A stretch of DNA of 64,000 nucleotides from Minisyncoccota bacterium (GTDB lineage: Bacteria; Patescibacteriota; Minisyncoccia; Phycocordibacterales; SBAW01), in the NCBI GenBank assembly GCA_018060985.1, contig JAGOUZ010000003.1:47356-111355 (forward strand), read 5' to 3'. The translations under genes and the position numbers were made by a program. Below the pieces are notes generated by a model, which saw only the letters and a program-made list of their open reading frames with translations, made no database searches and was not told the DNA's origin. This document shows positions 1 through 64,000 of this stretch, piece by piece; within the stretch, counting starts at the first letter, position 1; each line of letters starts with the position of its first letter.

Positions 1-183
1 AACAAAAAGCAGATTGCAGAGGCGGTACAAGCGGTCTTTAAGGTTATGCCGCGCAAGGTTACGGTTATCCGCATTCCTTCAAAGCGTGTTATGAGCCGGG
101 GTTCTAACCGCAAGGGTGCAACTGCCGGTGGCAAAAAGGCCTACGTATACCTCAAGAAGGGGGAGACTATCGAGCTCGTGTAA
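1..183 (+). CDS. rplW: 50S ribosomal protein L23, C-terminal part (gene starts upstream of window)
   Basis: In-frame translation NKKQIAEAVQAVFKVMPRKVTVIRIPSKRVMSRGSNRKGATAGGKKAYVYLKKGETIELV* matches the L23 C-terminus; position immediately upstream of rplB. Confidence 0.8.
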   Translation, partial: NKKQIAEAVQAVFKVMPRKVTVIRIPSKRVMSRGSNRKGATAGGKKAYVYLKKGETIELV

Positions 184-192
184 AGAAATTTT

Positions 193-1041
193 ATGAAATC
201 ATATAAGCCATACACAAAGTCCCGCCGCCACATGACCACGGTCACGTTCCGCGGCAAACTCACCACCAATGAGCCCCACAAGGCTCTTACTCACGGCGGT
301 AAGCGTGACGTGGGTCGCAACTCCTTTGGTCGCATTACGATGCGCCACAAGGGTGGTGGTCACAAGCGCCTTTTCCGCGATGTGGACTTTGGCTATGCAA
401 AACATGTCCCAGCTGTTGTTGAGACGGTTGAGTACGATCCAGCACGCTCGGGCTTTATCGGAGTCCTTAAATACATGGACGGCGAGCGCCGCTACGCACT
501 GTTGCCGCAGTCGGTAACTGCTGGCACCAAAATCTTGACCGACGAAAACGCTCCAGCAACTCCGGGAAACCGTTTGCCTCTTAAGGCTATGCCGGTTGGC
601 GCCTTTGTATACAACGTAGAAATTAAGCCAGGGCAGGGCGGCAAACTTGGCCGCGCCGCTGGTACGCATATTGAGGTTATTGCCCGTGACGGCGGTTATG
701 TAGACCTTAAGATGCCGTCGAGCGAAGTGCGCAAAGTGCTTGAAACCTGCTGGGCAACAATCGGCGAGGTATCAAACCCAGAAAACAAACTCATGAATAT
801 CGGTAAGGCAGGCCGCTCACGCTGGCTTGGTATCCGCCCGACCGTTCGCGGTACTGCTATGAACCCGGTAGACCACCCACACGGCGGCGGTGAAGGCCGT
901 CAGGGTCGTGGTTTGCGCCGCGCCAAGTCTAAGTGGGGCAAGCCAACAGGCAAGGGCCAGAAGACACGCACTCCTAAAAAGTATTCAAACTATCTCATTG
1001 TGTCTCGCCGCAAAGTCGGCAAGCGCAACGCAACGCAGTAA
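193..1041 (+). CDS. rplB: 50S ribosomal protein L2
   Basis: 282-aa ORF with L2 hallmarks (GGGHKRLFR...NPVDHPHGGGEGR); canonical position after rplW. Confidence 0.95.
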   Translation: MKSYKPYTKSRRHMTTVTFRGKLTTNEPHKALTHGGKRDVGRNSFGRITMRHKGGGHKRLFRDVDFGYAKHVPAVVETVEYDPARSGFIGVLKYMDGERRYALLPQSVTAGTKILTDENAPATPGNRLPLKAMPVGAFVYNVEIKPGQGGKLGRAAGTHIEVIARDGGYVDLKMPSSEVRKVLETCWATIGEVSNPENKLMNIGKAGRSRWLGIRPTVRGTAMNPVDHPHGGGEGRQGRGLRRAKSKWGKPTGKGQKTRTPKKYSNYLIVSRRKVGKRNATQ

Positions 1042-1053
1042 TAAAAAAGAAAA

Positions 1054-1085
1054 CGCCTCGGGGAAACCCCGGGGCGTTATTTGTA
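1054..1085 (+). terminator. intrinsic terminator after rplB
   Basis: GC hairpin CGCCTCGGGG-AAA-CCCCGGGGCG followed by a TTATTTG T-run. Confidence 0.6.
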
Positions 1086-1162
1086 GTTGACTCCCTCTCT
1101 TGTTTCAACGCATACTGCCCGCCAGACCAGTCTGCCAATATGGCTTCAAAGGAGGAACTAGC

Positions 1163-2083
1163 ATGCTCGAGAATCTGCAGCTGATTCACCGGGGCAAGAC
1201 CCGCGACACCTACCGGGCTAAGTGGTCTAGCCCGAACGACACCCGTCGGCCGCCGCGCCTCATCGTCGCGAGCGACCGCATCTCGACCCACAATATCGTG
1301 CACCAAAGCACGATCCCCAAGAAGGGCGAGGTCTTGACCGCACTGACCGTGCGGTGGATTGAGGATCTTCGTGGTGAGGATATCGACACTCACCTCATTG
1401 CCTTCGGCAAAAATATCTACGATTACCTGCCAGGGAAGGAGGGCGACTACCCGAAGAATTTTCATCACCGGGCAATCGTGGTGAAGGATCTCGACATGAT
1501 CCCGGTCGAATTTATCTACCGGGCGTACCTGTGCGGAAGCCTGTGGGACAAGTATTACAGCAAGGGGCTCGAGAATCCTTACGGGATTAAGTTGGGCCCC
1601 GATCTGCCGCTTATGTATCGGTTTACCCGACCGATCTTCACGCCGACGGAAAAGTCGGACACCGACGAACCCCTGAATCACCTGAAGACACATGAGGAGT
1701 ACAGGGCGGTATCGGAGATCGGGCGGTCTGTTCTCACGTTTGTTCAGAGAGTACTGAGGCGTACTGGTGTTGAAATGATAGACACCAAGCTCGAGTTTGG
1801 TGTCGACGAGCATGGCGCGCTCGTTCTCGCCGACGAAGTGTTGACCCCCGACAGCAGTCGGTTTGTCCGGCGTAAGGATATTAGGGAGGGGGAGAACCCG
1901 CCCTGGCTCGATAAGCAGGTTGCGCGGGACTGGGCGGAGAAGAAGTGGGCAGGCGGACTCAAAGAGCCACTCATCTTTCCACCCATGACCATCAACCAGC
2001 TCAAGGAGACCTATGTTGATCTCTTTGAGATGGTGAGTCGCATGTCGCTCTCGCAGTTCCAGCGCGAAGTGCTTGACCAGTAG
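1163..2083 (+). CDS. purC: phosphoribosylaminoimidazole-succinocarboxamide (SAICAR) synthase
   Basis: PurC motifs GKTRDTY, SDRISTHN, VEFIYRAYLCGS, DTKLEFG, LTPDSSRF; AAGGAGG RBS before ATG at 1163 (ORF track begins at in-frame ATG 1100); flanked by terminators. Confidence 0.85.
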   Translation: MLENLQLIHRGKTRDTYRAKWSSPNDTRRPPRLIVASDRISTHNIVHQSTIPKKGEVLTALTVRWIEDLRGEDIDTHLIAFGKNIYDYLPGKEGDYPKNFHHRAIVVKDLDMIPVEFIYRAYLCGSLWDKYYSKGLENPYGIKLGPDLPLMYRFTRPIFTPTEKSDTDEPLNHLKTHEEYRAVSEIGRSVLTFVQRVLRRTGVEMIDTKLEFGVDEHGALVLADEVLTPDSSRFVRRKDIREGENPPWLDKQVARDWAEKKWAGGLKEPLIFPPMTINQLKETYVDLFEMVSRMSLSQFQREVLDQ

Positions 2084-2100
2084 TTCCGTTTCCATCTGTG

Positions 2101-2134
2101 CCCCGGCCGACTTTTGGCCGGGGCTTCTTTTTTG
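2101..2134 (+). terminator. intrinsic terminator after purC
   Basis: CCCCGGCCGACTTTTGGCCGGGG hairpin followed by CTTCTTTTTTGG. Confidence 0.65.
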
Positions 2135-2143
2135 GCTTATATT

Positions 2144-2171
2144 TGACCTTTCTACCCCTATCCTGTAGATT
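2144..2171 (+). promoter_or_regulatory. candidate sigma70-type promoter restarting the r-protein operon before rpsS
   Basis: TTGACC (2144-2149), 16-nt spacer, TAGATT (2166-2171); directly downstream of the purC terminator. Confidence 0.4.
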
Positions 2172-2240
2172 GTGGTCATCCCGTGCTGCAAGGACTAGGC
2201 GCTCGCTGCCTACGTCGAGCATGGGCCTTTAATTTGACTT

Positions 2241-2618
2241 ATGTCGCGATCACTTAAAAAGGGACCCTATGTAGACGCAAAGCTCCTCAAGAAAATTGAG
2301 GGTAAAAAGCCTGTAGAAACAGGGGTTATTAATACGTGGGCACGCCGCTCACAGATCGCCCCAGAAATGGTTGGTTTTAAGTTTGGGGTACATAATGGCA
2401 AGACGCATATTGAAGTTTTGGTAAGCGAAGACATGGTAGGTCACCGTTTGGGTGAATTTTCTCCTACGAAGAAATTCGTTCGTCACGGCGGTAAGATGCA
2501 GAAGGAAATGGAGGCAAAGGCTAAAGAGGCCGAGATTGCAGCAGCACAGGCCGCTAAGGCAGCTACCGATGCTTCCGCAGGGAAGGGGGCTGCAGCCGGC
2601 GCTGCCGCGAAGAAATAA
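2241..2618 (+). CDS. rpsS: 30S ribosomal protein S19 with ~35-aa Ala/Lys-rich C-terminal extension
   Basis: S19 core ([13 protein letters not shown]...FVRHGGK) followed by a low-complexity [32 protein letters not shown] tail. Confidence 0.95.
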
Positions 2619-2626
2619 TTTGATAT

Positions 2627-2983
2627 ATGAACGAAGCTACTGCAAAACTTTCTAACTACCGCCAGTCGCCCCGCAAGGTGCGCCTCATTGCCGACCTTAT
2701 TCGCGGCAAGTCTGCTGACCGCGCACTTGCGCTCCTTGCAAACCTCCCGAAGCGCGGTAGCGACCCGATGGCATCACTCGTGCGCTCGGCTATTGCCAAT
2801 GCTCAGTCAAAAGGACTTTCTGCTTCTGATCTCTACATTTCGACTATCCAGGTAAACGGTGGCGTTGTATTTAAGCGCATGATGCCTCGCGCTCGCGGCC
2901 GTGGAGCCCCGATCCGCAAGAAGTCGAGCCACATTACGATCGCGCTCGCCAAGAAGGCACCTAAGAAGGCTACCCAAAAATAA
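2627..2983 (+). CDS. rplV: 50S ribosomal protein L22
   Basis: 118-aa L22-like ORF in canonical order. Confidence 0.95.
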   Translation: MNEATAKLSNYRQSPRKVRLIADLIRGKSADRALALLANLPKRGSDPMASLVRSAIANAQSKGLSASDLYISTIQVNGGVVFKRMMPRARGRGAPIRKKSSHITIALAKKAPKKATQK

Positions 2984-2984
2984 T

Positions 2985-3659
2985 ATGTCTAAAGTTGTTA
3001 ACCCATTTGCTCATAGACTCGGTATCCTACGTGACTGGCGTCACCGCTCTTTTGCCGTAGGTCCTAAGTACGTTCAGTATCTTAAGGCTGACATCATGCT
3101 CCGCCAGTTTTTGGTGGCGCAGCTCCGCGGTATGTACATTGGCGCTATCGAACTTGAGCGCAACGACAAGACTCTTCGCATCATAATCAAGACATCTCGT
3201 CCGGGTATTATCATTGGCCGCTCTGGCGAAGGTTCTATCAAGCTTAAAAACAGCATTACTGCCTTTTTGCGCAAGCTTAAAGTTCCGGTACCGGAGATAA
3301 AGCTCGACATCGAGGAGATCCGCAGCCCAGAGAGCAATGCCGCTATTGTTGCCTATATGGTTGCAGAAGGTCTTGAGAAGCGCCTCCCATTCCGCCGCGT
3401 CCTCAAGCAGACTATCGAAAAGGTTATGGCAAACCGCGATGTTAAGGGTGTGCGTATTGGCCTTGCCGGCATGCTCGGCGGTGGCAGCATGTCACGCCGC
3501 GAAGAGCTTAAGAAAGGCCGCATTCCGCTCCAGACCTTCCGTTCAGACATCGACTACGCAAAGGAGCGCGCAAACCTGCCGCTTGGCGTTATCGGCGTAA
3601 AGGTCTGGATCTACAAAGGCGAGGTCTTTGCTGCTGAGAAGAAAGAGAAGAACAAATAA
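2985..3659 (+). CDS. rpsC: 30S ribosomal protein S3
   Basis: S3 KH and C-terminal domains; start placed at ATG 2985 (MSKVVNPFAH) immediately after the rplV stop rather than the overlapping upstream ATG of the ORF track. Confidence 0.95.
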   Translation: MSKVVNPFAHRLGILRDWRHRSFAVGPKYVQYLKADIMLRQFLVAQLRGMYIGAIELERNDKTLRIIIKTSRPGIIIGRSGEGSIKLKNSITAFLRKLKVPVPEIKLDIEEIRSPESNAAIVAYMVAEGLEKRLPFRRVLKQTIEKVMANRDVKGVRIGLAGMLGGGSMSRREELKKGRIPLQTFRSDIDYAKERANLPLGVIGVKVWIYKGEVFAAEKKEKNK

Positions 3660-3664
3660 TTTTT

Positions 3665-4087
3665 ATGTTGCTCCCTAAGAAAGTAAAATTTAGAAAATGG
3701 CACACGATGCGCCGCAACCCAAAGCGCTCGATGGTTGCCTCTCGTGGCATCACGGTAGCCTTTGGCAGCCATGGCCTTAAAGCTATGAGCGAAGGTCGCG
3801 TACGCTCAAACCAGCTGGAGTCGGCCCGCAAAGTAGTGGTCCGCGAGCTCGGTAAGACTGGCAAGATGTGGCTCCGCGTCTTTCCAGACAAGCCATTTAC
3901 TCAGAAGCCGCCCGAGGTAAAGCTCGGTAAGGGCAAAGGTGATCCGGTCGGCTATGAGGTGCAGATCTGGCCAGGTCGCGTCTTGTTTGAAGTAGACGGC
4001 GTACCCGCAGTCGATGCGGTTAAGATGCTTGTAAAGGCAGGGAAGAAGCTCCCGCTTAAGACCCGCGTCGTGTCCCGCACCCACTAA
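3665..4087 (+). CDS. rplP: 50S ribosomal protein L16
   Basis: MLLPKKVKFRKWH... L16 signature. Confidence 0.95.
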   Translation: MLLPKKVKFRKWHTMRRNPKRSMVASRGITVAFGSHGLKAMSEGRVRSNQLESARKVVVRELGKTGKMWLRVFPDKPFTQKPPEVKLGKGKGDPVGYEVQIWPGRVLFEVDGVPAVDAVKMLVKAGKKLPLKTRVVSRTH

Positions 4088-4088
4088 T

Positions 4089-4274
4089 ATGAAAAAGCAC
4101 TCACTTACAAAACACTCGGTAGAGGATCTCCACAAGCTCGTTGCAGATAAGCGCGAAGAGCTCCGGGCCTTGCGTTTTGCCGTCGCAGGCAGTAAAAATC
4201 GCAATGTGAAGCAGGCTCGCACCTTGAAGAAAGAGGTTGCTAGGGCGCTCACAGAGCTTACCAAGCGCGCATAA
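4089..4274 (+). CDS. rpmC: 50S ribosomal protein L29
   Basis: 61-aa helical protein in canonical position. Confidence 0.9.
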   Translation: MKKHSLTKHSVEDLHKLVADKREELRALRFAVAGSKNRNVKQARTLKKEVARALTELTKRA

Positions 4275-4282
4275 TCAATTAT

Positions 4283-4528
4283 ATGGAAACCAAAACAGTA
4301 CATAAGAAGACCCTTCGCGGCACCGTAGTCTCTGACAAAATGCAGGAGACAGCGGTAGTTTTGGTGTCCCGCTACGTTAAGCACCCGAAGTACAAGAAGT
4401 ACATGAAGAGCAGCAAGAAGTACCATGCCCACAACCCAGGCAACCGCGCCAAGGAAGGGGAGCAGGTAACGATCCGCTCATGCCGCCCGCTTTCAAAGAC
4501 CAAGTCTTTCGAAATCGTCTTCGAATAA
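4283..4528 (+). CDS. rpsQ: 30S ribosomal protein S17
   Basis: 81-aa S17-like ORF (LRGTVVSDKMQETAVV...). Confidence 0.95.
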   Translation: METKTVHKKTLRGTVVSDKMQETAVVLVSRYVKHPKYKKYMKSSKKYHAHNPGNRAKEGEQVTIRSCRPLSKTKSFEIVFE

Positions 4529-4532
4529 TTTT

Positions 4533-4913
4533 ATGATCCAACCTCAGACTATAGTCGTCATAGCAGACAACTCCGGAGCAAAGCTCGGACGCATTTTCAA
4601 AGTGCTCGGCAGCTCAAAGAAGCGCTATGCGCAGATCGGTGAGATTGTCGTGCTTTCCGTACAGACGGCAGAGCCTCGCAAAGCGGTTAAAAAGAAGGAC
4701 GTGCTCCGCGCTGTAGTGGTGCGCCAGAAGCAGGCATTCCGCCGCAAAGACGGTTCATATATTCGCTTTGATGAAAATGCAGTCGTCATCATTGAAGGAG
4801 CTGGCAAGAATGCACACGAGCCAAAGGCAGGACGCATCTTCGGTCCTATACCGCGCGAGCTCCAGGACCTTGGCTACCAGACCATTATTTCTCGTGCGCC
4901 TGAAGTCGTATAA
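4533..4913 (+). CDS. rplN: 50S ribosomal protein L14
   Basis: MIQPQTIVVIADNSGAK... L14. Confidence 0.95.
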   Translation: MIQPQTIVVIADNSGAKLGRIFKVLGSSKKRYAQIGEIVVLSVQTAEPRKAVKKKDVLRAVVVRQKQAFRRKDGSYIRFDENAVVIIEGAGKNAHEPKAGRIFGPIPRELQDLGYQTIISRAPEVV

Positions 4914-4917
4914 ATGT

Positions 4918-5175
4918 ATGAATACTCTCCACGTTAAAAAAGGCGACACTGTAGTGGTAATCTCCGGTGTACACAAAGGTAAGACCGGCAAGATAGTAGA
5001 GGCAATGCCAAAGCTCGGCCTCGTACTTGTAGAAGGTGTTGGCATGGTTAAAAAGCACCAGCGCCCTCGCCGCGACGGTCAGAAGGGTCAGATTATCGAC
5101 AAGCATGTGCCGATCCGCGCAAGCAAGGTTATGAATGTTGCGCTTCAGAAAGAGCGTGCAAAGAAGAAAAAATAG
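4918..5175 (+). CDS. rplX: 50S ribosomal protein L24
   Basis: KOW motif LHVKKGDTVVVISGVHKGKTGKI; start at ATG 4918 just after the rplN stop. Confidence 0.9.
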   Translation: MNTLHVKKGDTVVVISGVHKGKTGKIVEAMPKLGLVLVEGVGMVKKHQRPRRDGQKGQIIDKHVPIRASKVMNVALQKERAKKKK

Positions 5176-5178
5176 TAT

Positions 5179-5724
5179 ATGGCTACCACAAAACTTTTAC
5201 AGGACCAGCAGAAGTCAGCTTTTAAAGATCTCAAAGACACCTTTGGGTGGACTAACTCTATGCAGACGCCCCGCATCGAAAAGGTGGTTGTCTCGGTTGG
5301 CGTTGGCAAGATGGCAAAAGAGAAGGGCCGTCAGGATATGGTGGCAAACCGCCTCTCAAAGATTACCGGCCAGAAGGCAGCTACTCGCGGTGCCAAGAAG
5401 GCTATTGCAACCTTTAAGACCCGCATCGGTGACCGTGTTGGCTACCAGGTAACGCTCCGTGGCGCACGTGCACAGGACTTTTTGAACCGCCTCGTGCACA
5501 TCGCACTCCCTCGCACCAAAGACTTCCGCGGCATCTCTGCCGATGCTATTGATGAGATGGGTAACTACACTCTTGGTATTAAAGAAAACACGGTGTTTCC
5601 AGAAACTGCAGACGAAGAACTTAAGGATGTGTTTGGTATGGCAGTAACGATTGTGACAACCGCTAAGAACAAGGCAGAGGCAAAGGCCTACCTAACCCAC
5701 CTCGGGTTTCCGTTTAAGAAATAA
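5179..5724 (+). CDS. rplE: 50S ribosomal protein L5
   Basis: 181-aa L5-like ORF. Confidence 0.95.
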   Translation: MATTKLLQDQQKSAFKDLKDTFGWTNSMQTPRIEKVVVSVGVGKMAKEKGRQDMVANRLSKITGQKAATRGAKKAIATFKTRIGDRVGYQVTLRGARAQDFLNRLVHIALPRTKDFRGISADAIDEMGNYTLGIKENTVFPETADEELKDVFGMAVTIVTTAKNKAEAKAYLTHLGFPFKK

Positions 5725-5740
5725 TCAGACGGGATACAAG

Positions 5741-5776
5741 AAAGGCCTTGCGGTTCATTCCGCAAGGCCTTTTTTC
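5741..5776. terminator. bidirectional hairpin/terminator after rplE
   Basis: AAAGGCCTTGCGG-ttcattc-CCGCAAGGCCTTTTTT; the stop codon of the antisense ORF lies in its loop. Confidence 0.6.
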
Positions 5777-6036
5777 ATCAGTCGCTCAGCTTCTGCTCGA
5801 TCCACTTCGTATCCCGAGAAACACTCGACAGGGCCATAGTCGAGGAGGCAGACACAGGTATCTTTATCACCGCAGTACTCCTCGTCGAAGGCCCAGGCGA
5901 TATAACGCCCGTCACTGGTGAGCATTAGGTGGTCTCCTTGGTGGTGCTCGGGCAGCAAGCAGGGAGGGAAGTCGTCCCCCTCACGCATGTACATTACTTC
6001 GAAGAAGGGTATGAGAATTCCGCAGGTTTCTCGCAT
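5755..6036 (-). CDS. hypothetical small Cys/His-containing protein encoded antisense inside the r-protein cluster
   Basis: 93-aa ORF MRETCGILIPFFEVMYMREGDDFPPCLLPEHHQGDH...CGDKDTCVCLLDYGPVECFSGYE with GGGAG SD-like element 7 nt upstream; G/C-ending codon usage unlike flanking r-protein genes; occupies the atypical 515-bp rplE-rpsN gap (ORF track extends it to 6270). Confidence 0.35.
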   Translation of the reverse strand: MRETCGILIPFFEVMYMREGDDFPPCLLPEHHQGDHLMLTSDGRYIAWAFDEEYCGDKDTCVCLLDYGPVECFSGYEVDRAEAERLMKKGLAE

Positions 6037-6239
6037 GCAGTATCTCCCTAGATAGAGCAAAACTGAGACCACTATAGCAAATAGACCCCTATTTGACTTA
6101 TAGAGCCCTATCGCGTATATTCGTGTCAGCCCATTCAGGGCTCCTTTTTTCTGATAGGTGCCGCTTAGTCGAAAGGCGAGGCAAACCGGCAGAATCATAA
6201 CCTCTAAAGGACGAAAGTAAGGGGGTAAACCATCCACGT

Positions 6240-6425
6240 ATGGCAAAAAAGTCCACAGTTGCACGCTCAAACAAGCCCCCGAAATTTAAGTCGAGGGTTG
6301 TTCGCCGTTGCTTCCGCTGCGGCCGTAAGCGCGCCTTTATGCGTGACTTTGGTATGTGCCGCGCCTGCTTCCGTGAAGCGGCAAACGAAGGACTTGTTCC
6401 GGGCGTTAAGAAATCATCATGGTAA
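6240..6425 (+). CDS. rpsN: 30S ribosomal protein S14, zinc-binding type Z
   Basis: 61 aa with CxxC...CxxC ([20 protein letters not shown]). Confidence 0.9.
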
Positions 6426-6805
6426 CCGACCCTATCGCAGACTTTTTGGTTCGCTTGAGAAACGCGGGAATGACCGGCAAAGAGTTTGTCGTAATACCTG
6501 CATCTAAGATGACGACCGCCCTCGCAAACCTTCTTGAGAAAGAGGGTTATGTGAAGGAAGTTTCTAAACAAAAGAAGAATAATTCCTTTACGATTACGCT
6601 CGCCTACAAAAATGGCCGCCCGGTTATCACCGGCTCAAAGCGCATTTCAAAGCCATCACGCCGCATGTACATGGGTGTACGCGAAGTACGTCCGGTTAAG
6701 CGCGGTCACGGTCTTTTGGTCCTCTCGACGCCGGCTGGCGTTTTGACCGGCAAAGAGGCTCGCGAAAAGCGTGTCGGTGGAGAAGCCCTGTTCGAAATTT
6801 GGTAA
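6419..6805 (+). CDS. rpsH: 30S ribosomal protein S8
   Basis: [16 protein letters not shown]... S8. Confidence 0.95.
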
Positions 6806-6809
6806 TTAT

Positions 6810-7343
6810 ATGTCACGTCTTGCTAAACGCCCCATCGTTATACCTGCCAAAACCGAGATAACCGTTAAGAACGGTGAAATCGAGGTTAAGGGCCCAAAGG
6901 CCACGCTTACTCGCGAGGGTAATCGTCTTATTGCTGTTGAAGTAGGTGCAGAAGGCGTACAGGTTTCAACTAAGTCAGATACGCTCGAGGCAAAGGCATT
7001 GCTCGGCACCTACGCCTCCCACATCCGCAACATGATTGAGGGCGTTACCAACGGCTTTGTTAAGAAGCTTCTCATTGAGGGCGTTGGCTACAAGTGGGAT
7101 GTTCAGGGCAAGACGCTCAACCTCGCACTTGGTTTTTCTCACCCGGTTAAAGTAGCAATCCCTGAAGGTCTTACCGTAACAATCGAAAAGGGAGTACTTT
7201 CAATTGCCGGCCCAAATAAAGAAATCGTCGGTCAGTTTGCAGCAAATATCCGTGCACTCAAAAAGCCTGAGCCGTACAAGGGCAAGGGTATCCGCTTTGA
7301 GGGTGAGGTTATCCGCCGCAAGCAGGGTAAGAAAGCCGCATAA
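6810..7343 (+). CDS. rplF: 50S ribosomal protein L6
   Basis: L6 two-domain sequence; start at ATG 6810 (MSRLAKRPIVIP) after the rpsH stop. Confidence 0.95.
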   Translation: MSRLAKRPIVIPAKTEITVKNGEIEVKGPKATLTREGNRLIAVEVGAEGVQVSTKSDTLEAKALLGTYASHIRNMIEGVTNGFVKKLLIEGVGYKWDVQGKTLNLALGFSHPVKVAIPEGLTVTIEKGVLSIAGPNKEIVGQFAANIRALKKPEPYKGKGIRFEGEVIRRKQGKKAA

Positions 7344-7349
7344 ACCACT

Positions 7350-7703
7350 ATGGAAAAGACTATTGCAAAACAAATTGGTAGACAGCGTCGTCATAACCGC
7401 ATCCGCGCGAAGGTTATGGGTACCGCAACTCGTCCGCGTCTTGCGGTCTACAAGTCTAACCGCTACCTCCATGCGCAGGTTATTGATGATGAGGCAGGGA
7501 AGACTCTTGTTTCTGGTAGCACAAAGGATGTTGCAGCTAAGGCAAAGAAAACGGATGCAGCAAAAATGCTTGGTGTGGAACTTGCAAAGCGTGCAAAGGC
7601 GGCCGGCATTACCGAAGTGGTGTTTGATCGTGGCGGCTTCCGTTATACCGGAAGAGTTGCTACACTCGCAGACGCTGCACGTGAAGGTGGGCTCAAATTT
7701 TAA
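7350..7703 (+). CDS. rplR: 50S ribosomal protein L18
   Basis: 117-aa L18-like ORF. Confidence 0.95.
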
Positions 7704-7706
7704 TAT

Positions 7707-8330
7707 ATGGTAGATACTAACGAAAAAGAGGTAGAAGCAGTTAAGGCCGCCGGAGAGGCGGAGGCAGTTGCAGTACCTGCAGAGGCCGTAGCGGCTGCGC
7801 CTGGAGCAGCTCCTGCTGCACCTGATCAGCGTGGTCGCCGTGGCCGTGGAGATCGCCGTGGAAGCCGTGGCAATGCGCCTCGCGCCCGTCAGGAGCGCAA
7901 GAGCGAGTACGATCAGAAGATGATCAATATCCGCCGCGTAGCCCGCGTGGTTTCAGGTGGTCGCCGCTTCTCATTTAGCGTTTCTATCATCATTGGTAAC
8001 AAGAAGGGCAAAGTTGGCGTAGGCGTTGGCAAGGCAGGGGACACCACTCTCGCTATCGACAAGGCAGTACGCAATGCAAAAAAGCACCTTATTACCGTAC
8101 CTCTTACGAAAGACAACTCAATTGCTCACGATGTTAAGGCAAAGTACTCAGCTTCAATCGTAAGCATGATGCCAGCCCATGGCCGCGGTTTGGTGGCAGG
8201 TTCGTCAGTACGCCCGGTTCTCGAGCTTGCTGGTGTGACCAACATTATTGCCAAGGTACACTCGGGCAGCAAAAATGGTCTTAACAATGCTCGCGCAGCT
8301 ATCGAAGCGCTTAAGTCGCTTAAAGCGTAA
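7707..8330 (+). CDS. rpsE: 30S ribosomal protein S5 with ~45-aa Ala/Arg-rich N-terminal extension
   Basis: S5 core preceded by low-complexity AVAVPAEAVAAAPGAAPAAPDQRGRRGRGDRRGSRG. Confidence 0.95.
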   Translation: MVDTNEKEVEAVKAAGEAEAVAVPAEAVAAAPGAAPAAPDQRGRRGRGDRRGSRGNAPRARQERKSEYDQKMINIRRVARVVSGGRRFSFSVSIIIGNKKGKVGVGVGKAGDTTLAIDKAVRNAKKHLITVPLTKDNSIAHDVKAKYSASIVSMMPAHGRGLVAGSSVRPVLELAGVTNIIAKVHSGSKNGLNNARAAIEALKSLKA

Positions 8331-8336
8331 ACTTTT

Positions 8337-8765
8337 ATGCAGCTCAACGAACTCAAAAGAAAAACTTCAAATCGTAAGCAGAAGCGCGTAGGTCGCGGTC
8401 GCGGCTCCGGCAAAGGCAAAACCTCTGGTCGTGGTACCAAGGGTCAGAAGGCGCGCGCTGGTCACAAGATGATGCCGGCTATCCGCGAGCAGCTCAAGAA
8501 GCTTCCTAAGAAGCGCGGTTACAGCTTTAAGAGCATCAAGGATAAACCAACGGTTCTTAACGTTGCAACGCTTGAACGTTACTTTACGGCAGGCGACACT
8601 ATCAGCCCTGCAGTGCTTGTAGAGCGCGGCCTCCTCGTTAAGGGACATCCGGTTAAGATCTTGGGCGATGGCGAACTTGCTAAAAAACTTACTATTTCGG
8701 GCTGTGCAGTGTCTGCTTCTGCCCGTACAAAAATTGAAAAGGTGGGTGGTTCAGTGGTAGTGTAA
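8337..8765 (+). CDS. rplO: 50S ribosomal protein L15
   Basis: Gly/Arg-rich L15 N-terminus; follows rpsE directly with no L30 gene between. Confidence 0.95.
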   Translation: MQLNELKRKTSNRKQKRVGRGRGSGKGKTSGRGTKGQKARAGHKMMPAIREQLKKLPKKRGYSFKSIKDKPTVLNVATLERYFTAGDTISPAVLVERGLLVKGHPVKILGDGELAKKLTISGCAVSASARTKIEKVGGSVVV

Positions 8766-8853
8766 ACCTATCCTCTATATGAGCACTCCGTCTCATATAG
8801 CCGTCGTTCGCTCGGAGATTAAAATAAATTTTATCTCACTCGCTCACTAGACT

Positions 8854-10125
8854 ATGACTGGCTTTGGACAAAAACTAACACTCCTCCTCTCGGATCGAAG
8901 TATGCGCAACCGCATACTTTTTGTGCTCGGTGCCTTGGCCGTGTTTCGTGTTCTTTCAGCAATACCGATCCCTGGCATAGATGCGACCCAGCTCGAACTC
9001 TTTTTCTCTAACAACCAATTCTTCGGCCTCTTGAACCTATTTTCAGGCGGTGGCCTTTCAAGCCTTTCTATCGTGATGATGGGCGTTGCGCCATATATCA
9101 CTGCTTCGATTATCATGCAGCTCCTCACCCTTATGGTGCCGCGTTTTAAGCAGATGTATCAGGAAGAAGGGGAGCTCGGCCGCCAGAAGTTTGCGCAGTA
9201 TACGCGCTACCTTACCGTACCGCTCGCTATTGTTCAGGGTATCAGCTTCCTCCTTATCTTTGAGCGCGCAGGTGTACTTTCTATACTTTCGCCCTTCCAG
9301 TTTGCAACGAACCTCATTGTGGTGGCAGCAGGTTCGATCCTCCTTATGTGGATCGGCGAACTTATTTCGGAATATGGCATTGGTAACGGTGTCTCACTCA
9401 TTATCTTTGCGGGCATTGTGGCAGGACTCCCTACAAAGATCAGTCAGGCGCTCTTTACCTTCGACTCGACCCAGCTACCGGTATACCTCGCCTTTGCTGC
9501 CGCAGCTCTCCTTACGGTTGCTGCCGTGATCTTTATCTCTGAAGCCGAGCGTCCAGTGCCGGTAACCTACGCCAAACGCGTACGCGGTATGAAGTTCTTT
9601 GGCGGTGCCTCAACCTACTTGCCACTTCGCCTTAACCAGGCAGGCGTTATCCCGATTATCTTCGCACTCTCGTTCTTGCTGGTGCCGCAGATGTTTGCCA
9701 CCTTCTTCTCAACCTCAGGCAATGCAATGCTTGCCGGTATTGCGAACAGCATACTAGGTGCCCTTCAGAACATGACCATTTACGGCGGCCTCTACTTTAT
9801 TTTGGTGTTTTTCTTTACCTACTTCTACACCGCAGTTACGTTTGACCCACACCAGATCTCTGAAAACCTTCAGAAAAACGGCGCATTTATCCCGGGCGTA
9901 CGCCCAGGCGCTTCAACCCAGGAGCACTTGGGTAAGATCATCACTCGCACCACTTTTGTTGGCGCTCTCTTCCTTGCCATTATTGCCGTCTTGCCGATTG
10001 CCATGCAGTCGATAACCGGTATTCAAACGCTCGCTATCGGTGGTACGGCACTTCTCATTGTTGTCTCGGTTATCTTGGACCTCACGCGTCGCATTGACGC
10101 GCAGCTCTCGATTCGCGAGTACTAA
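8854..10125 (+). CDS. secY: preprotein translocase subunit SecY
   Basis: 423-aa multi-TM SecY-like ORF. Confidence 0.95.
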   Translation: MTGFGQKLTLLLSDRSMRNRILFVLGALAVFRVLSAIPIPGIDATQLELFFSNNQFFGLLNLFSGGGLSSLSIVMMGVAPYITASIIMQLLTLMVPRFKQMYQEEGELGRQKFAQYTRYLTVPLAIVQGISFLLIFERAGVLSILSPFQFATNLIVVAAGSILLMWIGELISEYGIGNGVSLIIFAGIVAGLPTKISQALFTFDSTQLPVYLAFAAAALLTVAAVIFISEAERPVPVTYAKRVRGMKFFGGASTYLPLRLNQAGVIPIIFALSFLLVPQMFATFFSTSGNAMLAGIANSILGALQNMTIYGGLYFILVFFFTYFYTAVTFDPHQISENLQKNGAFIPGVRPGASTQEHLGKIITRTTFVGALFLAIIAVLPIAMQSITGIQTLAIGGTALLIVVSVILDLTRRIDAQLSIREY

Positions 10126-10128
10126 CCC

Positions 10129-10701
10129 ATGGGTACGCTGATACTGATTGTCGGCTTACCAGGAAGCGGAAAAGGAACCCTCATTAAGTACGCGCGGGAA
10201 GTGTTTCCGGATTTTATATATCCAGCATCCTGGACTACCCGCGCAATGCGACCCGGGGAAGTAGAGGGAGAGGTATATCACTTTGCAACCAAGGAAGAAT
10301 TTGATGCAGCGGTAGAGCGCGGCGAATTTTTAGAGTGGGTTACGATCGACAACGGAAGTCAGTACGGCACGTTAAAAAAAGATTTTATTGAGCCGCTCAA
10401 AGCAGGGAAGCATGTCTTGCGCGAACTTGAAGTTGAAGGTGCTCGGGCGATGCGCAGCCTGCTGCCTGAGGCGCGCATTGTAAGTATCTTTTTGCCGGCT
10501 GGTACGTGGGAAGACCTAGAGGCGCGAATGCTCGCACGTGCTCCTATGAGCGAAGAAGAGCTTGCTGCCCGCAAAGCTCGGTATGAAAAAGAAGTCGCCT
10601 TTGAACAAGAAGCAGACCATGTGCTCAAAAATGAGTTCGGCAAACTTGATGAGACCAAGCAAAAGTTCGAAGAGCTTATTCGCAAAATCGTTCAAAATTA
10701 G
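10129..10701 (+). CDS. gmk: guanylate kinase
   Basis: P-loop GLPGSGKGT plus guanylate-kinase signature TTRAMRPGEVEGEVYHF. Confidence 0.85.
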   Translation: MGTLILIVGLPGSGKGTLIKYAREVFPDFIYPASWTTRAMRPGEVEGEVYHFATKEEFDAAVERGEFLEWVTIDNGSQYGTLKKDFIEPLKAGKHVLRELEVEGARAMRSLLPEARIVSIFLPAGTWEDLEARMLARAPMSEEELAARKARYEKEVAFEQEADHVLKNEFGKLDETKQKFEELIRKIVQN

Positions 10702-10714
10702 CTAGTATAAAAAC

Positions 10715-11314
10715 GTGGATAAACAAACACTTATTTTCTTAGGGACTCAGGGTAGTGGAAAGGGGACGCAGATTGGTTTGGCAAAAGAGTGGTTGGTGGC
10801 ACACGATGCCACAACACCCATCGTACATTTTGAAATGGGCAAGAACTTGCGCGAGCTCTCTACGCGGCAGGATTATACCGGCAAGCTCGCGAACGAGATT
10901 CTTCTTGGAGGCAACTTGATTCCGTACGCTATTTCCTCGGCGGTGTTTGCGCAGTACTTGATGAACAACATGCACACTGGTGACGAACATATTTTTATTG
11001 ACGGCTTTCCACGCACCGCAGACCAGGTGCCTACGCTCGACTCCGCGATGGACTACTACGGAAGAAAGCAGGTCACGGTAGTGGTGCTTAATATATCTGA
11101 CGAAGAGGCGGTGAAGCGTCTCTTGCCTCGTGGTCGCGCAGATGATACTGAAGAGGGTATACGCAAGCGCCTAAGTTGGTCGCGTGAGCAAACGATGCCG
11201 AACATTAAATGGTTTAAAGAGCATCCGGAGCGCTACAAAGTAGTAGAAGTGTTTGGCGAGCGGCCGATAGAAGAAGTTCAGGCGGACATTAGAAAGTTGA
11301 TAGGGTTTGTGTAA
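10715..11314 (+). CDS. adk: adenylate kinase
   Basis: GTQGSGKGTQ P-loop, ...DGFPRT..., R-x-D-D lid residues. Confidence 0.9.
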   Translation: MDKQTLIFLGTQGSGKGTQIGLAKEWLVAHDATTPIVHFEMGKNLRELSTRQDYTGKLANEILLGGNLIPYAISSAVFAQYLMNNMHTGDEHIFIDGFPRTADQVPTLDSAMDYYGRKQVTVVVLNISDEEAVKRLLPRGRADDTEEGIRKRLSWSREQTMPNIKWFKEHPERYKVVEVFGERPIEEVQADIRKLIGFV

Positions 11315-12070
11315 ATGATTGCAAGGACGCCCACACAAGTAGAAGGTCTGCGCGAAGCAGGTAAGCGCATGAGAATCGTCGTAGACGAGGTGATGGCGCT
11401 TGTGCGTCCCGGTGTTGGCTCTATGGAACTTGAGATGAAAGCGCGCGAGGTTACGGCAAGAGTTGAAGCAGAGCCGTCGTATTTAGGCTACAAAAACCAA
11501 GGCGAAGATGCCTACCCAGCAGCGCTCTGCGTCTCGGTAAATAATGAGATCGCACATAGTCCGCCGAAGCCGGAAAAAATTTTAAAAGCAGGCGACGTGG
11601 TTTCCGTAGACTTTGGTTTGGTATATAAAGGCTATTTTATGGATACCGCTTACACGGTTGCGGTGGGGGAGGTTGACGCAGCTGCAAAGAATTTGATTGA
11701 AGGCACCCGCGAAGCCCTGCCTGTTGCGATTGACGCTGCGCGGGTTGGGAATACGGTGGGAGATATTGGTGCGGCGGTAGAAAAGATGGCCAAGAAATAT
11801 AAACTTGGCATTGTTAAAGACCTGCGTGGCCATGGCGTTGGCAATGATGTGCACGAAGACCCAAACGTGCCGAACTTCGGCAAGGCAGGTAAGGGAGAAA
11901 AATTAGTAGAGGGTATGGTACTTGCTCTTGAACCTATTTTTGCAGAAGGTGGCGGCGCGCTCATAGATGGTGGTGATGGATTTACCTACAGTACCAGCGA
12001 TGGTTCGCGCGCAGCACATTTTGAGCACACTATCTTGATAACCAAAGACGGCCCTGAGATTTTGACGTAA
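11315..12070 (+). CDS. map: type I methionine aminopeptidase
   Basis: 251 aa with MetAP metal-ligand pattern (D..D..H..E..E). Confidence 0.95.
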   Translation: MIARTPTQVEGLREAGKRMRIVVDEVMALVRPGVGSMELEMKAREVTARVEAEPSYLGYKNQGEDAYPAALCVSVNNEIAHSPPKPEKILKAGDVVSVDFGLVYKGYFMDTAYTVAVGEVDAAAKNLIEGTREALPVAIDAARVGNTVGDIGAAVEKMAKKYKLGIVKDLRGHGVGNDVHEDPNVPNFGKAGKGEKLVEGMVLALEPIFAEGGGALIDGGDGFTYSTSDGSRAAHFEHTILITKDGPEILT

Positions 12071-12109
12071 GATCTTGCAAATTTACAAGAATATGGTAAT
12101 CTATCAGTC

Positions 12110-12697
12110 ATGAAAAACCCGAAGGAAGAGAAGACATTTGTACTGATTAAACCGGACGGCGTACGTAAGGGTTTGGTTGGAGAAATCGTCAAGCGCTTTG
12201 AACAGCGCGATCTCAAGATTGTGGCGTTGGAGATGTTCCATGCGACCCGCAAGGATATGGATGCCCACTATCCGACCAATGAGGTGTGGCTTAAACGTAT
12301 AGGGGAGAAGACCATGAGCACCTATACAAAGTATGGACATGACGTCACAAAGGACTTCGGGACTAATGATCTGCTTAAAATTGGCAAGACCGTACGCGGT
12401 TGGCTTCTTGATTTTATGGCGTCTGCTCCCATGGTAAAGATGGTGGTGCAGGGCGTGCACGCCGTAGACATGGTCCGCAAGATTGTGGGCCCAACCATGC
12501 CGTACTTGGCAGAAATGGGTACCATCCGTGGAGATTACTCGGCCGACTCGGCCATAAGCGCCAATGTAGAAAAGCGCGCCGTTTATAACTTGATCCACGC
12601 TTCAGAAACTCCTGAGGAAGCAAAGCACGAAATCGCTCACTGGTTTGGCAAAAGCCAGAACGTTTTCAAATACAAGCGCTTCGGTATCGACGAATAA
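12110..12697 (+). CDS. ndk: nucleoside diphosphate kinase with ~45-aa internal insertion
   Basis: FVLIKPDGVRKGLVGEIVKRFE... and active-site NLIHASET; 195 aa versus ~140 typical. Confidence 0.85.
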   Translation: MKNPKEEKTFVLIKPDGVRKGLVGEIVKRFEQRDLKIVALEMFHATRKDMDAHYPTNEVWLKRIGEKTMSTYTKYGHDVTKDFGTNDLLKIGKTVRGWLLDFMASAPMVKMVVQGVHAVDMVRKIVGPTMPYLAEMGTIRGDYSADSAISANVEKRAVYNLIHASETPEEAKHEIAHWFGKSQNVFKYKRFGIDE

Positions 12698-12730
12698 AGG
12701 TTTCGCAACATTCCTTCGGCCCTCTTTTGC

Positions 12731-12757
12731 TTGCACCTTGGCACAATTTGGTATACT
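12731..12757 (+). promoter_or_regulatory. candidate promoter with extended -10
   Basis: TTGCAC (12731-12736) ... TGgTATACT (12749-12757). Confidence 0.4.
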
Positions 12758-12763
12758 GGGGTA

Positions 12764-12915
12764 GGACTGAGGAAGCAAATGTCCTTAAGTGAATCTACAG
12801 GGAGTTTAATATTTTGCTCGGCCGTGGCCGGGCAGTGAAAACACCCACTTAGCTCAAGGTAGACACTTGCTTCCCTGGTCCGACAGAGGCCGTCCCGATC
12901 GAGGGGCGTTTTCTG
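12764..12915 (+). promoter_or_regulatory. structured 5' leader (possible riboregulator/attenuator) of the beta-CASP RNase gene
   Basis: 13-bp long-range helix GGAAGCAAAUGUC(12771-12783)/GACACUUGCUUCC(12869-12881) extended by GGAC/GUCC; internal hairpins; terminal GC hairpin (CGUCCC-gaucga-GGGGCG) followed by UUUUCUGU ~15 nt before the ATG, with no SD. Confidence 0.3.
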
Positions 12916-12928
12916 TAAAAGACTACCC

Positions 12929-14290
12929 ATGAAATCTACGATTTATTTTTACGGCGGGGCGGGGAAGGTAACTGGTGCCAATTTTTTACTCGACACGGGT
13001 AGCGCAAAATTTTTAATCGACTGCGGTCTTACCCAGGGCCATCATAGTGCCGAAGAAGATAACTGGGCGGCGTTTCCTTACAACCCGGCCGACGTGCAAT
13101 TTTTGATCATTACGCACGCGCACATAGACCACATTGGCCGCATACCGAAATTAGTTAAAGATGGCTTTAAGGGACGGATCGTTTCGACTGAAGCAACTAA
13201 GGCGCTTGCGGGGCCGCTCCTATTAGACAGCCAAGAGCTCTTGGCACACGAAGCGCAGAAGCATGGCAAGCCTGTCTTGTATGACGAGCACGATATCGCA
13301 CACGCCATGCAAAAGTGGGAAGGCCTGCCGTATCACAAACTAACCGAACTTGCGGACGGTGTTTCGCTCGAACTCCTCGATGCCGGACATATTTTAGGCT
13401 CGGCAATGGTGCGCTTTAGCCGGGGAGAAAAAAGAATTGTCTTTACCGGCGACCTTGGCGGTGGCAACTCGCCCCTTCTTGCACCTCACGACTCGCCGTC
13501 GCCTACAGACTATCTCGTAATGGAGAGTGTGTATGGCGATCGCGTGCGGCCGCAGGACAAAGACCGTCGCGAGGAGTTGGAGAATGTTATCGAAAATGCA
13601 GCCGCGCGCGGCGGGACGCTCTTGATCCCCGCATTTTCTACCGAGCGTACCCAAGACCTGCTCTATGAAATCGGCACCTTGATGAAAGAAAAACGCATTC
13701 CTACTATGCCGGTATACCTAGACTCGCCGCTTGCGACCAAAATCACGGCCGCCTATTTGGCTCATCCAGAGTATTTTGCTAAAGATATTGAGGATCGGGT
13801 AAAGGGCGGGGAGGGGATCTTTTCCTTCCCACAGCTCCACTTTGTTGAAGATGTAAAAGAGTCGCATAAGGTCACGGGGGTGCAGGGTCCAAAGATCATT
13901 TTGGCTGGTTCAGGGATGAGTAGCGGCGGCAGGATATATGGGCATGAGAAGGCGCTCCTCCCAGACCCAACCTCTACGCTGCTTATTGTGGGGTACCAGG
14001 CGGCGGGCTCTTTGGGGAGGCGGCTTATTGAAGGCGAAAAGCAGGTAAAGATAATGGGCGAGAGCGTGACGGTAAAGGCAAAGATAGAAGCCATTTACGG
14101 CTACTCGGCGCATATGGATGGCGAGCAACTCCTTGAGTTTGTTAATAAAAACCAGCAAGGCTTGAAACAGGTATTTGTGGTTATGGGCGAGCCGTCGGCG
14201 GCAAGCTTCTTGGTGCAGCGCATCCGCGACTATTTGAGTGTTAAGGCTACCAACCCCGAAGCGGGGGAACGGGCCGAGATTGAGTTATAA
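12929..14290 (+). CDS. MBL-fold beta-CASP ribonuclease (RNase J/CPSF-like)
   Basis: HAHIDH motif, beta-CASP-like C-terminal half, 453 aa. Confidence 0.85.
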   Translation: MKSTIYFYGGAGKVTGANFLLDTGSAKFLIDCGLTQGHHSAEEDNWAAFPYNPADVQFLIITHAHIDHIGRIPKLVKDGFKGRIVSTEATKALAGPLLLDSQELLAHEAQKHGKPVLYDEHDIAHAMQKWEGLPYHKLTELADGVSLELLDAGHILGSAMVRFSRGEKRIVFTGDLGGGNSPLLAPHDSPSPTDYLVMESVYGDRVRPQDKDRREELENVIENAAARGGTLLIPAFSTERTQDLLYEIGTLMKEKRIPTMPVYLDSPLATKITAAYLAHPEYFAKDIEDRVKGGEGIFSFPQLHFVEDVKESHKVTGVQGPKIILAGSGMSSGGRIYGHEKALLPDPTSTLLIVGYQAAGSLGRRLIEGEKQVKIMGESVTVKAKIEAIYGYSAHMDGEQLLEFVNKNQQGLKQVFVVMGEPSAASFLVQRIRDYLSVKATNPEAGERAEIEL

Positions 14291-14298
14291 TTGAGCCA

Positions 14299-14901
14299 AT
14301 GGATCCTCTCCACACGCACTTGCAGGTAAAGCTCTGTGTCTCGGGCGCCGCAGAGACCGGACACTGCGGCATTGATGCTTACGAAAAAGGTCTTGAGCTT
14401 GGGCGGCAGATTGCTAAGAACGATGCTGTCTTGGTTAACGGAGCAACAACCGGCTTCCCGCTGTGGGCGGCGATGGGTGCTAAAGAGGCAAAAGGTTTTG
14501 TGCTCGGCTTTTCTCCCGCGTCTACGGAGAAAGAACACATTGAGGTATATAACCTGCCGGTTGAGTATACCGACGTGATTGTGTATACCGGGTTTGGTTT
14601 CCCAGGGCGCGACCTTATTTTGACCCGATCATCAGACGCAGTACTGTTTGGTTGCGGGCGCATTGGCACGATACATGAATTTACTATTGCCTTTGAAGAT
14701 AAGAAACCGATAGGCATACTCGAGGCCGACTGGGACACCGACGAGGTGATAAAAAATATTATAGAAAATGGCCATCGGCCGAACGATAGGATTATCTTTG
14801 ACAGCGATCCGAAGGCGCTCGTGGAGCGCATTATTGAGATGGTGAACAAGGACAAAATTAACCGCGCCTCCTTCCGTTTTGCTCCCTCTGACGACTCGTA
14901 A
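14299..14901 (+). CDS. TIGR00725/LOG-family Rossmann-fold protein
   Basis: KLCVSGAAETG...AVLVNGATTGFPLWAAMGAKEAKGFVLGFSP pattern typical of the TIGR00725/LOG (SLOG) family. Confidence 0.7.
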   Translation: MDPLHTHLQVKLCVSGAAETGHCGIDAYEKGLELGRQIAKNDAVLVNGATTGFPLWAAMGAKEAKGFVLGFSPASTEKEHIEVYNLPVEYTDVIVYTGFGFPGRDLILTRSSDAVLFGCGRIGTIHEFTIAFEDKKPIGILEADWDTDEVIKNIIENGHRPNDRIIFDSDPKALVERIIEMVNKDKINRASFRFAPSDDS

Positions 14902-15051
14902 CCTTTGATAAGGGGCGTGGTTGTAATAGGCGGACCAGTTCTGGGAGGAAAACATGGTTGATAAAGCCGACCGTCAAGCCTTTGCTTCCGCCATGCTCAC
15001 TCTACTTCTCGCCCGGGTTCGCAAGTCCTAGACTCGCAGCCCCCCCAATAC

Positions 15052-15085
15052 AAAAGCCGTCGGATTCTCATCCGACGGCTTTTCT
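15052..15085. terminator. bidirectional intrinsic terminator
   Basis: AAAAGCCGTCGGAT-tctc-ATCCGACGGCTTTT between convergent genes. Confidence 0.6.
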
Positions 15086-15087
15086 TC

Positions 15088-15435
15088 TTACGAAACCTGC
15101 TTTACTACTCGTGCAAAACTTTCTGGAGCTTGCTCGGCGAGAGCGGCGAGCATCTTGCGGTTAAGAATCATACCCTTTTTGTGCATGGCACCCATGAGAC
15201 GGCTGTATGACATACCCTTTACATCGGTAAGGCCGGCGTTGATGCGGACATTAAAGAGGCGCTTAAAGTCATTCTTTTTGTCGCGGCGGTGAGCAAAGGC
15301 ATACTTACCAGCGTGAAAGATTGCTTCCTTTGCTGCGCGCTCCTTTTTAGAGCGGGCAAAACGATACCCCTTTACCTGTTTGAGAACGTTCCTGCGGCGC
15401 TTGGCCGATATTTTACCTCCTTTTACGCGTGCCAT
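15088..15435 (-). CDS. rplT: 50S ribosomal protein L20
   Basis: MARVKGGKISAKRRRNVLKQVKGYRF... Confidence 0.95.
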   Translation of the reverse strand: MARVKGGKISAKRRRNVLKQVKGYRFARSKKERAAKEAIFHAGKYAFAHRRDKKNDFKRLFNVRINAGLTDVKGMSYSRLMGAMHKKGMILNRKMLAALAEQAPESFARVVKQVS

Positions 15436-15440
15436 AAAAA

Positions 15441-15641
15441 TTAATTACGTGATTTAGACGCTGTGGTGATGTAGCGCTGGGTTACCTGCTTAGAAAGGTT
15501 GAGGGACTGTGAGCGGCGGCCATCCATCTGGGATGAGCGGCTTTCCTTAGCATTAAAGTGGTTCTGGCCTGGCTTACGTGCAATAACCTTACCGTTTTTG
15601 GTAATTTTAAGGCGCTTTGTAAATGATTTGTTGGTTTTCAT
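15441..15641 (-). CDS. rpmI: 50S ribosomal protein L35
   Basis: 66-aa basic protein between infC and rplT. Confidence 0.9.
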   Translation of the reverse strand: MKTNKSFTKRLKITKNGKVIARKPGQNHFNAKESRSSQMDGRRSQSLNLSKQVTQRYITTASKSRN

Positions 15642-15649
15642 GGTATTTC

Positions 15650-16165
15650 TTATTTTTTGCCCGCACGCTCGAGCACTGTGGAAAGGCCCTTGGGGCTCTT
15701 ACCGATAGGCTCGGCCAGTTTGTAGTCTCCCGGAATCAGCTTTAAAAATTGTTCAAGTCGGTCTTTAAGGAAGTTAAATTCCATGTACTTGTACCGCCCC
15801 CACAAAAAGAGGTCTACCTTGACCCGGTGCCCCTCGGCAAGCCATTCGGTTGCCTTACGGGCCTTAAGGTTAAGGTCGTTTTCGCCAGTCCCGATTTTAA
15901 CCTGGACCGACTTGGTTTCTGTGGTGTGCGATTTCGCCTTTATTTCACGGCGTTTTTTCTGCTGTTCGTATTGAAATTTACCATATTCCATGATCTTTGC
16001 AACCGGGGGGACCGCGTTGGGGGAGATCTCTATAAGGTCGAGGCCGAGGGCCTCGGCCTGGGAAATAGCCTCTGAAAGGGCGAGTACGCCAAGGTTTTCG
16101 CCCTCGGCGCCTATAACGCGTACTTCCGCGGAGCGGATCTGGTGGTTAATGCGAGTGTTATCCAA
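15650..16165 (-). CDS. infC: translation initiation factor IF-3
   Basis: IF3 N- and C-domains (EVRVIGAEGENLGVL...); start codon choice uncertain (IF3 commonly uses a non-AUG start). Confidence 0.9.
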   Translation of the reverse strand: MDNTRINHQIRSAEVRVIGAEGENLGVLALSEAISQAEALGLDLIEISPNAVPPVAKIMEYGKFQYEQQKKRREIKAKSHTTETKSVQVKIGTGENDLNLKARKATEWLAEGHRVKVDLFLWGRYKYMEFNFLKDRLEQFLKLIPGDYKLAEPIGKSPKGLSTVLERAGKK

Positions 16166-16335
16166 AGCTATAGTGACAAGACTATACCAACAAAAGCCGC
16201 TTTTGGCAATTTAGACCCTTTTCACCCCTTAAGCGGCACTGGGACGTTCTCTTTACTTTCATACTCCTTTTACTACTATGGGCCTTCGCCAAGGGCCGCG
16301 GTGGCTTTTGGTATTGAGTACAAGGAGAGTTCTTA

Positions 16336-16706
16336 TGAACGTTCGTAAAATGCTGATCGGCGCCGTGACTGCGGTAGCCACGATCGTTGCCGCTTCGACC
16401 GCATCTATCTCCGTTTCGGAAGCGAAACCGCTTTTCGCCAATGGGATCCACTTCCTCGGTAGCAAAGCGCCCAAGCCAGGCGCTACCCTGAAGTTCGGCT
16501 GTCCTGGAGTAGCGCTCGCCACCGGTGTCGTGAGTGACCGGCGGCATGCCATTGTCAACGGCGTGCAAGGGGGTGCCGTGTGCATTGCCGCGGTTTCGGC
16601 CGGAGCAATGCTCGGCGGCCCTGCGGGGGCTCTCGTGGGCGGTCTTGCTGCGGGCGTCATCGCGCCGGTGATCGCCGCTGGTCAGAAGCGCCGGCTGCAG
16701 CAATAG
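16336..16706 (+). CDS. small secreted/membrane glycine-zipper protein (hypothetical)
   Basis: Signal-peptide-like N-terminus then GGPAGALVGGLAAGVIAPVIAAG; GGAGAG RBS; the opposite-strand Arg-rich ORF looks like an antisense artefact. Confidence 0.5.
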
Positions 16707-16741
16707 CATTCCGGGTGTGTCTCTTGCGAGAGACGTCGTCA

Positions 16742-16785
16742 AAGGGTCGCGGACAAGAATATCCGCGGCCCTTTTTATTTTTTAT
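16742..16785 (+). terminator. intrinsic terminator
   Basis: AGGGTCGCGG...CCGCGGCCCT hairpin followed by TTTTTATTTTTT. Confidence 0.55.
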
Positions 16786-16944
16786 GTGTGCTTCACAAAA
16801 ACTCTTGTGATATCGAGTGATGCCGTTATACTAAAAAAAGAAGTTCTGTTAAGTAGAGCAAAAGTTGGGGCGATACTGCTTGGACTTTTTTTCTACTGAA
16901 CCGCAAATCCGGGGGAGCCGAGGGGGCAAAACCAGGAGTGCGTA

Positions 16945-17283
16945 ATGCGTATCATGAGTAACGTGTTGTTGGCAGTGTTGCCGCTTGTTGTGGCAACGCC
17001 AGCATTGGCGCTCAAGACCAGTTGGTATGAGTGCTGCAACCCCAAGACCGCTTACGGATATCCGTTTAGCGCGAATGACAAACACATTGCCGCATCCAAG
17101 AAGTTGGCCTATGGCACCAGGATCCTCCTTTCCTACAAGGGGAAGACGCTCTGCGTCACCGTGCGCGACAAGGGGCCATTCGTCGGTAACAGGGAGCTCG
17201 ACATCACCCGCGCCGGCGCCGAACATCTTGGCATGAAGAAGGCTGGCGTCGTCGACCTCCAGGCAAAAATCAACGGCTGCTAA
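16945..17283 (+). CDS. RlpA-like double-psi beta-barrel (DPBB) lipoprotein
   Basis: Signal peptide; SWYECCNP...AYGTRILLSYKGKTLCVTVRDKGPF...DITRAGAEHLG pattern of RlpA/3D-domain proteins. Confidence 0.75.
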   Translation: MRIMSNVLLAVLPLVVATPALALKTSWYECCNPKTAYGYPFSANDKHIAASKKLAYGTRILLSYKGKTLCVTVRDKGPFVGNRELDITRAGAEHLGMKKAGVVDLQAKINGC

Positions 17284-17297
17284 CAGCCAACCTGCTA

Positions 17298-17331
17298 AGG
17301 CGCGCGGTCTCCCGACCGCGCGCCTTTCTTT
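17298..17331 (+). terminator. intrinsic terminator after the RlpA-like gene
   Basis: GGCGCGCGGTC-tcccg-ACCGCGCGCC followed by TTTCTTT. Confidence 0.55.
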
Positions 17332-17349
17332 AATTGTGGAAGTGGGCGG

Positions 17350-17512
17350 GTTCAGTCACGAATAAACTTTTGTCGTCACAAAAGTTTTTCGCGACCCCGG
17401 CTCGCGGTTTTGCAATTGCAAAACATCGCTGCGCCCGTTCAACTCCGACGGCCGTGCCGGCCTTCTCACAGAAAATAAAAATAACCCTGCACAAGGCAGG
17501 GCATTTTTATTT
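17350..17512 (-). mobile_element. miniature insertion at the 3' end of ssrA (copy 1), flanked by direct repeats of the ssrA 3' terminus
   Basis: GTGGAAGTGGGCGG at 17336-17349 repeats 17515-17528 (ssrA acceptor/T-stem); the segment between carries a terminator hairpin, an inverted copy of the ssrA T-arm (17445-17460) and a multi-hairpin core with perfect palindrome TTTTGCAATTGCAAAA (17408-17423). Confidence 0.4.
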
Positions 17513-17890
17513 TGGTGGAAGTGGGCGGAGTTGAACCGCCGTGCAACACAAAAACTCAAAACATATCTACGAGAGGTAGACTACTTTAATTTCTTAGGCT
17601 CAATTGTAGAAAGTAGACAAAATAGGATTGAGTCGCAGCCTCTTAGTCTCAACTACAGAGCAAGACAGACTCTGTAGTCATAGCCCGTTATATAACACCC
17701 GCACCCAGAGCCGGGCTCGCTGGGGCAGACGTGACCTTAGGCGCGCGCAGTGGCGAACGAAAGATCATTCACCGAGAAATACGGTGACGTAACTGATTTT
17801 GCAGTTATGGTTTGAAGTTTTTTATAGCAGATCTCCACTGCTCTCCCGCATGTAATGCGAATATATGTATTGTCTAAGCCTGTCACTCCC
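17513..17890 (-). ncRNA. ssrA: tmRNA (SsrA), 378 nt
   Basis: Minus strand: 5' GGGAGUG pairs with 3' CACUUCC-A-CCA including G3:U70; T-arm GGCGG-UUCAACU-CCGCC (same loop as E. coli tmRNA); encoded CCA; intrinsic terminator immediately downstream; internal ORF GCA...UAA (plus coords 17802-17737) gives tag AKSVTSPYFSVNDLSFATARA; same strand as and downstream of smpB. Confidence 0.75.
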
Positions 17891-17932
17891 CAGCAGGGCG
17901 CGAGTGTCGTGCACTGGTGGGGAAGGCCTAGC

Positions 17933-17951
17933 GTCCATCGCTTGAATGTGG
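17933..17951. repeat. right arm of 19-bp inverted repeat bracketing the small acidic-protein gene
   Basis: GTCCATCGCTTGAATGTGG pairs with 18218-18236 (1 mismatch). Confidence 0.5.
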
Positions 17952-17980
17952 GGGTGACAACCGTAGTTGTCACCCATACC

Positions 17981-18199
17981 TCACCGGAAGATTTTGGTGA
18001 GGGGTTGTGGTTTGCCGGCCGGTTCCTGGCCGTACTGCTCGTACATCTGGTTAGCGAGCGGTTCGTAGTCGTGGTCGAGCATTCCGTCACCTCCGTCGAA
18101 GTCATCGAGGGAGATAGGGGATGCCTGCAGCCGTTCTCCTTCGGTAAAGGAGCGCTGGCTGGGGGGAAGACGTACGAGCTTCGCTCTTTTTGTGGTCAT
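17981..18199 (-). CDS. hypothetical small acidic protein (72 aa)
   Basis: MTTKRAKLVRLPPSQRSF...DDFDGGDGMLDHDYEPLANQMYEQYGQEP; AGGAGA SD 6 nt upstream of the ATG; G/C-rich codon third positions. Confidence 0.5.
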   Translation of the reverse strand: MTTKRAKLVRLPPSQRSFTEGERLQASPISLDDFDGGDGMLDHDYEPLANQMYEQYGQEPAGKPQPLTKIFR

Positions 18200-18217
18200 T
18201 GATTTCTCCTCTGCTGG

Positions 18218-18236
18218 CCACATTCAAACGATGGAC
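18218..18236. repeat. left arm of 19-bp inverted repeat
   Basis: CCACATTCAAACGATGGAC, reverse complement of 17933-17951; lies in the 5' UTR just upstream of the SD. Confidence 0.5.
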
Positions 18237-18294
18237 TCTGAACAAGTGCCGAAATGTGGGGCGAAGTCTCGTAAGGCTTCGCCAATCGTAGTTT

Positions 18295-18684
18295 CTACCT
18301 CCGCCCCTCAAGGATGTGGGGGTAGTAATGAGGTGGCTTAACCCACTCAGCGTCCTCGAAGTCTTCCTCCGAAGAATCTTCTGCCGGTGAGACCTCGGAC
18401 CCGTCGAGGATCACGCCGAACTCGTCGAACTCGACGACCTCGTCCTCCAGGCACTGGCCGTCGGAGCCGCAGTGGCACACCGCCCTCGAGCCGTTTCCGT
18501 CGTGGGCTTTTGTAAACCTCTTGTGACGGTCTTTTGGGTTGGCGTGGCACCCGCGGAGCTTTTTGCGTTGCTCTGCTGCTTCGCGCCGCCGCTCTTTTTG
18601 GTGTTCTTTTTGCCGTAGCCGAGCCTCTTCAGCCCGCAACTCTTCTGAGGTCGGACTACTGTATCTACTAAAGCTAAAAGGCAT
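18295..18684 (-). CDS. hypothetical protein: basic N-terminus, Cys/His cluster, acidic C-terminus (129 aa)
   Basis: MPFSFSRYSS...CHANPKDRHKRFTKAHDGNGSRAVCHCGSDGQC...EDSSEEDFEDAEW; strong SD AGAGGAGGG before ATG 18684; co-oriented between smpB and ssrA. Confidence 0.55.
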   Translation of the reverse strand: MPFSFSRYSSPTSEELRAEEARLRQKEHQKERRREAAEQRKKLRGCHANPKDRHKRFTKAHDGNGSRAVCHCGSDGQCLEDEVVEFDEFGVILDGSEVSPAEDSSEEDFEDAEWVKPPHYYPHILEGRR

Positions 18685-18736
18685 CTTGCCCTCCTCTTGC
18701 ACGAATGTACAACCGCACATTTCGGCACTTGTTCTT

Positions 18737-19180
18737 TTATTCGTTTTTCAAAGTTCTGCGCATCTCGCGCTCAGTATCTCTTTTCTTTAAGACGGCGCGC
18801 TTGTCGAATTTCTTTCTACCGCGCGCGACTGCGATACGGAGCTTGAGAACCTTGCCTTTATTATACACCGAAAGTGGCACTATTGTCAACCCTTTCTGCC
18901 CCTCAGCATCCGAGAGGAGGCCTATTTCCTTCTTGGTTAGAAGGAGTTTGCGGCTACGGGCCGGGTCGTACTCTTTTGGTATGTTCGCCGGCTGGTAGGG
19001 GGAGATAAGCATACCCACTACAAAGGCCTCGCCGCCACGCACTATTATATGTGAACCCTCAAGTTTGCCCTGGTGGTTGCGCAAACTCTTTACCTCGTGG
19101 CCAAACAGCTCTAAACCCGCCTCGTATTCCTCGAGGATGTCGTAGTCGAACCGCGCTTTTTTGTGCTCAATTAAGTTCAC
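18737..19180 (-). CDS. smpB: SsrA-binding protein SmpB
   Basis: 147 aa, typical SmpB (FDYDILEEYEAGLELFGHEVKSLR...). Confidence 0.95.
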   Translation of the reverse strand: MNLIEHKKARFDYDILEEYEAGLELFGHEVKSLRNHQGKLEGSHIIVRGGEAFVVGMLISPYQPANIPKEYDPARSRKLLLTKKEIGLLSDAEGQKGLTIVPLSVYNKGKVLKLRIAVARGRKKFDKRAVLKKRDTEREMRRTLKNE

Positions 19181-19194
19181 AAGGCTAGGATAGC

Positions 19195-21198
19195 ATGCAG
19201 AAAACCTTTTGCCCCATAACGCAAGAATGCTATACTCTTCAACACATGCCTGACCCTAACAGGAACAGCAAAACGCCCGATGGCGGCAAGCGTCGTGGCA
19301 ACATGCCCTCTATGCCTAAGATGCCAAAGAGCGACTCATTTTGGGTCAACCTAGCCACGAGCGTGCTCGTGCTCCTTTTAATAGCCGGTGCCTACACCTA
19401 CTTTATGGGCACCACCGAAGAGGCTCCACAAGAGGTGCCGATTTCTCAGTTGGCGCAGGATATAGAGATAGGTAAAGTCGCATCTATTATTGTATCTGGC
19501 GAAGAGGTGGAGGCGACATACTCCGACCAGTCTAAAAAGAAGAGTAAAAAAGAGCCAAGTACGGCTCTCACGCAGACTTTGACCAACTACGGCGTCTCTA
19601 AGCTCGCGCTTTCTAAAGTTTCTATCGATATTAAGCGCGAGACGGGCTTCCAGTTTTGGCTGGTAACGTTGGCACCATTTTTGGCACCAATACTTCTCCT
19701 CGTCTTCTTTGTCTGGTATCTCTCGCGCCAAGTGCGCGGCGCAGGTGTTCAGGCATTTTCATTCGGTCAGAGTAAGCCACGCGTTATCGACCCCAACGAC
19801 GCAACCTCGCGCGTAACCTTTAAAGATGTTGCAGGCGCTAAGGAAGCAAAGGAAGAGCTGCTCGAGATCGTCGACTTTTTGAAGAATCCTAAAAAGTTTT
19901 TGGACATCGGCGCACGCATTCCAAAAGGCATCTTGCTTATGGGTGCACCGGGTACTGGTAAAACCATGTTGGCCCGTGCGGTCGCGGGGGAAGCAGGGGT
20001 GCCATTCTTCTCTATCTCCGGCTCGGAGTTTGTGGAGATGTTTGTGGGCGTTGGCGCATCTCGCGTGCGCGACCTCTTTTTGACTGCTAAAAAAGCAGCG
20101 CCTTCTATTATCTTCGTCGACGAAATTGATGCCGTAGGTCGCATCCGTGGTACGGGCGTAGGCGGCGGCAACGACGAGCGCGAGCAGACCCTGAACCAGA
20201 TTCTTGTCGAGATGGACGGCTTTGAGCCGAACGAGAAAGTGATTGTGATGGCTGCAACCAACCGACCGGACGTGCTCGACCCTGCACTCCTTCGCCCAGG
20301 CCGCTTTGACCGCCGCGTCACTATCGACCTACCAGACCGCCAGGACCGCCTAGAGATTTTGAAGATCCACGCACGCAAGAAACCGTTTGCCGAAGACGTT
20401 AACCTAGAAGTTATTGCCGAGCGCACGCCGGGCTTTAGTGGTGCCGACCTCTACAGCCTTATGAACGAGGGCGCTATTTTGGCCGCCCGCGAGAACCGCC
20501 GCACTATTGCGCAGTACGACCTGATCCGTTCCATAGAGAAAGTGATGCTCGGCCCTGAACGCCGCTCACATGTTTTGAATGTAAAAGAGAAAGAAATTAC
20601 GGCGTATCACGAAGCAGGCCATGCACTTGTGGCGAGCGTGCTCCCATATGCTGACCCGGTACATAAAATTTCTATTATTTCGCGCGGCCGAGCTGCGGGC
20701 TATACGCTGAAGCTCCCGTTTGAAGATAAGAAGATGCAGAGCAAACGCGAGTTCTTGGACGACATTGCCATGAGCCTTGGCGGCTATGTTGCTGAAAAGA
20801 TGGTATTTAAAGATGTAACCACTGGACCGTCGAACGACTTGCAGGTGTTGACCAGCCTCGCGCGCAGTATGGTGACCCGCTGGGGCATGAGCGACAAGAT
20901 GGGCACTATCGCACTTGAGGGTGATGGCGGCCGCGCGATGTTTGGCCGCGGCATAGAGGGGAGCGAGTATTCTGAAAAAGTGTCTTCAGAGATTGATACT
21001 GAAGTAAAGAAAATAATCGACGAAGCGTACGAAAAAGCAGAACGGATTATCACGGATCACCGCAAAGCACTTAACGCGATTGCTGAGCGCCTGGTAGAAG
21101 TGGAGACCATTGAGCGCGAGGAGTTTGAAAACTTGTTGATTGCCCACGGCATCATTCCCAAGAAAAAGCAGGACATTGAGCATCAGCCAATTGCCTAG
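19195..21198 (+). CDS. ftsH: ATP-dependent zinc metalloprotease FtsH
   Basis: Two TM segments, AAA Walker [14 protein letters not shown] zinc motif; exact start among several N-terminal Met uncertain. Confidence 0.95.
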
Positions 21199-21264
21199 GC
21201 TACGCTTATAAAAATAGAATCCCCGGCGCACCGCGCCGGGGATGTTTTCATACTTACCTATCAT

Positions 21265-22383
21265 TCATTGCTCGACGAGCATCCACTGGAATTTGAAGCG
21301 CTTCCCTTCGTTCTCGTCGAACCCGAACGGGGTGAGTTGTTGGCCGGCGAACTCGTACCGTCCATTGATGGTCCACTCCTGGCGGGTCAGCGTGAACGGT
21401 TCCGCGGATACAGGCACGCGTGCGCCGTGGAACCTTTGCGCGTTGCCGTACAAAAACGCTTGCGCGTAGTCGAGGAGTCCAAGCTGGTCGAGCGACTGCA
21501 CGTAGAGCTCGAGCGCACAGTGGTAGGTGTAGTAGCCGCCGAACGCCCGCGCCGCATACTTGTTGGTTGTGGGATGCGCGGCCATATCGCTGCCGGCGAC
21601 CACATAGCTCGGACGCTCTTGCAAGAGCCTCTGCAGAGCAAAGAGATGCCGCTTCGCTTTGACGACCGGCAGACAGTGGTGGTCGGGCAGTAGGAATCCG
21701 CCGTCGTAGAGAATCCTCCGGTCGAAGGCGAGGTGGTGCGCCGTTACCTCGAAGATCCGTTTCTCGGGATCTCCGTTGCCAACAGCATAGTCCACGGCCT
21801 CCTCTGTCGAGATGTGCGCGAGGATTTGCTTCAGGTTGGGGTAGAGGTCGGGGATGTGCGGCTGGATATAGCTGTAGTAGATGCGCTCGCGATCGTATGC
21901 GTCCACATCGTCGGCCTTCCAGTGCGCCACTTCGCCATGATTCTTGAGCGGGATTCCGGCTTCGGCCATCATGGAAAGAAGCTTGCCGGTCGAACTATTC
22001 TTGTCGAGCAGGTCTTCCGGCTGGACGCTCTCTTCCGAGTGGGTACTGCCGTGTGGCGGGTACCACTTTACGTGTAGGATGAGTCCTTTCTCCCACGCCC
22101 GCAGTACTTCCTTTGGTTCGGTGGTGGGGGTGAGGTATATGCTCGCGAACCAGTGCCGGTGCGGAGCGATCTCCCGTGCCTCATCGACTTCGCGCTTGGC
22201 GTCGTCGCAGGTCAGAATGTGCGGGTTGGTGTTCGGTTCGAGCACACCGCCGTTCATCCGTTCCGCGGCTTGGCCGAGCAGGAATTTCTTGAGGGGATGA
22301 CGCCGTCCGTGCAGGTGATTGTCGAAGTGGTTCACGCGTACCGTATTCACCAAACCGTTTTCCGTCACAGTGTCGATAGACAT
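21265..22383 (-). CDS. pyrC: dihydroorotase (class II, E. coli PyrC-like)
   Basis: N-terminal metal motif FDNHLHGRR and carboxylated-Lys region HVKWYPPHGSTHSEE resemble homodimeric PyrC. Confidence 0.8.
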   Translation of the reverse strand: MSIDTVTENGLVNTVRVNHFDNHLHGRRHPLKKFLLGQAAERMNGGVLEPNTNPHILTCDDAKREVDEAREIAPHRHWFASIYLTPTTEPKEVLRAWEKGLILHVKWYPPHGSTHSEESVQPEDLLDKNSSTGKLLSMMAEAGIPLKNHGEVAHWKADDVDAYDRERIYYSYIQPHIPDLYPNLKQILAHISTEEAVDYAVGNGDPEKRIFEVTAHHLAFDRRILYDGGFLLPDHHCLPVVKAKRHLFALQRLLQERPSYVVAGSDMAAHPTTNKYAARAFGGYYTYHCALELYVQSLDQLGLLDYAQAFLYGNAQRFHGARVPVSAEPFTLTRQEWTINGRYEFAGQQLTPFGFDENEGKRFKFQWMLVEQ

Positions 22384-22489
22384 ACTGCACCCTTTCTCTG
22401 TTGCAGAACCAAGTTCCGTTCATCACCCTAGCAAAAGAAAAGGCCCGGCGCTATTGAGGCGCCGGGCCGGAACAAGTGGGGAGGAGTAG

Positions 22490-23401
22490 TTACGCCTCCA
22501 CCGGCTCTTTGTAGAAGTTGAGCATGTAGTCCATACCGATGTCGTTGAGGCCGCGCAGGTCCTCGTTCTGGAAGAAAGACGCTCCGATCTGCGCTCCGTT
22601 GACGCCGGCGTGTTCGACGTAATCGTTGATGTCCATGCCGCAGTCGATGCCACCGACACCGAAGATCGGAAAGTCAGGAAGAAGTTCCCGGTACCTGCGG
22701 CAGTTCGAGAGCGAAATTGGCTTGAGAGCCTTGCCACTCATTCCGCCGTAGTTGTTGGCAACGTCGAGGTACGGCCGCCCGTCGGGGTGATAGAGCGAGA
22801 TCGCAGGGAAGGTGTTGGTTGCGACAAGTGCATTGCAGCCGACGCCCTGGACCATCTCTGCGATCCACTCGAGATCGAGCGGGTTTGCCATGGGCGAGAC
22901 CTTGAGCCACCACGGGGTCCTCTTTCCGCTCTCGGCTAGTGCCATCGTAACTCCGCCAATGATGTCCAACAGTGCGTCTGGGTCGTACGAAGCGATCGGC
23001 CCCCGTTTTCCATCTTTGAATTTATTGGGACAGCTTCCATTGACCTCGATCACGTCGGCGTCGATGCCGAGCGCAACGATAGACATGAAGTAGTAGTCGT
23101 CGGGGGTGTCGCCAGCGATGTTAATGACCGCCTTCTTGCCGGCCTCCTGGATGGTGTGGACCATCTTCGCGCCTTGTTTCGCCAGGTAGTCGGCGCCGCC
23201 GTTCTTGAGCTGGATCGAGTTCGTGGCGGTGCCGTCTGCTCCCACATGGAAGTTCGTCCCACCCGAGCTACCGGGCTTTGCTTCCGGCGTAAATGAGCCC
23301 AGGACCACGTGGGTCAGGAGCGGCACGGTCGAGAGCAGATGCGCCTGTTCGACCGTCTTGGCCCAACCGGCAGCGTTCATAAAGGCGATTGGCATTTGCA
23401 T
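22490..23401 (-). CDS. pyrD: dihydroorotate dehydrogenase, class 1
   Basis: Class-1 DHODH active-site region NGSCPN, FMN-binding TIM barrel pattern. Confidence 0.85.
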   Translation of the reverse strand: MQMPIAFMNAAGWAKTVEQAHLLSTVPLLTHVVLGSFTPEAKPGSSGGTNFHVGADGTATNSIQLKNGGADYLAKQGAKMVHTIQEAGKKAVINIAGDTPDDYYFMSIVALGIDADVIEVNGSCPNKFKDGKRGPIASYDPDALLDIIGGVTMALAESGKRTPWWLKVSPMANPLDLEWIAEMVQGVGCNALVATNTFPAISLYHPDGRPYLDVANNYGGMSGKALKPISLSNCRRYRELLPDFPIFGVGGIDCGMDINDYVEHAGVNGAQIGASFFQNEDLRGLNDIGMDYMLNFYKEPVEA

Positions 23402-23502
23402 TGCGCAGTCCTCCGTTGTGAAAATGTACCCGCTTGCACAATACCCGAGATAGGGGAAAAGAAAAAGGCCGCGGTTCCAGTATGGAACAGCGGCCGAGGC
23501 GT

Positions 23503-24522
23503 TTAACGGAGCGGGGGATTGTCGTGACAGATCTTCGCCAGAAGTGCTCGGCGGATGATCCGGCCGAAGCGCATCTGCTCGACATACAGCTGCTGGGGCA
23601 TGTGGTCTATCTCACGCGCCAATTCCTCGTTGCGGGGGAGTGGGTGCATGATCCGCGCACCCGGCTTCATGCGCGCGGCCATCTTGCGGTCGATGATGAA
23701 GGGTGGGTTGCTGTCGTGTTCGCTTGCGTTCGCGGCACGCTCTTTCTGCGCCCGAGTTTGGTAGAAGATGTCGACCTGGTCGATCACCCACTCGAGATCG
23801 CTGGTCTCGATAACCCGGATATTCATCGACTCCTTATGACGCTCAAGGTAATAGCGAAGTTCGCCTTTGATGCGCAGTCCATCCCGCGATACCAGATAGA
23901 AGGTGATGTCACGAAACTTGGTGAGCGAATAGATGAACGAGTTCGAAGCACGTGCATTCTTGAGGTCTCCCCCAAACCCGATGTTCAGACCGTCGAGCGA
24001 ATTCCTGACTGAGAAGGCGGTGCGCAGATCGAGCAACCCCTGCGTTGGATGCTGTTCGCCGCCAGAACCTGCATTGATAACGGGCACTTTGGATACCAGT
24101 GCGGCTCGGTAGATCGCGTCCTCATCTGGATGACGAAGCGCGATGATGTCCTCGGCGCCGATGGTAGAGAGGGTGAGGATCGTGTCCTCGAGCGACTCTC
24201 CCTTCTTACCCTCAGAAGATTCGCCGATACTCCTCGCGATGTAGTTGCCGCCTAGGTCTTGTGCCGCCTTGATAAATGACACTGCGGTGCGCGAGCTGGC
24301 CTCGTCGCCGTACCAGTGCAGAGTGCGGCCGCGCATAAGAGTCCGCACCTCTTCGGTGTCTTTTCTTCTTTCGAGTAGGTCGCCCAGCATAAAGAGCTCG
24401 CTGATAAGTGCGCGGTCAAAGTCTTGCGAACGCAAGATGTGACGCAGTTGGCGTGGAGACCCTTCGAGTAGTTCTCTGATCGAGGGTTCACGTTTTTTCG
24501 AACGAGTAGTAGCTTTTGCCAC
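23503..24522 (-). CDS. pyrB: aspartate carbamoyltransferase catalytic subunit
   Basis: SSRTAVSF (STRTR-like), HPTQGLLD and HPLPRNEE motifs. Confidence 0.85.
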   Translation of the reverse strand: MAKATTRSKKREPSIRELLEGSPRQLRHILRSQDFDRALISELFMLGDLLERRKDTEEVRTLMRGRTLHWYGDEASSRTAVSFIKAAQDLGGNYIARSIGESSEGKKGESLEDTILTLSTIGAEDIIALRHPDEDAIYRAALVSKVPVINAGSGGEQHPTQGLLDLRTAFSVRNSLDGLNIGFGGDLKNARASNSFIYSLTKFRDITFYLVSRDGLRIKGELRYYLERHKESMNIRVIETSDLEWVIDQVDIFYQTRAQKERAANASEHDSNPPFIIDRKMAARMKPGARIMHPLPRNEELAREIDHMPQQLYVEQMRFGRIIRRALLAKICHDNPPLR

Positions 24523-24609
24523 AAAGTCCTCCTGTCGTTACGGGTGTACTGTAGGCTCTAAAGCAGAAGGGTAGCATGCAAGCGATGTTTCCGGTAGAGT
24601 TTAGTCAAC

Positions 24610-24682
24610 GGGCGTGTAGCTCAGCTGGTAGAGCAGTCGACTTATACTCGACCGGTCGCAGGTTCGAACCCTGCCGCGCCCA
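24610..24682 (+). tRNA. tRNA-Ile, anticodon UAU
   Basis: Cloverleaf GGGCGUG/CGCGCCC acceptor (one G-U), anticodon loop CUUAUAC, T-loop UUCGAAC; no CCA encoded. Confidence 0.8.
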
Positions 24683-24727
24683 CAAAAGACAGAAAGACCT
24701 GCCCTGCGGCAGGTTTTCTGCTTTTGT
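24683..24727 (+). terminator. hairpin/terminator after tRNA-Ile
   Basis: CACAAAAGACAGAAAGACCUGCC-cugc-GGCAGGUUUUCUGCUUUUGUG long imperfect hairpin with U-run. Confidence 0.5.
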
Positions 24728-24810
24728 GGGAGGCGGAGCGATGTTTTGCAATTGCAAAACCGCGAGCCGGGGTCGCGGGCGACTTTGCTGACGAGCAAAG
24801 TTGACCTGTG
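24697..24810 (+). mobile_element. miniature insertion at the 3' end of tRNA-Ile (copy 2), flanked by a direct repeat of the tRNA 3' terminus
   Basis: CCCACAAAAGACAGAAAG (24679-24696) repeated as ACCACATAAAGACAGAAAA (24811-24829); contains the core GGCGGAGCGATG-TTTTGCAATTGCAAAA-CCGCGAGCCGGGGTCGCG, 43/45 identical to copy 1. Confidence 0.4.
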
Positions 24811-24999
24811 ACCACATAAAGACAGAAAACTGTGCATAACCGTGCTTGTAGCTAAGCGGGAGAAGGAGGATAGTTATGGGACAGGGCTGAGGGGCCTAAA
24901 ACAGGTTTTATCAGCAGTATGGATGTTGGGTGGCGGGAAACCGCCCTTATTCATATCAGGAATTCGTTTGCTCTTTATTTATTTTTATAATTGCGTCCC

Positions 25000-26649
25000 A
25001 TGTCTACCAGAACGACGGTTTCGGTTGTATCTGCAGGTCTTTTTTTATTAAGTGTCCCGCTTCTTGCTTCCGCCGCCGTTACCTTCCAGGGTGGGTGGGA
25101 GCGAGGAGTGCTTACCGGAGCGGGCGAGTGGTCTAACAAGCAGGTAATGCGCCCCGACAGTTATCAGATTGTGAGCGACGTAGTGCGCACCGGTACGAAA
25201 GCGGCGCGCGTAGAGGTGCGACCCGGAGACAATCCACTTACATGGTGCTGCTCAAATACTGAGCGTTCTGAAGTATTGTTTATGACCAAGCCAGATGGCT
25301 CGATGGTAAATGAGAACAGTTCTAGCGGCACACAGTATTACGGCTTTAGTGTGCGCCTTGATTCCACCTGGGCAGCCAGCACCTGGGCCACTCTATTTCA
25401 GCTCCATGGTCCAGACTCGTATGGCACGTGGGCTTCATTTGAGTTGGACGCCCGGAATGATCGCTTTGAGGTATACATGCTTGGCGGCGATGTGACCCAG
25501 GTCACCAGTCCAACTACCTACGCGCTGTCTAATAGCTCTCTTAATCGCGGTAAATGGGTAGACTTTATCGTAAAGATAACCTATGCCTCTGGTCCGACTG
25601 GGGCCCTTACGGTGTGGCGTCGCGACGAAGGACAGGCTAATTTTACTCAGGTGGTTAATGCACAAAATGTGCCCACTTTGCAATATAAATCGACCGAGGG
25701 TACCCAAGTTGGTGCTCACTATTGGAAGGCAGGCATCTATCGTAATGCAGAAAGCTCGACCAGTATCTTATGGAATGATGGCTTTGTGCGCGCCGATACC
25801 TACGAAGAGATACTTAATTACTTTGGCACTACCACGCCGCCTCCACCTCCTCCGCAAGACACCACGGCTCCTACGGTCCCAACGGGATTGAGTGCTACCG
25901 CTGCATCTCAGACGGCCGTCAATCTTTCGTGGAACGCATCGACCGATGCAGTTGGTGTTGCCGGATACCGTGTATTTAGAAACGGCACTCAGGTTGCTGA
26001 TTCTCCTGGTAGGACCTTTAGCGACACCGGCCTTACTGCGGCCACGATGTACAGCTACACGGTTGCAGCCTATGACGCTGCAGGAAACTTTTCTGCGCAA
26101 AGCGGTGCGGTAAGTGCGACCACACAGTCCGCAGCATTTGCGCTTACTGTAGAAGCGGAGAACTTTCAGACCAAGTCGGGAGGCAATGGCAGTGTGAGTG
26201 GCGTATGGAACCTCAACTCAAACGGATACATATCGCATCCAGTTACGTTCCCAGGTACTGGCACCTATACTTTTGACATTGTGGCACGCGGCACCAAAGC
26301 GGCTGGCGCCTGGGCAAATATGCGCGTGAGCATAGACAATGTTGTTAAGAGTAATGTGACTGTTGACTCTACGTCACTCAAGACCTTTCGGGTGAAGGTT
26401 GCCAATGTAACGGCCGGACAGCATGTGCTTAAGCTCGAGTTTACCAACGACTATTACAACGAAAAGAAAAAAGAAGAAGATCGCAACTTACTTATAGACA
26501 AAGTCACCATTAAAAACTCCACGGCAACCGGCATGATCACTAACGTTGTATTTGCGCTAGCAGACACGATGTCGGTTGCGGGGATAAAACTAACCGCGAT
26601 TATTTCAGCTGCGATGGAATTGCTCGCAGGTGCGCAAGATACAGCGTAA
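25000..26649 (+). CDS. secreted polysaccharide-lyase-like protein with FN3 and carbohydrate-binding-module-like domains
   Basis: Signal peptide; beta-jelly-roll region (QYYGFSVRLDSTW...LFQLHG...YWKAGIYR) resembles heparin-lyase-I/PL-like fold; Pro-rich linker; FN3-like (LSWNAS...GYRVFRNG); CBM-like C-terminus; ORF track starts at TTG 24991. Confidence 0.6.
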   Translation: MSTRTTVSVVSAGLFLLSVPLLASAAVTFQGGWERGVLTGAGEWSNKQVMRPDSYQIVSDVVRTGTKAARVEVRPGDNPLTWCCSNTERSEVLFMTKPDGSMVNENSSSGTQYYGFSVRLDSTWAASTWATLFQLHGPDSYGTWASFELDARNDRFEVYMLGGDVTQVTSPTTYALSNSSLNRGKWVDFIVKITYASGPTGALTVWRRDEGQANFTQVVNAQNVPTLQYKSTEGTQVGAHYWKAGIYRNAESSTSILWNDGFVRADTYEEILNYFGTTTPPPPPPQDTTAPTVPTGLSATAASQTAVNLSWNASTDAVGVAGYRVFRNGTQVADSPGRTFSDTGLTAATMYSYTVAAYDAAGNFSAQSGAVSATTQSAAFALTVEAENFQTKSGGNGSVSGVWNLNSNGYISHPVTFPGTGTYTFDIVARGTKAAGAWANMRVSIDNVVKSNVTVDSTSLKTFRVKVANVTAGQHVLKLEFTNDYYNEKKKEEDRNLLIDKVTIKNSTATGMITNVVFALADTMSVAGIKLTAIISAAMELLAGAQDTA

Positions 26650-26650
26650 C

Positions 26651-28834
26651 CTACTCGAAGTGTGTAGTTTGAGTTCTGCGTAGCAGTGCTGCAAGAAGGG
26701 CCGGATGCTTTTGAAGCTCCGGCTCTTTTTGTATAAGGGTTACCGCTTCTGTGCGGGCTGCTTCTACGAGCTTTAAATTTTTGAGGGCTTCCATTCCTAT
26801 GTCGGAGATGCCCCATTGCTGGCGGCCAGAGAGCTCGCCCGGGCCGCGCTGCATAAGGTCCATTTCGGCAAGTTCAAAACCATTTTTTGCTTTCTTAAGC
26901 GCCTTGAGGCGGTCCAACGTCTTTTCGCCACGAGATTCTGGACAGACAAAGCAGTAGGCTTGGTGGGTGGAGCGCACTACGCGGCCGCGTAATTGGTGAA
27001 GCTGGGAAAGACCAAATCGCTCCGCACCCTCAATGAAGATCATCGTGGCGTTAGGGACGTTAACGCCCACCTCAACTACCGAGGTAGCAACCAAAATATC
27101 GATCTCTTTGTTAGAAAACTGCGCCATGATGTTATCTTTTTCAGCCGGCTTCATTTTGGAATGTAAGATGCCGATGCTGTATTCGGGAAAGACTTCTTTT
27201 TTTAGGCGTTTGGCTTCGGCTTTAACCGACTTTGCCTGGAGAGCAAAGGCCTTGTCTGGATCCGGTTCGTCGATGCGCGGGCATATTACGTAGGCCTGCC
27301 GCCCATCTTTAAGTTCGCGGCGCATAAGTTGGTAGGCATCGCCGCGCTCCTCGGGCTTAACGAGCTCGGTGATAATCGGTTTGCGGCCGGGCGGCATTTC
27401 GTCGAGGAGGGTTAAGTCGAGGTCTCCATATATAGTGAGCGCCAGCGTACGTGGAATTGGCGTAGCGGTCATAGAAAGCAAGTGGGGGAGGCGAACCTCT
27501 TTTTTAGCAAGCTGGCGGCGCTGGTTGGTGCCAAAGCGATGCTGTTCGTCGATAATCACGAGCGCCAGGTGTTTAAACTGCACCGACTTTTGAATGAGTG
27601 CGTGGGTGCCAATCACTACGGGGATCTCACCATTTGCCACCCATTTTAAAAGCTGAGTGCGGGAAATGTTGGTTGCTTGGCCGCGCCGAACTTTGGAAGG
27701 AAACTTATAACACCCCGAGCCGGTGATAAGCCCGATGTTAATAGGGAAGTTCTCAAAATATTTTATAAACGACTCAAAGTGCTGCTTTGCCAGAATTTCA
27801 GTCGGTGCCATATAGGCAACCTGGAGCGTGCCAAATGTTTGGCCCTGCGGGCGCGTGCGTACGGCGGCATAGCTTGCGGTTGCAGCGACTGCGGTTTTGC
27901 CCGAGCCCACATCGCCCTCAAGCAGGCGTGACATCGGGTGACCACTTTGCATATCTTTTAGTATGGCGTTGATTGCGCGGTTTTGTGCCACGGTAGCCGT
28001 AAAGGGGAAGGCGCTCATAAACTCATCAACGGCTGCGGGCGGTGCGTCGACGGTAAAACTTTTTTCTTTGGCCTGTGCCGCACGCTCTCGCTGGCGCTCG
28101 AGCTGGATAAAAAATACCTCTTCAAAGGCAAAACGCTTGCGTGCAGCATCGGCATCCTTAAGATTCTGGGGCGTGTGGATCCACACCAGCGCGGTCTTAA
28201 GGGTGGGGAGGTTGTAGCGCTTGAGGATGTCTGCAGGTATGGGGTCCTCAATTTCCTCGATCACATTTGGCAAAACTTTTTGTACCGCGTGGCGCATCCA
28301 GAGCGATGTTACACCGCGGCTCTCGGGATACTGCGCAAAAAATCCCTTCGCAACAGAACTCTTAGAAAAAGTACTCGGGTCTCCCTCAGGCTTTTCTTCG
28401 GTTTGAATAAACAACCCTTCGTCAGTGGCTGAAACTTTTTCAAGCTGAGGGTTTGCTAAGTACATTTTGGCGCCGGAGCCCGAGACCTTGCCTACCGCTT
28501 TAACCAGTGTGCCGTTTTGATACATCTTGGCGATGTAGGGCTGGTTAAACCACATGCATTTAATTTTGCCGCTCGCGTCTTGAATAAAGCCTTCTGAAAT
28601 TGGGATTCTGCGCTTCCAGGATTTTTTTGTCTCAAGTTTGTCGATCGTGCCAATCACCGTGGCTTCCTGCCCGGCAACAAGGCCGCTAATAGTTGACTCG
28701 TCTCCTGCGGTGTCGTACCGAAAGGGGAAGTGGAAGAGGAGGTCGTGCACAGTGTGCACGTTAAGGCGTGAAAGAGCGCTTTTTTGGGAGTCCATAAGGC
28801 GCAGGTGTTCTGTGAGTGGGTCAGAAAGACGCAT
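26651..28834 (-). CDS. recG: ATP-dependent DNA helicase RecG
   Basis: 727 aa, Walker A GDVGSGKT, DEQHRFG, wedge-domain N-terminus. Confidence 0.95.
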   Translation of the reverse strand: MRLSDPLTEHLRLMDSQKSALSRLNVHTVHDLLFHFPFRYDTAGDESTISGLVAGQEATVIGTIDKLETKKSWKRRIPISEGFIQDASGKIKCMWFNQPYIAKMYQNGTLVKAVGKVSGSGAKMYLANPQLEKVSATDEGLFIQTEEKPEGDPSTFSKSSVAKGFFAQYPESRGVTSLWMRHAVQKVLPNVIEEIEDPIPADILKRYNLPTLKTALVWIHTPQNLKDADAARKRFAFEEVFFIQLERQRERAAQAKEKSFTVDAPPAAVDEFMSAFPFTATVAQNRAINAILKDMQSGHPMSRLLEGDVGSGKTAVAATASYAAVRTRPQGQTFGTLQVAYMAPTEILAKQHFESFIKYFENFPINIGLITGSGCYKFPSKVRRGQATNISRTQLLKWVANGEIPVVIGTHALIQKSVQFKHLALVIIDEQHRFGTNQRRQLAKKEVRLPHLLSMTATPIPRTLALTIYGDLDLTLLDEMPPGRKPIITELVKPEERGDAYQLMRRELKDGRQAYVICPRIDEPDPDKAFALQAKSVKAEAKRLKKEVFPEYSIGILHSKMKPAEKDNIMAQFSNKEIDILVATSVVEVGVNVPNATMIFIEGAERFGLSQLHQLRGRVVRSTHQAYCFVCPESRGEKTLDRLKALKKAKNGFELAEMDLMQRGPGELSGRQQWGISDIGMEALKNLKLVEAARTEAVTLIQKEPELQKHPALLAALLRRTQTTHFE

Positions 28835-28851
28835 GATGGTAGTATATCCAC

Positions 28852-29994
28852 ATGGCTAAAAAAGACCTATCGGCAGACGCACTCGCCCTCCATAAGAAGT
28901 TTAGGGGGAAGATATTTACGGGTCTCTCTAAACCAATCAAAAATAAGGCTGATTTGTCTTTGGTCTACACGCCGGGCGTTGGCGCAGTGTCCTCCTATTT
29001 GGCAAAACATAAAGACGAAGTAAAAGACTATACGATCAAAGGCAGAACGGTTGCCGTTATTTCTGACGGGTCGGCCGTCTTGGGGTTGGGGAACATTGGC
29101 CCCGAGGGTGCGCTGCCGGTCATGGAAGGGAAGGCTGCTCTTTTTAAGACTTTTGCAAACGTAGATGCATTTCCTATAGTGCTTAACACCCAAGATGTAG
29201 ATGAGATTGTAAAAACAGTTATAGCCATAGCGCCCACCTTTGGCGGCATCAACTTAGAAGACTTTTCTGCACCGCGCTGTTTTGAGATTGAGGAGCGGCT
29301 AAAGCGCTCGCTCGATATCCCGGTGATGCACGACGACCAGCACGGCACGGCTATTGTGGTGTTGGCGGGGCTGATGAATGCGGCAAAAGTTGTTAAGAAA
29401 AATCTTACGAACCTAAAAGTGGTTATTACGGGTGCGGGCGCTGCGGGTACGGCCATAGCAAAACTCTTTTTACTTGCGGGCATTAAAGATATTATTTTAC
29501 TCGACAGCAAAGGCGTTATTGTGCGGGGGAGATCGCATTTGAATGAACATAAAGAAGAGCTTGCTGACATAACGAACCCGAGAGGTGTTTCAGGTGAGCT
29601 GCTTGATGCTATGCGCGGCGCGGACGCGGTGGTAGGCGTTTCCGGTCCGGGCATCATTAAAGCCGAGCATGTGGCGCGCATGGGCGCTGGCCCGATTGTC
29701 TTTGCACTCGCAAACCCAGTACCAGAAATTATGCCGGACGAAGCGAAGAAGGCCGGGGCTAAGGTAATTGCAACGGGGCGCTCGGACTTCCCGAACCAAA
29801 TAAATAATTCACTCGTGTTCCCGGGCGTATTCCGCGGGGCGCTCGATCATGGGGTTAAAAAAATTACGGATGAGATGAAGCTGCAAGCGGCAAAAAATTT
29901 AGCAGCGCTCGTAAAGAAGCCTACGGTAGAAAAAATTGTACCGACTCCGTTTGAAAAGGGGGTAGCGCAGGCGGTTGCTAAGGCAATTAAATAG
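28852..29994 (+). CDS. NAD(P)-dependent malic enzyme (short prokaryotic form)
   Basis: LSLVYTPGV...GNIGPEGALPVMEGKAALFK...VITGAGAAGTAIAK typical of malic enzymes. Confidence 0.9.
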   Translation: MAKKDLSADALALHKKFRGKIFTGLSKPIKNKADLSLVYTPGVGAVSSYLAKHKDEVKDYTIKGRTVAVISDGSAVLGLGNIGPEGALPVMEGKAALFKTFANVDAFPIVLNTQDVDEIVKTVIAIAPTFGGINLEDFSAPRCFEIEERLKRSLDIPVMHDDQHGTAIVVLAGLMNAAKVVKKNLTNLKVVITGAGAAGTAIAKLFLLAGIKDIILLDSKGVIVRGRSHLNEHKEELADITNPRGVSGELLDAMRGADAVVGVSGPGIIKAEHVARMGAGPIVFALANPVPEIMPDEAKKAGAKVIATGRSDFPNQINNSLVFPGVFRGALDHGVKKITDEMKLQAAKNLAALVKKPTVEKIVPTPFEKGVAQAVAKAIK

Positions 29995-30399
29995 AAAGAC
30001 CGCAGCGCATAGGTGCGCTGCGGTCGGAATTGGTTGGTCGATCTAGTGCTTGATCGTCCTTAGATATGCACGAGCGTCTGTGCGTATGTCTTCTTCGCTC
30101 AGAATGCTTGCCTCGTGCTGGGAGAGGTCAAGCTTATTGGGTTTGCGATATACCGTACTGCGCTCGCGCGGTTTCCTGGGCTGCCTTGCTCTCTTCGGAA
30201 GAGGGCCCTGCGGCTCAAGAAGCTGTTCGTGGTTTGGTTGCACTTTGTCACCTTTCATTTCACACTCTACAGAACTCTGCCCCACAACAATGTAACTTAT
30301 CCACAGGTTTTTGTCAACTATTTTTGAGCGTAAGAATGGAGAAACAGTGACGTCTTCACTGTAGTACAGGGCGTATTACACGTAACCATACTTATAATT

Positions 30400-31095
30400 A
30401 TGAAAATTCTTACCAATTCTGTTGTTCAGCCGGTCTTGGCACTTGGTCTTGTGGCTGCTATTGCCCTGACTCCGCTTGTCGGCTTTGCTAAAAACGACTC
30501 AAACAAAGACAAAAACGAAGATCGTTCAGCTGTTTCTGCTACCAACCAGGTTTCTGTAGACATTAATAACGGCGGCCGCACCTCAGTAACTGGCGCAAAA
30601 GTAACGTCAGTATCGAGCGATACGGTTGTTGCCAACGCACAGTGGGGCTCTGCCAACGTTACTTTTAACGTTAAGGTCTCCAGCTCAACCTCTATTAAAG
30701 ATGCAAAGGGCAAGAACACTATGCCCATTGGCAACATTGTAGTAGGAGATACGGTTAACTTCTCCGGCTCGCTTAACACCGGCGCTTCGGGCCTGACCGT
30801 TAATGCAACCCAGATTAAAGACGTAACCCGCAATAGCACGGAGACTCCTAAGCCTCAGAGCCATGTATTTCAGGGCAAACTCCAATCGCTTGGCTCAAAC
30901 TCGCTCGGGCTTATGATTGACTCGATTAACTACACAGTTAACGTACCGTCTAATGCGCTTATCTTGGCTAAAAACTGGACTGCAACAAACCTCTCTTCGT
31001 TTGTAGTAGGCGACACGGTGCGCGTGTTCGGCTCAATTCAGACTTCTACCTCGACCGTGATAGATGCGCTCGTGGTTCGCAACGCATCTCGCTAA
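30400..31095 (+). CDS. secreted protein with two tandem beta-rich repeats (hypothetical)
   Basis: Signal peptide; two ~75-aa repeats (...VVGDTVNFSGS... / ...VVGDTVRVFGS...); directly upstream of the ECF sigma gene. Confidence 0.6.
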   Translation: MKILTNSVVQPVLALGLVAAIALTPLVGFAKNDSNKDKNEDRSAVSATNQVSVDINNGGRTSVTGAKVTSVSSDTVVANAQWGSANVTFNVKVSSSTSIKDAKGKNTMPIGNIVVGDTVNFSGSLNTGASGLTVNATQIKDVTRNSTETPKPQSHVFQGKLQSLGSNSLGLMIDSINYTVNVPSNALILAKNWTATNLSSFVVGDTVRVFGSIQTSTSTVIDALVVRNASR

Positions 31096-31178
31096 CAGAG
31101 AGCAAATAGTAAAAAAAGCCTGAAAAAGTTAGTATATAAGACGGATGAAAGGGAGGCGCCCTTCATCCGTCTTTATAC

Positions 31179-31718
31179 ATGGGAGATCACCAAAAAGCCT
31201 TTGAAGAAGCCTATAATCGTTACAGCGACGAGCTGTTTCGGCACTCGAGCATGCGCCTCCCAGACCGGGATCGCGCTATCGAGCTGACCCAGGAATGTTT
31301 TCTGAAGACCTGGGAGTATGTGCAAAAAGGCAATGAGATTGATGAGTTTCGTCCGTTTTTATACCGGACGCTCCGCAATCTTATTATCGACGAGTACCGT
31401 CGCAAGAAATCCCGCTCGCTCGAAGCTATGATTGAGGGGAGCGAGGAGACCGACGTAGAAACGTTGATGCCCGCAGATGAAAGCAACACGCTTGAGGCTG
31501 CGATTGACCGGTTTGAAGGCAAGCGTGCACTTAAGGCACTCCAAGCACTGCCGGACCTCTACAGAGAAGTGTTGGTGCTCCGCTATGTTGAAAGCCTTTC
31601 TCCTAAAGAAATCGCCCAGTATGTGGGAGAAACCGAGAACGCTGTTTCGGTACGACTCCACCGGGGGCTCAAAAAACTAAAATCACTTCTTGAAGAAGCG
31701 CCGCAACTACAGTCATGA
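31179..31718 (+). CDS. ECF-type RNA polymerase sigma-70 factor
   Basis: Sigma-70 region 2 (FLKTWEYV...) and region 4 (LSPKEIAQYVGETENAVSVRLHRG). Confidence 0.9.
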   Translation: MGDHQKAFEEAYNRYSDELFRHSSMRLPDRDRAIELTQECFLKTWEYVQKGNEIDEFRPFLYRTLRNLIIDEYRRKKSRSLEAMIEGSEETDVETLMPADESNTLEAAIDRFEGKRALKALQALPDLYREVLVLRYVESLSPKEIAQYVGETENAVSVRLHRGLKKLKSLLEEAPQLQS

Positions 31719-33046
31719 ATTCGCTCAATAAACTAAAAAACGAAGCGCAGCAGATACGCCTCTCGGCACAAGAGAAGGATGTTATGCGTGCGGCACTGTT
31801 CGGCACGCCGTCGCCGGTGGCTTTGCAAAAGAGCCCATATGTAACCGTGTCGCACTATCAATGGTTTTCTGCTCGCTTTGTAACTGCGATGGCTGCATTT
31901 ATGGTTGTCGTGCTTGGCGGTGGCTCGGTGTACGCATCGCAGGCTGCGCTCCCGGGCGACGCGCTCTATACCGTTAAGGTAAGCGTGGCGGAGCCGGTAC
32001 GCACGGCGCTCGCATTTTCGGACGAAGCAAAACTTTTTATACATACCGACATTGCCGAAGAGCGCCTTGAAGAGGCTCAAGCTCTTGCTGCAGAGGGCCG
32101 GCTTTCTGCTGATGCGGCAGCACAAATTGAAACCAGCCTTGAGACTCATGTTAAACAAGCAGAAACACTTGCTCTTAAGGTTGAAGAACTGAATCCAGAC
32201 GTTGCTGGAGAAGTGTCTGCAACGCTTGAAGCCGCGCTGTCAGTAAACAGTGCTATTTTGGCTAGCCTTGGCGACGAAAGCGACGACCGTGACACCAAAC
32301 AAAACTCGCACTCGCTCGCAATCAAGACGCAGTCGCGCCTTGCCTACGCACAAAACGTAGGAGGCATGGGCGATGCAAGCCAGGCTATGACGATGATGGC
32401 GCCAGGCGCAGAAGCTTCAGACAGAGCCGCATTTATGGTTACTAACACCACTACTGAAGATGCAGCCGTGTCTGCAAAGATGGCGCCGGCACCCGCTATG
32501 GCGCCTGTTGCGGCTACCGCAACGGAGGCGCAGATTAGAGTATCGGACCAGTATGAGAAGAAGGCCGAGAAAGCCGTAAGCGATGTAAAAACTTCGTTCG
32601 GTAAACTCAAGGCATCGTACGACACACAAACCGCAACACGCATCAACGTTGAACTTACCTCACTCAGTGAGCGCCTTACAACTGGCGACGAGATGGAAGC
32701 AATGGGCGACTACGCCGCAACGAAAGAGCTCTACATACAGGTGAACAAAGATGCCGTAGCACTGTCGACCTTCCTTAAAGCAGAACAGAAATTTAATAAA
32801 AACATCCTTAATGCACTTATAAACGAGCGCTTTGGCGTGCGTGCGCTCGAGACCGGCGTGCAAGGCGGCGTGCAGTTTGAGGTACAAAAGGGCGAAGTGC
32901 AGGGCACTACGACAAACGACGACAATGGGGGAGAGCAGGACCGCAATGACCGCACGGAAGATGGTGACGACCGCAACAGTGGCAAAAAAGAAGAGGAATC
33001 CTCAAAAGGATCAGTCCTACCTGTTAAGGTAGATCTTGGTTTATAG
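31715..33046 (+). CDS. membrane anti-sigma-factor-like protein (DUF5667-like)
   Basis: ATGA overlap with sigma gene; single TM; coiled region with LPGDALYTVK motif; acidic C-terminus. Confidence 0.6.
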   Translation: MNSLNKLKNEAQQIRLSAQEKDVMRAALFGTPSPVALQKSPYVTVSHYQWFSARFVTAMAAFMVVVLGGGSVYASQAALPGDALYTVKVSVAEPVRTALAFSDEAKLFIHTDIAEERLEEAQALAAEGRLSADAAAQIETSLETHVKQAETLALKVEELNPDVAGEVSATLEAALSVNSAILASLGDESDDRDTKQNSHSLAIKTQSRLAYAQNVGGMGDASQAMTMMAPGAEASDRAAFMVTNTTTEDAAVSAKMAPAPAMAPVAATATEAQIRVSDQYEKKAEKAVSDVKTSFGKLKASYDTQTATRINVELTSLSERLTTGDEMEAMGDYAATKELYIQVNKDAVALSTFLKAEQKFNKNILNALINERFGVRALETGVQGGVQFEVQKGEVQGTTTNDDNGGEQDRNDRTEDGDDRNSGKKEEESSKGSVLPVKVDLGL

Positions 33047-33086
33047 CCTAAGGTAGTGTACGGTATTGATTATTGGGCGCTCACAT

Positions 33087-33173
33087 GGAGGCGTGGCTGA
33101 GCGGTCGAAAGCAGCAACCTGCTAAGTTGTTGACCCCGGAAGGGGTCCGAAGGTTCGAATCCTTCCGCCTCCG
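33087..33173 (+). tRNA. tRNA-Ser, anticodon GCU
   Basis: Acceptor GGAGGCG/CGCCUCC, anticodon loop CUGCUAA, long variable arm, T-loop UUCGAAU. Confidence 0.85.
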
Positions 33174-33200
33174 CTCGTGTTTTTGTCGTATACTAACGGC

Positions 33201-33368
33201 ATGGAAAAGATAAAAGTAGAGAACCACAGTTTTTTGGGTGGTATTTGGTTTATTGGATGGCTGTTTACTATCGGTTTCCTCAGCCTTACGTTTTGGAAGG
33301 GGGCGTTGGCACTTGTTCTCTGGCCGTACTACCTCGGCGTGTACTTTATGCCGGTGATTGGTCAGTAG
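33201..33368 (+). CDS. hypothetical small membrane protein (55 aa)
   Basis: Two hydrophobic helices (GGIWFIGWLFTIGFLSL...LALVLWPYYLGVYFMPV); start chosen after the tRNA. Confidence 0.3.
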   Translation: MEKIKVENHSFLGGIWFIGWLFTIGFLSLTFWKGALALVLWPYYLGVYFMPVIGQ

Positions 33369-33369
33369 C

Positions 33370-33975
33370 TTACGAGTGCGCTAGGGCAACCAAGTGAACA
33401 CGCGCCGCGCCTGCTTTAAGCAGTGCGCGGCGCGCTTCGTCTAAGGTGGCGCCGGTGGTGCTAACATCATCTATCACGACGCATACTCGGCGCTCGAGGA
33501 GTGTTGGGTTTGTTGCACTCATAGAGCCATGAACATTTTTTAAGCGCTTATGCCGCTCGAGCCCCTGTTGCGATCGCGTATCTACCGTTCGTTCTAATAT
33601 TTGTGGCGCGTACTCAAAGGCGCCACCCACCAGGGTGAGTACTCCTTTGCACAGCAATTCTGTTTGGTTGTGTCCGCGAGTACGCTTGCGGTTTTTATGC
33701 ATGGGGACCGGTATTAACAGGGGGACGCCGAGCTCTTCTGCGGCTATGCCGAGTAGTTGTTCATACAACAGTTCGCTCGCAAGCGCGGCTGCTTGAGGGT
33801 TGGCGTGGTACTTAAGCTCCCACACCAGCGCAGTAACCCGCGGGTCGTGGTAGGGGAGCGAGCCGGTATCTGCCCTAACCAGAGCCTGCAATTCAGAAAG
33901 CGTGATGCTCCGTACCACACGGTCGGTGGTACGGGGCGGTATAAGCACATCAAGAAAGTGTGAAATAAATGACAC
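33370..33975 (-). CDS. comFC: ComF-family phosphoribosyltransferase-domain competence protein
   Basis: ComF/GntX pattern (LLIPVPMHKNRKRTRGHNQTELL ... VCVVIDDVSTTGATL). Confidence 0.8.
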   Translation of the reverse strand: MSFISHFLDVLIPPRTTDRVVRSITLSELQALVRADTGSLPYHDPRVTALVWELKYHANPQAAALASELLYEQLLGIAAEELGVPLLIPVPMHKNRKRTRGHNQTELLCKGVLTLVGGAFEYAPQILERTVDTRSQQGLERHKRLKNVHGSMSATNPTLLERRVCVVIDDVSTTGATLDEARRALLKAGAARVHLVALAHS

Positions 33976-34008
33976 GATGGCTTGTCATATAATGTTACAA
34001 TATAAAGA

Positions 34009-35097
34009 ATGGCGTTTTCGCTCTCATCACTGTTTTCTAAATCTTCGAAGAGCGTGCTTGGTGTTGATATTGGCACATCTTCTATTAAAGTGGTGCAGCT
34101 GCGCCGCGAAAAGGGGAGAGTAATCCTTGAGACCTATGGCGCAATTGCGCTCGGGCCGTACGCCGGGGTGGAGATAGGTCGCGCCACCTCGCTCCCGGCA
34201 GAAAAGATCGCCGAGGCTCTGAAGGATGTTATCCGCGAGGCAAATGTCACTACTTCAGATGTTGCCATATCCATCCCGTATTCATCGAGCCTCATATCAC
34301 TCGTTAAACTCCCCAAAGCGGTAGAAAAACAACTGGCGCAGGTGGTGCCTATCGAGGCGCGCAAATACATCCCGGTTCCTATCAACGAGGTGATGCTCGA
34401 TTGGTTTGTGGTCTCTGGTGGCAGCCATGCCCCCGGCGATGCCGACAAGATAGAAGTGCTCCTCGTTGCTATCCACAACGACACCATCTCGAAATTTAAA
34501 AATATTGGCACGAGCGCTACGGTTAACACCGCCTTTTTTGAGATAGAGGTCTTTAGCGCCGTGCGCGCCGCGCTTGAGCATGGGCTCGCGCCGGTTGCGG
34601 TGGTAGACATGGGCGCCGCGACAACCAAGTTTTATGTCGTTGAGCGTGGGCTTATACGCGAGAGTCATATTATTAACCGTGGCGCTCAAGACTTAACTCT
34701 TGCCGCAGCGCGCGGCCTCAACATAACCATTGCACAGGCAGAGGAGCGCAAGCGTAAGGTGGGCATTATGGCCAACCCGCCTGCGGACCTTGCTCCTGCG
34801 GTGCAATCATTTGAACTTACACTCGCACCTTTAGTGTCGGAGATATCGCGCACCATTGCCAACTACGAGCAACGCGCCAACCAAACGCTTTCGGCACTGG
34901 TGCTCACGGGAGGAGGAGCAACACTGCGCGGGTTTATGGAATACGCTCAGCCTAAGATTCAGACCGAGATCCGGCTCGCAGACCCGTTTGGCAAAACTCA
35001 AGCACCAGCTTTTTTGGAGAAGATCCTCAAGGAAGCGGGGCCGGAGTTTTCAGTTGCGGTAGGGTTGGCTCTTAGGCGTCTCCAAGAGGTTGGGTAA
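34009..35097 (+). CDS. pilM: type IV pilus assembly protein PilM (actin-like ATPase)
   Basis: N-terminal VLGVDIGTSSIKVVQL... actin-fold motif. Confidence 0.85.
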   Translation: MAFSLSSLFSKSSKSVLGVDIGTSSIKVVQLRREKGRVILETYGAIALGPYAGVEIGRATSLPAEKIAEALKDVIREANVTTSDVAISIPYSSSLISLVKLPKAVEKQLAQVVPIEARKYIPVPINEVMLDWFVVSGGSHAPGDADKIEVLLVAIHNDTISKFKNIGTSATVNTAFFEIEVFSAVRAALEHGLAPVAVVDMGAATTKFYVVERGLIRESHIINRGAQDLTLAAARGLNITIAQAEERKRKVGIMANPPADLAPAVQSFELTLAPLVSEISRTIANYEQRANQTLSALVLTGGGATLRGFMEYAQPKIQTEIRLADPFGKTQAPAFLEKILKEAGPEFSVAVGLALRRLQEVG

Positions 35098-35148
35098 TGT
35101 GTTGATACACGACTAGTTGCATATTTTATCGAGCTATACTGTACGTAA

Positions 35149-35826
35149 ATGGATCCCCAGGTCTCAAATTCGTTCATTCCAAAGAAGCCGCTTACCGGAG
35201 AGCGTACACGCGGTAATGCATTTGGTTTTATCGTCCTTATTGCGGTGTTGGTGTTTATTGCATCAGGCGCAGCAGCGGGCGGTGTATTTGTGTATGGCCG
35301 CGTTCTCCAGAGTTCGCTTGAGTCAAAGAAGTCTTCGCTCAATAAATCGCAAGAAGCGTATGACCCGGGTGTTATCGAAGACCTCGTTCGTCTGGACACT
35401 CGTATGATCCAAGGCCGCTCTCTGCTCGAAAAGCACATCTCTCCCTCATCGATCTTTACCTTCCTGTCAGAGAACACGCTTGAGGACGTGCAATTTACGG
35501 AATTTGAGTACTCAATTACTGATGGCGGCGCTGCGGCTATAACCATGAAGGGCGACGCAAAAGACTTTTCGACTGTTGCACTCCAGTCGGACCGCTTTGG
35601 CTCGAGCAAGATGCTTCGCGAGATTGTATTTTCTGACATCGCTATCGGTGCAGAAGGGGGAGTGAGCTTTTCGGTAAGCGCAACCATCGATCTCCCGAAC
35701 CTGCTCTACAGCAAGCATCTAAACCAGACAGTCTTTGTACCGCCTGCTGCGGATAGCGTTGCCCCTGCCTCTGTCCCTGCCGTTACCGCTACTTCGACCT
35801 CGTCGACCACAAAACCAAGCATATGA
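35149..35826 (+). CDS. PilN-like bitopic membrane protein
   Basis: N-terminal TM then periplasmic domain; position after pilM. Confidence 0.6.
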   Translation: MDPQVSNSFIPKKPLTGERTRGNAFGFIVLIAVLVFIASGAAAGGVFVYGRVLQSSLESKKSSLNKSQEAYDPGVIEDLVRLDTRMIQGRSLLEKHISPSSIFTFLSENTLEDVQFTEFEYSITDGGAAAITMKGDAKDFSTVALQSDRFGSSKMLREIVFSDIAIGAEGGVSFSVSATIDLPNLLYSKHLNQTVFVPPAADSVAPASVPAVTATSTSSTTKPSI

Positions 35827-36374
35827 TGCGATTTATTACACCTCTTGTACTGGTAGGCCTGGGCGTAGCGCTCTTCATGCTCTATACCGACCCTGCGTAT
35901 CAGGACACTAAAGAAGTTAAGGTGCAGGTGGACTCATACGACAATGCTCTTACCAAATCTCAGGAGCTTAAAAAGGTGCGCGATCAACTGCTCTCGAGGC
36001 GCAATGCGCTCCGGGTGGAAGATCTCCAGAAGCTCGAGAAGGTGCTTCCTGACAACGTCGACAACATCCGCCTTATTATCGACATCGACAACATTACGAC
36101 CCGTCGAGGCCTAGCGCTTAAGGATGTACAGCTTGGCGAAATATCCGACTCGACTACTGCGCGCGACCCGCTTGCAGTTGGCGACTCCGGCAACCCTGTA
36201 GGCTCTGTTACGCTTAACTTTACCGTCTCTGCAGGATACGAAGACTTCTTAACGCTCCTTGCCGACTTGGAGCATAGTTTGCGTGTGGTTGATATCGAGA
36301 GAATCGCTTTTACAGCGGGGGATACGGGACAAGACGAATATGAAGTTACCATCCGCACCTACTGGCTCCGTTAA
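35823..36374 (+). CDS. PilO-like membrane protein
   Basis: TM plus coiled-coil then beta domain; overlapping start with the preceding gene. Confidence 0.6.
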   Translation: MMRFITPLVLVGLGVALFMLYTDPAYQDTKEVKVQVDSYDNALTKSQELKKVRDQLLSRRNALRVEDLQKLEKVLPDNVDNIRLIIDIDNITTRRGLALKDVQLGEISDSTTARDPLAVGDSGNPVGSVTLNFTVSAGYEDFLTLLADLEHSLRVVDIERIAFTAGDTGQDEYEVTIRTYWLR

Positions 36375-36384
36375 TATTTGATAT

Positions 36385-36681
36385 ATGCAAGCCTTTAAAG
36401 ACAAAAAAACATTGATATACGGGCTCATACTCACCGTATTGCTTATTGTTGCGTACTTTGTGATGTTTGCTGACAAAGGGGAGGGGCCTGCACTTACCGC
36501 AGTTTCAGAAGACCCAACGTCTGCCGTCTCACGCGACCTCCTTAAAACCCTTTCGAGCCTGAATGTTATTAAACTCGATGAGACTCTGTTTGCTGACCCG
36601 GTGTTCACGTCACTTTCTGACTTCGGCGTTATTATTCCAGCGCAGCCTATCGGCCGCCGCAACCCGTTCGCTCCTATTTAA
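36385..36681 (+). CDS. small pilus-assembly-associated membrane protein (PilP-like?)
   Basis: 98 aa, single TM, GRRNPF C-terminal motif. Confidence 0.4.
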   Translation: MQAFKDKKTLIYGLILTVLLIVAYFVMFADKGEGPALTAVSEDPTSAVSRDLLKTLSSLNVIKLDETLFADPVFTSLSDFGVIIPAQPIGRRNPFAPI

Positions 36682-36689
36682 CCTGGCCT

Positions 36690-38555
36690 ATGGATCTACT
36701 GCAGCTTTTAAGCGACAAAGGAGTCGTCGATCGTGCCCGCCTTGCTGAACTTCAGGAGGAAATTGCAAAGCCAGGGAACTCAGCAGAAGCCGTACTCCAG
36801 AAATCAGGCGTTACGCTTAAAGATATTCTGGCAGTCAAAGGCGAGCACTACGGACTCCCCACACGCGAACTTGGCGACCACAGCGTACCCTTCGATATTT
36901 TGCGCTTTGTGCCGGAAGAATCGGCACGTTACTACCGCTTTGCACCTCTTGCCGTCCAAGATGGCGTACTAGAGATTGGCGTTACCGACCCAGACAACAT
37001 GGAGGCGCGGGATGCGCTTACCTTTATTTCTGCAAAGGTGGGCATGCCTTACAAAGTATTTTTGGTTACTGATACTGATTTTGAAAAACTGCTCACGTTG
37101 TATAAAGGTCTGTCTGGAGAAGTGGGGAAGGCGCTCGGGGAGCTCGAGACCGAGCTTACGCTCGAGGCACTCGAAGTTGATAAAAAGGGAAATAAGAAAT
37201 CGCTCGCGCTTGAGGACGATCTTATTACGGAAACCGAGACCGATGCCATTACCGAAGATGCCCCGGTTACAAAGATTGTAGCCACCATGCTACGCCATGC
37301 GGTAGAACAGCGTGCGTCCGACATCCACGTTGAACCGCTGGTCGACCAGACGCGTGTGCGCTTTCGCGTGGACGGTGTGCTTATCACCAACATTACGCTT
37401 CCGCCTAAAATTCACTCCTCGGTCGTGGCGCGCATCAAGGTGCTCTCTAACATGAAGCTCGACGAAAAAAGAAAGCCGCAGGACGGCCGCTTTTCCGCGC
37501 GTGTCTCCGGCAACAAAGTCGACTTCCGTGTCTCGACCTTCCCAACCTACTACGGCGAGAAGGTGGTGATGCGTATTTTGGGCGCCTCGGCCAAGGTGCT
37601 TAAGCTTGATGACTTTGGGCTCTCAAAGCGCAACTTAGAGTTAATCCGCACCGCGATTAAAAAGCCCTACGGCCTCGTGCTTATCTCCGGCCCTACGGGC
37701 TCCGGTAAATCTACTTCGCTGTACGCTATTTTGAACGAAGTCGACCGCGAAAAACAAAACGTACTTTCGCTTGAAGACCCGGTCGAATATACCATCCCGG
37801 GCGTGGCGCAAAGCCAGGTGCGGCCTGAAATCGGTTACACCTTTGCCAATGGACTACGCACCACACTCCGTCAGGACCCGAATGTGATAATGGTCGGCGA
37901 AATCCGCGACAGCGAGACCGCCAACTTGGCGGTGCAAGCCGCATTGACCGGCCACTTGGTGCTGTCGACCATCCACACCAACAACGCTATAGGCATTGTG
38001 CCGCGCCTCCTCGACATGGGTGTGGAGCCGTACCTTATTCCCCCCGTACTTATTTTGGGCATCGCACAGCGCCTGGTTAAGACCCTATGTCCCGGGGGAG
38101 GGAAGAAGATGAAGGTAGAGGGCAGTGTTGAAGCGATGCTTAAAGAACAATTTGCTGACCTTCCGGCGGAGTATCAAAAAGATATTCCATCGCTCGCAGA
38201 AATGTCCCTCATTGACCAAACTGCTGACTGCCCTTCGGGCACAAGGGGTCGTATTGCGGCGTTTGAAATGTTTGACATGAACATAGAGCTTGAGAAAGCG
38301 ATTTTGGCCAATAAGTCAGAAGATGACTTATACAAAATTGTACGCAAGAGCGGCATGCTCACGATGAAAGAGGATGCTATCATAAAATCAGCGCAGGGTA
38401 CGGTGCCGTTTGAGGAAGTAAACACCCTGGGCGGTGAGTTTGAACTCGACGAACCTGCTGAGGTGGTTCCTCCTGCACCTGTGGCTATGAGTGAAGACGC
38501 TACAGAAGTACCCACCACTCCTCCTAAAAAGAACCCGTTCAAAAAAGAAGCATAA
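36690..38555 (+). CDS. pilB: type IV pilus assembly ATPase PilB (GspE family)
   Basis: Walker A GPTGSGKST, GspE N-domain, C-terminal zinc/acidic tail. Confidence 0.95.
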   Translation: MDLLQLLSDKGVVDRARLAELQEEIAKPGNSAEAVLQKSGVTLKDILAVKGEHYGLPTRELGDHSVPFDILRFVPEESARYYRFAPLAVQDGVLEIGVTDPDNMEARDALTFISAKVGMPYKVFLVTDTDFEKLLTLYKGLSGEVGKALGELETELTLEALEVDKKGNKKSLALEDDLITETETDAITEDAPVTKIVATMLRHAVEQRASDIHVEPLVDQTRVRFRVDGVLITNITLPPKIHSSVVARIKVLSNMKLDEKRKPQDGRFSARVSGNKVDFRVSTFPTYYGEKVVMRILGASAKVLKLDDFGLSKRNLELIRTAIKKPYGLVLISGPTGSGKSTSLYAILNEVDREKQNVLSLEDPVEYTIPGVAQSQVRPEIGYTFANGLRTTLRQDPNVIMVGEIRDSETANLAVQAALTGHLVLSTIHTNNAIGIVPRLLDMGVEPYLIPPVLILGIAQRLVKTLCPGGGKKMKVEGSVEAMLKEQFADLPAEYQKDIPSLAEMSLIDQTADCPSGTRGRIAAFEMFDMNIELEKAILANKSEDDLYKIVRKSGMLTMKEDAIIKSAQGTVPFEEVNTLGGEFELDEPAEVVPPAPVAMSEDATEVPTTPPKKNPFKKEA

Positions 38556-38558
38556 CCT

Positions 38559-39620
38559 ATGGACTATAAACAAAAACTCTCAGAACTTATCGAGGCTCTT
38601 ATTGCCCAAGGTGCTTCAGACCTTCACCTTAGCGTTGGCAGTCAGCCCGTTATCCGTGTCTCGGGCGCACTAACGCCGCTTTTGCAGGAGAAAGTGCTCA
38701 CGCAGGCGGACATGGACGGATTTTTTGCTGAACTCTTGTCTCCGGAGCGTGCCAAAGATTTTAAGGACACACAGGAGGTCGACTTTTCGTACTCCTACCA
38801 AGACAAAGTGCGCTTTAGAGGAAACGGCTACTGGCAGCGCAGCACCTCGGCAGTGGCACTCCGTTTGATCCCCAAAGTAATTCGCTCTATTGGAGAGCTT
38901 AATTTGCCCCCGGCGCTTGAAAGCTTTGCACTACGTGAACAGGGATTCTTTTTGGTGGTGGGTCCGGTGGGACAGGGAAAGACCACCACCCTTGCGGCGC
39001 TTATCGAAAAGATTAACCAAGAGCGCACCGAGCACATAGTGACGATCGAAGACCCAATTGAGTATTTGTTTGAAAATAAAAAATCGCTGATTGACCAACG
39101 AGAAGTTAAGGTGGACACCGTCGACTTCCATATAGCGCTTCAGTCGGTATTCCGCCAAGACGCAGACGTGCTTATGGTGGGGGAAATGCGTACTCCGGAA
39201 ACTATGTCTACTGCCGTTACTGCGGCGGAGACGGGCCACCTCGTGTTTTCTACACTCCACACTAACAATGCGGCCCAAACTATCGACCGTATTATCGACT
39301 CGTTCCCGGCAAACCAGCAGGATCAGATCCGCGTCCAGCTCGCTGGCTCGCTCGCAGGTGTGTTTTCCCAGCGTCTTGTGCCCCGCATCTCTGGCGGGTT
39401 GGTGCCAGCGTATGAGCTCATGGTGTCTACACCGGCTATCGCAAACCTGATCCGTGAAAAACGTACGCACGAAATACAAACCGTTATTGAAACTGGCTCA
39501 GAAGAGGGAATGATAGACATGAACCGTTCGCTCGCTGAACTGGTGCGTGGCGGAGAAATTTCCGTAGAGAGTGCCTATTCCCGCACCTGGAATCCGCGCA
39601 CGCTTGAACGCTTGCTCTAA
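38559..39620 (+). CDS. pilT: twitching-motility retraction ATPase PilT
   Basis: Walker A GPVGQGKTTT, 353 aa. Confidence 0.9.
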   Translation: MDYKQKLSELIEALIAQGASDLHLSVGSQPVIRVSGALTPLLQEKVLTQADMDGFFAELLSPERAKDFKDTQEVDFSYSYQDKVRFRGNGYWQRSTSAVALRLIPKVIRSIGELNLPPALESFALREQGFFLVVGPVGQGKTTTLAALIEKINQERTEHIVTIEDPIEYLFENKKSLIDQREVKVDTVDFHIALQSVFRQDADVLMVGEMRTPETMSTAVTAAETGHLVFSTLHTNNAAQTIDRIIDSFPANQQDQIRVQLAGSLAGVFSQRLVPRISGGLVPAYELMVSTPAIANLIREKRTHEIQTVIETGSEEGMIDMNRSLAELVRGGEISVESAYSRTWNPRTLERLL

Positions 39621-39626
39621 TAATCT

Positions 39627-40844
39627 ATGGAATTTAAGTACGAAGCACTCGACAATAGCGGCAAACCGACGAGCGGTACGGTAAATGCAGCAAGCCAAGA
39701 TGCTGCTATTGAGGCATTGCAGCACCGCGGGCTTACCATTACCGCATTTACTGCAGTAGGGCAGAAGAATGGCCTTCTGGTGTCGCTCGGCGGCATTACG
39801 ATATTTGGCGGTGTGTCTAACCGCGACCTGGTGCTCCTGTCTCGCCAGATTGCGACCTTGTTCGAGGCCCAAGTGTCTGCGTTGCGCGTATTCCGGCTCC
39901 TAGCTGAGCAGGCAGAAAAGCCGATTCTGCGCACCACCCTCACCGAAATAAGCGACGATCTGCAGGGCGGCAGTTCAATCTCTAAGGCGCTCGGTAAACA
40001 TCCAAAAGTATTCTCAGACTTTTACGTCAACATGGTGCGCTCCGGCGAAGAGTCGGGCAAACTCGATGAGACCTTTTTGTACCTAGCCGACTACATAGAC
40101 CGCTCGTACGAACTTACCTCAAAAGCGCGAAACGCTCTCATTTACCCGAGCTTTATCATCTTTACCTTTCTTGCGGTGATGACGCTGATGCTCACGGTAG
40201 TTATCCCAAAGATCGGCGCCATTATTGCAGAGTCTGGACAGGAGCTGCCGTTTATTACTGCGGTGGTGCTTGGCATGAGTAATTTCCTGATTGATTACGG
40301 CATCTTTATCATCTTTGCACTTATCATAGCGGGCTTCTTTTTGGTTCGGTTTATCAGAACGTCTGCAGGCAAGCTTGCCTTTGACCGTTTTAAACTTTCT
40401 ATGCCGTATCTCGGCAAATTGTATCAAAAGCTCTTTTTGGCACGCATCGCCGACAACATGCACGTGATGCTCTCCTCCGGTATCTCCGCAGTGCGCTCTC
40501 TCGAAATTTCTGCAAACGTAGTAGGGAACAGTGTCTACGAGGGTATTTTGCACGAGGCTATTGAAGCCGTTAAAGCGGGCACCACTATGTCGCAGGTGAT
40601 GAGCCGCTACCCAGACGATATTCCGCAAATTATGGTCCAGATGCTACAGATAGGCGAGGAGACCGGCGAGCTCGGTAACATCCTTGAGCGTCTTGCTAAG
40701 TTTTATAATCGCGAGGTTAATGCCGCAGTGGACACCCTCGTTTCCTTGATTGAACCGGCCCTTATTATCGCTCTCGCGCTCGGCGTTGGCTTTTTGCTTG
40801 CGGCCGTACTCCTGCCTATCTACAACACCGCGGGCACGATCTAG
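39627..40844 (+). CDS. pilC: type IV pilus platform protein PilC (GspF family)
   Basis: 405 aa, two GspF repeats, three TM segments. Confidence 0.9.
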   Translation: MEFKYEALDNSGKPTSGTVNAASQDAAIEALQHRGLTITAFTAVGQKNGLLVSLGGITIFGGVSNRDLVLLSRQIATLFEAQVSALRVFRLLAEQAEKPILRTTLTEISDDLQGGSSISKALGKHPKVFSDFYVNMVRSGEESGKLDETFLYLADYIDRSYELTSKARNALIYPSFIIFTFLAVMTLMLTVVIPKIGAIIAESGQELPFITAVVLGMSNFLIDYGIFIIFALIIAGFFLVRFIRTSAGKLAFDRFKLSMPYLGKLYQKLFLARIADNMHVMLSSGISAVRSLEISANVVGNSVYEGILHEAIEAVKAGTTMSQVMSRYPDDIPQIMVQMLQIGEETGELGNILERLAKFYNREVNAAVDTLVSLIEPALIIALALGVGFLLAAVLLPIYNTAGTI

Positions 40845-40954
40845 AGCAGGGGGCTATCCACAGGGCTTCCATTGTGGAAGATATAAACCGGCTATACTTT
40901 AGGCATCCGCAATTAGCGTTAAATTTATTAATTAGTAACAATTCGGATACGAAT

Positions 40955-41413
40955 ATGCATAAAAGTTATAAGGGAGGCTTCACCCTCATCGAACTCCTCG
41001 TCGTTATCGCCATCATCGGCATTTTGGCCGGTATCGTGCTTGCGTCTCTAAACAGCGCTCGCAGTGGTGCGACTGACGCAAAAGTTAAAGAGCAGCTTAA
41101 GAGCATGCAAACAGCCGCAGAAATCTACTACTCTGTTAACGGTCACTACGGCGTAGCTACCGCTGCAGCCGCTAACTGCACAACGGGCGGTATGGGTCTT
41201 GATACGAACTCAGGCTTCGCTACTCTCGTGACTGCTGCAAATTGGCCAGCAAGCGTTGCACCAACCTGTACGACAAACTCAACCGTGTCTAACACGGCAT
41301 CATCTTGGTCAGCTTGGCACGTATACAACACTGCGGGTAACGGCTTCTGTGTAGACAGCACAGGTGCCGCTAAAGATCGCGCTACTGCTCCGGCAGCAGG
41401 TGCAGCTTGTTAA
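40955..41413 (+). CDS. type IV pilin (major-pilin-like)
   Basis: Prepilin signal MHKSYKG|FTLIELLVVIAIIGILAGIV; start at ATG 40955 within the longer ORF. Confidence 0.85.
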   Translation: MHKSYKGGFTLIELLVVIAIIGILAGIVLASLNSARSGATDAKVKEQLKSMQTAAEIYYSVNGHYGVATAAAANCTTGGMGLDTNSGFATLVTAANWPASVAPTCTTNSTVSNTASSWSAWHVYNTAGNGFCVDSTGAAKDRATAPAAGAAC

Positions 41414-41435
41414 GTTCTCGCATAGTTTAAATCGA

Positions 41436-41462
41436 AATCCCCAGCCTAGGCTGGGGATTTTG
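41436..41462 (+). terminator. intrinsic terminator after the first pilin gene
   Basis: AAATCCCCAGCC-tag-GGCTGGGGATTTT. Confidence 0.6.
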
Positions 41463-41489
41463 TATGTAGCGTATATACTTATTATATAT

Positions 41490-41963
41490 ATGAGCCATAC
41501 AGCACGAGGTTTTACGCTTATCGAGCTATTAGTAGTTATTGCAATAATTGGTATTTTAGCGGGCATCGTTCTCGCATCTCTTAATAGTGCTCGGGGTGGC
41601 GCTGGTGATGCTAAGGTCAAGGCTCAATTGGGTAGTATGAGGTCTCAGTCGGAGTTATACACCGGTGCGACAACTGCAGTAGCAAATGCTGCATGTCCCA
41701 CCAGCGCTTCTGCGACACTGTTCGGCTCTGCAAACAATGGTCTCGGGGCTTTGTTGGGCGGCATCACTCTTGCAAACACCCGCTGCTCATATGCAGGTAC
41801 TACTTTGCCGAGCAACGGGGGAGCCTGGGCGGTTGCAGCACTTATAAGCAACAATACTAGTGCGTGGTGTGTAGACTCAACGGGTGTGTCGCGTGGCTCT
41901 ACTAGCGGCGGTGTTGCCTACACCACCATTGCAAGCACGGGGACAGGTAATACATGTTTATAG
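41490..41963 (+). CDS. type IV pilin (second paralogue)
   Basis: MSHTARG|FTLIELLVVIAIIGILAGIV; AT-rich promoter-like TATATA stretch between terminator and ATG. Confidence 0.85.
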   Translation: MSHTARGFTLIELLVVIAIIGILAGIVLASLNSARGGAGDAKVKAQLGSMRSQSELYTGATTAVANAACPTSASATLFGSANNGLGALLGGITLANTRCSYAGTTLPSNGGAWAVAALISNNTSAWCVDSTGVSRGSTSGGVAYTTIASTGTGNTCL

Positions 41964-42514
41964 TATCTAAAAAAAGAGGTTTTACTCTGATCGAACTTCT
42001 CGTTGTTATATCTATAATCGGAATCCTTTCGGGTATTGTTATAACAGGGCTCGATAAGGCGCGCCAAGGTGGGCGCGATGCGCGACGCATCGCTGATATA
42101 AAAAATATCCAGCTTGCACTCCAGCTGTATTACACAGATCAAACGATACCGCAGTATCCAACCTCGCTTACCACCCTTGTACCGGTCTATATTTCAGTCC
42201 TTCCTAAAGATCCAAATGTTTCCGGCTCGTGTACCAGTGGTTCCGAAGCCAGTTGCTACAAATACAATGCATACCGGTCAGGCGCCGGTGCCTGCAATGC
42301 AAGCAACGTGCCGGTTACGTATCATCTTGGTGCGCTACTGGAGAGTGCAGGCAACTCTGCGCTTATAGATGATATTGACGCTACATTTACGGGCGGCCTC
42401 TGTACCGGAGGAAATCCGAGTGGTGGTTTTAGCGGTCTCAGTGCCAACTGTTCTTCTACTGCAGGTACGGCGCAACCGGGTGGTACGGAGCAGTGCTATT
42501 CTCAAACGCCGTGA
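41954..42514 (+). CDS. type IV pilin (third paralogue)
   Basis: MFIVSKKRG|FTLIELLVVISIIGIL. Confidence 0.8.
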   Translation: MFIVSKKRGFTLIELLVVISIIGILSGIVITGLDKARQGGRDARRIADIKNIQLALQLYYTDQTIPQYPTSLTTLVPVYISVLPKDPNVSGSCTSGSEASCYKYNAYRSGAGACNASNVPVTYHLGALLESAGNSALIDDIDATFTGGLCTGGNPSGGFSGLSANCSSTAGTAQPGGTEQCYSQTP

Positions 42515-43287
42515 TAGACGCGTGGCTTTGCATTGCGGCGCTACTCCTCGGTGCCATTTTTGGGAGTTTTATAAACGCGCTTTCGTACCGCTTTAACACC
42601 GGGAGGGGAATGGGTGGTCGCTCCAAATGCATGACCTGCGGGCACACGTTGCGCGCTATTGACCTCGTTCCTGTGCTCTCGTTCCTATTTCTGAGGGGAA
42701 AGTGCCGCTATTGTCATGCAAAAATCTCCCCCCAGTACCCGTTGGTTGAAATTGCTGCGGCGGGTATCTCGCTCCTAACCTATCTGGCGCATCCGGCCCC
42801 AGCTGCGTATGCGTTTTGGCTTCTCGTATTTTTGATTCTGATATTCATTGTCGTATACGATATGCGGCATACGGTTATACCCTGGTCGGCTTCGGGTGCG
42901 CTGCTGGTTCTCGCACTACTTTCACTTTTTGTCAGCTTTGACCCGCCGTTCTCGGTTTTTTATCCGCCGCTATTAAGTCTCATTGCGGGACCGATTCTTG
43001 CATTACCACTATTTCTTTTTTCGGCAGTATCGGCAGGAAGGTGGATGGGGTGGGGGGATAGCGGGCTCGAACTTTCTCTCGGCTGGCTCCTCGGGCTTAC
43101 GGCCGGCCTTACTGCGCTGGTTCTGGCATTTTGGATAGGCGCACTAGTGGGCATAGCGCTCATAATCTTAAAAAAAGGGCTTACAATTAAAAGCGAAGTG
43201 CCCTTCGCACCGTTCTTAGTGCTTGGAGCTCTTATCGTTCATTTCTTTCATGTCGACTTTTTTACAACGCTTCCGCTCCTCTTCTAG
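42493..43287 (+). CDS. pilD: prepilin peptidase PilD (A24 family)
   Basis: CxxC...CxxC zinc motif, multi-TM. Confidence 0.9.
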   Translation: MLFSNAVIDAWLCIAALLLGAIFGSFINALSYRFNTGRGMGGRSKCMTCGHTLRAIDLVPVLSFLFLRGKCRYCHAKISPQYPLVEIAAAGISLLTYLAHPAPAAYAFWLLVFLILIFIVVYDMRHTVIPWSASGALLVLALLSLFVSFDPPFSVFYPPLLSLIAGPILALPLFLFSAVSAGRWMGWGDSGLELSLGWLLGLTAGLTALVLAFWIGALVGIALIILKKGLTIKSEVPFAPFLVLGALIVHFFHVDFFTTLPLLF

Positions 43288-43903
43288 AGCCTTCACGCTC
43301 ATAGAGCTTATGATGGTGGTGGCCATTATGACCATCATGACCGGGGCGTTTTTGTTTCAAAATCGGCAGTTCGACAGCACCACGCTCCTGCGTGGACTGA
43401 CATATAAAACAGCGCTGATTATCCGCGAGGCACAGACCTACGGCACATCCGTGCGCATTGTGGGTAGCATTGCTGCTCCCGCACCTGCCTATGGCATTTA
43501 TATGGCAGGCACCACCGACATAGGAACCTACTATTTGTTTGGCGACACTGCGCCATCGCCAGGCGGGAACCGCGCTCGCAGCTCCGATGGCACCGAAGAT
43601 GTTGAAACGTTTAACTTAAACTCAAAATATAAAATTAATAAGTTCTGTGTTACCCGATCGAGCACGACCGCGTGTTCTGACGCAGGTGGCCCGACAGCTC
43701 TTACCATCCTTTTTATACGCCCTAACTCGGATGCGTGCTTTGCAACTAATTTGGCTGGAGAGACCACGCTCTGTGTCGCCGGCGATCCGGGAGTGGACTA
43801 CACGCAGGCAACAATCCAACTTAAATCAGTGGCAAGCAGTGTGACGCGCACCATTACGGTAACCAGTACTGGACAGATATCAGTAGGGGCACCCGGGAGC
43901 TAA
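43250..43903 (+). CDS. pseudopilin/minor pilin
   Basis: MSTFLQRFRSSSRA|FTLIELMMVVAIM; overlaps the pilD 3' end. Confidence 0.65.
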   Translation: MSTFLQRFRSSSRAFTLIELMMVVAIMTIMTGAFLFQNRQFDSTTLLRGLTYKTALIIREAQTYGTSVRIVGSIAAPAPAYGIYMAGTTDIGTYYLFGDTAPSPGGNRARSSDGTEDVETFNLNSKYKINKFCVTRSSTTACSDAGGPTALTILFIRPNSDACFATNLAGETTLCVAGDPGVDYTQATIQLKSVASSVTRTITVTSTGQISVGAPGS

Positions 43904-43908
43904 ACGAT

Positions 43909-44475
43909 ATGAATAAACGCGGATTTACACTTATTGAATTGATGGTCTCCGTTACGATATTTATTATCGTGATGACGGTGGCGCTCGGAGCGCTGCTTGC
44001 CATGTCCGCCTCTGATCGCAGAGCGCAGTCGGTAAAGACCGTGATGAATAACCTGAGCTTTGCGCTTGAGAGTATGACGCGCACGATACGCACCGGGTAT
44101 GACTACCACTGTAACTCGTCTTCCGGTGGTGATTGTACGAGCGGCTCTGGCGGCTACGCTTTTTACTTTACGTCAGCAGCCAGTCAGTCGGTGTCATACT
44201 GCCTTGGCACGGGCACTACCTGCGGTACTAGTACCGTCTGTGCTGCGGGCTGCAGTATTTTGAGATCTACAAACGGAGGCAGCACCTACCAGTCTATGAC
44301 CGCTCCAGAAGTTAAAATTTATAACATGTCGTTTTACTTGCAGGGGTCACTCACGACAGACGATGTCCAGCCGCGCGTCACCATTACGCTCGACGGTGCG
44401 GCTCTTACGGCTGATGTAACCCCGGCAACGTTCCAAGTTCAAACGTCGGTAACGCAGCGCTTGTATGATCAGTAG
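43909..44475 (+). CDS. pseudopilin (GspH/FimT-like)
   Basis: MNKRG|FTLIELMVSVTIFIIVM. Confidence 0.75.
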   Translation: MNKRGFTLIELMVSVTIFIIVMTVALGALLAMSASDRRAQSVKTVMNNLSFALESMTRTIRTGYDYHCNSSSGGDCTSGSGGYAFYFTSAASQSVSYCLGTGTTCGTSTVCAAGCSILRSTNGGSTYQSMTAPEVKIYNMSFYLQGSLTTDDVQPRVTITLDGAALTADVTPATFQVQTSVTQRLYDQ

Positions 44476-45061
44476 ATTTATAAAACCAAAACTTAACCGA
44501 GGATTTACGCTGGTGGAGACACTGGTTGCAGTGCTGTTGCTTATTGTTGCTCTTGCAGGGCCTCTGACGATTGCCTCGCGTGGTGCGACGGCTGCTCGCG
44601 TGGCAAAAGATCAGATTATTGCGTACTACCTCGCGCAGGATGCTATCGAGTACGTGCGCTTTAAGCGAGACTCGGCTTGTTTGACGGCGCCTACTGACCA
44701 GCCGTGCCCAAACGCTACCTGGCTGTCAGGCGGCAGCTCGCCAACGCTTTCTGCTTGTACGAGCGGCACGTGCACTATAGAGACAGCTGGAACTCCTGCG
44801 GTACAAAGTTGCACCCCTAGTGCAACCAGCCCGTCTTGTGATGAGCTGTATATAAACACGACAAGTAAATTTTATACCCATGTAAGTAGCGGAAACACTA
44901 AGACTATATATAAACGCAGAGTCACTATTACAAGCCCAGTCATAAGCGGTGGCAGGCCTGACGAAGCGGTGGTTACCGTTACTGTGCTGTGGAAAAATGT
45001 TAATAATCCAACGGTCGAGCGCTCGATAGTCCTGACAGAAAATATTTTTAACTGGCAATAG
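44465..45061 (+). CDS. pseudopilin (PilW-like)
   Basis: KLNRG|FTLVETLVAVLLLIV. Confidence 0.75.
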   Translation: MISRFIKPKLNRGFTLVETLVAVLLLIVALAGPLTIASRGATAARVAKDQIIAYYLAQDAIEYVRFKRDSACLTAPTDQPCPNATWLSGGSSPTLSACTSGTCTIETAGTPAVQSCTPSATSPSCDELYINTTSKFYTHVSSGNTKTIYKRRVTITSPVISGGRPDEAVVTVTVLWKNVNNPTVERSIVLTENIFNWQ

Positions 45062-45066
45062 GTTGT

Positions 45067-45714
45067 ATGAATAAAAAAAGAGGATTTACCGTATTTTTTG
45101 CAGTCTTGGTAGGCTCGCTGGCGCTTGCGATCGGCCTTTCTATCTATGAGCTGCTTATACGCGAACTTGAGCTAGCCCAGGTTGCAACTCAGTCACAATT
45201 TTCTATCTATGCAGCGGATGCAGGTGCTGAGTGTGCGCTGTACTGGGACAACAAGTGTACGCCTGGCGTAAACGGAGTAACGGCGGCGTGCGTATGTACC
45301 TCGTTTGAAGGGGGAGTTTGTAGCGCGGGAACCGCCTTTTCAAGTACGACGAGTGCTATGCCAAACGCAACGGCTGGTGTGTTGTGCGGCTCGCCCGCGG
45401 GCGCCGCTCAAGATATTGCAGCCCGTGGTTGGCCCACGGGTATGAATCCAGCCAGTCCGCCAGATATAACGACACTCCCGGCGACGTGGACCTTGTGGGA
45501 CGAAACGCCGGCCGCAAATAGCACCAGCGCGACAACCAACTTTCTTTTGTTGTTAGGCAATTCGGTTAATAGTCCCTGCGCTAAGGTCACCGTGGCTAAG
45601 GTAGCTACGGTTGCAGGGCAGCCGTCTCGTACTACGGTAACCTCCCGCGGCTATAACTCCTGCAGCGGCGCCACCCCAACCAGGGTTGAACGTGCCTTCC
45701 AAGTAAGCTATTAA
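45067..45714 (+). CDS. pseudopilin (PilX-like)
   Basis: MNKKRG|FTVFFAVLVGSLALAIGLSIYE. Confidence 0.65.
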   Translation: MNKKRGFTVFFAVLVGSLALAIGLSIYELLIRELELAQVATQSQFSIYAADAGAECALYWDNKCTPGVNGVTAACVCTSFEGGVCSAGTAFSSTTSAMPNATAGVLCGSPAGAAQDIAARGWPTGMNPASPPDITTLPATWTLWDETPAANSTSATTNFLLLLGNSVNSPCAKVTVAKVATVAGQPSRTTVTSRGYNSCSGATPTRVERAFQVSY

Positions 45715-45718
45715 ATAA

Positions 45719-47743
<2,025 letters not shown>

Positions 47744-47749
47744 GCTACT

Positions 47750-48058
47750 ATGGCAAACATGGTTTCAAAGGAGGACATACAGAATCTGGCACAGCTTGCA
47801 CGGCTTGAGCTCTCGGACGAGGAGACGACTTCGCTCCAAAAAGACATGTCTAACATCCTCGAGTATGTAGGTCAGATTTCTGCCGTCTCGGCAGACGCGC
47901 AGACTGTGGTACCGGAGAATCACAATGTGATGCGCGCAGATACGCCGCGCGCTGAGGGCGACCCTATGGCAGGGAAGCGTGATGCGGTGTTGGCAGCGCT
48001 TCCAAAGCGTGAGGGCGACTACAATGTGGTGCGCAAAATAATCCAAAAAGATGAGTAA
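47750..48058 (+). CDS. gatC: Asp/Glu-tRNA amidotransferase subunit C
   Basis: 102 aa, VSKEDIQNLAQLARLELSDEE GatC pattern. Confidence 0.9.
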   Translation: MANMVSKEDIQNLAQLARLELSDEETTSLQKDMSNILEYVGQISAVSADAQTVVPENHNVMRADTPRAEGDPMAGKRDAVLAALPKREGDYNVVRKIIQKDE

Positions 48059-49451
48059 CTTGAACGAGCTATCTATAACCGAGGCCGCAGATAAACTACA
48101 GAGGAATGAAATTTCTGCAGTTGAACTCACGCGTGCCTGCCTAGACGAAACTTCTAAGCGCAATCCGGCCCTTAACGCCTACCTGGAAGTATTTGATGAT
48201 GCAGAAAAGCAGGCAGCTGATGCAGATGTGCGCCGTGCCGCGGGTGAACATACTCCGCTTCTTGGTATTCCGCTCGGCATGAAAGACAATATTTTGATTG
48301 AGGGAAAAAGAGTATCTGCCGCGTCTAAGATTTTGGAAGGGTATGTGGCGAGCTACGATGCAACAGTCACGGCCAAACTTAAACAGGCGGGCGCTGTATT
48401 TCTTGGCCGCACGAACATGGATGAGTTTGCGCACGGATCTTCGACCGAAAACTCGGCCTTTGGTCCTACTAAGAACCCGCATGATGAGTCGCGTATGCCG
48501 GGAGGGTCGTCAGGAGGTTCTGCAGCTGTTGTTGCGGCTAACCTAGCCCTCGGTGCGCTTGGTACCGACACCGGCGGCTCCATACGCGAGCCGGCGAGCT
48601 TTTGCGGTATTGTGGGTCTTAAGCCAACCTACGGCGCTGTCTCGCGCTCGGGACTTATTGCGATGGGCAGCAGCCTCGACCAAGCCGGACCGCTTACGAG
48701 AACAGTGGCTGATGCCGAACTGCTATTTAATGCGATAAAAGGAAAAGATCCGCTTGATAGCACGTCTGTTGATATGAAAAGCACTAACGCTGCACCAAAA
48801 AAGATAGGTGTGCCGCGACACTTGCTTGCAAGCGGTGTCGACAAAGACGTACTCGCAAAATTTGAAGCCTCTCTTGCAGTACTTAGGGCACAGGGGCACG
48901 AGATAGTGGATATCGAACTGCCTTCGGCTGGTTTAGCCCTGGCGATCTACTACGTTATTATGCCTGCAGAGGTGTCGGCAAACCTGGCGCGCTTTGATGG
49001 TGTTCGCTACGGACTTTCTAACAAAGGTGCATCACTTTGGGAGGACTATGCAAAAACTCGCGGTGCTGGCTTTGGACCTGAGGCGCGCCGCCGCATCATG
49101 CTTGGTACGTATGTACTTTCGAGCGGCTATTACGATGCGTACTACGGCAAGGCTACGGCGGCGCGCGAGATACTGCGCGCAGAAGTTGCTGAGGCTTTAA
49201 AAAAAGTTGATTTGATTGCAAACCCCTCGGCACCAACGCCTGCGCCCAAGCTTGGTGAAAAAACAAACGACCCGCTTGCTATGTACCTCATGGATATCTT
49301 TACGGTCACGGCAAACTTGACCGGCAACCCCGCACTCTCTGTACCTATGGGGACGGTAGAGCGAGAAGGAGCACAGCTTCCGGTGGGTCTCCAGTTTACG
49401 GCAGCTCATGGCAATGAACAGGCGCTTTTTGCTGCCGGCAAGGCCCTCTAA
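48051..49451 (+). CDS. gatA: Asp/Glu-tRNA amidotransferase subunit A
   Basis: Amidase signature GGSSGGSAAVVAA...GTDTGGSIREPASFCG. Confidence 0.95.
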   Translation: MSNLNELSITEAADKLQRNEISAVELTRACLDETSKRNPALNAYLEVFDDAEKQAADADVRRAAGEHTPLLGIPLGMKDNILIEGKRVSAASKILEGYVASYDATVTAKLKQAGAVFLGRTNMDEFAHGSSTENSAFGPTKNPHDESRMPGGSSGGSAAVVAANLALGALGTDTGGSIREPASFCGIVGLKPTYGAVSRSGLIAMGSSLDQAGPLTRTVADAELLFNAIKGKDPLDSTSVDMKSTNAAPKKIGVPRHLLASGVDKDVLAKFEASLAVLRAQGHEIVDIELPSAGLALAIYYVIMPAEVSANLARFDGVRYGLSNKGASLWEDYAKTRGAGFGPEARRRIMLGTYVLSSGYYDAYYGKATAAREILRAEVAEALKKVDLIANPSAPTPAPKLGEKTNDPLAMYLMDIFTVTANLTGNPALSVPMGTVEREGAQLPVGLQFTAAHGNEQALFAAGKAL

Positions 49452-49473
49452 ACTCCGGTTACAATAGTAGGTA

Positions 49474-50055
49474 ATGGATAGTGTTAATTTTCTTAACCTC
49501 GAGTACATCCTTACGCGTGTCTACGAGGTAACAACGGGCGTTACTGTAGATGTGGGGGAGGTGCCCGACTATGTACTGCATATCGTAGGACAGCTGGCTA
49601 TCCTTGGTATGACGCTCTCGGTCGTATTTTTGGCACTGGTGGTCTATGTTCGCATACGTATTGTGTTTGCAGAGCACGAGGGCTTTGGCGAGAAAGATCG
49701 CGAGATGATTGTCGAAGAGTCGGCAGTAGGAGATATTCCAAAAAATGCACGTTGGGAGCATGTGCGTAACCTCATAGCGCAGCCTATGGAGAGTGACTGG
49801 CGTCGGGCAATTATGGAGGCCGACAGTATGTTGGGGCAGCTCCTCTCCGACCAAGGATATCGAGGCAGCACGATAGGTGAACAGTTGCGTGACGCGAACC
49901 CGCTCCAATTTACGACGCTCGACCTTGCGTGGAAGGCGCACAAAGTGCGCAATGAGATAGCTCACGGGGGAGAGGGCTACAAACTTGATGAGCGTGAGGC
50001 ACACTCGACGATAGATCTCTACTCGCGCGTATTTGAAGAATTCAATTTTATATAG
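49474..50055 (+). CDS. membrane protein with C-terminal HEPN-like domain (Rx4H motif)
   Basis: One TM (LAILGMTLSVVFLALVVYV) then helical domain containing LDLAWKAHKVRNEIAHGG (R-N-x-x-x-H). Confidence 0.5.
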   Translation: MDSVNFLNLEYILTRVYEVTTGVTVDVGEVPDYVLHIVGQLAILGMTLSVVFLALVVYVRIRIVFAEHEGFGEKDREMIVEESAVGDIPKNARWEHVRNLIAQPMESDWRRAIMEADSMLGQLLSDQGYRGSTIGEQLRDANPLQFTTLDLAWKAHKVRNEIAHGGEGYKLDEREAHSTIDLYSRVFEEFNFI

Positions 50056-50072
50056 TACAATGTTGTGTATAT

Positions 50073-50144
50073 CGCGGGGTGGAGCAGTAGTAGCTCGCCA
50101 GGCTCATAACCTGGAGGTCGGGGGTGCAAGTCCCTCCCCCGCAA
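50073..50144 (+). tRNA. initiator tRNA-fMet, anticodon CAU
   Basis: C1:A72 mismatch (CGCGGGG/CCCCGCA) typical of bacterial initiator; anticodon loop CUCAUAA; terminator hairpin 50158-50180. Confidence 0.8.
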
Positions 50145-50293
50145 CAGACATTCGTAAGGGTCCGCTTAGGCGGACTTTTGCGTTGAAGAAAAAGGTGAAA
50201 AATGATAGCGTAGTGCTATTGTCGGGATAAGCAAAGCTTGCCCCGACGGCATTCGGACTAAAAGCACACGAGTGCGCTTTTAGCTCCTCATTT

Positions 50294-50367
50294 GTCGGGG
50301 TAGCTCAGCTGGTAAGAGCGTAGCATTCATAACGCTAAGGTCGTGGGTTCGACTCCCACCCTCGACA
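50294..50367 (+). tRNA. tRNA with CAU anticodon (elongator Met or Ile2/lysidine)
   Basis: Acceptor GUCGGGG/CCUCGAC, loop UUCAUAA, T-loop UUCGACU; A31:C39 mismatch in the anticodon stem. Confidence 0.75.
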
Positions 50368-50494
50368 CCCGTTTCGCTTTAACGCCTTTTGCGTTAAGAT
50401 ACGGACGTTCGAAACAGTTTGCGGGGTAAGCATAGCTTGCTCCCGCGGCATTCGACGGCATAATGAACGAGTTCATTCTGTTCGGTTCTCATTT

Positions 50495-50569
50495 GCGGGA
50501 GTAGCTCAATTTGGTTAGAGCGCGTCCCTGTCACGGACGAGGTTGCGGGTTCAAGTCCCGTCTCTCGCG
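50495..50569 (+). tRNA. tRNA-Asp, anticodon GUC
   Basis: Acceptor GCGGGAG/CUCUCGC, anticodon loop CUGUCAC, T-loop UUCAAGU. Confidence 0.85.
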
Positions 50570-50594
50570 CAAATTCACATGATAAAATAGGGGT

Positions 50595-50732
50595 ATGGAC
50601 GCCATCACCAACATACTCACGATGCTCCTTAACTTTTTGTTGAGTTTTTTGGAGCTGTTTATAAACTTTATAATCACTGCGCTCACCATGGTGCTTAATT
50701 TTGTTAAGGCGATAGTTGGTACTGTGGTCTAG
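50595..50732 (+). CDS. hypothetical 45-aa hydrophobic peptide
   Basis: MDAITNILTMLLNFLLSFLELFINFIITALTMVLNFVKAIVGTVV; 2 nt upstream of the next ORF. Confidence 0.3.
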   Translation: MDAITNILTMLLNFLLSFLELFINFIITALTMVLNFVKAIVGTVV

Positions 50733-50734
50733 TC

Positions 50735-51037
50735 ATGCGTATGTCTAAAAAGTCCCGAATTATAGTCGCAGTGGTGTGGGGGATACTGACGCTGCCCACC
50801 GCGTTTTTTGCCATGGTGCTCTTTGGATTGGCTCGTATGGATACGGGCTCTGTAAACCCTGAGCCGCAGTTACTTGCACTGTGGGCACTGCCTGTCGTGC
50901 TCCTCGTTTCTTGCATTGCAGAACTTATGCTTGCACGCGGGGCTGATACCCGCAGCAAAGCTGGGCTTGCAAAAGTCTTCGCTTTTTTACCGGTAGGGAA
51001 TATTCTTATAATCGCAGTACTTATTTTGGCTCGGTGA
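50735..51037 (+). CDS. hypothetical small membrane protein (100 aa)
   Basis: Three predicted TM helices. Confidence 0.45.
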   Translation: MRMSKKSRIIVAVVWGILTLPTAFFAMVLFGLARMDTGSVNPEPQLLALWALPVVLLVSCIAELMLARGADTRSKAGLAKVFAFLPVGNILIIAVLILAR

Positions 51038-51180
51038 GCGATTGAAAAAAGCCTTAAAATACGCTACTCTGCGGAAGTTACTTGTTTGTCGTGCACATAT
51101 CCGCCGTTGTAAGCAAAGCTTGCAACGACTGCATTCGTAAAAAATGAAAATATAGGATATTCTCATTTTGTTACTCATTT

Positions 51181-51253
51181 GCCGTTGTAGCTCAGTTGGT
51201 AGAGCAACGCCATGGTAAGGCGTAGGTCGCCGGTTCGATTCCGGCCAACGGCT
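51181..51253 (+). tRNA. tRNA-Thr, anticodon GGU
   Basis: Acceptor GCCGUUG/CAACGGC, loop AUGGUAA, T-loop UUCGAUU; CCA encoded (51254-51256). Confidence 0.85.
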
Positions 51254-51258
51254 CCAGG

Positions 51259-51285
51259 CCAGAGTAGCTCAGTTGGATGAACAGC
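51259..51285 (+). pseudogene. tRNA 5' fragment (acceptor 5' strand plus D-arm remnant)
   Basis: GCCAGAGTAGCTCAGTTGG matches tRNA-Thr(CGU) 5' end 18/19, then diverges into a 110-nt hairpin-rich segment. Confidence 0.4.
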
Positions 51286-51392
51286 AAACTGCTTTGCGGT
51301 TCATCCGATTCTGCTTTGCAGAAACGGCTGTTGTTCATTATTATGAACCGGCAGTAGGAGGGACGAGCGGCGCCTATTTTAGTTGCGTGAGA

Positions 51393-51465
51393 GCCGGAGT
51401 AGCTCAGTTGGTAGAGCGGCGGTATCGTAAACCGCAGGTCGCCGGTTCAATCCCGGCCTCCGGCT
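51393..51465 (+). tRNA. tRNA-Thr, anticodon CGU
   Basis: Acceptor GCCGGAG/CUCCGGC, loop AUCGUAA, T-loop UUCAAUC. Confidence 0.85.
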
Positions 51466-51471
51466 CTCACG

Positions 51472-51514
51472 TTGGTAAACCGCAGGTCGAGGGTTCCCCG
51501 GCCTCTGGCTCCGA
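51472..51514 (+). pseudogene. degenerate duplicate of the tRNA-Thr 3' half
   Basis: GTTGGTAAACCGCAGGTC-GAGGGTTCCCCGGC-CTCTGGC-TCC parallels GGTAAACCGCAGGTC-GCCGGTTCAATCCCGGC-CTCCGGC of the intact gene; its acceptor strand CTCTGGC complements the upstream 5' fragment GCCAGAG. Confidence 0.5.
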
Positions 51515-51571
51515 ATTTTTATAAAAAGAATGACCGCGGGTCCCTTGGTAGGGGCTCGCGGTCTTATGCGT

Positions 51572-52045
51572 TTACTTCGGCACCACAGCCCGGATGACCT
51601 CGCGGTGAGGTTCAAAGAAGTCAGGCATCTGGTCGATCGAGGCGAGCTTGAAGGTCGTAACCTCGAACTCCTCGCCCTTCTCTCCCGGGCGCAATATGAC
51701 TTGGCCCATGATCGGGCGCATCACCTTTGTGGGTACGCCTGCCGCATAGAAGTATTGCTCGTACTCATCGCCGGTACGGTAGTTGGTCTTTTTCCTCTGC
51801 AGGAGCAGATGAAGACGGATAGAGTCGAGCAGGGGGATACCCGTCTCTTCCAAGAACTCGCGGCGCGCCGCCGCTTCCGGCTTTTCGCCGAGCTCGATCT
51901 GTCCGCCGGGGAGTTTCCAGGCAGGCTCGTCACGATAGATTTCTCGCACGAGTGCGATGTCGGTATCGTTGCAGATCCCGGCGATGAGCACATGCCCATC
52001 GCTCGGTGGATGAGTGTAAGTCACTACGGCCTCCGTTTTTCTCAA
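51572..52045 (-). CDS. NUDIX hydrolase
   Basis: Nudix box GGQIELGEKPEAAARREFLEETGI. Confidence 0.85.
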   Translation of the reverse strand: MRKTEAVVTYTHPPSDGHVLIAGICNDTDIALVREIYRDEPAWKLPGGQIELGEKPEAAARREFLEETGIPLLDSIRLHLLLQRKKTNYRTGDEYEQYFYAAGVPTKVMRPIMGQVILRPGEKGEEFEVTTFKLASIDQMPDFFEPHREVIRAVVPK

Positions 52046-52118
52046 AGCCGCGATTGGCTTCCAGTAAGTATTATATCATACATTTACGTTAAACGCAAGT
52101 GTATGCTACACTCTTTGC

Positions 52119-52988
52119 ATGCAAAGTAAGGAGGCTATTGAAGCGCGGATAAAAGAACTGGAGGGCGCTATGACTGCGCCGGACTTTTGGAGCAACCCCA
52201 CAGAGGCACAACAACTCATTAAAGAATTGCAGGAGCTGAAAGCCGAGGCAGAAGGTGGCAGTAAGTTCGATCAAGGGAATGCCGTACTTTCGTTTATGGC
52301 AGGCGCGGGTGGCGATGATGCGGAAGATTTTGCCCACATGCTGTTTGAGATGTATCGCAAGTACTGCGAGAACAGGGGATGGGGTATGCGCGTACTACAT
52401 AAAAACGAAAACGATCGCGGTGGCTACCGAAACCTCTCGGTAGAAATTGAAGGTAAAAAAGCCTACGGCATTCTTAAAAACGAATATGGTGTGCACCGCC
52501 TAGTGCGCATATCGCCGTTTAACGCATCGGCCAAGCGCCACACCTCTTTTGTGCTAGTAGAAGTGCTACCAGTTATAGAAAAAGTTTCAACCATCGAGAT
52601 TTCTGAAAAAGATTTGGATATTACCGTGGCGAGGAGCTCTGGCCCTGGCGGGCAGAACGTAAACAAGCGCGAGACGGCCGTGCGCATTGTGCATACGCCA
52701 ACCGGGATTAGTGCACATGTCGACGGTGAACGCACGCAGGGCGCCAACAAAGAAAAAGCGCTTGCGCTTGTGACCGCTAAACTTCTGCGCCGCATGGAAG
52801 AAGAGCGCAAGGAGAAAATTTCTGACCTTTCTACCAACACTAAAATTGAATGGGGGAGCCAGATACGCTCCTATGTACTCCACCCGTACAAACTCGTTAA
52901 AGATCATCGCACCAACGTAGAAGTGCATGATGCCGAGGGCGTGCTGGATGGCAACCTTGAGCCGTTTTTAGAGACGCCAGCGAACTAA
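52119..52988 (+). CDS. prfB: peptide chain release factor 2 (short form, no frameshift evident)
   Basis: SPF tripeptide (RISPFNAS) and GGQ ([10 protein letters not shown]); 289 aa; begins at the position corresponding to just after the E. coli frameshift site. Confidence 0.85.
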
Positions 52989-54437
52989 ATTTCGATCTTG
53001 CGATGATCCTGTTCGTCGAGGCATCCGATGCATGCCGGTGTAGTCTTTTGTAGTGTAGGCGCAGAGGTTTGGGTGATCCATGCGGTCAGCGCCGAGGTGT
53101 CTGTTTGCTGATTGTCTGACCCAAGGACAATAACCGCTACGCGGCGCACTTGATCGCCCGCGTTAAAGGCGAGGAGCGATACCATTGTGTCTTTTGCCGC
53201 AAGGGTGTGGCCGACTTTACCGCCTACATACGGCTCTTGCGCCGCTGGTGCGTTTACGTTGCTGATGGTGTAGGGAACACCGTCATCGGACATGATCGTT
53301 TTTTTGTCCATGTGCGTTACGTTAAAGACGAACGATTTTTTATTGGCGAGGTAAGTCGCAAGGCGGAAGAGGTCGTCTGCAGTTGAAATGTTGCCAGCAG
53401 AGATGCCGCTTGCGTCGGCAAAGGTGGTTGAGTGCATACCAAAAGCTTTTGCGGTGGTGTTCATCCAGTTCACAAAGGAGTTTTTGCCGTAATAGCTTGA
53501 AAGAGAGTCGGCGACGCCGTTACTCGATTGCATAAGGAGCGGATATACCAGGTCTTCGGCTACAAATGTTTTGCGATCGGTTTTTTCTGGATCGGGCGGG
53601 TTAACCAAGCTGCCTTCCGCAACGGTAACTTTACGGTCGAAGCTGATGGTCTCGTTGGCAACGAGCGCGGTCATAAGTTTGGTAACGGAGGCAATGGGGC
53701 GCAAGACGTTTGCGTTCCGTTCTGCATATACGTCACCGGTGTCGACGTCGGCAACCAGATAGGCGTGCGCGTTAATTGGCGGTAGGGTCGAATGATCTAC
53801 GGCAAGCGTCTTAAGCGTTGTGTCAGTTTTGGTGTCGTATACAAAGACTTTGGTACCGATTTCTGCGAAGTTAAATATCTGTTCCGCGTCTTCGCTGAGT
53901 AGTTTTATGCAGCCGCCCGAAAATGAAGCAGAGACAGGGGTGCCGTCGGGGTAGGTGGTCCAGCCGTGGATAAAGTAGTTGCCGTAAAATTGCATACTCC
54001 ACGGCATGTACACATGGCCAATCGAGGAGAAGTGGCTTACTTCTTTAGTCTGCACGGCATACATACCGCTCGGCGTTTCCCAAGCGCTGCCGGTACGGCC
54101 TTTAGACTGAATAGGGAACTCTTTAACGAGTTCGCCGTCTTCATACAGGAAGACCTTCATCTCCACGAGGTCGGCCGCGATGAGCTTGCCCTCTGTGGGA
54201 ATGGCATCTTGTATGGTGAGGCTGTTAATGATGCGCTTGGGGGTAGTCGTGGAGATGGCAGAAGCTACTATGGGAGAGGGTTTGGGGAGTAGCGTAGAGA
54301 CCTTTATACCCGTGGGCATACCCACTGCCGAGAGGGCATAGTAGCCACCAACTCCTATAAGCCCCAAAATAATGAGGCCCTTGGCTGCAAAGGCGAAGCC
54401 CTTCCAGTCGAAGGAGAACGTACCGAAGCGGGAAAAC
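52985..54437 (-). CDS. fusion protein: L,D-transpeptidase (YkuD) domain plus D-alanyl-D-alanine carboxypeptidase (S11) domain
   Basis: N-terminal TM; YkuD catalytic SGGCIKLL with upstream His; S11 SxxK motif ASVTKLMT; start placed at ATG 54437 (MFSRFGTF...), not the longer ORF that overlaps ftsE. Confidence 0.75.
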
Positions 54438-54494
54438 ATGCGCTTATCATAGCGTATTTTGCTAATTATGGGTAAGCGGTTACAATAAATAACC

Positions 54495-55175
54495 GTGATA
54501 TATTTCGATCGCGTAAGTAAGGTGTACGCCGATAACTCTACGGCGCTCCAGGATGTCTCGTTCTCGGTTGAACCTGGCGAGTTCATCTCTATTGTTGGAC
54601 ACAGCGGCGCCGGCAAAACTACGCTTGTTAAAATGCTTCTTGCTGAAGAGAAGCCGACTTCTGGCTCCGTATTTTTTGAATCTATGAACGTGCATGAGGT
54701 GCCGCTGCGCCACATGGGTGCTCTGCGCCGCAAAATCGGGACGGTGTTTCAGGACTTCCGTTTGCTGCCCAACAAAACCGCATACGAAAATATTGCCTTT
54801 GCTATGGAGGCGGCAGGGAGACCGGAAGAGGAAATCCATTCTGACGTACCGCACGTACTTGAACTGGTTGACCTTGCCGACAAGATGAATAATTTTCCTG
54901 GCGAACTTTCTGGCGGCGAACAGCAGCGTGTGGCTATTGCGCGCGCGATTGTGAACCAGCCAGATGTTATTGTGGCAGATGAGCCGACCGGCAACCTTGA
55001 CCCGGTAAACACCTTTGAAGTGGTGCAAATTCTTAAGAAGATAAACGACCTCGGCACGACTATTGTACTTACGACACACAACAAGGGGGTTATCGACAGT
55101 CTAAAAAAGCGCGTTATCACTATGGACCGCGGCAAAGTAGTGCGCGATGATAGGGAGGGCAAGTATATTTTGTAA
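54495..55175 (+). CDS. ftsE: cell-division ABC transporter ATP-binding protein FtsE
   Basis: Walker A GHSGAGKTT, signature LSGGEQQRVAIARA. Confidence 0.9.
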   Translation: MIYFDRVSKVYADNSTALQDVSFSVEPGEFISIVGHSGAGKTTLVKMLLAEEKPTSGSVFFESMNVHEVPLRHMGALRRKIGTVFQDFRLLPNKTAYENIAFAMEAAGRPEEEIHSDVPHVLELVDLADKMNNFPGELSGGEQQRVAIARAIVNQPDVIVADEPTGNLDPVNTFEVVQILKKINDLGTTIVLTTHNKGVIDSLKKRVITMDRGKVVRDDREGKYIL

Positions 55176-55176
55176 T

Positions 55177-56112
55177 ATGAGTAAAAAGACACCTACATTT
55201 AAGCGTATTGTTAGGGCCGGCTTTCAAAGCTTTTGGCGCAACGCGTTTGTCTCTTTTTCCGCACTGCTTGCCATAACCGAAGCACTTTTTATTTTTGGCA
55301 TCGTTATTTTTACGGGCGTCGTGCTGCAGGCCACCCTTTCTTCTATTGAGGGGCAGGCAGATATGAGCGTTGTATTTTTGACGGAGGCGCCCGAGCAGCG
55401 CGTGCTCGAGGTTAAGACACGCCTTGAGGCACTGCCGGAGGTTGCGCGGGTTACCTATGCCTCAAGCGAGGATGTGCTTGCCAGCTTTAGGGAAGATCAT
55501 AAAGACGACCAGCTGACTCTGCAGGCCCTCAATGAACTGGGCAGCAACCCCTTTGGTGCGCGTTTAACTATTGAGGCAAAAGACATCGGGCAGTACAACC
55601 TGATTGCAGACTTTTTGCGTGAACAGTCGGCGCTTGAGGCAGGGGAGAGCGCTATTATTGAAAAGATAAATTACTACGATCCGAAGTTCCGCCTCGCATC
55701 GGAGCGTCTGCAGGGGATTATTACTTCTGCTACGTGGCTTGGTATCGTTATGATCGTTCTCTTTACCCTGACTACCGTCACCATCTGCCTTAACCTGGTG
55801 CGTCTTGCTATATATACCTCGCGCGATGAGATACAGGTGATGCGCCTCGTGGGCGCGACAAGCGGCTTTGTGCGCGGACCGTTTGTGATCCAGGGTGCCA
55901 TACAGGGCCTCGTAGCAGGAACGCTCACCCTGCTGTTGTTCTACCCATTTACGTACTTTATTAAAGATGCGGCGCTCCAGTTCGGCGGGGTGGATCTGTT
56001 TGTGTACTATCTGACCCATTTCCCAGCCTTTTTTGCGGTCTTTATTGGCGGCGGATTCCTACTTGGAGCAGGGCTCCATTTCCTTGCCGTGCGGCGCTAC
56101 CTAAGGGTATAA
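55177..56112 (+). CDS. ftsX: cell-division ABC transporter permease-like protein FtsX
   Basis: Four TM, large periplasmic loop; immediately downstream of ftsE. Confidence 0.8.
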   Translation: MSKKTPTFKRIVRAGFQSFWRNAFVSFSALLAITEALFIFGIVIFTGVVLQATLSSIEGQADMSVVFLTEAPEQRVLEVKTRLEALPEVARVTYASSEDVLASFREDHKDDQLTLQALNELGSNPFGARLTIEAKDIGQYNLIADFLREQSALEAGESAIIEKINYYDPKFRLASERLQGIITSATWLGIVMIVLFTLTTVTICLNLVRLAIYTSRDEIQVMRLVGATSGFVRGPFVIQGAIQGLVAGTLTLLLFYPFTYFIKDAALQFGGVDLFVYYLTHFPAFFAVFIGGGFLLGAGLHFLAVRRYLRV

Positions 56113-56118
56113 TCGTGT

Positions 56119-57786
56119 ATGCTCGATTGGCTAAAGAGTAAGAATTCAGGCGGCCAAACTCCTAAATATATTTTCGTCGTCGGCGGCGTTATGTCCGGCA
56201 TCGGCAAGGGCGTAGTGACCTCCGGCATTTTGCGTATCTTAAAGAGCAAAGGATTTAAAGTAACAGCGATAAAAATCGATCCGTACATTAACGTAGACGC
56301 TGGCACGATGAACCCAACCGAGCACGGCGAGGTGTTTGTGCTCGACGATGGTTATGAGACCGACCAGGACATGGGCAACTACGAGCGCTTTTTGGACGAA
56401 ACACTGCCGAACATTAACTACATGACGACCGGACGCGTGTATCAGGAGGTGATCCGCCGCGAACGTAACTTGGAGTACAAAGGCAAGAATGTAGAAGTAG
56501 TGCCGGATGTGCCGCTTGAGGTGATCCGTCGCATTGAAGAGGCGGGGAAGACTGCAAGCGCAGAAATTATTCTGACCGAAATTGGCGGAACGATTGGCGA
56601 GTACCAAAACATTATCTTTTTGGAAGCGGCAAGAATGCTCAAGCAGAAGTATCCCCGTGATGTCGCTATTGTGATGGTGTCCTATGTGCCGATACCAAGT
56701 AACGTGGGCGAGATGAAGACCAAGCCAACGCAGTATGCGGCGCGCTCACTTAATGCCGTCGGCCTACAGGCCGACGTAATTATGGCGCGCGCCTCACAGC
56801 CGATTGATCAGAAGCGCAAAGAAAAAATTGCCGTCTTTTGCAACATTCTTCCTGATCGTGTTATCTCTGCACCGGATGTTGAGAGTATTTACGATGTGCC
56901 GATTAACTACGAGAAAGATGGCCTTGGCACTATTTTGACAGAGGTCTTGGGTCTACCGAGCCGCAAAACCGACCTTTCGGAATGGGAGGCATTTGTACAG
57001 AAGTCTAAAAATACGACAAAAGAATTAAAGATTGCCGTTGTTGGAAAGTATTTTGATACGGGTGACTTTACGCTCGCAGACTCTTACATTTCTGTACTTG
57101 AGTCGCTTAAGCACGCAGGTTACACACAGGGTGCTAAGCCAAAAATTTCTTACATAAACTCTAAAGATATCGAAACTGGAGCACGCAAAGTAGAAGAGCT
57201 AAGCGGGTTTGACGGCATAGTGGTGCCGGGCGGGTTCGGCTCAAGCGGCATCGACGGCATAGTGTCGTGCATTCAGTATGCACGCGAACAGAAGATCCCA
57301 TACTTTGGCCTGTGCTACGGCATGCAGCTTGCAGTGGTAGAGTACGCACGTAACGTGGTGGGTCTTAAGGGTGCAAACACTGTGGAGACCGATCCTAATG
57401 CACCGCACCCAATAATTGACATCATGCCCGACCAGAAAGAAAAACTGACCAAGCAGGACTATGGCGGTACCATGCGTCTCGGCACTTATACTGCAGTTCT
57501 GAAAGATGGCACGATTGCACGCGAGGCCTATGGCGCAGGGGAAGTGTTAGAGCGCCATCGCCATCGCTACGAGGTAAACCCAGACTATATAGAACAGATA
57601 GAAGCGGCGGGGCTAACCTTTAGCGGTAAGTCGCCCTCGGGAGTACTTATGGAGATCGCAGAACTCCCGCGCGATGTGCATCCATTTTTTGTAGGAACGC
57701 AGTTCCATCCGGAACTCTTGTCGCGGCCGCTCCACCCGCACCCGCTGTTTATGGCGTTTGTTAAAGCAGCGCTCAATAAAAGATAA
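56119..57786 (+). CDS. pyrG: CTP synthase
   Basis: N-terminal synthase domain and C-terminal glutamine amidotransferase (GLCYGMQ). Confidence 0.95.
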   Translation: MLDWLKSKNSGGQTPKYIFVVGGVMSGIGKGVVTSGILRILKSKGFKVTAIKIDPYINVDAGTMNPTEHGEVFVLDDGYETDQDMGNYERFLDETLPNINYMTTGRVYQEVIRRERNLEYKGKNVEVVPDVPLEVIRRIEEAGKTASAEIILTEIGGTIGEYQNIIFLEAARMLKQKYPRDVAIVMVSYVPIPSNVGEMKTKPTQYAARSLNAVGLQADVIMARASQPIDQKRKEKIAVFCNILPDRVISAPDVESIYDVPINYEKDGLGTILTEVLGLPSRKTDLSEWEAFVQKSKNTTKELKIAVVGKYFDTGDFTLADSYISVLESLKHAGYTQGAKPKISYINSKDIETGARKVEELSGFDGIVVPGGFGSSGIDGIVSCIQYAREQKIPYFGLCYGMQLAVVEYARNVVGLKGANTVETDPNAPHPIIDIMPDQKEKLTKQDYGGTMRLGTYTAVLKDGTIAREAYGAGEVLERHRHRYEVNPDYIEQIEAAGLTFSGKSPSGVLMEIAELPRDVHPFFVGTQFHPELLSRPLHPHPLFMAFVKAALNKR

Positions 57787-57798
57787 ACATATACGGAT

Positions 57799-58536
57799 AT
57801 GGCAGACATGATAAAGCTGATACAGCTGAATATTGAACGCGGCAAACATATGGAGGTGACGCTGCCGTTTGTTGTGCAAGCACAGCCAGATGTGCTATGT
57901 CTGCAGGAACTTGAGCGCCGCTTTGTGCCGGAGTTTGAACAAGCGGTGGGACCGGGCATCTTTGTACCGCTGCGGCTCATGCAGGGAGAAGAGGAGGGTA
58001 TAGGAATTTTTTCGCGCCATCCGATCGCGAGCCACAGTGCCGTGCAGTACAGCGCTGGCGCGAGCGAGATACAGGAATTTGATGGTTCTTCTTATGATGC
58101 CAACTATGCATCGTCACGTTTTATACTTTTGGTTGCAGACATTGAGGCGCAGCAGGGGCGCTTTCGTATTGGGACGACGCACTTCCCGGTGACGCCAAAA
58201 GGCTCGGTAACGGCATATCAGCGCGAGGACATGGACCGGCTGCTTGTAGAACTGGCGAAGCTGGAAGAGCTCGTTCTGGTTGGCGACTTTAATGCGCCAC
58301 GCGGTGGGGAAATATTTTCAAGACTTGCAGACGCGTACACCGATCATGTGCCTGCAGAATATAAAACCAGCCTCGACATTGCGCGGCATCGCAATGGCAA
58401 AGACCATGCACGCGAGCTGGCCGATAAGATGGTGGACGGCATTTTTAGTACGCCTGGCTACCGCGTTACCAATGTGCGGCTGCAAGACGGAGTGTCTGAC
58501 CACTGTGCGATAGTGGCGGAGGTGGCAAAGCAGTAA
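57799..58536 (+). CDS. endonuclease/exonuclease/phosphatase (EEP) family protein
   Basis: Conserved EEP residues including C-terminal SDH motif. Confidence 0.8.
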   Translation: MADMIKLIQLNIERGKHMEVTLPFVVQAQPDVLCLQELERRFVPEFEQAVGPGIFVPLRLMQGEEEGIGIFSRHPIASHSAVQYSAGASEIQEFDGSSYDANYASSRFILLVADIEAQQGRFRIGTTHFPVTPKGSVTAYQREDMDRLLVELAKLEELVLVGDFNAPRGGEIFSRLADAYTDHVPAEYKTSLDIARHRNGKDHARELADKMVDGIFSTPGYRVTNVRLQDGVSDHCAIVAEVAKQ

Positions 58537-58566
58537 GGAAGCTGGTCTGCTATAGTCATAGGACGT

Positions 58567-59220
58567 ATGAAGTATCTCTTGCTTATCGCGCTCATTTTTA
58601 TACTGATGCCGTGGAGGCTGGTGGCGCCGGAGCTGCACCTCCCTGCGTTAACTGATAATCAGGGAACAGTGGAGGAGGCCGCTGCGCCCGCTGCAGAAGA
58701 AAAAAACGCAGAGCCAGTGGTAGTGCAGACAAAGCCGCTTGGCGCCGTAACACCCGATGCTCCTAAAAAAACCACGCCAGCTAAAAAAGTTGTCTACACG
58801 GAAGAATATACAGCGCTTCTTGAGCGTGCGATACACGACCGGATAAATGCAGAACGTGTTCGTGCCGGGCTTGGCATCCTTGCCTATGATGACGCGCTTG
58901 CTAAAGTGGCGGCCCTGCACTCGACCGATATGGCGAATGAGAATTATTTTGATCATGCCGACGAGAATGGCTGCACGTCATCATGCCGGGTTGATGAGGC
59001 GGGCTACCTGTGGCGCATGGTGGGGGAGAACTTGTTTTTGCTTAAAAGTACTAACCGCTACACCGTAGAAGAAGCGTCGGCGATAATTGTCCAAGGGTGG
59101 ATGGGCAGCGATGGCCACCGCCACAATGTGCTTGAGGGAAAATTTACCAACGAGGGTATGGGTGTCGTTATTTTGGACGACGCTATCTATGCAACGGAGC
59201 TGTTTGCCTTGCCGCGCTAG
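58567..59220 (+). CDS. secreted CAP/SCP (PR-1-like, YkwD-type) domain protein
   Basis: Signal/TM then CAP-domain pattern (HSTDMANENYFDH...GENL...GW..S.GHRHN). Confidence 0.8.
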   Translation: MKYLLLIALIFILMPWRLVAPELHLPALTDNQGTVEEAAAPAAEEKNAEPVVVQTKPLGAVTPDAPKKTTPAKKVVYTEEYTALLERAIHDRINAERVRAGLGILAYDDALAKVAALHSTDMANENYFDHADENGCTSSCRVDEAGYLWRMVGENLFLLKSTNRYTVEEASAIIVQGWMGSDGHRHNVLEGKFTNEGMGVVILDDAIYATELFALPR

Positions 59221-59260
59221 GTTGAGAAATAAGGCGTTTTCGGGTATCTTGGTCATGTAT

Positions 59261-59328
59261 TGCTAGATCCACTAATGGTGTATCGGCGATGTAGTGGCAG
59301 GTCCACTAATGGTGTTTTGACGTTATAT
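59261..59328 (+). repeat. two tandem degenerate copies of the tRNA-Gln 5' ~22 nt
   Basis: TTGCTAGATCCACTAATGGTGTA and GTGGCAGGTCCACTAATGGTGTT at 34-nt spacing, then the genuine TTGCCAGATCGTCTAATGGTAGG. Confidence 0.45.
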
Positions 59329-59399
59329 TGCCAGATCGTCTAATGGTAGGACTCCTGCCTCTGGAGCAGGGTATCTTGGTTCGAATCCAAGTCTGGCAG
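59329..59399 (+). tRNA. tRNA-Gln, anticodon CUG
   Basis: U1:A72 acceptor UGCCAGA/UCUGGCA, 3-bp D-stem, loop CUCUGGA, T-loop UUCGAAU, discriminator G. Confidence 0.8.
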
Positions 59400-59451
59400 C
59401 AAAGTTGTACGAGTATGTCGCGCGCGACATAATAAGCAGGGTAAGGTGAAG

Positions 59452-60129
59452 CTACATTCCTAGGGACTCCAAAAAAATCTTAAGTTCCGACTTTTCTATA
59501 GGTCTATACGCGCCCTCTTTCAAAGAGCCAATTACAATATTTTCTATACGCACACGCTTTAGCAGTGTCACACTTGCGCCAAACACACCGCACATGCGAC
59601 GGATTTGATGCTTTTTACCCTCGGTGATGGTGATTGAAAATGTGTGTGTACCTCGGATCTCTATACGGCTGGGTTTGGTTATATAGCCGCCAATGTCTAC
59701 CCCGCGCTCCATCTTCTTTTTAAAGTCTTTAGGTAATGCATCAAGGGTGGTAACCTCATACTCTTTTTCGTGTTCGTTTATCGGATTTAGCAGAGCATCC
59801 GTTATCCGCCCGTCGTCTGTGAGGATAATGAGACCCACCGAGTCCTTGTCGAGTCTGCCGAGAGGGAAGACGCCTTCGATGGGCAGAATATCCTCGATCG
59901 ATTTCTCGGTGCCTTGTGGGGAGTGAGTAATAATGCCGCGAGGTTTGTTGTAGGCAAAATAGCGATAGGTCTTCAGTTCGCCTTTTACTTCTACCACATC
60001 GCCCTCTGCGACAGTGGAGCCTAGTACCGCCGGCACGTTGTTTATATAGACACGACCCGCTTCGATAAGTTTATCTGCTTCGCGCCGAGAGGCGTACTTA
60101 TGTAGTGCAAGGTATTTGTTTATGCGCAT
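59452..60129 (-). CDS. RluB/RsuA-family pseudouridine synthase
   Basis: S4 domain then catalytic core (GRLDKDSVGLIILTDDG). Confidence 0.85.
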   Translation of the reverse strand: MRINKYLALHKYASRREADKLIEAGRVYINNVPAVLGSTVAEGDVVEVKGELKTYRYFAYNKPRGIITHSPQGTEKSIEDILPIEGVFPLGRLDKDSVGLIILTDDGRITDALLNPINEHEKEYEVTTLDALPKDFKKKMERGVDIGGYITKPSRIEIRGTHTFSITITEGKKHQIRRMCGVFGASVTLLKRVRIENIVIGSLKEGAYRPIEKSELKIFLESLGM

Positions 60130-60294
60130 TGCTCTAGATATACCACAGACGGGGTGAAAAAAGGCCGCTAGTCTGATGGGTGGTCAGTAGATTCTGGGTT
60201 GTGGGGATAGTGACTTGCTTTTATATACATAATGTGGTATAAGTGTTAGCGGACGTTCGCGTCCGATCTTTTCATCGGAATCGGGAGATTTGCA

Positions 60295-60693
60295 ATGAGA
60301 CGGTTTGGAATGATGCTCGCGGCGGGTGCCGCACTCTGCATGACCGCCGGTATGGCGATGGCCAACGGCCACGGCATGGCGCCGGCGAACCTGAGCCCGA
60401 TCGGCTACCTCTGGTTCGAGGTCAGCCACTTCTTCATGCACCTCTTCATCACGGCGCAGGCCGTCTACTACGCGTTCGACTCGGTGGCGATCTGTCAGGC
60501 CATGCTCGTCGAGCAGATGCACCACGCGCATGCCACGATCGTCGCCGGCTTCTTCTTCGCGACGCCGGAGGCCGCGATCCTGACGTTCTTCGCGTTCGTC
60601 GCCGGCATCGGCTTCCTGCTCCGCTTCGCCGTCAATCACGTCGTGCGGCGGCTTGGCTGGCAGAGCGAACTCAGTTCGTCTTCGCCGGCCTGA
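60295..60693 (+). CDS. hypothetical His/Met-rich membrane protein (strongly GC3-biased)
   Basis: Signal peptide, HGMAP...HFFMHLF...MHHAH segments, several TM; almost all codons end in G/C; terminator follows. Confidence 0.5.
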   Translation: MRRFGMMLAAGAALCMTAGMAMANGHGMAPANLSPIGYLWFEVSHFFMHLFITAQAVYYAFDSVAICQAMLVEQMHHAHATIVAGFFFATPEAAILTFFAFVAGIGFLLRFAVNHVVRRLGWQSELSSSSPA

Positions 60694-60718
60694 ACATCGG
60701 CCCACGTGCCATACTGAT

Positions 60719-60752
60719 GAGGCTGGGATTCGTCCCAGCCTCGTTTTCTTTT
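60719..60752 (+). terminator. intrinsic terminator
   Basis: GGCTGGGATTCGTCCCAGCC followed by TCGTTTTCTTTT. Confidence 0.55.
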
Positions 60753-61637
60753 ATGACTTCAATCACTACGAAAAATTTATTTTCTACAAAACTCGACCTT
60801 ACTGGTTGGGAGCGTTATGGCGTTAAAGAAATGTACGTCTGTGACGGCACGCCTATACCCGGCCTGCGCCAAGAGGCGTACAAGCGCACGATCGATAACG
60901 TTGAAATGTCGGTCGGTGTATTTACTTACAAAGGCATGCCTGCCTATATAGCGTGGGGTATTAAAGCTGAGCCGCATTGCAGCTACCATGCACCGCTTTT
61001 GGGCGATAACGCTCTTGCTCCGGTGCGCGAGGGCTGTGCCGAGCATACGATACTGCGTGGAGCCGACGGTATTGTCTCTGGATTTATTTTGGACGGCAAA
61101 GAAACATTTGGCACGGGTGTTGCGCGCAAGGCTCCCACCGCATTTGCCTTGTGGTTTAAGAAAGTTCTACCCATTGTTGCAATACTGGCCGGCATTTCCG
61201 TGCTTGCAACCCTCGTGAATGTACCTGCACACTCATTTACTCATTTTGTGCACGAGTGGATGCTCGACGCGATGGCTGGATTCTTTTTAATCTTCGGCGG
61301 GCTTAAGCTCATAAACATTCAAGCGTTTGCAGAGAGCTATGCAAAGTATGACATTATCGCAAAGCGTTTTATGGCTTGGGGATACGTATACGCGTTTGCT
61401 GAAGTGTTTCTTGGCGTACTCTATGTCACCCGCGTCGAGCTGTTGTTTGCAAGTATTTTGACCGTCGTACTGTTGACCCTTGCAACCGTTGGCGTGTACC
61501 AAAAAATCCGCAAGAACGAAAACACCCAGTGTGCCTGCCTCGGCGGATTCTTTAACGTGCCAATAACCTGGCTAACCTTTGGCGAAAATGCTGCCATGAT
61601 AGTCATGGCCCTTTGGATGATCGCAACGCTCGTATGA
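60753..61637 (+). CDS. membrane protein with C-terminal MauE/DoxX-like domain
   Basis: C-terminal four TM with conserved CACLGGFF; N-terminal soluble domain with several Cys; start chosen at ATG 60753 after the terminator. Confidence 0.55.
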   Translation: MTSITTKNLFSTKLDLTGWERYGVKEMYVCDGTPIPGLRQEAYKRTIDNVEMSVGVFTYKGMPAYIAWGIKAEPHCSYHAPLLGDNALAPVREGCAEHTILRGADGIVSGFILDGKETFGTGVARKAPTAFALWFKKVLPIVAILAGISVLATLVNVPAHSFTHFVHEWMLDAMAGFFLIFGGLKLINIQAFAESYAKYDIIAKRFMAWGYVYAFAEVFLGVLYVTRVELLFASILTVVLLTLATVGVYQKIRKNENTQCACLGGFFNVPITWLTFGENAAMIVMALWMIATLV

Positions 61638-62077
61638 AAGTTTTAATAATTTCTCCGGGCAAAAAACACGACACTACCGTGGCGGAGGGCATTGCCGAGT
61701 TTGAGAAGCGACTCCAAAAACGTTTTGACATAGAGTGGGCTCTGCCATCTGCCGGTACCAAAGAATCCGAGGGAGCAGCGATGTTGAAATATATTAAAGA
61801 CGGCGACTTTTGCGTACTCTTAGACGAGCGCGGCAAAGATATCGATACTCCTGGATTTTCAAAACTGCTCGACTCGCATATGCAGCAGGGGACAAAGCGT
61901 CTTGTGTTTGTTATTGGTGGCGCGTTTGGGGTTGATGGCGCAGTGCAGGCTCGGGCTAACGTCACGCTTAAACTTTCGTCACTGGTGTTCCCGCACATGC
62001 TCGTGCGGTTTATTTTGATAGAGCAACTCTACCGCGCGGTTTCTATTTTAGACGGCGGCAAATACCATCACGCCTAA
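61634..62077 (+). CDS. rlmH: 23S rRNA (pseudouridine1915-N3)-methyltransferase RlmH (SPOUT)
   Basis: MKVLIISPGKK...LLDERGK...VFVIGGAFGVD...IEQLYRA pattern. Confidence 0.85.
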   Translation: MKVLIISPGKKHDTTVAEGIAEFEKRLQKRFDIEWALPSAGTKESEGAAMLKYIKDGDFCVLLDERGKDIDTPGFSKLLDSHMQQGTKRLVFVIGGAFGVDGAVQARANVTLKLSSLVFPHMLVRFILIEQLYRAVSILDGGKYHHA

Positions 62078-62126
62078 CTGTGTATAGAGGTCTGGCTAGA
62101 CATAAAAGCCATGTACACTTAAGTTC

Positions 62127-62327
62127 ATGAAGAATAAAACGTACTATCAGTCGGTCGCTATTATATTTTTTCTTATTGCTATCGGCCATTTGGCGCGTGT
62201 GGCATACGGGTGGGAGGCAGTTATTGGGGGTGTCGTGGTGCCTATGTGGGTAAGCGGCGCAGCGGTATTTATTGCAGGATACCTTGCGGTGCGCGGGTGG
62301 CAGTTCTCCCAGAAACGCGGTCGCTAG
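62127..62327 (+). CDS. hypothetical small membrane protein (66 aa)
   Basis: Two TM helices. Confidence 0.35.
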   Translation: MKNKTYYQSVAIIFFLIAIGHLARVAYGWEAVIGGVVVPMWVSGAAVFIAGYLAVRGWQFSQKRGR

Positions 62328-62447
62328 GCCGTATATCAAGGGTATGCACACCCCTTGTGTACATTGGGGGTATTATGTGTTACTATCGGGTTATTGAGAG
62401 ACTAAAACAGAGGTCGGAGTTCTCAAAGCAAAACATAAACAAAAAGT

Positions 62448-62645
62448 ATGACAGGAACAATTAAGACACTGACGGATCGTGGATTTGGTTTTATTGCACG
62501 CGAAGGCGAAGCAAAGGACCTCTTCTTTCACTCCAAGGACTTGAATGGCGTTACCTTCGATGAACTTAAGCAGGGCGACACCGTCTCGTTTGAGGTTCAG
62601 CAGGGGGAAAAAGGCCCAAGCGCCGTCAATGTAACTCGCGGATAA
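62448..62645 (+). CDS. cspA: cold-shock protein
   Basis: RNP1 motif GFGFI, 65 aa. Confidence 0.9.
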   Translation: MTGTIKTLTDRGFGFIAREGEAKDLFFHSKDLNGVTFDELKQGDTVSFEVQQGEKGPSAVNVTRG

Positions 62646-62667
62646 GCTTACGCTTTTCGCAGAAGAG

Positions 62668-62698
62668 AGACCGCCCACACTGGGCGGTTTTTCTTTTG
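62668..62698 (+). terminator. intrinsic terminator after csp
   Basis: ACCGCCCACACTGGGCGGT followed by TTTTTCTTTT. Confidence 0.6.
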
Positions 62699-62746
62699 TA
62701 TCAAAGACATACATCCGGTGCGTGGATTCCGTACTATACTTACTAG

Positions 62747-63118
62747 ATGAATGGATACGTTGCGAATATCGAAAAGCTGACGCTAGAGAACGAGTTCTTC
62801 CGTCAGGAAGTGTACACCGACTCACGTTTACAACTTGTGCTGATGGCGCTCAAGCCAGGAGAAGATATTGGTGCAGAGGTGCACCAGCTCGATCAGTTTA
62901 TCCGCATAGAGGCTGGAGAGGGGAAATCCGTACTCGACGGAGAGGAGCGGGAACTCAGTGCAAGTTCTGTGGTGATTATTCCGCAGGGTGTGAAGCATAA
63001 CATCATCAATACCGGTTCTGCGTCGATGAAACTCTACACACTCTACGCGCCACCGAATCATCCGCCGGGCACCATTCATAAAACAAAAGCAGAGGCAGAA
63101 GCAGCGGAGCACGAGTAG
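62747..63118 (+). CDS. cupin-domain protein
   Basis: Cupin motifs G(x)5HxH-like (GAEVHQLDQFIRIEAGEG) and ...IIPQGVKHNIINTG. Confidence 0.75.
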   Translation: MNGYVANIEKLTLENEFFRQEVYTDSRLQLVLMALKPGEDIGAEVHQLDQFIRIEAGEGKSVLDGEERELSASSVVIIPQGVKHNIINTGSASMKLYTLYAPPNHPPGTIHKTKAEAEAAEHE

Positions 63119-63196
63119 GCGATCCTTTGTTGATAGCAACGGTAGCGCTTTTTTAGCGTGCTACCATTAAACCCATAATACTAATGGTTTTTTGAT

Positions 63197-63586
63197 ATGG
63201 ACTTATTTCTAGCTCAATTGTTCGGCATTTATTTTATTATCGTTGGCGTTGCGGTGCTGATACGCAAAAAGTCTCTCATGCCTACGGTGCGTGAGCTTAC
63301 CGCTAACCGTCCGGTACTCTTTACGATCGCGCTCCTTGAGATTGCTGCCGGTTTGGCAATCGTACTCTCGCGCCCTGCGCTTACCTGGGACTGGATGGGA
63401 ATTATCACCCTCGTGGGCTGGATGCTCTTGGTTGAAGGCGTACTCTACTTGGTGTTGCCATCAAAGAAAGCGCAGCAGCTAACTAAGAAATTTACCTCAC
63501 CCTCTATGACGATAGCGGGAGGCATTCTTGCGGTTGTGGCAGGCGGGTACTTGGTATACGTAGGGTTTGGTTTGGGGATGATGTAA
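63197..63586 (+). CDS. hypothetical membrane protein
   Basis: Four predicted TM helices, 129 aa. Confidence 0.5.
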   Translation: MDLFLAQLFGIYFIIVGVAVLIRKKSLMPTVRELTANRPVLFTIALLEIAAGLAIVLSRPALTWDWMGIITLVGWMLLVEGVLYLVLPSKKAQQLTKKFTSPSMTIAGGILAVVAGGYLVYVGFGLGMM

Positions 63587-63610
63587 TCACTAACTTTTAG
63601 AACAGGGTAT

Positions 63611-63853
63611 ATGGGATACGAGATGGGAATGTGGGGTCCGCAGGCCGCGCTGGTAGGAGGAGCTTCGTTTTTATTTTTTGTGTTAATAGCGTGGTCGCTC
63701 TTCTGGAAGGGTTTGGCACTTTGGCATGCGTCAAAAAAGCATCAGCCGTGGTGGTTTGTGATCATTCTGCTTGTTAACACCGCGGGTATACTCGAAATCA
63801 TCTACCTCTTCTTTGTTGCAAAGATAAAAACCGACCGCTTGTTTAAGCAGTAG
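63611..63853 (+). CDS. hypothetical small membrane protein
   Basis: Two TM helices, Trp-rich, 80 aa. Confidence 0.5.
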   Translation: MGYEMGMWGPQAALVGGASFLFFVLIAWSLFWKGLALWHASKKHQPWWFVIILLVNTAGILEIIYLFFVAKIKTDRLFKQ

Positions 63854-64000
63854 TATCTGGGGTAGTATGGCGCTTCTGTGCCCCCAGCCTATTTTGAAAC
63901 AAGGATCAATAAGATAATCATCACCGTAGCGGTGGTGGTTTTTCTTATTATTGTTAAGTGGGGCGTAGGGCTCGCATTCCCAAAGCCGCCTGCTCCTCCT

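What the first reader, a model, noticed from the sequence alone, without database searches (positions are those of the whole stretch)
1043..2135. purC cassette with its own terminators inserted between rplB and rpsS
- In almost all bacteria rplB is directly followed by rpsS.
- Here a 307-aa SAICAR synthase gene sits between them. It is preceded by the rplB terminator and followed by its own terminator.
- A separate TTGACC/TAGATT promoter then restarts rpsS transcription.
- Its codon usage (for example CGG/CGC Arg, CTC, GAC, ACC) looks G/C3-richer than the surrounding r-protein genes.
- A purine-biosynthesis gene is also unexpected in a CPR-like genome that otherwise appears streamlined.
- Together these suggest horizontal insertion of an autonomous cassette into the S10 operon.
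Basis: partly seen in the sequence, partly recalled or inferred. Interest (0 to 1): 0.55.

Follow-up and report, generated by a model that had tools for sequence, protein, structure and literature searches.

The report
Old purC insert splitting ribosomal operon
A purine-synthesis gene (purC) does sit, with its own promoter and terminators, between two ribosomal protein genes that are normally adjacent, but it is an old inherited feature of a whole group of tiny 'candidate phyla' bacteria and the leftover of a two-gene purE-purC insert, not a recent foreign import.

Summary
A 306-aa SAICAR synthetase gene (1163-2083) lies between rplB and rpsS. A strong hairpin follows rplB, and a hairpin plus T-run follows purC. 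Promoter-like sites precede purC and rpsS. GC3 is 0.73 against a window mean of 0.55.

The reading as a recent horizontal cassette is only partly supported.
- Every PurC at least 54% identical to this one, in eight or more independent lineages, sits in the same rplB|rpsS gap.
- The two deepest or most distant lineages carry purE-purC there, so the ancestral cargo was a two-gene module and purE was later lost.
- The r-protein tree is well supported, and PurC groupings broadly agree with it.
- Synonymous sites are saturated, and dN/dS is about 0.18.
- The CGG/CTG/GC3-rich codon dialect is shared by the orthologues and by pyrB, pyrC and pyrD in this window.
- No mobile-element features were found.
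- The nearest PurC relatives are all Patescibacteria.
- The rpsS promoter and a covarying leader hairpin persist in two relatives where unrelated genes replace purC, so they belong to a native operon break.

What an apparently orphan PurC does could not be resolved. The finding is ordinary to moderately interesting.

The parts
193..1041 (+). rplB (ribosomal protein L2), the last gene of the upstream S10-operon segment
   Evidence: Pfam Ribosomal_L2_N and Ribosomal_L2_C. It is 80-96% identical to L2 in the related loci.
1052..1088 (+). Terminator-like hairpin after rplB: a 12-bp G+C-rich stem with a weak T tail
   Evidence: -23.3 kcal/mol, z -4.7. A hairpin occupies the same place in L002, L006, L008, L009, L037, L099 and L101, with different sequences. 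It is absent from the Kaiserbacteria outgroup spacer.
1087..1116 (+). purC promoter-like site, TTGACT-N18-CATACT
   Evidence: It aligns with TTGACTC...(C/T)ATA(C/G)T upstream of purC or purE in L006, L048 and L009; L002, L005 and L037 keep a TATAGT -10 but a weaker TTTGC -35, and L008 has no recognisable promoter.
1117..1162 (+). purC 5' leader. It carries a conserved motif (CCAGACCAGTCTGCC, 1122-1136) and a Shine-Dalgarno AAGGAGG at 1149-1155.
   Evidence: The leader aligns across seven lineages, whether the next gene is purC or purE. It is predicted unstructured (z +1.4). The motif has no other copy in the window, and Rfam gives no match. Its function is unknown.
1163..2083 (+). purC, SAICAR synthetase (306 aa)
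   Evidence: Pfam PF01259 at E 2.5e-49. AF2 pLDDT is 93.9 and the best PDB match is yeast SAICAR synthase 2CNQ, TM 0.84/0.86. dN/dS against the L002 orthologue is 0.18. It is identical to NCBI MBP9710986.1.
2100..2133 (+). Intrinsic terminator of purC: an 11-bp stem followed by TTCTTTTTT
   Evidence: -23.7 kcal/mol, z -4.3. A hairpin plus T-run is conserved after purC in all eight purC-bearing lineages examined.
2143..2171 (+). rpsS promoter-like site, TTGACC-N17-TAGATT
   Evidence: It is conserved in all clade members, including L099 and L101, which lack purC.
2180..2225 (+). Structured hairpin in the rpsS 5' leader
   Evidence: It has 17 pairs, all cells paired. Six pairs carry compensatory changes, and slid controls give none. 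Covariance model R1 finds it only upstream of rpsS, in the window, L002, L099, L005, L006 and L048. Rfam gives no match.
2241..2618 (+). rpsS (ribosomal protein S19), the first gene of the downstream segment
   Evidence: Pfam Ribosomal_S19.

Best explanation
WHAT IT IS
The region is a monocistronic purC unit sitting in a conserved break of the S10 ribosomal-protein operon.

PREDICTED LAYOUT (from sequence only, not shown experimentally)
- A hairpin ends, or attenuates, transcription after rplB.
- A sigma-70-like promoter drives purC, followed by a roughly 46-nt unstructured leader and a strong Shine-Dalgarno site.
- A strong intrinsic terminator closes the purC unit.
- A separate promoter with a structured leader restarts transcription at rpsS.

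THE PROTEIN
- It is a SAICAR synthetase of the long, yeast/actinobacterial type.
- That type ligates L-aspartate to CAIR using ATP.

HISTORY
- A purE-purC pair was placed between rplB and rpsS in the ancestor of an Adlerbacteria-related clade of Parcubacteria.
- A small divergently oriented ORF upstream of the pair probably came with it.
- The pair came from within Patescibacteria, possibly by relocation inside the genome.
- It has been inherited vertically since.
- purE was lost at least three times, including in this lineage.
- purC itself was replaced by unrelated genes in two lineages.
- In the window's lineage purC is still under purifying selection.

COMPOSITION
- The GC3-rich codon usage is a long-lived property of these weakly expressed nucleotide-biosynthesis genes. 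It is not a mark of recent transfer.

INFERRED, NOT SHOWN
- The metabolic role is a step in a partial or salvage-fed purine route.
- CAIR would come from a purE elsewhere in the genome or from the host.
For: IDENTITY OF THE GENE
- Pfam, fold prediction and PDB matches all give SAICAR synthetase.
- 65 positions are invariant across 14 homologues, including the GK.RD, DR.S, E.I.R...GS, D.K.E.G and DE..T.DSSR blocks shared with yeast Ade1.

CONSERVED POSITION
- purC lies between rplB and rpsS in the window, L002/L047, L005, L006/L011, L048/L049, L030+L041, L037, L008 and L009.
- Every PurC at 51% identity or less whose flanks are long enough to show its neighbours lies elsewhere.

ANCESTRAL CARGO
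- L008 and L009 carry purE upstream of purC (AIRC E 1e-44 to 1e-52; TIGR01162).
- The same promoter and leader precede purE in L009 and purC in the other lineages.

SPECIES TREE
- The tree uses 7 r-proteins and 1196 columns, and all bootstraps are at least 95.
- The Kaiserbacteria outgroup has no insert.
- L008 (purE-purC) is basal.
- L009 (purE-purC) is nested among purC-only lineages.
- L099 and L101, which lack purC, are nested as well.

NATIVE rpsS PROMOTER AND LEADER
- L099 keeps 88% identity over the 101 nt upstream of rpsS, although it carries an unrelated 189-aa gene on the opposite strand.

SELECTION AND COMPOSITION
- dN/dS is 0.11-0.20, with dS 0.9 to above 2.
- The codon dialect is shared by the orthologues and by pyrB, pyrC and pyrD.

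SOURCE
- All of the closest named relatives, down to about 45% identity, are Patescibacteria MAGs.
- PurE is the only recurrent neighbour of this PurC type in 45 other loci.
- A related 710-kb contig has purE-purC between infC and smpB, in a region syntenic with the window.

NO MOBILITY FEATURES
- No flanking repeats were found, and the ORF listing shows nothing beside the insert.
Against: - Monophyly of all S10-located PurC proteins is not resolved by PurC alone. NJ bootstrap is 53/200, and L008 is as similar to outsiders (57%) as to clade members (55%). The purC-only subclade gets 151/200. Two independent insertions at the same site are therefore not formally excluded.
- PurC scores below every NCBIfam equivalog cut-off (189.9 against 251), so the substrate assignment rests on homology.
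- No purE and no other pur gene is found in the 64-kb window.
- A close relative (the L099 contig, 722 kb) appears to lack this PurC type altogether. No hit lies on that contig.
- One relative (L037) has a frameshift near the 3' end of purC. Ongoing decay is therefore plausible.
- No transcript data exist for the promoters or the terminators.
- The cause of the shared GC3-rich dialect is unexplained.
Confidence: 0.7

Rival explanations
1. Recent horizontal acquisition. A self-contained purC cassette from a G+C-richer donor was inserted into this genome's S10 operon and has not yet ameliorated.
For: - GC3 is 0.73 against 0.55 (z 2.6).
- The codon dialect is distinct.
- purC has its own promoter-like site and terminator.
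- purC is absent from the same gap in two related lineages.
Against: - The same gene sits at the same site in eight or more lineages, down to 79% r-protein identity.
- PurC groupings match the r-protein groupings.
- dS is saturated, yet the orthologues share the dialect.
- pyrB, pyrC and pyrD share the dialect too.
- All of the closest relatives, down to about 45% identity, are Patescibacteria.
- No repeats or mobility genes are present.
Confidence: 0.05
2. Decaying relic. purC here no longer has a function. It is the last remnant of an eroding purE-purC module and will be lost, as it was in L099 and L101.
For: - purE has been lost.
- purC has been replaced in L099 and L101, and it is frameshifted in L037.
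- No other pur gene is present in the 64-kb window.
- The N-terminus is about 10 aa shorter than in the orthologues.
Against: - The ORF is intact and has a strong Shine-Dalgarno site.
- dN/dS against L002 is 0.18 over dS 0.9.
- All conserved blocks are retained.
- The predicted fold is confident.
- The promoter, leader and terminator are conserved.
Confidence: 0.12
3. Neofunctionalised PurC-like ligase. This Patescibacteria subfamily uses the SAICAR-synthetase fold for a different ATP-dependent ligation.
For: - It scores below all NCBIfam equivalog cut-offs.
- The clade shares an insertion near residues 21-31 (W-PDPNDKRRPP).
- The gene is usually alone or paired only with purE, never in a pur operon, in the 45 loci sampled.
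Against: - The recurrent pairing with a bona fide PurE, which makes its substrate, argues for the canonical reaction (TIGR01162 above cut-off in L009).
- All 38 significant fold matches are PurC or PAICS.
- The motif blocks are conserved with yeast Ade1.
Confidence: 0.1
4. Assembly or binning chimera that joins a purC fragment to r-protein genes.
For: None was found. MAG contigs can be chimeric in general.
Against: - An independent Logan assembly has the identical junction.
- JGI, ENA and NCBI assemblies of relatives show the same arrangement.
Confidence: 0.01

Closest known systems
SAICAR synthetase (PurC / yeast Ade1), long roughly 300-aa type (PDB 1A48, 1OBD, 2CNQ; Mycobacterium abscessus 3R9R, 6YVQ)
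   Same: - Pfam PF01259.
- 32-34% identity to yeast Ade1 and TM-score 0.84-0.86.
- Same length class, with the conserved motif blocks shared.
   Different: - It scores below the NCBIfam equivalog thresholds.
- It carries a Patescibacteria-specific N-terminal insertion.
- It is encoded alone inside an r-protein cluster rather than with pur genes.
purE-purC two-gene modules and the fused PAICS enzyme of animals
   Same: - Ancestrally, and still in L008 and L009, purC is immediately preceded by purE. They overlap or lie within 18 nt of each other, which couples consecutive steps.
- The same pairing recurs across Patescibacteria.
   Different: - The genes are separate, not fused.
- PurE has the SAHRTP motif. 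From memory, that marks the class I N5-CAIR mutase type rather than the class II AIR carboxylase of PAICS.
- In this window purE is gone.
Canonical bacterial S10 operon (rpsJ-rplC-rplD-rplW-rplB-rpsS-rplV-rpsC-rplP-rpmC-rpsQ)
   Same: The order and orientation of the r-protein genes seen in the window (rplB onward; rpsJ-rplW lie upstream of it) are canonical.
   Different: - The operon is broken at rplB|rpsS by a terminator, a cargo gene and a new promoter with a structured leader.
- A second break at rplE|rpsN also carries variable cargo.
Genomic islands and integration hot spots with variable cargo
   Same: One chromosomal junction holds different genes in related genomes: purE-purC, purC alone, a 189-aa ORF, or a Dabb-like ORF.
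   Different: No integrase, no flanking repeats and no adjacent tRNA are present. Turnover is slow enough for purC to track the species tree.
Autoregulatory r-protein mRNA leaders (for example the E. coli S10 leader bound by L4)
   Same: A conserved, covarying hairpin lies in the 5' UTR directly upstream of an r-protein gene block. In some relatives it is a short hairpin followed by a U-run, which looks like an attenuator.
   Different: It matches no Rfam family, its ligand is unknown, and it sits at rpsS rather than rpsJ.

Membership tests
SAICAR synthetase (PurC, PF01259) | Sequence match to the family model above the curated threshold | tested here: met
   Pfam SAICAR_synt scores 168.6 bits against a cut-off of 20, covering profile positions 2-225 of 233.
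SAICAR synthetase (PurC, PF01259) | Match to an NCBIfam equivalog model above its cut-off, which is what allows automatic functional naming | tested here: not met
   PRK13961 scores 189.9 against 251. TIGR00081 scores 137.4 against 189.9. The protein belongs to a divergent subfamily.
SAICAR synthetase (PurC, PF01259) | Three-dimensional fold of solved SAICAR synthetases | tested here: met
   The AF2 model has pLDDT 93.9 and pTM 0.91. Foldseek against the PDB gives 2CNQ at E 7e-27 and TM 0.84/0.86, and all 38 hits with E <= 0.001 are PurC or PAICS.
SAICAR synthetase (PurC, PF01259) | Conserved nucleotide-, Mg- and CAIR-binding motif blocks | tested here: met
   G11-K12-x-R14-D15, R39-x-S41, E116-x-I118-x-R120...G125-S126, D207-x-K209-x-E211-x-G213 and D224-E225...D230-S231-S232-R233 are invariant or nearly so in 14 homologues and align with yeast Ade1. 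Assigning roles to individual residues rests on memory of the E. coli and yeast structures. It was not tested here.
SAICAR synthetase (PurC, PF01259) | Catalysis of CAIR + Asp + ATP -> SAICAR | not testable with these tools
   This needs an enzyme assay or genetic complementation.
SAICAR synthetase (PurC, PF01259) | Genomic association with other purine-biosynthesis genes | tested here: inconclusive
   purE is adjacent in L008, L009 and 8 other Patescibacteria loci. No purE or other pur gene was found in this 64-kb window. The rest of the genome could not be read.
Recently transferred genomic island or mobile cassette | Atypical base composition or codon usage | tested here: met
   GC3 z is 2.6, and the gene is enriched in CGG and CTG. 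The orthologues and pyrB, pyrC and pyrD share the signal, however.
Recently transferred genomic island or mobile cassette | Absence from close relatives at the same site | tested here: not met
   purC is present at the same site in eight or more lineages. Where it is absent (L099, L101) it has been replaced, and those lineages are nested inside the purC-bearing clade.
Recently transferred genomic island or mobile cassette | Mobility genes, flanking direct or inverted repeats, or an adjacent tRNA | tested here: not met
   The ORF listing shows nothing beside the insert between rplB and rpsS, no flanking repeats beyond chance were found, and no tRNA lies within 20 kb.
Recently transferred genomic island or mobile cassette | Gene tree incongruent with the species tree, or nearest relatives in another phylum | tested here: not met
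   PurC groupings (window+L002, then L005; L006+L048) match the r-protein tree. All of the closest named relatives, down to about 45% identity, are Patescibacteria MAGs. The deep nodes of the PurC tree are unresolved.
Canonical S10 operon as one transcription unit | rplB immediately followed by rpsS | tested here: not met
   The gap here is 1199 nt and contains purC. The Kaiserbacteria outgroup has a 69-nt spacer.
Canonical S10 operon as one transcription unit | No internal terminators or promoters | tested here: inconclusive
   Two strong hairpins and two conserved promoter-like sites are predicted. No transcript data are available.
r-protein autoregulatory leader RNA (for the rpsS 5' UTR hairpin) | Conserved secondary structure supported by covariation, placed upstream of an r-protein gene | tested here: met
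   All 17 pairs are paired in all 6 sequences. Six pairs carry compensatory changes and the slid controls give none. The sample amounts to only about three independent lineages.
r-protein autoregulatory leader RNA (for the rpsS 5' UTR hairpin) | Membership of a described RNA family, or binding by an r-protein | tested here: not met
   No Rfam match appears even at E <= 10. Protein binding cannot be tested here.

The most novel reading that the evidence does not exclude
In an Adlerbacteria-related clade of Parcubacteria, the r-protein supercluster is permanently broken at fixed junctions (rplB|rpsS and rplE|rpsN). Each break has a terminator on one side and a promoter on the other, with a structured leader at rpsS. 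These breaks act as cargo slots in which genes are swapped over evolutionary time. The orphan PurC in the rplB|rpsS slot is kept by selection even though the rest of de novo purine synthesis is absent. That would imply a non-canonical use, such as converting host-derived CAIR or AIR-type intermediates, or an activity tied to ribosome production.
Probability: 0.2. Interest if true: 0.55.

Novelty: new member of a known kind. Interest (0 to 1): 0.33.

Why it matters
For genome annotation and for detecting horizontal transfer, this is a cautionary case. A gene with its own promoter and terminators, an odd location and deviant GC3 looks like a fresh cassette, yet comparative data show an old, vertically inherited insert. 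Its codon dialect is a stable gene-class property.

For CPR biology it documents three things:
- A two-gene purE-purC module recurs across Patescibacteria and is being eroded lineage by lineage.
- The normally invariant rplB-rpsS junction can become a stable operon break that hosts changing cargo.
- A candidate structured leader lies upstream of rpsS.

None of this overturns current understanding. The unresolved question is what a lone SAICAR synthetase does in an organism that probably cannot make purines de novo. It can now be tested with a defined set of genomes.

Tried and rejected
- RIBOSWITCH OR KNOWN LEADER: an Rfam scan of 900-2400 at E <= 10 gave only weak terminator-like matches, with no purine, ZTP or PRPP riboswitch and no r-protein leader.
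- REGULON TEST: the conserved purC leader motif has no other copy in the window, including upstream of pyrB, pyrC and pyrD.
- MOBILE ELEMENT: no flanking repeats were found.
- purE IN THE WINDOW: tblastn with three Patescibacteria PurE proteins found nothing.
- purC REMNANT IN L099 AND L101: neither tblastn nor blastn found any trace in the gaps. Only the rpsS promoter and leader are homologous.
- PurC NJ TREE: the first bootstrap run timed out. The faster rerun left the base unresolved.
- CODON LOG-LIKELIHOOD TEST: a generic test against pooled genes did not flag purC (z -1.26). A targeted pyr-like versus rest test did.
- COVARIANCE MODEL: the rpsS leader model found no additional copies.
- LITERATURE: searches found no description of this arrangement or of purE-purC modules in CPR.
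- ANTISENSE ORF: the 398-aa ORF antisense to purC (995-2191, minus strand) is treated as spurious, because the plus-strand frame carries the Pfam match and the conservation.
- OTHER pur GENES IN THE MAG: this could not be determined.
Full report
1. WHAT IS IN THE SEQUENCE

rplB is 193-1041. It is followed by a 121-nt spacer, an ORF from ATG 1163 to the stop at 2083, a 157-nt spacer, and rpsS at 2241-2618. The rest of the S10/spc cluster follows in canonical order.
- The ORF has 306 aa and an AAGGAGG site 8-14 nt upstream of the start.
- It matches Pfam SAICAR_synt at E 2.5e-49.
- Its closest solved structure by sequence is yeast Ade1 (1A48/1OBD, E 4e-41).
- An AlphaFold2 model built from 14 homologues is confident (pLDDT 93.9). 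It superposes on yeast SAICAR synthase 2CNQ with TM 0.84/0.86. All 38 significant PDB matches are PurC or PAICS.
- The protein falls below every NCBIfam equivalog cut-off (best 189.9 bits against 251), so it belongs to a divergent subfamily.
- It is identical to NCBI MBP9710986.1, from a MAG labelled Candidatus Pacebacteria.
- An independent Logan assembly (SRR11088367) carries the identical rplB-purC-rpsS junction, so this is not a chimera.

2. SIGNALS AROUND THE GENE

- The hairpin after rplB (1052-1078) folds at -23.3 kcal/mol (z -4.7) but has a weak T tail.
- The hairpin after purC (2100-2124) folds at -23.7 kcal/mol (z -4.3) and is followed by TTCTTTTTT.
- Promoter-like sites lie at 1087-1116 (TTGACT-N18-CATACT) and 2143-2171 (TTGACC-N17-TAGATT).
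- The scan finds no more such sites than shuffled sequence does (8 against 7.8). On their own these matches are therefore worthless.
- Their value comes from conservation, described in section 6.

3. COMPOSITION

  - Synonymous GC3 is 0.727 against 0.549 +/- 0.067 for 58 other genes (z 2.6, third highest).
  - CGG makes up 44% of Arg codons, against 9% in other genes and 1% in r-protein genes.
  - CTG makes up 32% of Leu codons, against 14% and 3%.
- purC is not alone in this.
  - The only genes with higher GC3 are two of three adjacent minus-strand genes at 21265-24522.
  - These three are pyrB (ATCase), pyrD (DHODH) and pyrC (dihydroorotase, NCBIfam TIGR00856).
  - In a likelihood test of pyr-like against the rest, only pyrD, pyrC, purC and pyrB out of 59 genes score positive.
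- The window also carries gmk, adk, ndk and pyrG. The premise of a genome without nucleotide biosynthesis is therefore too strong.

4. THE DECISIVE COMPARISON: RELATIVES

- Homologues at 75%, 69%, 59%, 57%, 55%, 54% and about 50% identity all sit between rplB and rpsS. They come from JGI, ENA, NCBI and Logan assemblies.
- Every PurC at 51% identity or less whose flanks are long enough to show its neighbours lies elsewhere.
- Two lineages carry purE immediately upstream of purC in the gap. These are L008 (325-kb contig) and L009 (648-kb contig).
  - Their purE matches AIRC at E 1e-44 and 1e-52.
  - L009 scores above the TIGR01162 cut-off.
- A neighbour-joining tree of seven flanking r-proteins (1196 columns, every node at least 95% bootstrap) gives this branching order, from the root:
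  - Kaiserbacteria outgroup, with no insert and a 69-nt spacer;
  - L008, with purE-purC;
  - L006 and L048, with purC;
  - L037, with purC frameshifted near its 3' end;
  - L101, a named Adlerbacteria genome that has a Dabb-like ORF instead of purC, grouped with L009 (purE-purC);
  - L005, with purC;
  - L099, with an unrelated 189-aa minus-strand ORF and no purC;
  - the window and L002, with purC.
- The simplest history has four steps.
  - One insertion of purE-purC occurred in the clade ancestor.
  - purE was lost at least three times.
  - purC was replaced twice.
  - One purC copy may currently be decaying.
- No trace of purC remains in the L099 and L101 gaps.

5. IS PurC FOREIGN?

- The closest relatives among GTDB species representatives, down to about 45% identity, are all Patescibacteria MAGs. 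A few contigs labelled Bdellovibrionales follow at about 44%.
- In a PurC NJ tree the S10-located copies group together, nested inside this Patescibacteria radiation.
- Bootstrap support is moderate for the purC-only subclade (151/200). It is poor for the whole set (53/200), because L008 is as close to outsiders as to clade members.
- Within the clade the groupings match the r-protein tree: window+L002, then L005, with L006+L048 together.
- A related 710-kb contig has purE-purC between infC and smpB. That region is syntenic with window positions of about 11-24 kb, and there too FtsH is followed by a DHODH-family gene and pyrB, though its DHODH shows no tblastn similarity to the window's pyrD.
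- Across 45 other loci of this PurC type, PurE is the only recurrent neighbour (8 of 149 neighbouring ORFs). No other pur family recurs.
- The source was therefore a Patescibacteria purE-purC module, and it may have moved within the genome.

6. THE REGULATORY ELEMENTS

- The promoter and roughly 46-nt leader upstream of purC align across seven lineages. They are the same whether the next gene is purC or purE.
  - The leader contains a conserved motif (CCAGACCAGTCTGCC, 1122-1136).
  - It is predicted to be unstructured.
  - The motif has no second copy in the window.
- The purC terminator is a hairpin plus T-run in all eight purC-bearing lineages examined.
- The rpsS promoter and leader are conserved in every clade member, including L099 and L101, which lack purC.
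  - L099 is 88% identical to the window over the 101 nt before rpsS.
  - These elements therefore belong to a native operon break, not to a purC cassette.
- The leader forms a hairpin at window 2180-2225.
  - It has 17 pairs, and every cell is paired.
  - Six pairs show compensatory changes, and slid-register controls give none.
  - A covariance model finds it only at this position.
  - In L009, L101, L008 and the Kaiserbacteria spacer it is replaced by a short hairpin followed by a T-run.

7. SELECTION AND THE GC3 QUESTION

- purC is under purifying selection. dN/dS is 0.18 against L002 (dS 0.91) and 0.11-0.20 against more distant orthologues with saturated dS.
- Synonymous sites are saturated, yet orthologous purC genes in L002, L005, L006, L008 and L009 are all CGG-rich (25-43% of Arg, against 1-10% in their r-protein genes).
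- The dialect is therefore maintained over time. It is not a fading donor signature.
- The excess over other non-ribosomal genes, shared with pyrB, pyrC and pyrD, remains unexplained. Candidates are an expression class, recombination-associated GC-biased conversion, or a common older origin.
- PyrD has only seven detectable relatives in the large protein database. The best (73%) lies on the same 722-kb contig as L099, so pyrD is also inherited within this lineage.

8. HOW IT MOST LIKELY WORKS

- Shown here:
  - the gene's identity and fold;
  - the conserved position;
  - the ancestral pairing with purE;
  - vertical inheritance;
  - purifying selection;
  - conservation of hairpins and promoter-like sites.
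- Inferred:
  - three separate transcripts (rplB-terminated, purC alone, rpsS onward);
  - canonical SAICAR synthesis;
  - CAIR supplied by a purE elsewhere in the genome or by a host.
- Background from one preprint: about 93% of Patescibacteria genomes lack de novo nucleotide synthesis, and such genes are scattered in their distribution (bioRxiv 10.64898/2026.06.21.733656).
- Whether purB, purH or purE exist elsewhere in this genome could not be checked.

9. VERDICT

- The interpretation as a horizontally inserted autonomous cassette is partly supported. The gene is an insertion and it is autonomous. It is also ancient, clade-wide, originally purE-purC, derived from Patescibacteria, and placed in a native operon break.
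- No description of this arrangement was found in the searchable literature.
- Interest is modest. This is a tidy example of misleading HGT signatures and of erosion of a two-gene metabolic module. Two side leads are worth keeping: cargo turnover at fixed r-protein operon breaks, and a structured rpsS leader.

Noticed in passing
window 21265-24522 (minus strand), next to tRNA-Ile(TAT) at 24610-24683: A pyrB-pyrD-pyrC cluster for de novo pyrimidine synthesis. It has the highest GC3 in the window (0.67-0.76) and shares the CGG/CTG/CCC/ACC-rich codon dialect of purC. All three proteins are divergent and score below the NCBIfam cut-offs. PyrD has only 7 detectable relatives among 5.8 billion proteins; the best (73%) lies on the 722-kb contig of relative L099.
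   Followed up: partly
window 5725-6239; ORF 5758-6036 (minus strand); promoter-like site 6093-6121: A second break in the r-protein cluster lies between rplE and rpsN. It holds a 93-aa Cys-rich ORF on the opposite strand with no Pfam match. That ORF is 60% identical to an ORF at the same junction in L009. L002 and L005 carry an unrelated 97-98-aa ORF there, L006 carries other ORFs, and L037 and L099 carry none. The best promoter-like match in the first 12 kb (TTGACT-N17-TATATT) lies just upstream of rpsN.
   Followed up: partly
window 2172-2240 (hairpin 2180-2225): The rpsS 5' leader carries a conserved hairpin with compensatory base changes in 6 of its 17 pairs. It matches no Rfam family. 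In other relatives (L009, L101, L008, and the Kaiserbacteria spacer) a short hairpin plus U-run occupies the same place, which resembles an attenuator. It is a candidate new r-protein leader.
   Followed up: partly
L099 5888-6457 (minus strand); L101 3427-3771 (minus strand): In two relatives nested within the purC-bearing clade, the rplB|rpsS gap holds other genes on the opposite strand. L099 has a 189-aa protein with no family match. The Adlerbacteria genome RIFCSPHIGHO2_12_FULL_53_18 (L101) has a 114-aa Dabb-like protein. Cargo at this junction therefore turns over.
   Followed up: partly
L037 4001-4839 (JACOWS010000003.1): purC in this relative is split into two frames near its 3' end. There is a stop at 4780, and the conserved C-terminal peptide continues in another frame. 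This is either a sequencing error or early pseudogenisation.
   Followed up: no
L006 5644-5883 (minus strand) and L009 3951-4310 (minus strand): A small ORF transcribed divergently lies just upstream of the purC/purE promoter. The two copies share a conserved segment (MTPLQ.RMQSGG). It was probably part of the ancestral insert, and it is absent from the window. It has no family match.
   Followed up: partly
window 1117-1162 (motif 1122-1136): The purC leader contains a conserved, partly palindromic motif, CAGAC-CA-GTCTG. It is retained in seven lineages, upstream of either purC or purE, and it is unique in the window. It could be an operator or another sequence-specific signal.
   Followed up: partly
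window 995-2191 (minus strand): A 398-aa ORF runs antisense to the whole of purC. It is judged spurious, a by-product of the GC3-rich sense frame.
   Followed up: partly
window 2490-2618 and 7707-7900: S19 has an Ala/Lys-rich C-terminal extension of about 40 aa. S5 has an Ala-rich N-terminal extension of about 60 aa. Neither is covered by the Pfam domains I checked or know for these proteins.
   Followed up: no
L102 998-2052 and L006 1484-2286: Other relatives also have insertions between rpsJ and rplC. The Kaiserbacteria locus has a PaaX_M-domain gene plus a 111-aa ORF, and L006 has an 800-nt gap. Breaks in the S10 cluster therefore seem common in this part of the CPR.
   Followed up: no
window 17513-17890 (minus strand); 34009-45714: Ordinary features seen while annotating: a tmRNA gene, and a type IV pilus gene cluster (pilM-like, ATPases, a platform protein, several prepilins and a prepilin peptidase, judged from the ORF translations).
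   Followed up: no

Follow-up and report, generated by a model that had tools for sequence, protein, structure and literature searches.

Organization of the rplE-rpsN junction

We analyzed a 64,000-nucleotide stretch of DNA (the window) from an uncultured candidate-phyla-radiation bacterium of the class Paceibacteria, focusing on the junction between the ribosomal protein genes rplE and rpsN in the spc cluster. As the earlier note on this DNA had pointed out, the two genes are separated by a gap of 515 bp (5725-6239); the same junction is 5-55 bp long in outgroup genomes. The features that we identified in and around the gap are listed in Table 1. rplE shares 70-90% identity with its counterparts in related Paceibacteria, and rpsN encodes a 61-aa protein of the zinc-type form, with the pattern CxxC...CxxC. 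The stop codon of rpsN overlaps the start codon of rpsH (ATGGTAA).

The gap contains a small gene on the minus strand, and the remaining ~200 bp are non-coding, holding the predicted promoter of rpsN and a conserved leader RNA element. The gap had been proposed to contain either a gene or a regulatory RNA; it appears to contain both.

Table 1. Features of the rplE-rpsN region, in window coordinates
Feature	Position	Strand	Evidence and remarks
rplE (uL5)	5179..5724	+	Pfam Ribosomal_L5 7e-16, Ribosomal_L5_C 9e-31; final gene of the upstream ribosomal-protein unit
Predicted bidirectional intrinsic terminator of rplE (+) and the small gene (-)	5741..5775	both	Stem AAAGGCCTTGCGG/CCGCAAGGCCTTT; T-run on +, TTTCTTGT on -
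Gene for a 93-aa acidic protein (pI 4.4)	5755..6036	-	Homologues, synteny, dN/dS, AlphaFold with family alignment
Shine-Dalgarno sequence AGGGAG	6044..6049	-	7 nt upstream of the ATG at 6036
Candidate extended -10 element of the small gene, TGCTATAGT	6073..6081	-	Read from the sequence
Predicted promoter of the rpsN-rpsH-rplF... unit	6093..6121	+	TTGACT, 17 nt, TATATT
rpsN 5' leader (motif A)	6126..6202	+	~75 nt; invariant blocks across 13 loci, covariance model
Variable third leader hairpin (ACCUCU...AGGGGGU)	6200..6226	+	Fold; present in most relatives
rpsN (uS14)	6240..6425	+	Pfam Ribosomal_S14 1.7e-20; opens the downstream unit
rpsH	6419-6805	+	Pfam Ribosomal_S8

The minus-strand ORF is a gene under purifying selection

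A reading frame on the minus strand is open over 171 codons (5755-6270), and an internal ATG (6034-6036) gives a product of 93 aa, whose residues 1-37 include ETCGILIPFFEVMYMR. We found that the ORF at 5755-6036 is a real gene, under purifying selection and with its position beside rplE kept. An exhaustive HMMER search, the homology search that had been suggested as a check on the product, returned 62 relatives at E≤1e-3, mostly of 73-129 aa. Comparison with the closest homologue, in L083, gave a dN of 0.27 and a dS of 2.05 (dN/dS ~0.13). The GC content by codon position was 0.63/0.38/0.62, versus 0.59/0.42/0.57 for the long ORFs of the window. The reading of the ORF as a gene with a plausible Shine-Dalgarno sequence and G/C-rich third codon positions is borne out. 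Its codon usage is atypical, with a score of -0.035 versus a gene mean of 0.30; this is higher than the scores of 94% of off-frame windows and lower than those of 99% of in-frame windows of the resident genes.

Homology to the relatives spans residues 1-5 to ~90, and we therefore place the start of the gene at the ATG at 6036. All five orthologues that we examined have a GGAG- or GGGG-type motif 6-10 nt before the start codon. The deposited annotation places the start at M38, such that only the C-terminal 56 codons (5755-5925) would be translated: the NCBI entry, a 56-aa hypothetical protein (KBD50_01910), is identical to residues 38-93. The codon score is also higher over these 56 codons (0.07) than over the first 37 (-0.20). 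We consider this start very improbable. Homologues align from residue 1-5 onward, four of the most conserved residues of the family (C5, C26, H32 and H36) lie upstream of M38, the Shine-Dalgarno sequence precedes the ATG at 6036 here and in the orthologues, and the alignment-based structural model has a pLDDT of 79-94 over residues 1-40.

It is more improbable still, to the point of being negligible, that the ORF is a non-coding accident in a gap containing only regulatory RNA, or that the true gene is the 171-codon frame beginning at TTG 6270. A word-index search with the 93-aa protein did match only the genome's own 56-aa entry, and the open frame does extend to 6270. However, the same type of search with the family profile found that entry plus seven members, and the 62 matches from the exhaustive search indicate that the low yield is a property of the index and not an absence of relatives; the homologue family and the purifying selection argue against an accident. 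As for the longer frame, its upstream 78 codons overlap the conserved rpsN promoter, the leader and the start of rpsN, and they have a negative codon score (-0.19) without periodicity. Where homologues have longer N-termini these are unrelated in that part, and tblastn matches there just track nucleotide conservation of the leader. We therefore rejected the 171-aa reading; the portion from 6037 to 6270 had already been judged to be probably non-coding or promoter sequence.

Transcription of the small gene may start from the candidate extended -10 element. In L083 and L088, similar elements (TGCTAnnnT) precede the ATG by 25-35 nt. A consensus promoter scan in which a -35 box was required did not detect the candidate element.

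The small protein belongs to a family with conserved cysteines and histidines

We aligned 34 members of the family (median length 90 aa). Three residues, C26, H36 and C72, were invariant, and C5, H32, W48 and C63 were each present in at least 32 of the 34 sequences; C55 and C61 complete the set of conserved residues in the 93-aa protein. The family is characterized by a length of ~80-95 aa, an N-terminal C-G-x-x-x-P, the motifs C-L-L-x3-H-x-G-x-H-L, G-x-Y-x-x-W, C-x-C and E-C-F, and a C-terminal E-A-x-x-L helix. All of these motifs occur in the window protein, and its phmmer E values against members range from 1e-34 to 1e-4.

The 93-aa protein most likely binds a metal, probably zinc, judging from the conservation of six Cys and two His. 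These eight candidate ligands fall within ~70 residues, with the spacing C5...C26-x5-H32-x3-H36...C55-x5-C61-x-C63-x8-C72. The Cys/His pattern had been described as compatible with a small metal-binding domain. It does form a conserved family core, but it is not that of a classical zinc ribbon or zinc knuckle, both of which we ruled out because the protein lacks any CxxC pair. Short length and the predominance of Cys and His among the most conserved residues are shared with small zinc-binding modules such as zinc ribbons, treble clefs and the ZAS motifs of anti-sigma factors; unlike these, the protein has neither paired CxxC knuckles nor an HxxxCxxC motif.

The protein had no match in Pfam or PHROGs (E≤10), in NCBIfam or PADLOC (E≤0.1), or among the sequences of the PDB. 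The 34 aligned members, searched against Pfam, NCBIfam and PADLOC, gave only scattered single matches with E values of 0.03 or weaker. AlphaFold predicted the fold with a pLDDT of 45 without an alignment and 86.7 with the family alignment, and the former model was excluded from the fold search. Foldseek returned nothing at E<1e-3. The best structural neighbor was PipX, a small Tudor-like regulator of cyanobacteria, with a score below the usual level of significance and 17% identity. PipX lacks the Cys/His cluster, and the resemblance is weak and does not amount to family membership.

A hairpin between rplE and the small gene is predicted to terminate transcription in both directions

A GC-rich hairpin directly followed by a U-run, the hallmark of an intrinsic terminator, is found at 5741-5775. 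The hairpin is formed by GGCCTTGCGG (5744-5753), a loop (5754-5759) and CCGCAAGGCC (5760-5769), followed by T6 (5770-5775), and its stem has a 10-bp GC core extended by A-U pairs. The predicted folding energy on the plus strand is -31.8 kcal/mol (z = -8.9 versus shuffles), in agreement with the strong terminator that had been noticed after rplE. On the minus strand the energy is -28.7 kcal/mol (z -7.9), and the hairpin is followed by TTTCTTGT. Because both strands fold and are followed by a T-rich tail, the hairpin can work on either strand. The loop contains the stop codon of the small gene (5755-5757), and the stem-loop as a whole takes in this stop and the last six codons of the gene, an arrangement that is unusual but not unknown. 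In most of the orthologous loci examined, there is a short T-rich stretch after the stop of the small gene, just before the stop of rplE.

Bidirectional intrinsic terminators are known between convergent genes, and stem-loops at the 5' end of transcripts can be stabilizing, as in the E. coli ompA leader. Both arrangements have a counterpart in the gap. As in other bidirectional terminators, there is one predicted GC-rich hairpin between convergent stops with U-rich tails on both strands. As in ompA, a hairpin starts at the predicted +1 of a transcript, that of rpsN.

A promoter and a conserved leader precede rpsN

The only promoter-like site detected by the consensus scan between positions 5000 and 7000 is located upstream of rpsN. 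It resembles a sigma-70-type promoter (TTGACA/TATAAT with a spacing of 16-18 nt) at 10 of 12 consensus positions. The elements TTGACT...CGCGTATATT are kept at an equal distance from the leader in L001-L004, L006, L008, L083 and L088, and the distance from the -10 box to the first leader hairpin is fixed at 6-8 nt in all loci. With a predicted terminator behind rplE and a predicted promoter of its own for rpsN, the spc cluster thus has the signals expected of two transcription units, consistent with the suggestion that the operon is divided into two transcripts.

The predicted rpsN transcript begins with a hairpin, P1 (6128-6142), that is followed by an invariant CUCCUUUUUU tract, a long interrupted hairpin, P2 (6149-6194), and AAUCAUAAC. 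In the core of P2, CUG-[N-N-A]-GGU is paired with ACC-[N1-3]-CAG; the third base of the loop is an invariant bulged A (6156), and there is an A-N bulge at 6183-6184. The number of bases in the internal loop is odd in most of the loci, though not in all. The nucleotides at the junctions of P2 (NNA, GGU/ACC, the bulged A-N and AAUCAUAAC) are invariant, and the tip varies in sequence and length, with five sequence variants and with insertions in L006 and L085. The third hairpin has compensatory variants in relatives (CCUCU/AGGGG, CUUCC/GGGAG, CUCCC/GGGAG) and is missing from L081, in which AAUCAUAACC runs directly to the ATG.

A covariance model of the leader gave one match per locus, in 13 of 13 cases upstream of rpsN (58-100 bits), and matched nothing else in 710 kb. 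The proposed pairing held in 91% of cells, versus 34-54% when the partners were slid. Only two pairs had compensatory changes (effective sequence number 2.3); the covariation score exceeded that of shuffles in 499 of 500 trials, in a set of closely related sequences. The folding energy of the single sequence was unremarkable (z -0.39). None of the 4227 Rfam families had a match overlapping 6037-6239 at E≤10, and the Rfam scan of the window found nothing at the gathering score except tmRNA and tRNAs, and no rRNA.

We think that the leader is probably a cis-regulatory RNA. It is also possible, though in our estimation rather unlikely, that the stretch upstream of rpsN is a promoter with a plain 5' UTR, in which the first hairpin and its U-run either shield rpsN from transcription arriving from upstream or stabilize the 5' end of the mRNA, with no specific binding of a protein or ligand and no feedback. 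Several properties would fit such a UTR: P1 lies at the very 5' end and at a fixed distance from the -10 box, as is typical of stabilizing stem-loops; the covariation is weak; and the third hairpin is dispensable. In addition, P1 (GAGCCC/GGGCUC) followed by U6 has the pattern of a terminator and is therefore a poor fit with a productive leader. Two observations are at odds with a plain UTR. Invariant junctions around a free tip, as in P2, are typical of a specific binding site and not of a generic UTR. More distant Paceibacteria, moreover, have a different, equally conserved element (motif B) at the same position, which points to selection acting on a specific function in front of rpsN.

Several other readings of these elements were rejected. 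Motifs A and B are treated here as separate and not as homologous elements, as the motif A model matches no motif B locus. A kink-turn in the leader (GCCGC-UUA-GUC/GGC-GA-GGC) has UA in the bulged strand where G-A is required, and plain hairpins replace this part in L004, L081 and L085. A leader peptide or other small ORF was rejected because the leader has no ATG and each of its frames is disrupted by indels in L004 and L006. In several loci, the anti-Shine-Dalgarno-like CUCCUUUU could pair with GGGGAG in the third hairpin to act as a switch; this reading was not adopted because L081 has no third hairpin. The similarity of AUUGGAAGC in motif B to AUUGGAAAC, which we take to be the B. subtilis helix 21 strand, was judged to be coincidental, as the equivalent of A642 would be G.

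Comparison of the leader with known ribosomal protein operators

In E. coli, S8 autoregulates the spc operon by binding to the mRNA where rplE begins, at a site that mimics helix 21 of 16S rRNA. The S8 site consists of a helix with an odd-numbered conserved internal loop, the base triples A595-(A596-U644) and (G597-C643)-U641, and an invariant A642 (PMC4176348), and the E. coli element is restricted to Gammaproteobacteria (PMC3616713). The locus described here involves the same gene cluster. P2 is likewise a helix with an asymmetric internal loop and an invariant bulged A, with the same order of strands. The resemblance to the helix 21 site is partial: two helices of the leader are separated by a 2-nt bulge that includes an invariant A, but the leader lacks the AAG/CU core, the A595-(A596-U644) triple and the orientation of the G597-C643 pair. 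The candidate site is upstream of rpsN and not at rplE, and has no similarity to an Rfam family. rpsH is here the second gene of the detached unit, and its overlap with rpsN permits translational coupling.

More generally, the leader shares with the ribosomal protein leaders of Rfam and of published surveys (PMC7247131, PMC3616713) a conserved structured 5' UTR directly upstream of a ribosomal protein operon. Invariant junctions with variable helix tips are a further likeness, as is restriction to one lineage, which holds for most such leaders. The rpsN leader differs from them in matching no Rfam family at E≤10. One of these surveys reported 20 new candidate leaders (PMC7247131); it makes no mention of rpsN, rpsH, Parcubacteria or Patescibacteria, and names S14 once in passing, in the section on L31. 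In the literature library that we searched, no paper linked the spc operon with Patescibacteria, and we found nothing there on ribosomal leaders or a split spc operon in either Patescibacteria or Parcubacteria.

The breakpoint is old and its contents vary

Most of the related Paceibacteria that we sampled have a split between rplE and rpsN, and in dozens of these genomes the gap ranges from 111 bp to >4 kb, with varied contents. Because the split is common to most of these relatives and has many different occupants, it appears to be an old breakpoint and not a recent insertion. Describing the small gene as inserted is thus misleading, all the more as several diverged lineages hold the gene here. 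The closest species representatives (L001-L008) lack it, indicating that it is dispensable, and their gaps are filled with unrelated sequence: a membrane protein in L001, a different small antisense membrane protein in L002 and L006, and HicA/HicB-like ORFs (named by eye) in L004. The gap in L081 contains a ParE/YafQ-like toxin and an RHH antitoxin, and ORFs in the gaps of other relatives look, by eye, like those of ECF sigma factors and P-loop helicases.

These observations raise the possibility that the small gene is unconnected with the ribosome and is accessory cargo carried in a variable slot. Its product might be, for instance, an immunity protein, an antitoxin-like or anti-phage protein, or a sensor of redox state or metals. 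The gene would then be found beside rplE only because the breakpoint tolerates insertions and offers a ready-made terminator. We regard this as a substantial possibility, although one that falls short of being probable. Besides the unrelated occupants of the slot, it is favored by the patchy distribution of the gene, its atypical codon usage and its tandem duplication in L098. The divergence of the small protein also does not track that of the ribosomal proteins: in L088, rpsH is 94% identical but the small protein only 47-51%, and in L083 the values are 79% and 61%. Distant members of the family do not adjoin ribosomal genes and have unrelated neighborhoods, which argues against an obligatory link to the ribosome. 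On the other hand, the protein matches nothing in PADLOC, PHROGs or Pfam, has no relative in viral contigs, and is encoded beside no mobile-element genes, repeats or consistent partner gene. In addition, the six closest homologues (P0002, P0003, P0004, P0005, P0006 and P0007) are all antisense between rplE and rpsN despite being only 38-61% identical, and all are convergent with rplE except P0004, whose contig lacks the end of rplE. Such constancy of position and orientation is unexpected for a freely moving gene.

A model for the gap

We think it probable that the spc cluster of this lineage was broken here long ago and that the 515-bp gap now contains two functional modules, back to back. 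In the first, the minus-strand gene, with its own Shine-Dalgarno sequence and candidate extended -10 promoter, would be transcribed toward rplE, and its transcript would end in the strong hairpin that also terminates rplE. In the second, transcription from the separate rpsN promoter is predicted to begin exactly at the small hairpin, P1, and would pass through the ~75-nt structured leader into rpsN-rpsH-rplF and the following genes. As a cis-regulatory RNA, the leader would place the detached half of the operon under separate feedback control, most likely through binding of a ribosomal protein encoded downstream, for which S8 is the best single guess. P1 probably also protects the 5' end of the mRNA.

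A more far-reaching version of this model seems unlikely to us. It holds that the small protein is a lineage-specific factor linked to the ribosome and has been kept beside rplE for that reason, and that the leaders with motif A and motif B are new ribosomal protein operators that evolved after the spc cluster broke in two. The protein could then be, for example, an escort or zinc donor dedicated to a basic ribosomal protein such as zinc-type uS14 or uL5, or a ribosome-assembly or ribosome-silencing factor.

Implications

To our knowledge, next to nothing has been established about the regulation of ribosome production in candidate-phyla-radiation bacteria, whose genomes are tiny and whose ribosomes are unusual. 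In a large lineage of Paceibacteria, the otherwise very stable spc cluster appears to be permanently split. The rpsN leader, which is absent from Rfam, is a concrete candidate for a new ribosomal protein feedback element, and sister lineages have a second, different candidate. The small acidic Cys/His family is rare and has no annotation or structural neighbor, yet has a confident predicted fold, and the members closest to the window protein keep to a position next to the 3' end of rplE. The deposited 56-aa truncation and the failure of a word-indexed search to find the family suggest that small proteins in these genomes are systematically under-described. The small gene may turn out to be an ordinary hypothetical gene in a variable slot; if instead its product is associated with the ribosome, or if the leader binds S8 or S14, the locus would represent new biology.

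A small Cys/His protein gene in the rplE-rpsN gap

The junction between rplE and rpsN is 5-55 bp in outgroups (Nitrospirota, Portnoybacteria, Ryanbacteria and Magasanikbacteria) and exactly 515 bp in the window, in agreement with the earlier note; both flanking genes were identified with Pfam. The strong hairpin reported directly 3' of rplE was also found. It has a 10-bp GC core lengthened by A-U pairs, with a folding energy of -31.8 kcal/mol (z = -8.9) and an adjacent T6 run on the plus strand, and -28.7 kcal/mol with an adjacent TTTCTTGT on the minus strand. This single hairpin is common to two convergent genes, rplE and a small gene on the opposite strand.

Several lines of evidence show that the antisense ORF is a genuine gene. 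The open minus-strand frame extends from 6270 to 5755, and translation from the ATG at 6036 would yield the 93-aa Cys/His protein described previously. A fast word-index search with this protein gave one hit, the 56-aa 'hypothetical protein' of the genome itself. The homology search that had been suggested as a check, run exhaustively with HMMER against 1.84 billion cluster representatives, found 62 relatives at E ≤ 1e-3. Nearly all are 73-129 aa, and the alignment spans residue 1-5 to about residue 90. A full-length relative (43% identity) was found independently in a translated scan of metagenome contigs. In a 34-sequence family alignment (medians of 90 aa, pI 4.6 and six Cys), C26, H36 and C72 are invariant, C5, H32, W48 and C63 occur in 32 or more sequences, C61 in 26, and C55 in 22. 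Comparison with the closest orthologue (61% identity) gave a dN of 0.27 and a saturated dS of ~2, for a ratio of ~0.13. The proposed Shine-Dalgarno sequence, AGGGAG, is 7 nt upstream of the ATG, and every orthologue examined has a GGAG- or GGGG-type motif 6-10 nt before its ATG. In several orthologues, a TGCTAnnnT element resembling an extended -10 lies 25-35 nt upstream, and the window has an equivalent. The codon usage of the gene is atypical for the genome, and its GC-by-position periodicity is gene-like. The stretch of 78 codons ahead of the ATG has a negative codon score, overlaps the promoter and leader conserved at rpsN, and is common to no homologue; like the earlier note, we judge it to be non-coding.

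The deposited genome already contains part of this gene, annotated as a hypothetical protein (KBD50_01910). The annotation omits 37 N-terminal residues, and because these include four conserved Cys/His residues upstream of the methionine chosen by NCBI, the 56-aa product is a truncation. Two homologues (P0049, 255 aa; P0038, 173 aa) are extended at the N terminus by long stretches that match nothing in Pfam, so the Cys/His module can be the C-terminal domain of larger proteins.

There was no match for the 93-aa protein in Pfam, NCBIfam, PHROGs, PADLOC or the PDB sequence set, and family members are called 'hypothetical protein' where a source names them. AlphaFold failed on the single sequence (pLDDT 45) and, with the family alignment, gave a confident model (pLDDT 86.7, pTM 0.74), whose N-terminal segment is extended and which also has a sheet of three strands and a helix at the C terminus. 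The conserved residues are spaced C5...C26-x5-H32-x3-H36...C55-x5-C61-x-C63-x8-C72, without CxxC knuckles. Because a Cys6His2 core is conserved in a cytoplasmic, acidic, 10-kDa protein, we infer that it binds metal, probably zinc.

Features of the window and of related loci (L, fetched loci of relatives; P, homologues of the small protein; locations without a prefix are in the window)
Feature	Location	Strand	Basis or remark
rplB	193-1041	+	
purC	1100-2083	+	Pfam, 3e-49
rpsS	2241-2618	+	
rplE	end 5724	+	Pfam
Hairpin, GC core	5744-5753/5760-5769		
Small gene	5755-6036	-	
KBD50_01910	5755-5925	-	56 aa, starts at internal methionine
TGCTAnnnT equivalent	6073-6081		
rpsN promoter	6093-6121		
Leader	6126-6202	+	
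rpsN	start 6240	+	Pfam; 61-aa zinc-type S14
rpsH	start overlaps rpsN stop	+	Pfam
rpsE	7707-8330	+	
rplO	8337-8765	+	
Guanylate-kinase-like ORF	10129-10701	+	
tmRNA gene	17513-17890	-	90 bits
Five tRNA genes	50073-51465	+	
P0002	L083, L084	antisense to ribosomal genes	L083 from 648-kb contig
P0003	L098	antisense to ribosomal genes	
P0004	L088	antisense to ribosomal genes	rplE end off contig
P0005	L085	antisense to ribosomal genes	
P0006	L081, L082	antisense to ribosomal genes	
P0007	L086	antisense to ribosomal genes	
Tandem paralogues	L098:230-505, 574-858	+	
ECF sigma-factor-like ORF and partner	rplE-rpsN gap, 10 loci		named by eye
P-loop helicase-like ORF	rplE-rpsN gap, 8 loci		named by eye
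Small membrane proteins	rplE-rpsN gap of relatives	antisense	
ParE/YafQ-like toxin, RHH antitoxin	L081:3416-3904	-	Pfam
HicA/HicB-like ORF pair	L004:5556-6068	-	by eye from translations
Different antisense gene	L002:4565-4849, L006:4589-4891	-	
Antisense ORF	L008:4587-4913	-	108 aa
Near-perfect hairpin	L045:4572-4720		~150 nt
Motif B examples	L045:4739-4843, L033:5683-5787, L057:5910-6014		

Position of the gene in relatives and age of the split

The six closest homologues are all encoded in the rplE-rpsN gap, on the strand opposite to the ribosomal genes. In all contigs that include the end of rplE (all except L088), the stop of the small gene is a few tens of bases from that of rplE. Other genes lie between the small gene and rpsN in L081 and L088, so the constant neighbor is the 3' end of rplE. 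One short metagenome contig has two paralogues in tandem by rplE. More distant members (P0008-P0010, P0032, P0033 and P0037) are in unrelated neighborhoods, one of them convergent with rbfA. Conservation in relatives, a point raised in the earlier note, is partial: the closest homologues keep the slot, and the gene is absent from all 80 species-representative loci fetched with rplE. The closest representative (L001; rplE 90% identical) has an unrelated plus-strand membrane ORF in the gap. Divergence of the small gene does not follow that of the flanking ribosomal proteins.

A tie between the small protein and the ribosomal cluster is hinted at by its place beside rplE, which is fixed across 38-61% sequence divergence, by its acidity, the opposite of ribosomal proteins, and by the proximity of its Cys/His core to the gene for zinc-type S14. 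We consider such a tie unlikely. That the gene encodes an accessory protein in a permissive slot is possible, if somewhat short of an even chance; its patchy presence, fast divergence, tandem duplication and atypical codon usage fit this reading, as do the toxin-antitoxin genes that share the slot and the distant relatives located elsewhere in the genome.

The distance from rplE to rpsN in related Paceibacteria ranges from 111 bp to >4 kb, and the contents of the gap vary by sub-lineage. This variation in size and contents indicates that the split dates far back and is common across the lineage, and that the gap in the window is one state of a long-standing breakpoint. The suggestion that a novel small gene had been inserted is misleading: with the split spread across related Paceibacteria and its contents differing by sub-lineage, the gap does not represent a recent insertion into an intact operon.

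Other occupants of the gap were seen. In L002 and L006, the antisense genes in place of the Cys/His gene encode mutually homologous predicted membrane proteins (94-100 aa) with no Pfam match; the antisense ORF in L008 did not cluster with these. The hairpin in the gap of L045 gave spurious Rfam microRNA-precursor matches.

The source of the window is a candidate-phyla-radiation MAG labelled Candidatus Pacebacteria, and a sequence scan of the window found no rRNA. The SAICAR synthetase gene purC is inside the S10 ribosomal cluster, between rplB and rpsS and on the same strand, a second break in the ribosomal super-operon; L083 and L084 are alike, with purE adjoining. RpsE has an Ala/Pro/Arg-rich N-terminal extension of ~60 residues (local GC 0.70 at 7750-7899). 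Directly behind rpsE is rplO, with no rpmD (L30) gene between; L30 is known to be absent from candidate-phyla-radiation genomes. Between secY and adk, still inside the cluster, there is a guanylate-kinase-like ORF, as in L083 and L085. The window also has a tmRNA gene and five tRNA genes clustered within 1.4 kb.

A conserved candidate leader upstream of rpsN

The only promoter-like site in 5000-7000 (TTGACT, 17 nt, TATATT) is upstream of rpsN, back to back with the putative promoter of the small gene. It is kept in relatives, and its -10 box is always 6-8 nt before a small hairpin (P1). Given this fixed spacing, the rpsN transcript is predicted to start with P1.

Conservation of the ~75 nt after the promoter is striking across 13 loci (the window, L001-L008, L081, L083, L085 and L088). 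This leader consists of P1 (AGCCC/GGGCU), an invariant CUCCUUUUUU tract, a long interrupted second hairpin (P2), and then AAUCAUAAC. P2 has the form UUCUG-[N-N-A]-GGU-[variable hairpin]-A-N-ACC-[N1-3]-CAGAA. Five different sequences of its inner hairpin were seen, plus two longer forms, with the junction nucleotides unchanged. In a MAFFT alignment, 91% of cells were paired, compared to 34-54% in slid controls, and there were compensatory changes in two pairs (C-G in place of G-C in four sequences, U-A in place of C-G in one). A covariance model made from these sequences had one match per locus, always upstream of rpsN (58-100 bits), and no convincing match elsewhere in 710 kb. The leader matched no Rfam family even at E ≤ 10. 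Because the aligned sequences differ little from one another (effective number 2.3) and the single-sequence folding energy is unremarkable, the secondary structure is plausible and statistically not established. The earlier note had offered a gene or a regulatory RNA as alternatives; the gap in fact combines a genuine gene for a small Cys/His protein with an RNA leader that looks regulatory.

A different conserved leader (motif B) was found upstream of rpsN in 25 loci of more distant Paceibacteria. It has a promoter (TTGAC...TGCTAGTAT) and a 5'-terminal hairpin, ACCUC...GAGG, that covaries with ACCUU...AAGG, followed by GAUUGGAAGC, a variable hairpin, GCUAACCAAUC and a U-rich tract. Motif B had no Rfam match and was unmatched by the covariance model of the window leader.

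A survey of ribosomal leaders (PMC7247131) has nothing for rpsN, rpsH or Patescibacteria/Parcubacteria, and mentions S14 once, in passing. In the searchable literature library, no paper on Patescibacteria or Parcubacteria was found that also deals with the spc operon or with ribosomal leaders.

A proposed model for expression of the split operon

We propose that the upstream ribosomal transcription unit would end after rplE, and that the small gene would be transcribed towards rplE from its own promoter, stopping at the hairpin shared with rplE. Transcription of rpsN and later genes would begin at the promoter upstream of rpsN, and the leader would regulate this detached unit. In E. coli, binding of S8 to a mimic of helix 21 at rplE controls the whole spc operon (PMC4176348; PMC3616713). 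An operon cut after rplE would lose this arrangement, and a new operator before rpsN-rpsH would be the natural replacement. In the window, the two genes overlap, with the consensus-like promoter and conserved leader ahead of rpsN. P2 partly resembles the S8 site: it has a helix broken by an asymmetric loop and an invariant unpaired A beside G-C pairs, and its order of strands agrees with the E. coli mRNA site. Unlike the S8 site, P2 is without the AAG/CU core and the A595 triple. S8 itself is an unlikely binding partner, and the chance that some protein of the operon binds the leader is roughly even. Located at the exact predicted 5' end, P1 probably stabilizes the mRNA. Together with the U6 run, P1 also resembles a terminator, so it could act as an insulator or attenuator.

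The observation in the earlier note and most of its interpretation are correct. Within the reach of the searches made here, no description was found of the family, its conserved position or the leader. With the mechanism offered as a proposal, the locus adds a protein family and a candidate for a ribosomal leader that are both new, though within familiar categories.

Follow-up and report, generated by a model that had tools for sequence, protein, structure and literature searches.

CIMEs derive from ICEs by deletion, are kilobases in size, and occupy one site. REP/REPIN and IS200/IS605 families insert beside a short fixed tetra- or pentanucleotide and do not duplicate their target, and functional tRNA 3′ external transcribed spacers exist, such as 3′ETS-leuZ of E. 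coli. In tDNA islands, which are integrated by tyrosine integrases, the Islander definition includes a regenerated gene end and a displaced fragment that remains as a direct repeat (PMC4383910). Here we analyzed a window of 64,000 nt (the whole stretch of DNA shown above), in which the ssrA (tmRNA) and tRNA-Ile(UAU) genes each carry a short repeat-flanked unit at the 3′ end. Both features belong to a previously undescribed family of gene-less insertions, and we consider it probable that this family consists of miniature, non-coding, non-autonomous insertion elements at tRNA/tmRNA 3′ ends in Patescibacteria (Paceibacteria of the Adlerbacteria/Kaiserbacteria type).

Two units at tRNA-type genes in one window

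The initial annotation had described ssrA and tRNA-Ile as each bearing a miniature insertion at the 3′ end, bracketed by a duplicate of the gene terminus, and this was borne out by further copies and by empty sites in relatives. The features of copy 1 and its surroundings are as follows.

18737-19180, minus strand: smpB, upstream of ssrA (SmpB Pfam match)
17513-17890, minus strand: ssrA (tmRNA), host of copy 1 (ARAGORN; Rfam RF00023, 90.4 bits)
17513-17534, minus strand: repeat A, the tmRNA 3′ segment from T-loop to CCA, TCAACTCCGCCCACTTCCACCA
17472-17512, minus strand: A-rich trailer, GC hairpin (17484-17502) and T-run (terminator scan)
17437-17471, minus strand: inverted copy A′ of the tmRNA 3′ part
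17461-17471, minus strand: weak anti-acceptor stretch of A′
17450-17462, minus strand: side hairpin of A′, GGCCGGCACGGCC
17437-17449, minus strand: exact anti-T-arm of A′, GTCGGAGTTGAAC
17351-17435, minus strand: 85-nt module (covariance model R1, 101 bits)
17336-17354, minus strand: direct repeat (DR), TGAACCCGCCCACTTCCAC, which begins in the T-loop and is kept in L096 and L122
17297-17335, unstranded: trailer AATTAAAGAAAG and bidirectional terminator hairpin, after the DR (terminator scan)

Copy 2 and its host gene comprise the following features.

24610-24683, plus strand: tRNA-Ile(UAU), host of copy 2 (ARAGORN, TAT; Rfam tRNA, 71.4 bits)
24679-24688, plus strand: repeat A, the tRNA 3′ terminus and first trailer bases, CCCACAAAAG
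24689-24720, plus strand: conserved trailer (ACAGAAAG), GC hairpin ACCTGCC-CTGC-GGCAGGT and T-run (terminator scan)
24721-24730, plus strand: inverted copy A′ of the tRNA-Ile 3′ end, CTTTTGTGGG
24732-24816, plus strand: 85-nt module (covariance model R1, 104.6 bits)
24811-24829, plus strand: direct repeat, ACCACATAAAGACAGAAAA, a copy of the tRNA 3′ terminus and A-rich trailer

As annotated initially, the 14-nt ssrA repeat GTGGAAGTGGGCGG occurs exactly twice, at 17336-17349 and 17515-17528, and brackets the unit, although the spacing between the two copies is 165 nt and not the 163 bp first given. The inverted copy of the ssrA T-arm was also confirmed, as CGGAGTTGAAC (within 17437-17449, minus strand), when reverse-complemented, matches the tmRNA T-loop/T-stem sequence GTTCAACTCCG exactly. 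The side hairpin of the ssrA A′ shows covariation in L096 (AGCCGGAACGGCT), and the anti-T-arm follows the host gene in the L077 Asp and L100 Met units too. Copy 2 is bracketed by CCCACAAAAGACAGAAAG (24679-24696) and ACCACATAAAGACAGAAAA (24811-24829), in agreement with the repeats reported for it, and it contains its own inverted gene-end copy, CTTTTGTGGG, which had gone unnoted. In the MFE fold, its repeat A (24679-24688) base-pairs with 24721-24730. The GC hairpin in its trailer is also found elsewhere behind Arg, Val, Lys, and Tyr tRNA genes and is therefore part of the mobile unit.

Empty, filled, and decayed sites in relatives

The ssrA site is filled in the window, L096, and L122 and empty in the orthologous loci L121 (SmpB 86% identical) and L123 (80%). 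In the empty sites, the tmRNA end is directly followed by TATTAAGAAAAAG or GATATAAAGAAAAC and a terminator (in L121, TATTAAGAAAAAG and a hairpin), and the downstream ssrA repeat of the window is followed by AATTAAAGAAAG and a terminator in the same layout. Because this trailer and terminator match the empty sites, the downstream repeat is the original gene end after displacement, and the trailer and terminator at 17297-17335 are ancestral and now lie beyond the DR. Judged against L121 and L123, repeat A of copy 1 is the regenerated, functional end of the tmRNA gene. The terminator-like hairpin at 17472-17512, which is also kept in the orthologous filled ssrA sites of L096 and L122, arrived with the copy 1 unit. 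Three species have retained the ssrA copy, which shows compensatory changes among them.

The tRNA-Ile(UAU) site is empty in L208 and L121. In L208, the tRNA end is followed by AAAAAAGAAA and a terminator, while at the L209 site only the last 9 nt of the module and the repeat are left (TTTTGTGAC plus CAC...), and the L096 copy is truncated. The L121 tRNA-Ile locus was unusable for junction mapping, as its local gene order is inverted, and L208 and L209 were used instead. Empty sites, for which the initial annotation had proposed a search, are thus present in relatives, and these relatives hold a single copy of the repeat. Since relatives show empty, decayed, and arrayed sites, the units are insertions by which the gene end was regenerated and the original one displaced. 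The assembled contigs showed no circular form, no excision junction, and no polymorphism within a population, and the empty sites could be ancestral instead of excised.

A structured module on the sense strand

The sequence TTTTGCAATTGCAAAA occurs exactly twice in the window, at 17408-17423 and 24744-24759. A 45-nt core had been proposed as common to both copies; the sharing is real, but its extent is larger, namely 81 nt without gaps at 84% identity, or 85 nt by the covariance model, and across the first 46 nt of the module the two window copies differ by one mismatch. The module is composed of two hairpin domains, domain 1 including the palindromic hairpin and domain 2 consisting of the P2 stem and a hairpin with a GACG loop and terminating in GTGAC. 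Compensatory changes were found in 20 of the 32 base pairs, for which RNAalifold and the hand-drawn structure were concordant, and 96% of cells in the module alignment were paired, whereas shuffles gave 81% (0/500) and slid controls 35-44%. The G.U pair formed by columns 47:84 never varies (22/22 copies), and the sense fold was more stable than the antisense fold in every one of 20 copies, with a mean difference of 11.2 kcal/mol. What is conserved in the module is a structure confined to the sense strand. When folded, the ssrA and tRNA-Ile regions are both far more stable than their shuffled versions (z = −10.4 and −8.0, respectively).

The compensatory change in the adjacent, third hairpin proved genuine and persists over 22 copies. 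The hairpin CGCGA...TCGCG drawn earlier was rejected, since covariation backs a long P2 stem, GGTCGCGNN:NNYGTGACC, with changes from GGTC:GACC to GGCT:AGCC and at columns 50:81 and 51:80. The proposal that the 16-nt palindrome is a protein-binding operator, or a recombinase core, found no support either: L043 Val, L104 Val, L096 ssrA, and L122 ssrA carry unrelated, fully compensated hairpins at this position, and the conserved feature is therefore a hairpin. In the whole Rfam search, only tmRNA and tRNA were above the gathering threshold, and for short segments the best other matches scored 8.7-20 bits against thresholds of 37.8-111 and lay mostly on terminator parts. HDV-like, K-turn, hammerhead, hairpin-ribozyme, and group II domain V folds did not fit in topology or conserved bases by inspection, and Rfam returned nothing for them. 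The module is a well-supported structured motif that is new relative to Rfam.

Distribution and host specificity of the family

An 18-mer genome scan returned mostly chance palindromes from unrelated phyla, and the hits were sorted by blastn. About 30 further module copies were found in Adlerbacteria/Kaiserbacteria-type genomes and metagenomes; the initial annotation had asked for such copies, and they almost always abut a tRNA/tmRNA 3′ end. A tRNA or tmRNA gene lies upstream on the same strand in 26/31 module copies, and the module starts 44-48 nt past the gene end in most copies and 77-97 nt past it in some. Because some 30 more copies hold the same position relative to tRNA genes, chance is excluded. 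The hosts comprise at least 17 gene species: Val (GAC, CAC, UAC), Glu (UUC, CUC), Ile (GAU, UAU), Asp, Arg (GCG, UCU), Met, Lys (CUU, UUU), Ala, Tyr, Leu, and tmRNA. Each unit is ordered as gene 3′ end, terminator-like hairpin, inverted 3′-end copy, module, and direct 3′-end copy, the short type being about 130 nt long and the ssrA unit about 185 nt.

The inverted copy was a far closer match to its own host than to others (9.2 versus 5.9, p<1e-4); for the direct repeat, which is faint or missing in roughly half of the short-type copies, the difference was smaller (6.5 versus 5.4, p=1e-4). A′ follows each host gene in sequence. In L114, A′ deviates exactly as its host tRNA deviates; identity between the window Ile unit and the L114 Lys unit is 88% over 141 nt, and in their 48-nt hairpin part two of the three differences lie inside A′ and mirror the difference between the host acceptors. 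The closest domain-2 relatives sit at different tRNAs of other genomes (95%, 93%, and 91%), whereas orthologous ssrA copies differ. Only some tRNAs are occupied, and the choice varies among genomes (L098/L042 versus L116). Behind tRNA-Glu, L043 carries, in this order, a diverged unit, 26 nt copied from the tRNA 3′ part, and two full modules and a partial one. Viral, phage, and plasmid collections yielded no true match in two IMG/VR pattern scans, a CM search of 84 loci, and blastn.

Proposed mechanism

Among the candidates raised by the initial annotation, the data support the first, a non-autonomous miniature element. Such a unit supplies the 3′ segment of its target gene, so that the gene stays intact. 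An A-rich trailer comes next, then a GC hairpin and T-run that resemble a new terminator, the inverted copy of the gene segment, and the 85-nt two-domain module closing in GTGAC. Insertion shifts the original gene end downstream together with its trailer and terminator, and there it persists as the direct repeat. We infer that entry occurs by site-specific recombination between the gene-end copy of the element and the chromosomal gene, with a crossover that may fall within the T-loop or 3′ of it at ssrA and, in the short type, around the discriminator, and the recombining enzyme would be encoded elsewhere and act in trans. A Pfam scan of 40 window ORFs (most of the largest included) turned up no recombinase, transposase, or reverse transcriptase, and for these ORFs the earlier statement that the window lacks an integrase holds. 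Nor does a recombinase appear in the precomputed gene listings of the orthologous loci L121-L123 and L208-L211, and the viral, phage, and plasmid collections yielded no larger autonomous relative. With neither a recombinase in the scanned ORFs nor a larger relative in the collections, the trans-acting partner is hypothetical.

The co-extensive triple repeat (A, hairpin, A′, module, A) would be expected if the recombining partner were a folded single strand whose stem mimics a duplex target, and a folded single-stranded intermediate is in our view the most economical mechanism, by analogy with the CTXphi attP and integron attC. The module could be the cis-acting structure of this intermediate and/or an RNA produced by read-through from the tRNA gene. 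The predicted circle junctions are ...TTCGTGAC joined to TCAACTCCGCC for ssrA and ...TGTGAC joined to CACAAAAGACAG for tRNA-Ile. A usual duplex attP would not need an inverted copy, which is a point against the recombination view, and the usual left core-binding arm was not evident at the GTGAC junction. Retention of the ssrA copy in three species with compensatory changes suggests selection in place (a host or RNA function) over a purely selfish element, and invariant G.U pairs fit RNA better than single-stranded DNA, while the predicted terminator-like hairpin upstream of the module argues against strong module transcription. It is conceivable, and we put this forward tentatively, that the family represents a new class of mobile element that parasitizes CPR tRNA/tmRNA genes via a folded single-stranded intermediate (RNA or single-stranded DNA), its gene-end hairpin mimicking a duplex end. 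The module would then recruit host machinery as a cis-acting structure or might even be a catalytic RNA with this role, and the element, if this is true, would be an integron-cassette-like or viroid-like minimal, replicon-free parasite without any gene.

Alternative explanations

The units might instead encode a host-serving structured RNA derived from the tRNA/tmRNA 3′ trailer (a processing, stability, or regulatory element) whose position would be comparable to that of a functional 3′ external transcribed spacer. The gene-end copies would then base-pair, either as antisense to the tRNA 3′ half or in a closing stem, and the insertion history would be secondary. We regard this as rather unlikely. 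It would account for a structure confined to the sense strand with invariant G.U pairs, for the constant co-orientation of module and host gene, often between clustered tRNAs (L084, L094, L098), for the second terminator-like hairpin after some copies (L117, L059), for the 87-100% identity of domain 1 between species with genes of 70-85% identity, and for the retained, compensated ssrA copy. However, only some tRNAs are occupied and these differ between L098/L042 and L116; orthologous sites are empty, truncated, or nearly deleted, and the module is therefore dispensable. Arrays and partial copies (L043, L102) and a terminator-like hairpin between gene and module are equally at odds with a host RNA, the closing stem A′:DR is degraded in the window ssrA copy with the DR decayed in many others, and the ancestral trailer and terminator after the downstream repeat are left unexplained. 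The structured RNA proposed in the initial annotation stands as a single-strand structure of the sense strand, but not as a rival to insertion, as the module is carried by the insertion. A SINE-like retroelement, co-transcribed with the tRNA, using A′ as a primer-binding site and a reverse transcriptase encoded elsewhere, with cDNA entering via the gene-end sequence, appears improbable. LTR retroelements have primer-binding sites complementary to a tRNA 3′ end, which A′ resembles, being complementary to the adjacent tRNA 3′ end with CCA included where it is encoded (L001, L042, L059); the RNA-like sense strand and the failure to find a nearby DNA recombinase point the same way. Yet the complementarity runs into a trailer that does not look transcribed and matches the gene, not the mature tRNA; the 40 scanned window ORFs include no reverse transcriptase, the units bear no poly(A) or other retro-insertion signature, and recombination is the simpler account of the layout.

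The regenerated gene end and displaced fragment form the signature of tDNA islands (PMC4383910), and the ssrA repeat starts within the T-loop, one of the sublocations known for integrases, as would be expected of deletion remnants of integrase-bearing islands or prophages that have kept attL, attR, and a conserved arm between them. Such an origin is nevertheless very improbable, given more than 30 copies of one small uniform architecture, none with a larger interior or an int gene, an interior formed by a covarying, strand-specific structure and not by arm-type repeats, near-identical units at different tRNAs, and no relative in viral, phage, and plasmid collections. The related proposal of scars of excised islands fails on the same uniform architecture and because precise excision leaves a clean site. 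We hardly expect the units to be REP/REPIN-like or IS200/IS605-type single-strand DNA repeats that were moved by a Y1/HUH transposase (RAYT) and collected after gene ends: they are small, non-coding, hairpin-rich, strand-specific, located at gene 3′ ends, and devoid of an internal transposase, but 7-26 nt of a specific host gene end are duplicated and also present inverted, and just two copies lie in 64 kb, both at tRNA-type genes. The insertion junctions show no conserved short target motif. An IS110 bridge-RNA-like guide was rejected, as A′ and DR cover the same target segment and are mutually complementary and no recombinase is adjacent. A group I intron between the tRNA-Thr fragments was looked for and not found.

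Implications

If the miniature-element interpretation is true, the logic of tRNA-gene integration, in which the gene is regenerated and the old end displaced, reaches the smallest scale yet seen (130-185 nt), in gene-less elements of bacteria with very small genomes. The host-tracking inverted repeat yields a concrete, testable hypothesis, namely that recombination at tRNA genes proceeds via folded single strands. In CPR genomes, the annotation of tRNAs and islands can be misled by the displaced gene ends and partial tRNA copies, and the elements give tRNA/tmRNA genes new, predicted terminators. A helper enzyme, if found, could be part of a compact site-specific integration system with easily retargeted specificity.

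Comparison with known systems

As for 3′ETS-leuZ, a functional RNA could come from the 3′ trailer of a tRNA transcript, but the two have no sequence or structural relation, and the unit is an insertion with presence/absence variation. The units share with the co-transcribed REP/REPIN, Correia, and BOX/RUP elements their short, non-coding, hairpin-forming, dispersed, and non-autonomous nature and their place at gene ends; those elements, however, lack tRNA specificity and gene-end regeneration and have target duplications of 0-2 nt, whereas the two copies in 64 kb are both at tRNA-type genes with target duplication, and no RAYT was found among the 40 scanned ORFs. A REP/REPIN-RAYT system would comprise short palindromic units with a conserved 5′ tetranucleotide, numerous extragenic copies, and one RAYT gene. 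The units differ from MITEs in that their ends (GACAG... and ...GTGAC) are not inverted repeats, the inverted repeat being host sequence inside the unit, and in that the duplication ranges from about 7 to 26 nt instead of being fixed, with no parent in viral, phage, and plasmid collections. Like CIMEs and other integrase-less att-flanked elements, they have att-like flanking repeats, no recombinase of their own, and a presumed helper in trans, but they are about 100-fold smaller, structurally uniform, and multi-target. We know of no parent element for them.

The resemblance to integron attC and CTXphi/XerCD substrates lies in a hairpin of two inverted target-like copies, in the order of target, hairpin, inverted copy, cargo, and target, in a structure that is strand-specific and conserved above sequence, and in the occurrence of arrays. 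The layout A, hairpin, A′, body, A fits the IMEX/CTXphi type, yet the target is a tRNA/tmRNA gene end and not attI or dif, the stem changes with the host gene, and the invariant G.U pairs of the module look more RNA-like. The arms are host tRNA sequence without the R″/R′ core consensus (RYYYAAC / GTTRRRY), the hairpin itself shows no strand bias (11/20), and neither IntI nor another integrase was found among the 40 window ORFs scanned.

Like tDNA islands, the units enter the 3′ part of tRNA/tmRNA genes, carry a copy of the gene end, and leave a displaced fragment at the far end, as seen in the filled versus empty ssrA sites and in the 26-nt tRNA-Glu fragment of L043; the ssrA repeat starts in the T-loop, and units accumulate in tandem at one site (L043). 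They differ from tDNA islands in measuring 130-185 nt instead of kilobases, in having no integrase or any other gene (no conserved ORF, and more than 30 copies without a larger version), and in combining an inverted target copy inside the unit with a strand-specific two-hairpin interior and at least 17 tRNA species for one family.

Organization of the units behind ssrA and tRNA-Ile(UAU)

The two host genes were identified with ARAGORN and Rfam, and every repeat listed in the initial annotation was found in the window sequence. The features are as follows:

17513-17890, - strand, ssrA (tmRNA)
24610-24683, + strand, tRNA-Ile(TAT)
24721-24730, CTTTTGTGGG, inverted copy of the gene 3' end in the tRNA-Ile unit

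Read in the orientation of the host gene, both loci consist of the gene 3' end (A), an A-rich trailer, a GC hairpin with a T-run, an inverted copy of A (A'), a structured module with GTGAC as its 3' terminus, and a direct repeat of A (DR). The inverted copy had been described for ssrA, where it was confirmed, and the tRNA-Ile unit, in which it had gone unnoticed, has one also. Pairwise repeat comparison (pair I1) revealed 81 nt in common between the loci, ungapped and with 84% identity, and the folds of the two regions are far superior to those of shuffled sequence (z = -10.4 and -8.0). In the window, smpB lies directly upstream of ssrA, its product being annotated by NCBI as that of a Candidatus Pacebacteria MAG, and the neighbors are housekeeping genes (IF3, FtsH, dihydroorotate dehydrogenase, aspartate carbamoyltransferase and RecG). 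The tRNA-Ile with a UAU anticodon (24610-24683), an uncommon bacterial way of reading AUA, is conserved in the fetched relatives, with orthologues in loci L096, L121 and L208-L210.

Structure of the module

The conserved module is a single-strand structure. The RNAalifold prediction coincided exactly with the structure drawn by hand from covariation, comprising 32 pairs distributed over two adjacent hairpin domains; changes on both sides were seen in 20 of these pairs. Paired cells made up 96.2% of the alignment, versus 81.3% in column shuffles (0 of 500) and 35-44% when the partners were slid. Three versions of the G2:C36 pair are present, namely G:C, C:G (five copies) and A:U (one copy); the P2 stem alternates between GGUC:GACC and GGCU:AGCC, and in the third hairpin the GACG loop is kept while its stem varies from copy to copy. 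One pair is G.U in every copy (22/22), another in 14 of 22, and the sense fold was more stable than the antisense fold in all 20 copies compared, by 11.2 kcal/mol on average. No Rfam family matched the module, even with lax filters on short segments.

The 16-nt palindrome, which the initial annotation had considered as a possible protein binding site, is hairpin 1 of the module. Its canonical sequence is strikingly common (18/22 copies), but since other hairpins replace it in four copies (behind Val genes in L043 and L104 and behind ssrA in L096 and L122), its reading as a sequence-specific operator found no support.

Distribution of the module and its hosts

Scanning one genome per species with an 18-mer gave mainly chance palindromes, from which true copies were sorted out by blastn in nine loci of Candidatus Adlerbacteria, Kaiserbacteria, Parcubacteria and Paceibacterota MAGs. 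About 20 more copies came from metagenomes scanned with a 20-mer. Both scans required exact matches to words of hairpin 1 and therefore under-sample copies in which another hairpin takes its place. Of the 31 copies analyzed, 26 follow a tRNA or tmRNA gene encoded on their own strand. Upstream of the L070 and L119 copies, no tRNA or other Rfam RNA was detected. The hosts are Val (three anticodons), Glu, Ile, Arg and Lys (two each), Asp, Met, Ala, Tyr, Leu and tmRNA. In most copies the module begins 44-48 nt past the gene end, in an extended subtype (ssrA, Asp and Met) 77-97 nt, and in one tandem case 217 nt. A covariance model built from 22 copies gave exactly two matches in the 64-kb window (104.6 and 101 bits), versus only ~22 bits on the opposite strand. 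No module copy was found in IMG/VR with two patterns and a covariance model search, nor among GenBank phages and PLSDB plasmids, and a full-text literature search for the palindrome string yielded no paper.

Host-derived segments and the GC hairpin

In a permutation test on 20 copies, A' matched its own host far better than other hosts (9.2 vs 5.9, p<1e-4), and DR did so more weakly (6.5 vs 5.4, p=1e-4), its signal coming chiefly from ssrA, Ile(UAU), Met, Val(GAC), Lys(UUU) and Glu(CUC). Both A' and DR reach the T-arm in the extended subtype, indicating that A, A' and DR are co-extensive; there, the T-arm portions of A' are reverse-complementary to their respective hosts, Asp (GGGACTTGAAC), Met (GGGATTTGCAC) and tmRNA (CGGAGTTGAAC). 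Pairing A:A' is kept better than A':DR, and the closing A':DR stem is broken in the window ssrA copy. Among fetched CPR loci, exact inverted and direct copies (at least 8 nt, at most 170 nt downstream of the tRNA gene) of the last 24 nt of the tRNA occurred at 16% and 15%, versus 3.6% and 3.4% for mismatched controls, an enrichment of ~4-fold.

The GC hairpin scored as an intrinsic terminator on both strands in a terminator scan and folds without strand bias. By our reading of the listed copies, its loop is CTGC in ~15 of 21, on at least 7 different stems. An identical hairpin, ACCTGCC-CTGC-GGCAGGT, lies behind Ile, Arg, Val, Lys and Tyr genes, and its presence at five tRNA types indicates that the GC hairpin travels with the module.

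Filled, empty and decayed sites

Orthologous ssrA loci were fetched through SmpB homologues.

State of the ssrA site in relatives (locus, SmpB identity, site)
L096, 93%, filled
L122, 89%, filled
L121, 86%, empty
L123, 80%, empty

At the empty L121 site, TATTAAGAAAAAG and a terminator hairpin come immediately after the tmRNA end ...CACTTCCACC; in L123, GATATAAAGAAAAC and a terminator occupy this position. The DR of the window copy (...CACTTCCAC) precedes AATTAAAGAAAG and then a terminator (17297-17326), the same layout as in the empty sites, which indicates that DR is the displaced ancestral ssrA end, still accompanied by its original trailer and terminator. It is the inserted unit that supplies the functional ssrA 3' end. 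The DR starts in the T-loop (GTGAC|TGAAC in the window, GTGAC|TCAAC in L096 and L122), and its T-stem portion has decayed.

Loci of tRNA-Ile(UAU) were fetched via the neighboring aspartate carbamoyltransferase, with gene order as in the window. The L208 site is empty, the tRNA end being followed by AAAAAAGAAA and a terminator, so that comparison of relatives, as initially proposed, uncovered empty sites at ssrA (L121 and L123) and at tRNA-Ile(UAU) (L208). In L209, just TCG-TTTTGTGAC-CAC... is left, corresponding to the last module bases and the repeat; its ssrA site is likewise a remnant with an internal deletion, and the L096 tRNA-Ile copy ends abruptly after CCGCGA. These empty and partly deleted sites indicate that units were gained and later lost piecemeal in some lineages. 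The window carries a polysaccharide-lyase/CBM60 gene (24991-26649) between tRNA-Ile and recG that the syntenic loci L208 and L209 lack; there, recG lies within ~400 nt of tRNA-Ile or closer, a case of gene gain or loss beside the element site.

Mosaicism and constraint

Mean identity was 87% in domain 1 (often 100%) and 64% in domain 2, whose nearest relatives belong to different tRNAs of different genomes: Val(CAC)-Val(GAC), 95%; Tyr-Ile(GAU), 93%; Arg(UCU)-Val(GAC), 91%. The closest relative of the window ssrA module is an Arg(UCU) copy, not the orthologous ssrA copies. The window Ile(UAU) unit is 88% identical to a Lys(UUU) unit over 141 nt; their 48-nt hairpin parts differ at three positions, two of them within A', and these two parallel the acceptor-stem difference of the hosts (CCCAC/GTGGG vs CGGAC/GTCCG). 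By our count from the alignment, the Ile(UAU) and Ile(GAU) modules are ~96% identical, with different hairpins. Hairpin part and module assort independently. The L096 region is syntenic with 17.3-26.9 kb of the window at 70-85% gene nucleotide identity; ssrA plus its unit shows 90% over 600 nt, and compensatory changes are present, as in a side hairpin (GGCCG...CGGCC to AGCCG...CGGCT). These are signs of constraint.

Arrays, sister modules and other tRNA-associated features

The array behind tRNA-Glu(UUC) in L043 (7264-7730) holds two full modules and one partial in tandem, in the order diverged unit, 26-nt displaced T-arm/acceptor copy, second hairpin (its stem built with the displaced tRNA-Glu copy), canonical module, module (53 bits) and partial; L102 has partial repeats (A' plus module start) 3' of one full unit. 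Sister families behind tRNA-Asp (L100), Leu(GAG) (L104), Leu(TAA) (L102) and His (L120) share the layout of terminator hairpin, inverted host T-arm copy, structured body and direct host T-arm copy (GGGACTTGAAAAGG...GATTCAAGTCC, for example), with bodies that look unrelated to the module. In L042, a 44-nt hairpin-only insertion followed by a 27-nt direct T-arm/acceptor copy lies 3' of tRNA-Ala(TGC) (5226-5299, - strand), following the same insertion logic on a still smaller scale and lacking the module.

Other tRNA-associated features of the window are the following:

51258-51285, tRNA-Thr 5' fragment, GCCAGAGTAGCTCAGTTGGATGAACAGC
51478-51516, tRNA-Thr 3' fragment, GTAAACCGCAGGTCGAGGGTTCCCCGGCCTCTGGCTCC
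59243-59344, three tandem 34-nt units
50228-50262, 50427-50461 and 51110-51144, 35-nt motif TAAGCAAAGCTTGC... (repeat family D2)

The acceptor strands of the tRNA-Thr fragments match, and the ~190 nt between them contain an intact tRNA-Thr(CGT) (51393-51466); it looks like a tRNA-Thr gene split or replaced by an insertion bringing a new tRNA. Rfam detected no group I intron there. The 34-nt units overlap the start of tRNA-Gln (59329-59400), and the first two terminate in degenerate copies of its first 20 nt (TTGCTAGATCCACTAATGGT and GTGGCAGGTCCACTAATGGT vs TTGCCAGATCGTCTAATGGT in the gene), and are displaced 5' gene fragments. The D2 motif, 31-37 nt upstream of tRNA-Met, tRNA-Asp and tRNA-Thr(GGT), may be a promoter or leader box of these tRNA genes.

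Interpretation

Most safely, the units can be described as miniature, non-coding insertion elements with a specificity for the ends of tRNA/tmRNA genes, and we consider it quite probable that they are insertion elements. The sense-only structure of the module, with its invariant G.U pairs, fits RNA best. Both the terminator-like hairpin ahead of the module and the fact that copies decay speak against an essential host RNA.

That insertion proceeds by site-specific recombination through a trans-acting enzyme is about an even call. A Pfam scan of 40 window ORFs, most of the largest included, detected housekeeping or pilus genes and no integrase, transposase, HUH protein or reverse transcriptase, and for these ORFs the earlier statement that the window has no integrase gene holds. 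In CTXphi with XerCD and in integron attC sites, a folded single strand mimicking a duplex target is recombined into the target; with an ordinary duplex attP, no inverted copy is required. The units might move likewise, by recombination into the target of a folded single strand with a stem resembling the target duplex, and the order direct copy, hairpin, inverted copy, body, direct copy is the outcome expected from such recombination; we nevertheless regard a folded single-strand intermediate as rather doubtful. The units differ from tDNA islands in being 130-185 nt long and without a recombinase gene, and resemble them in regenerating the gene end and displacing the old one, as tDNA islands do (PMC4383910).
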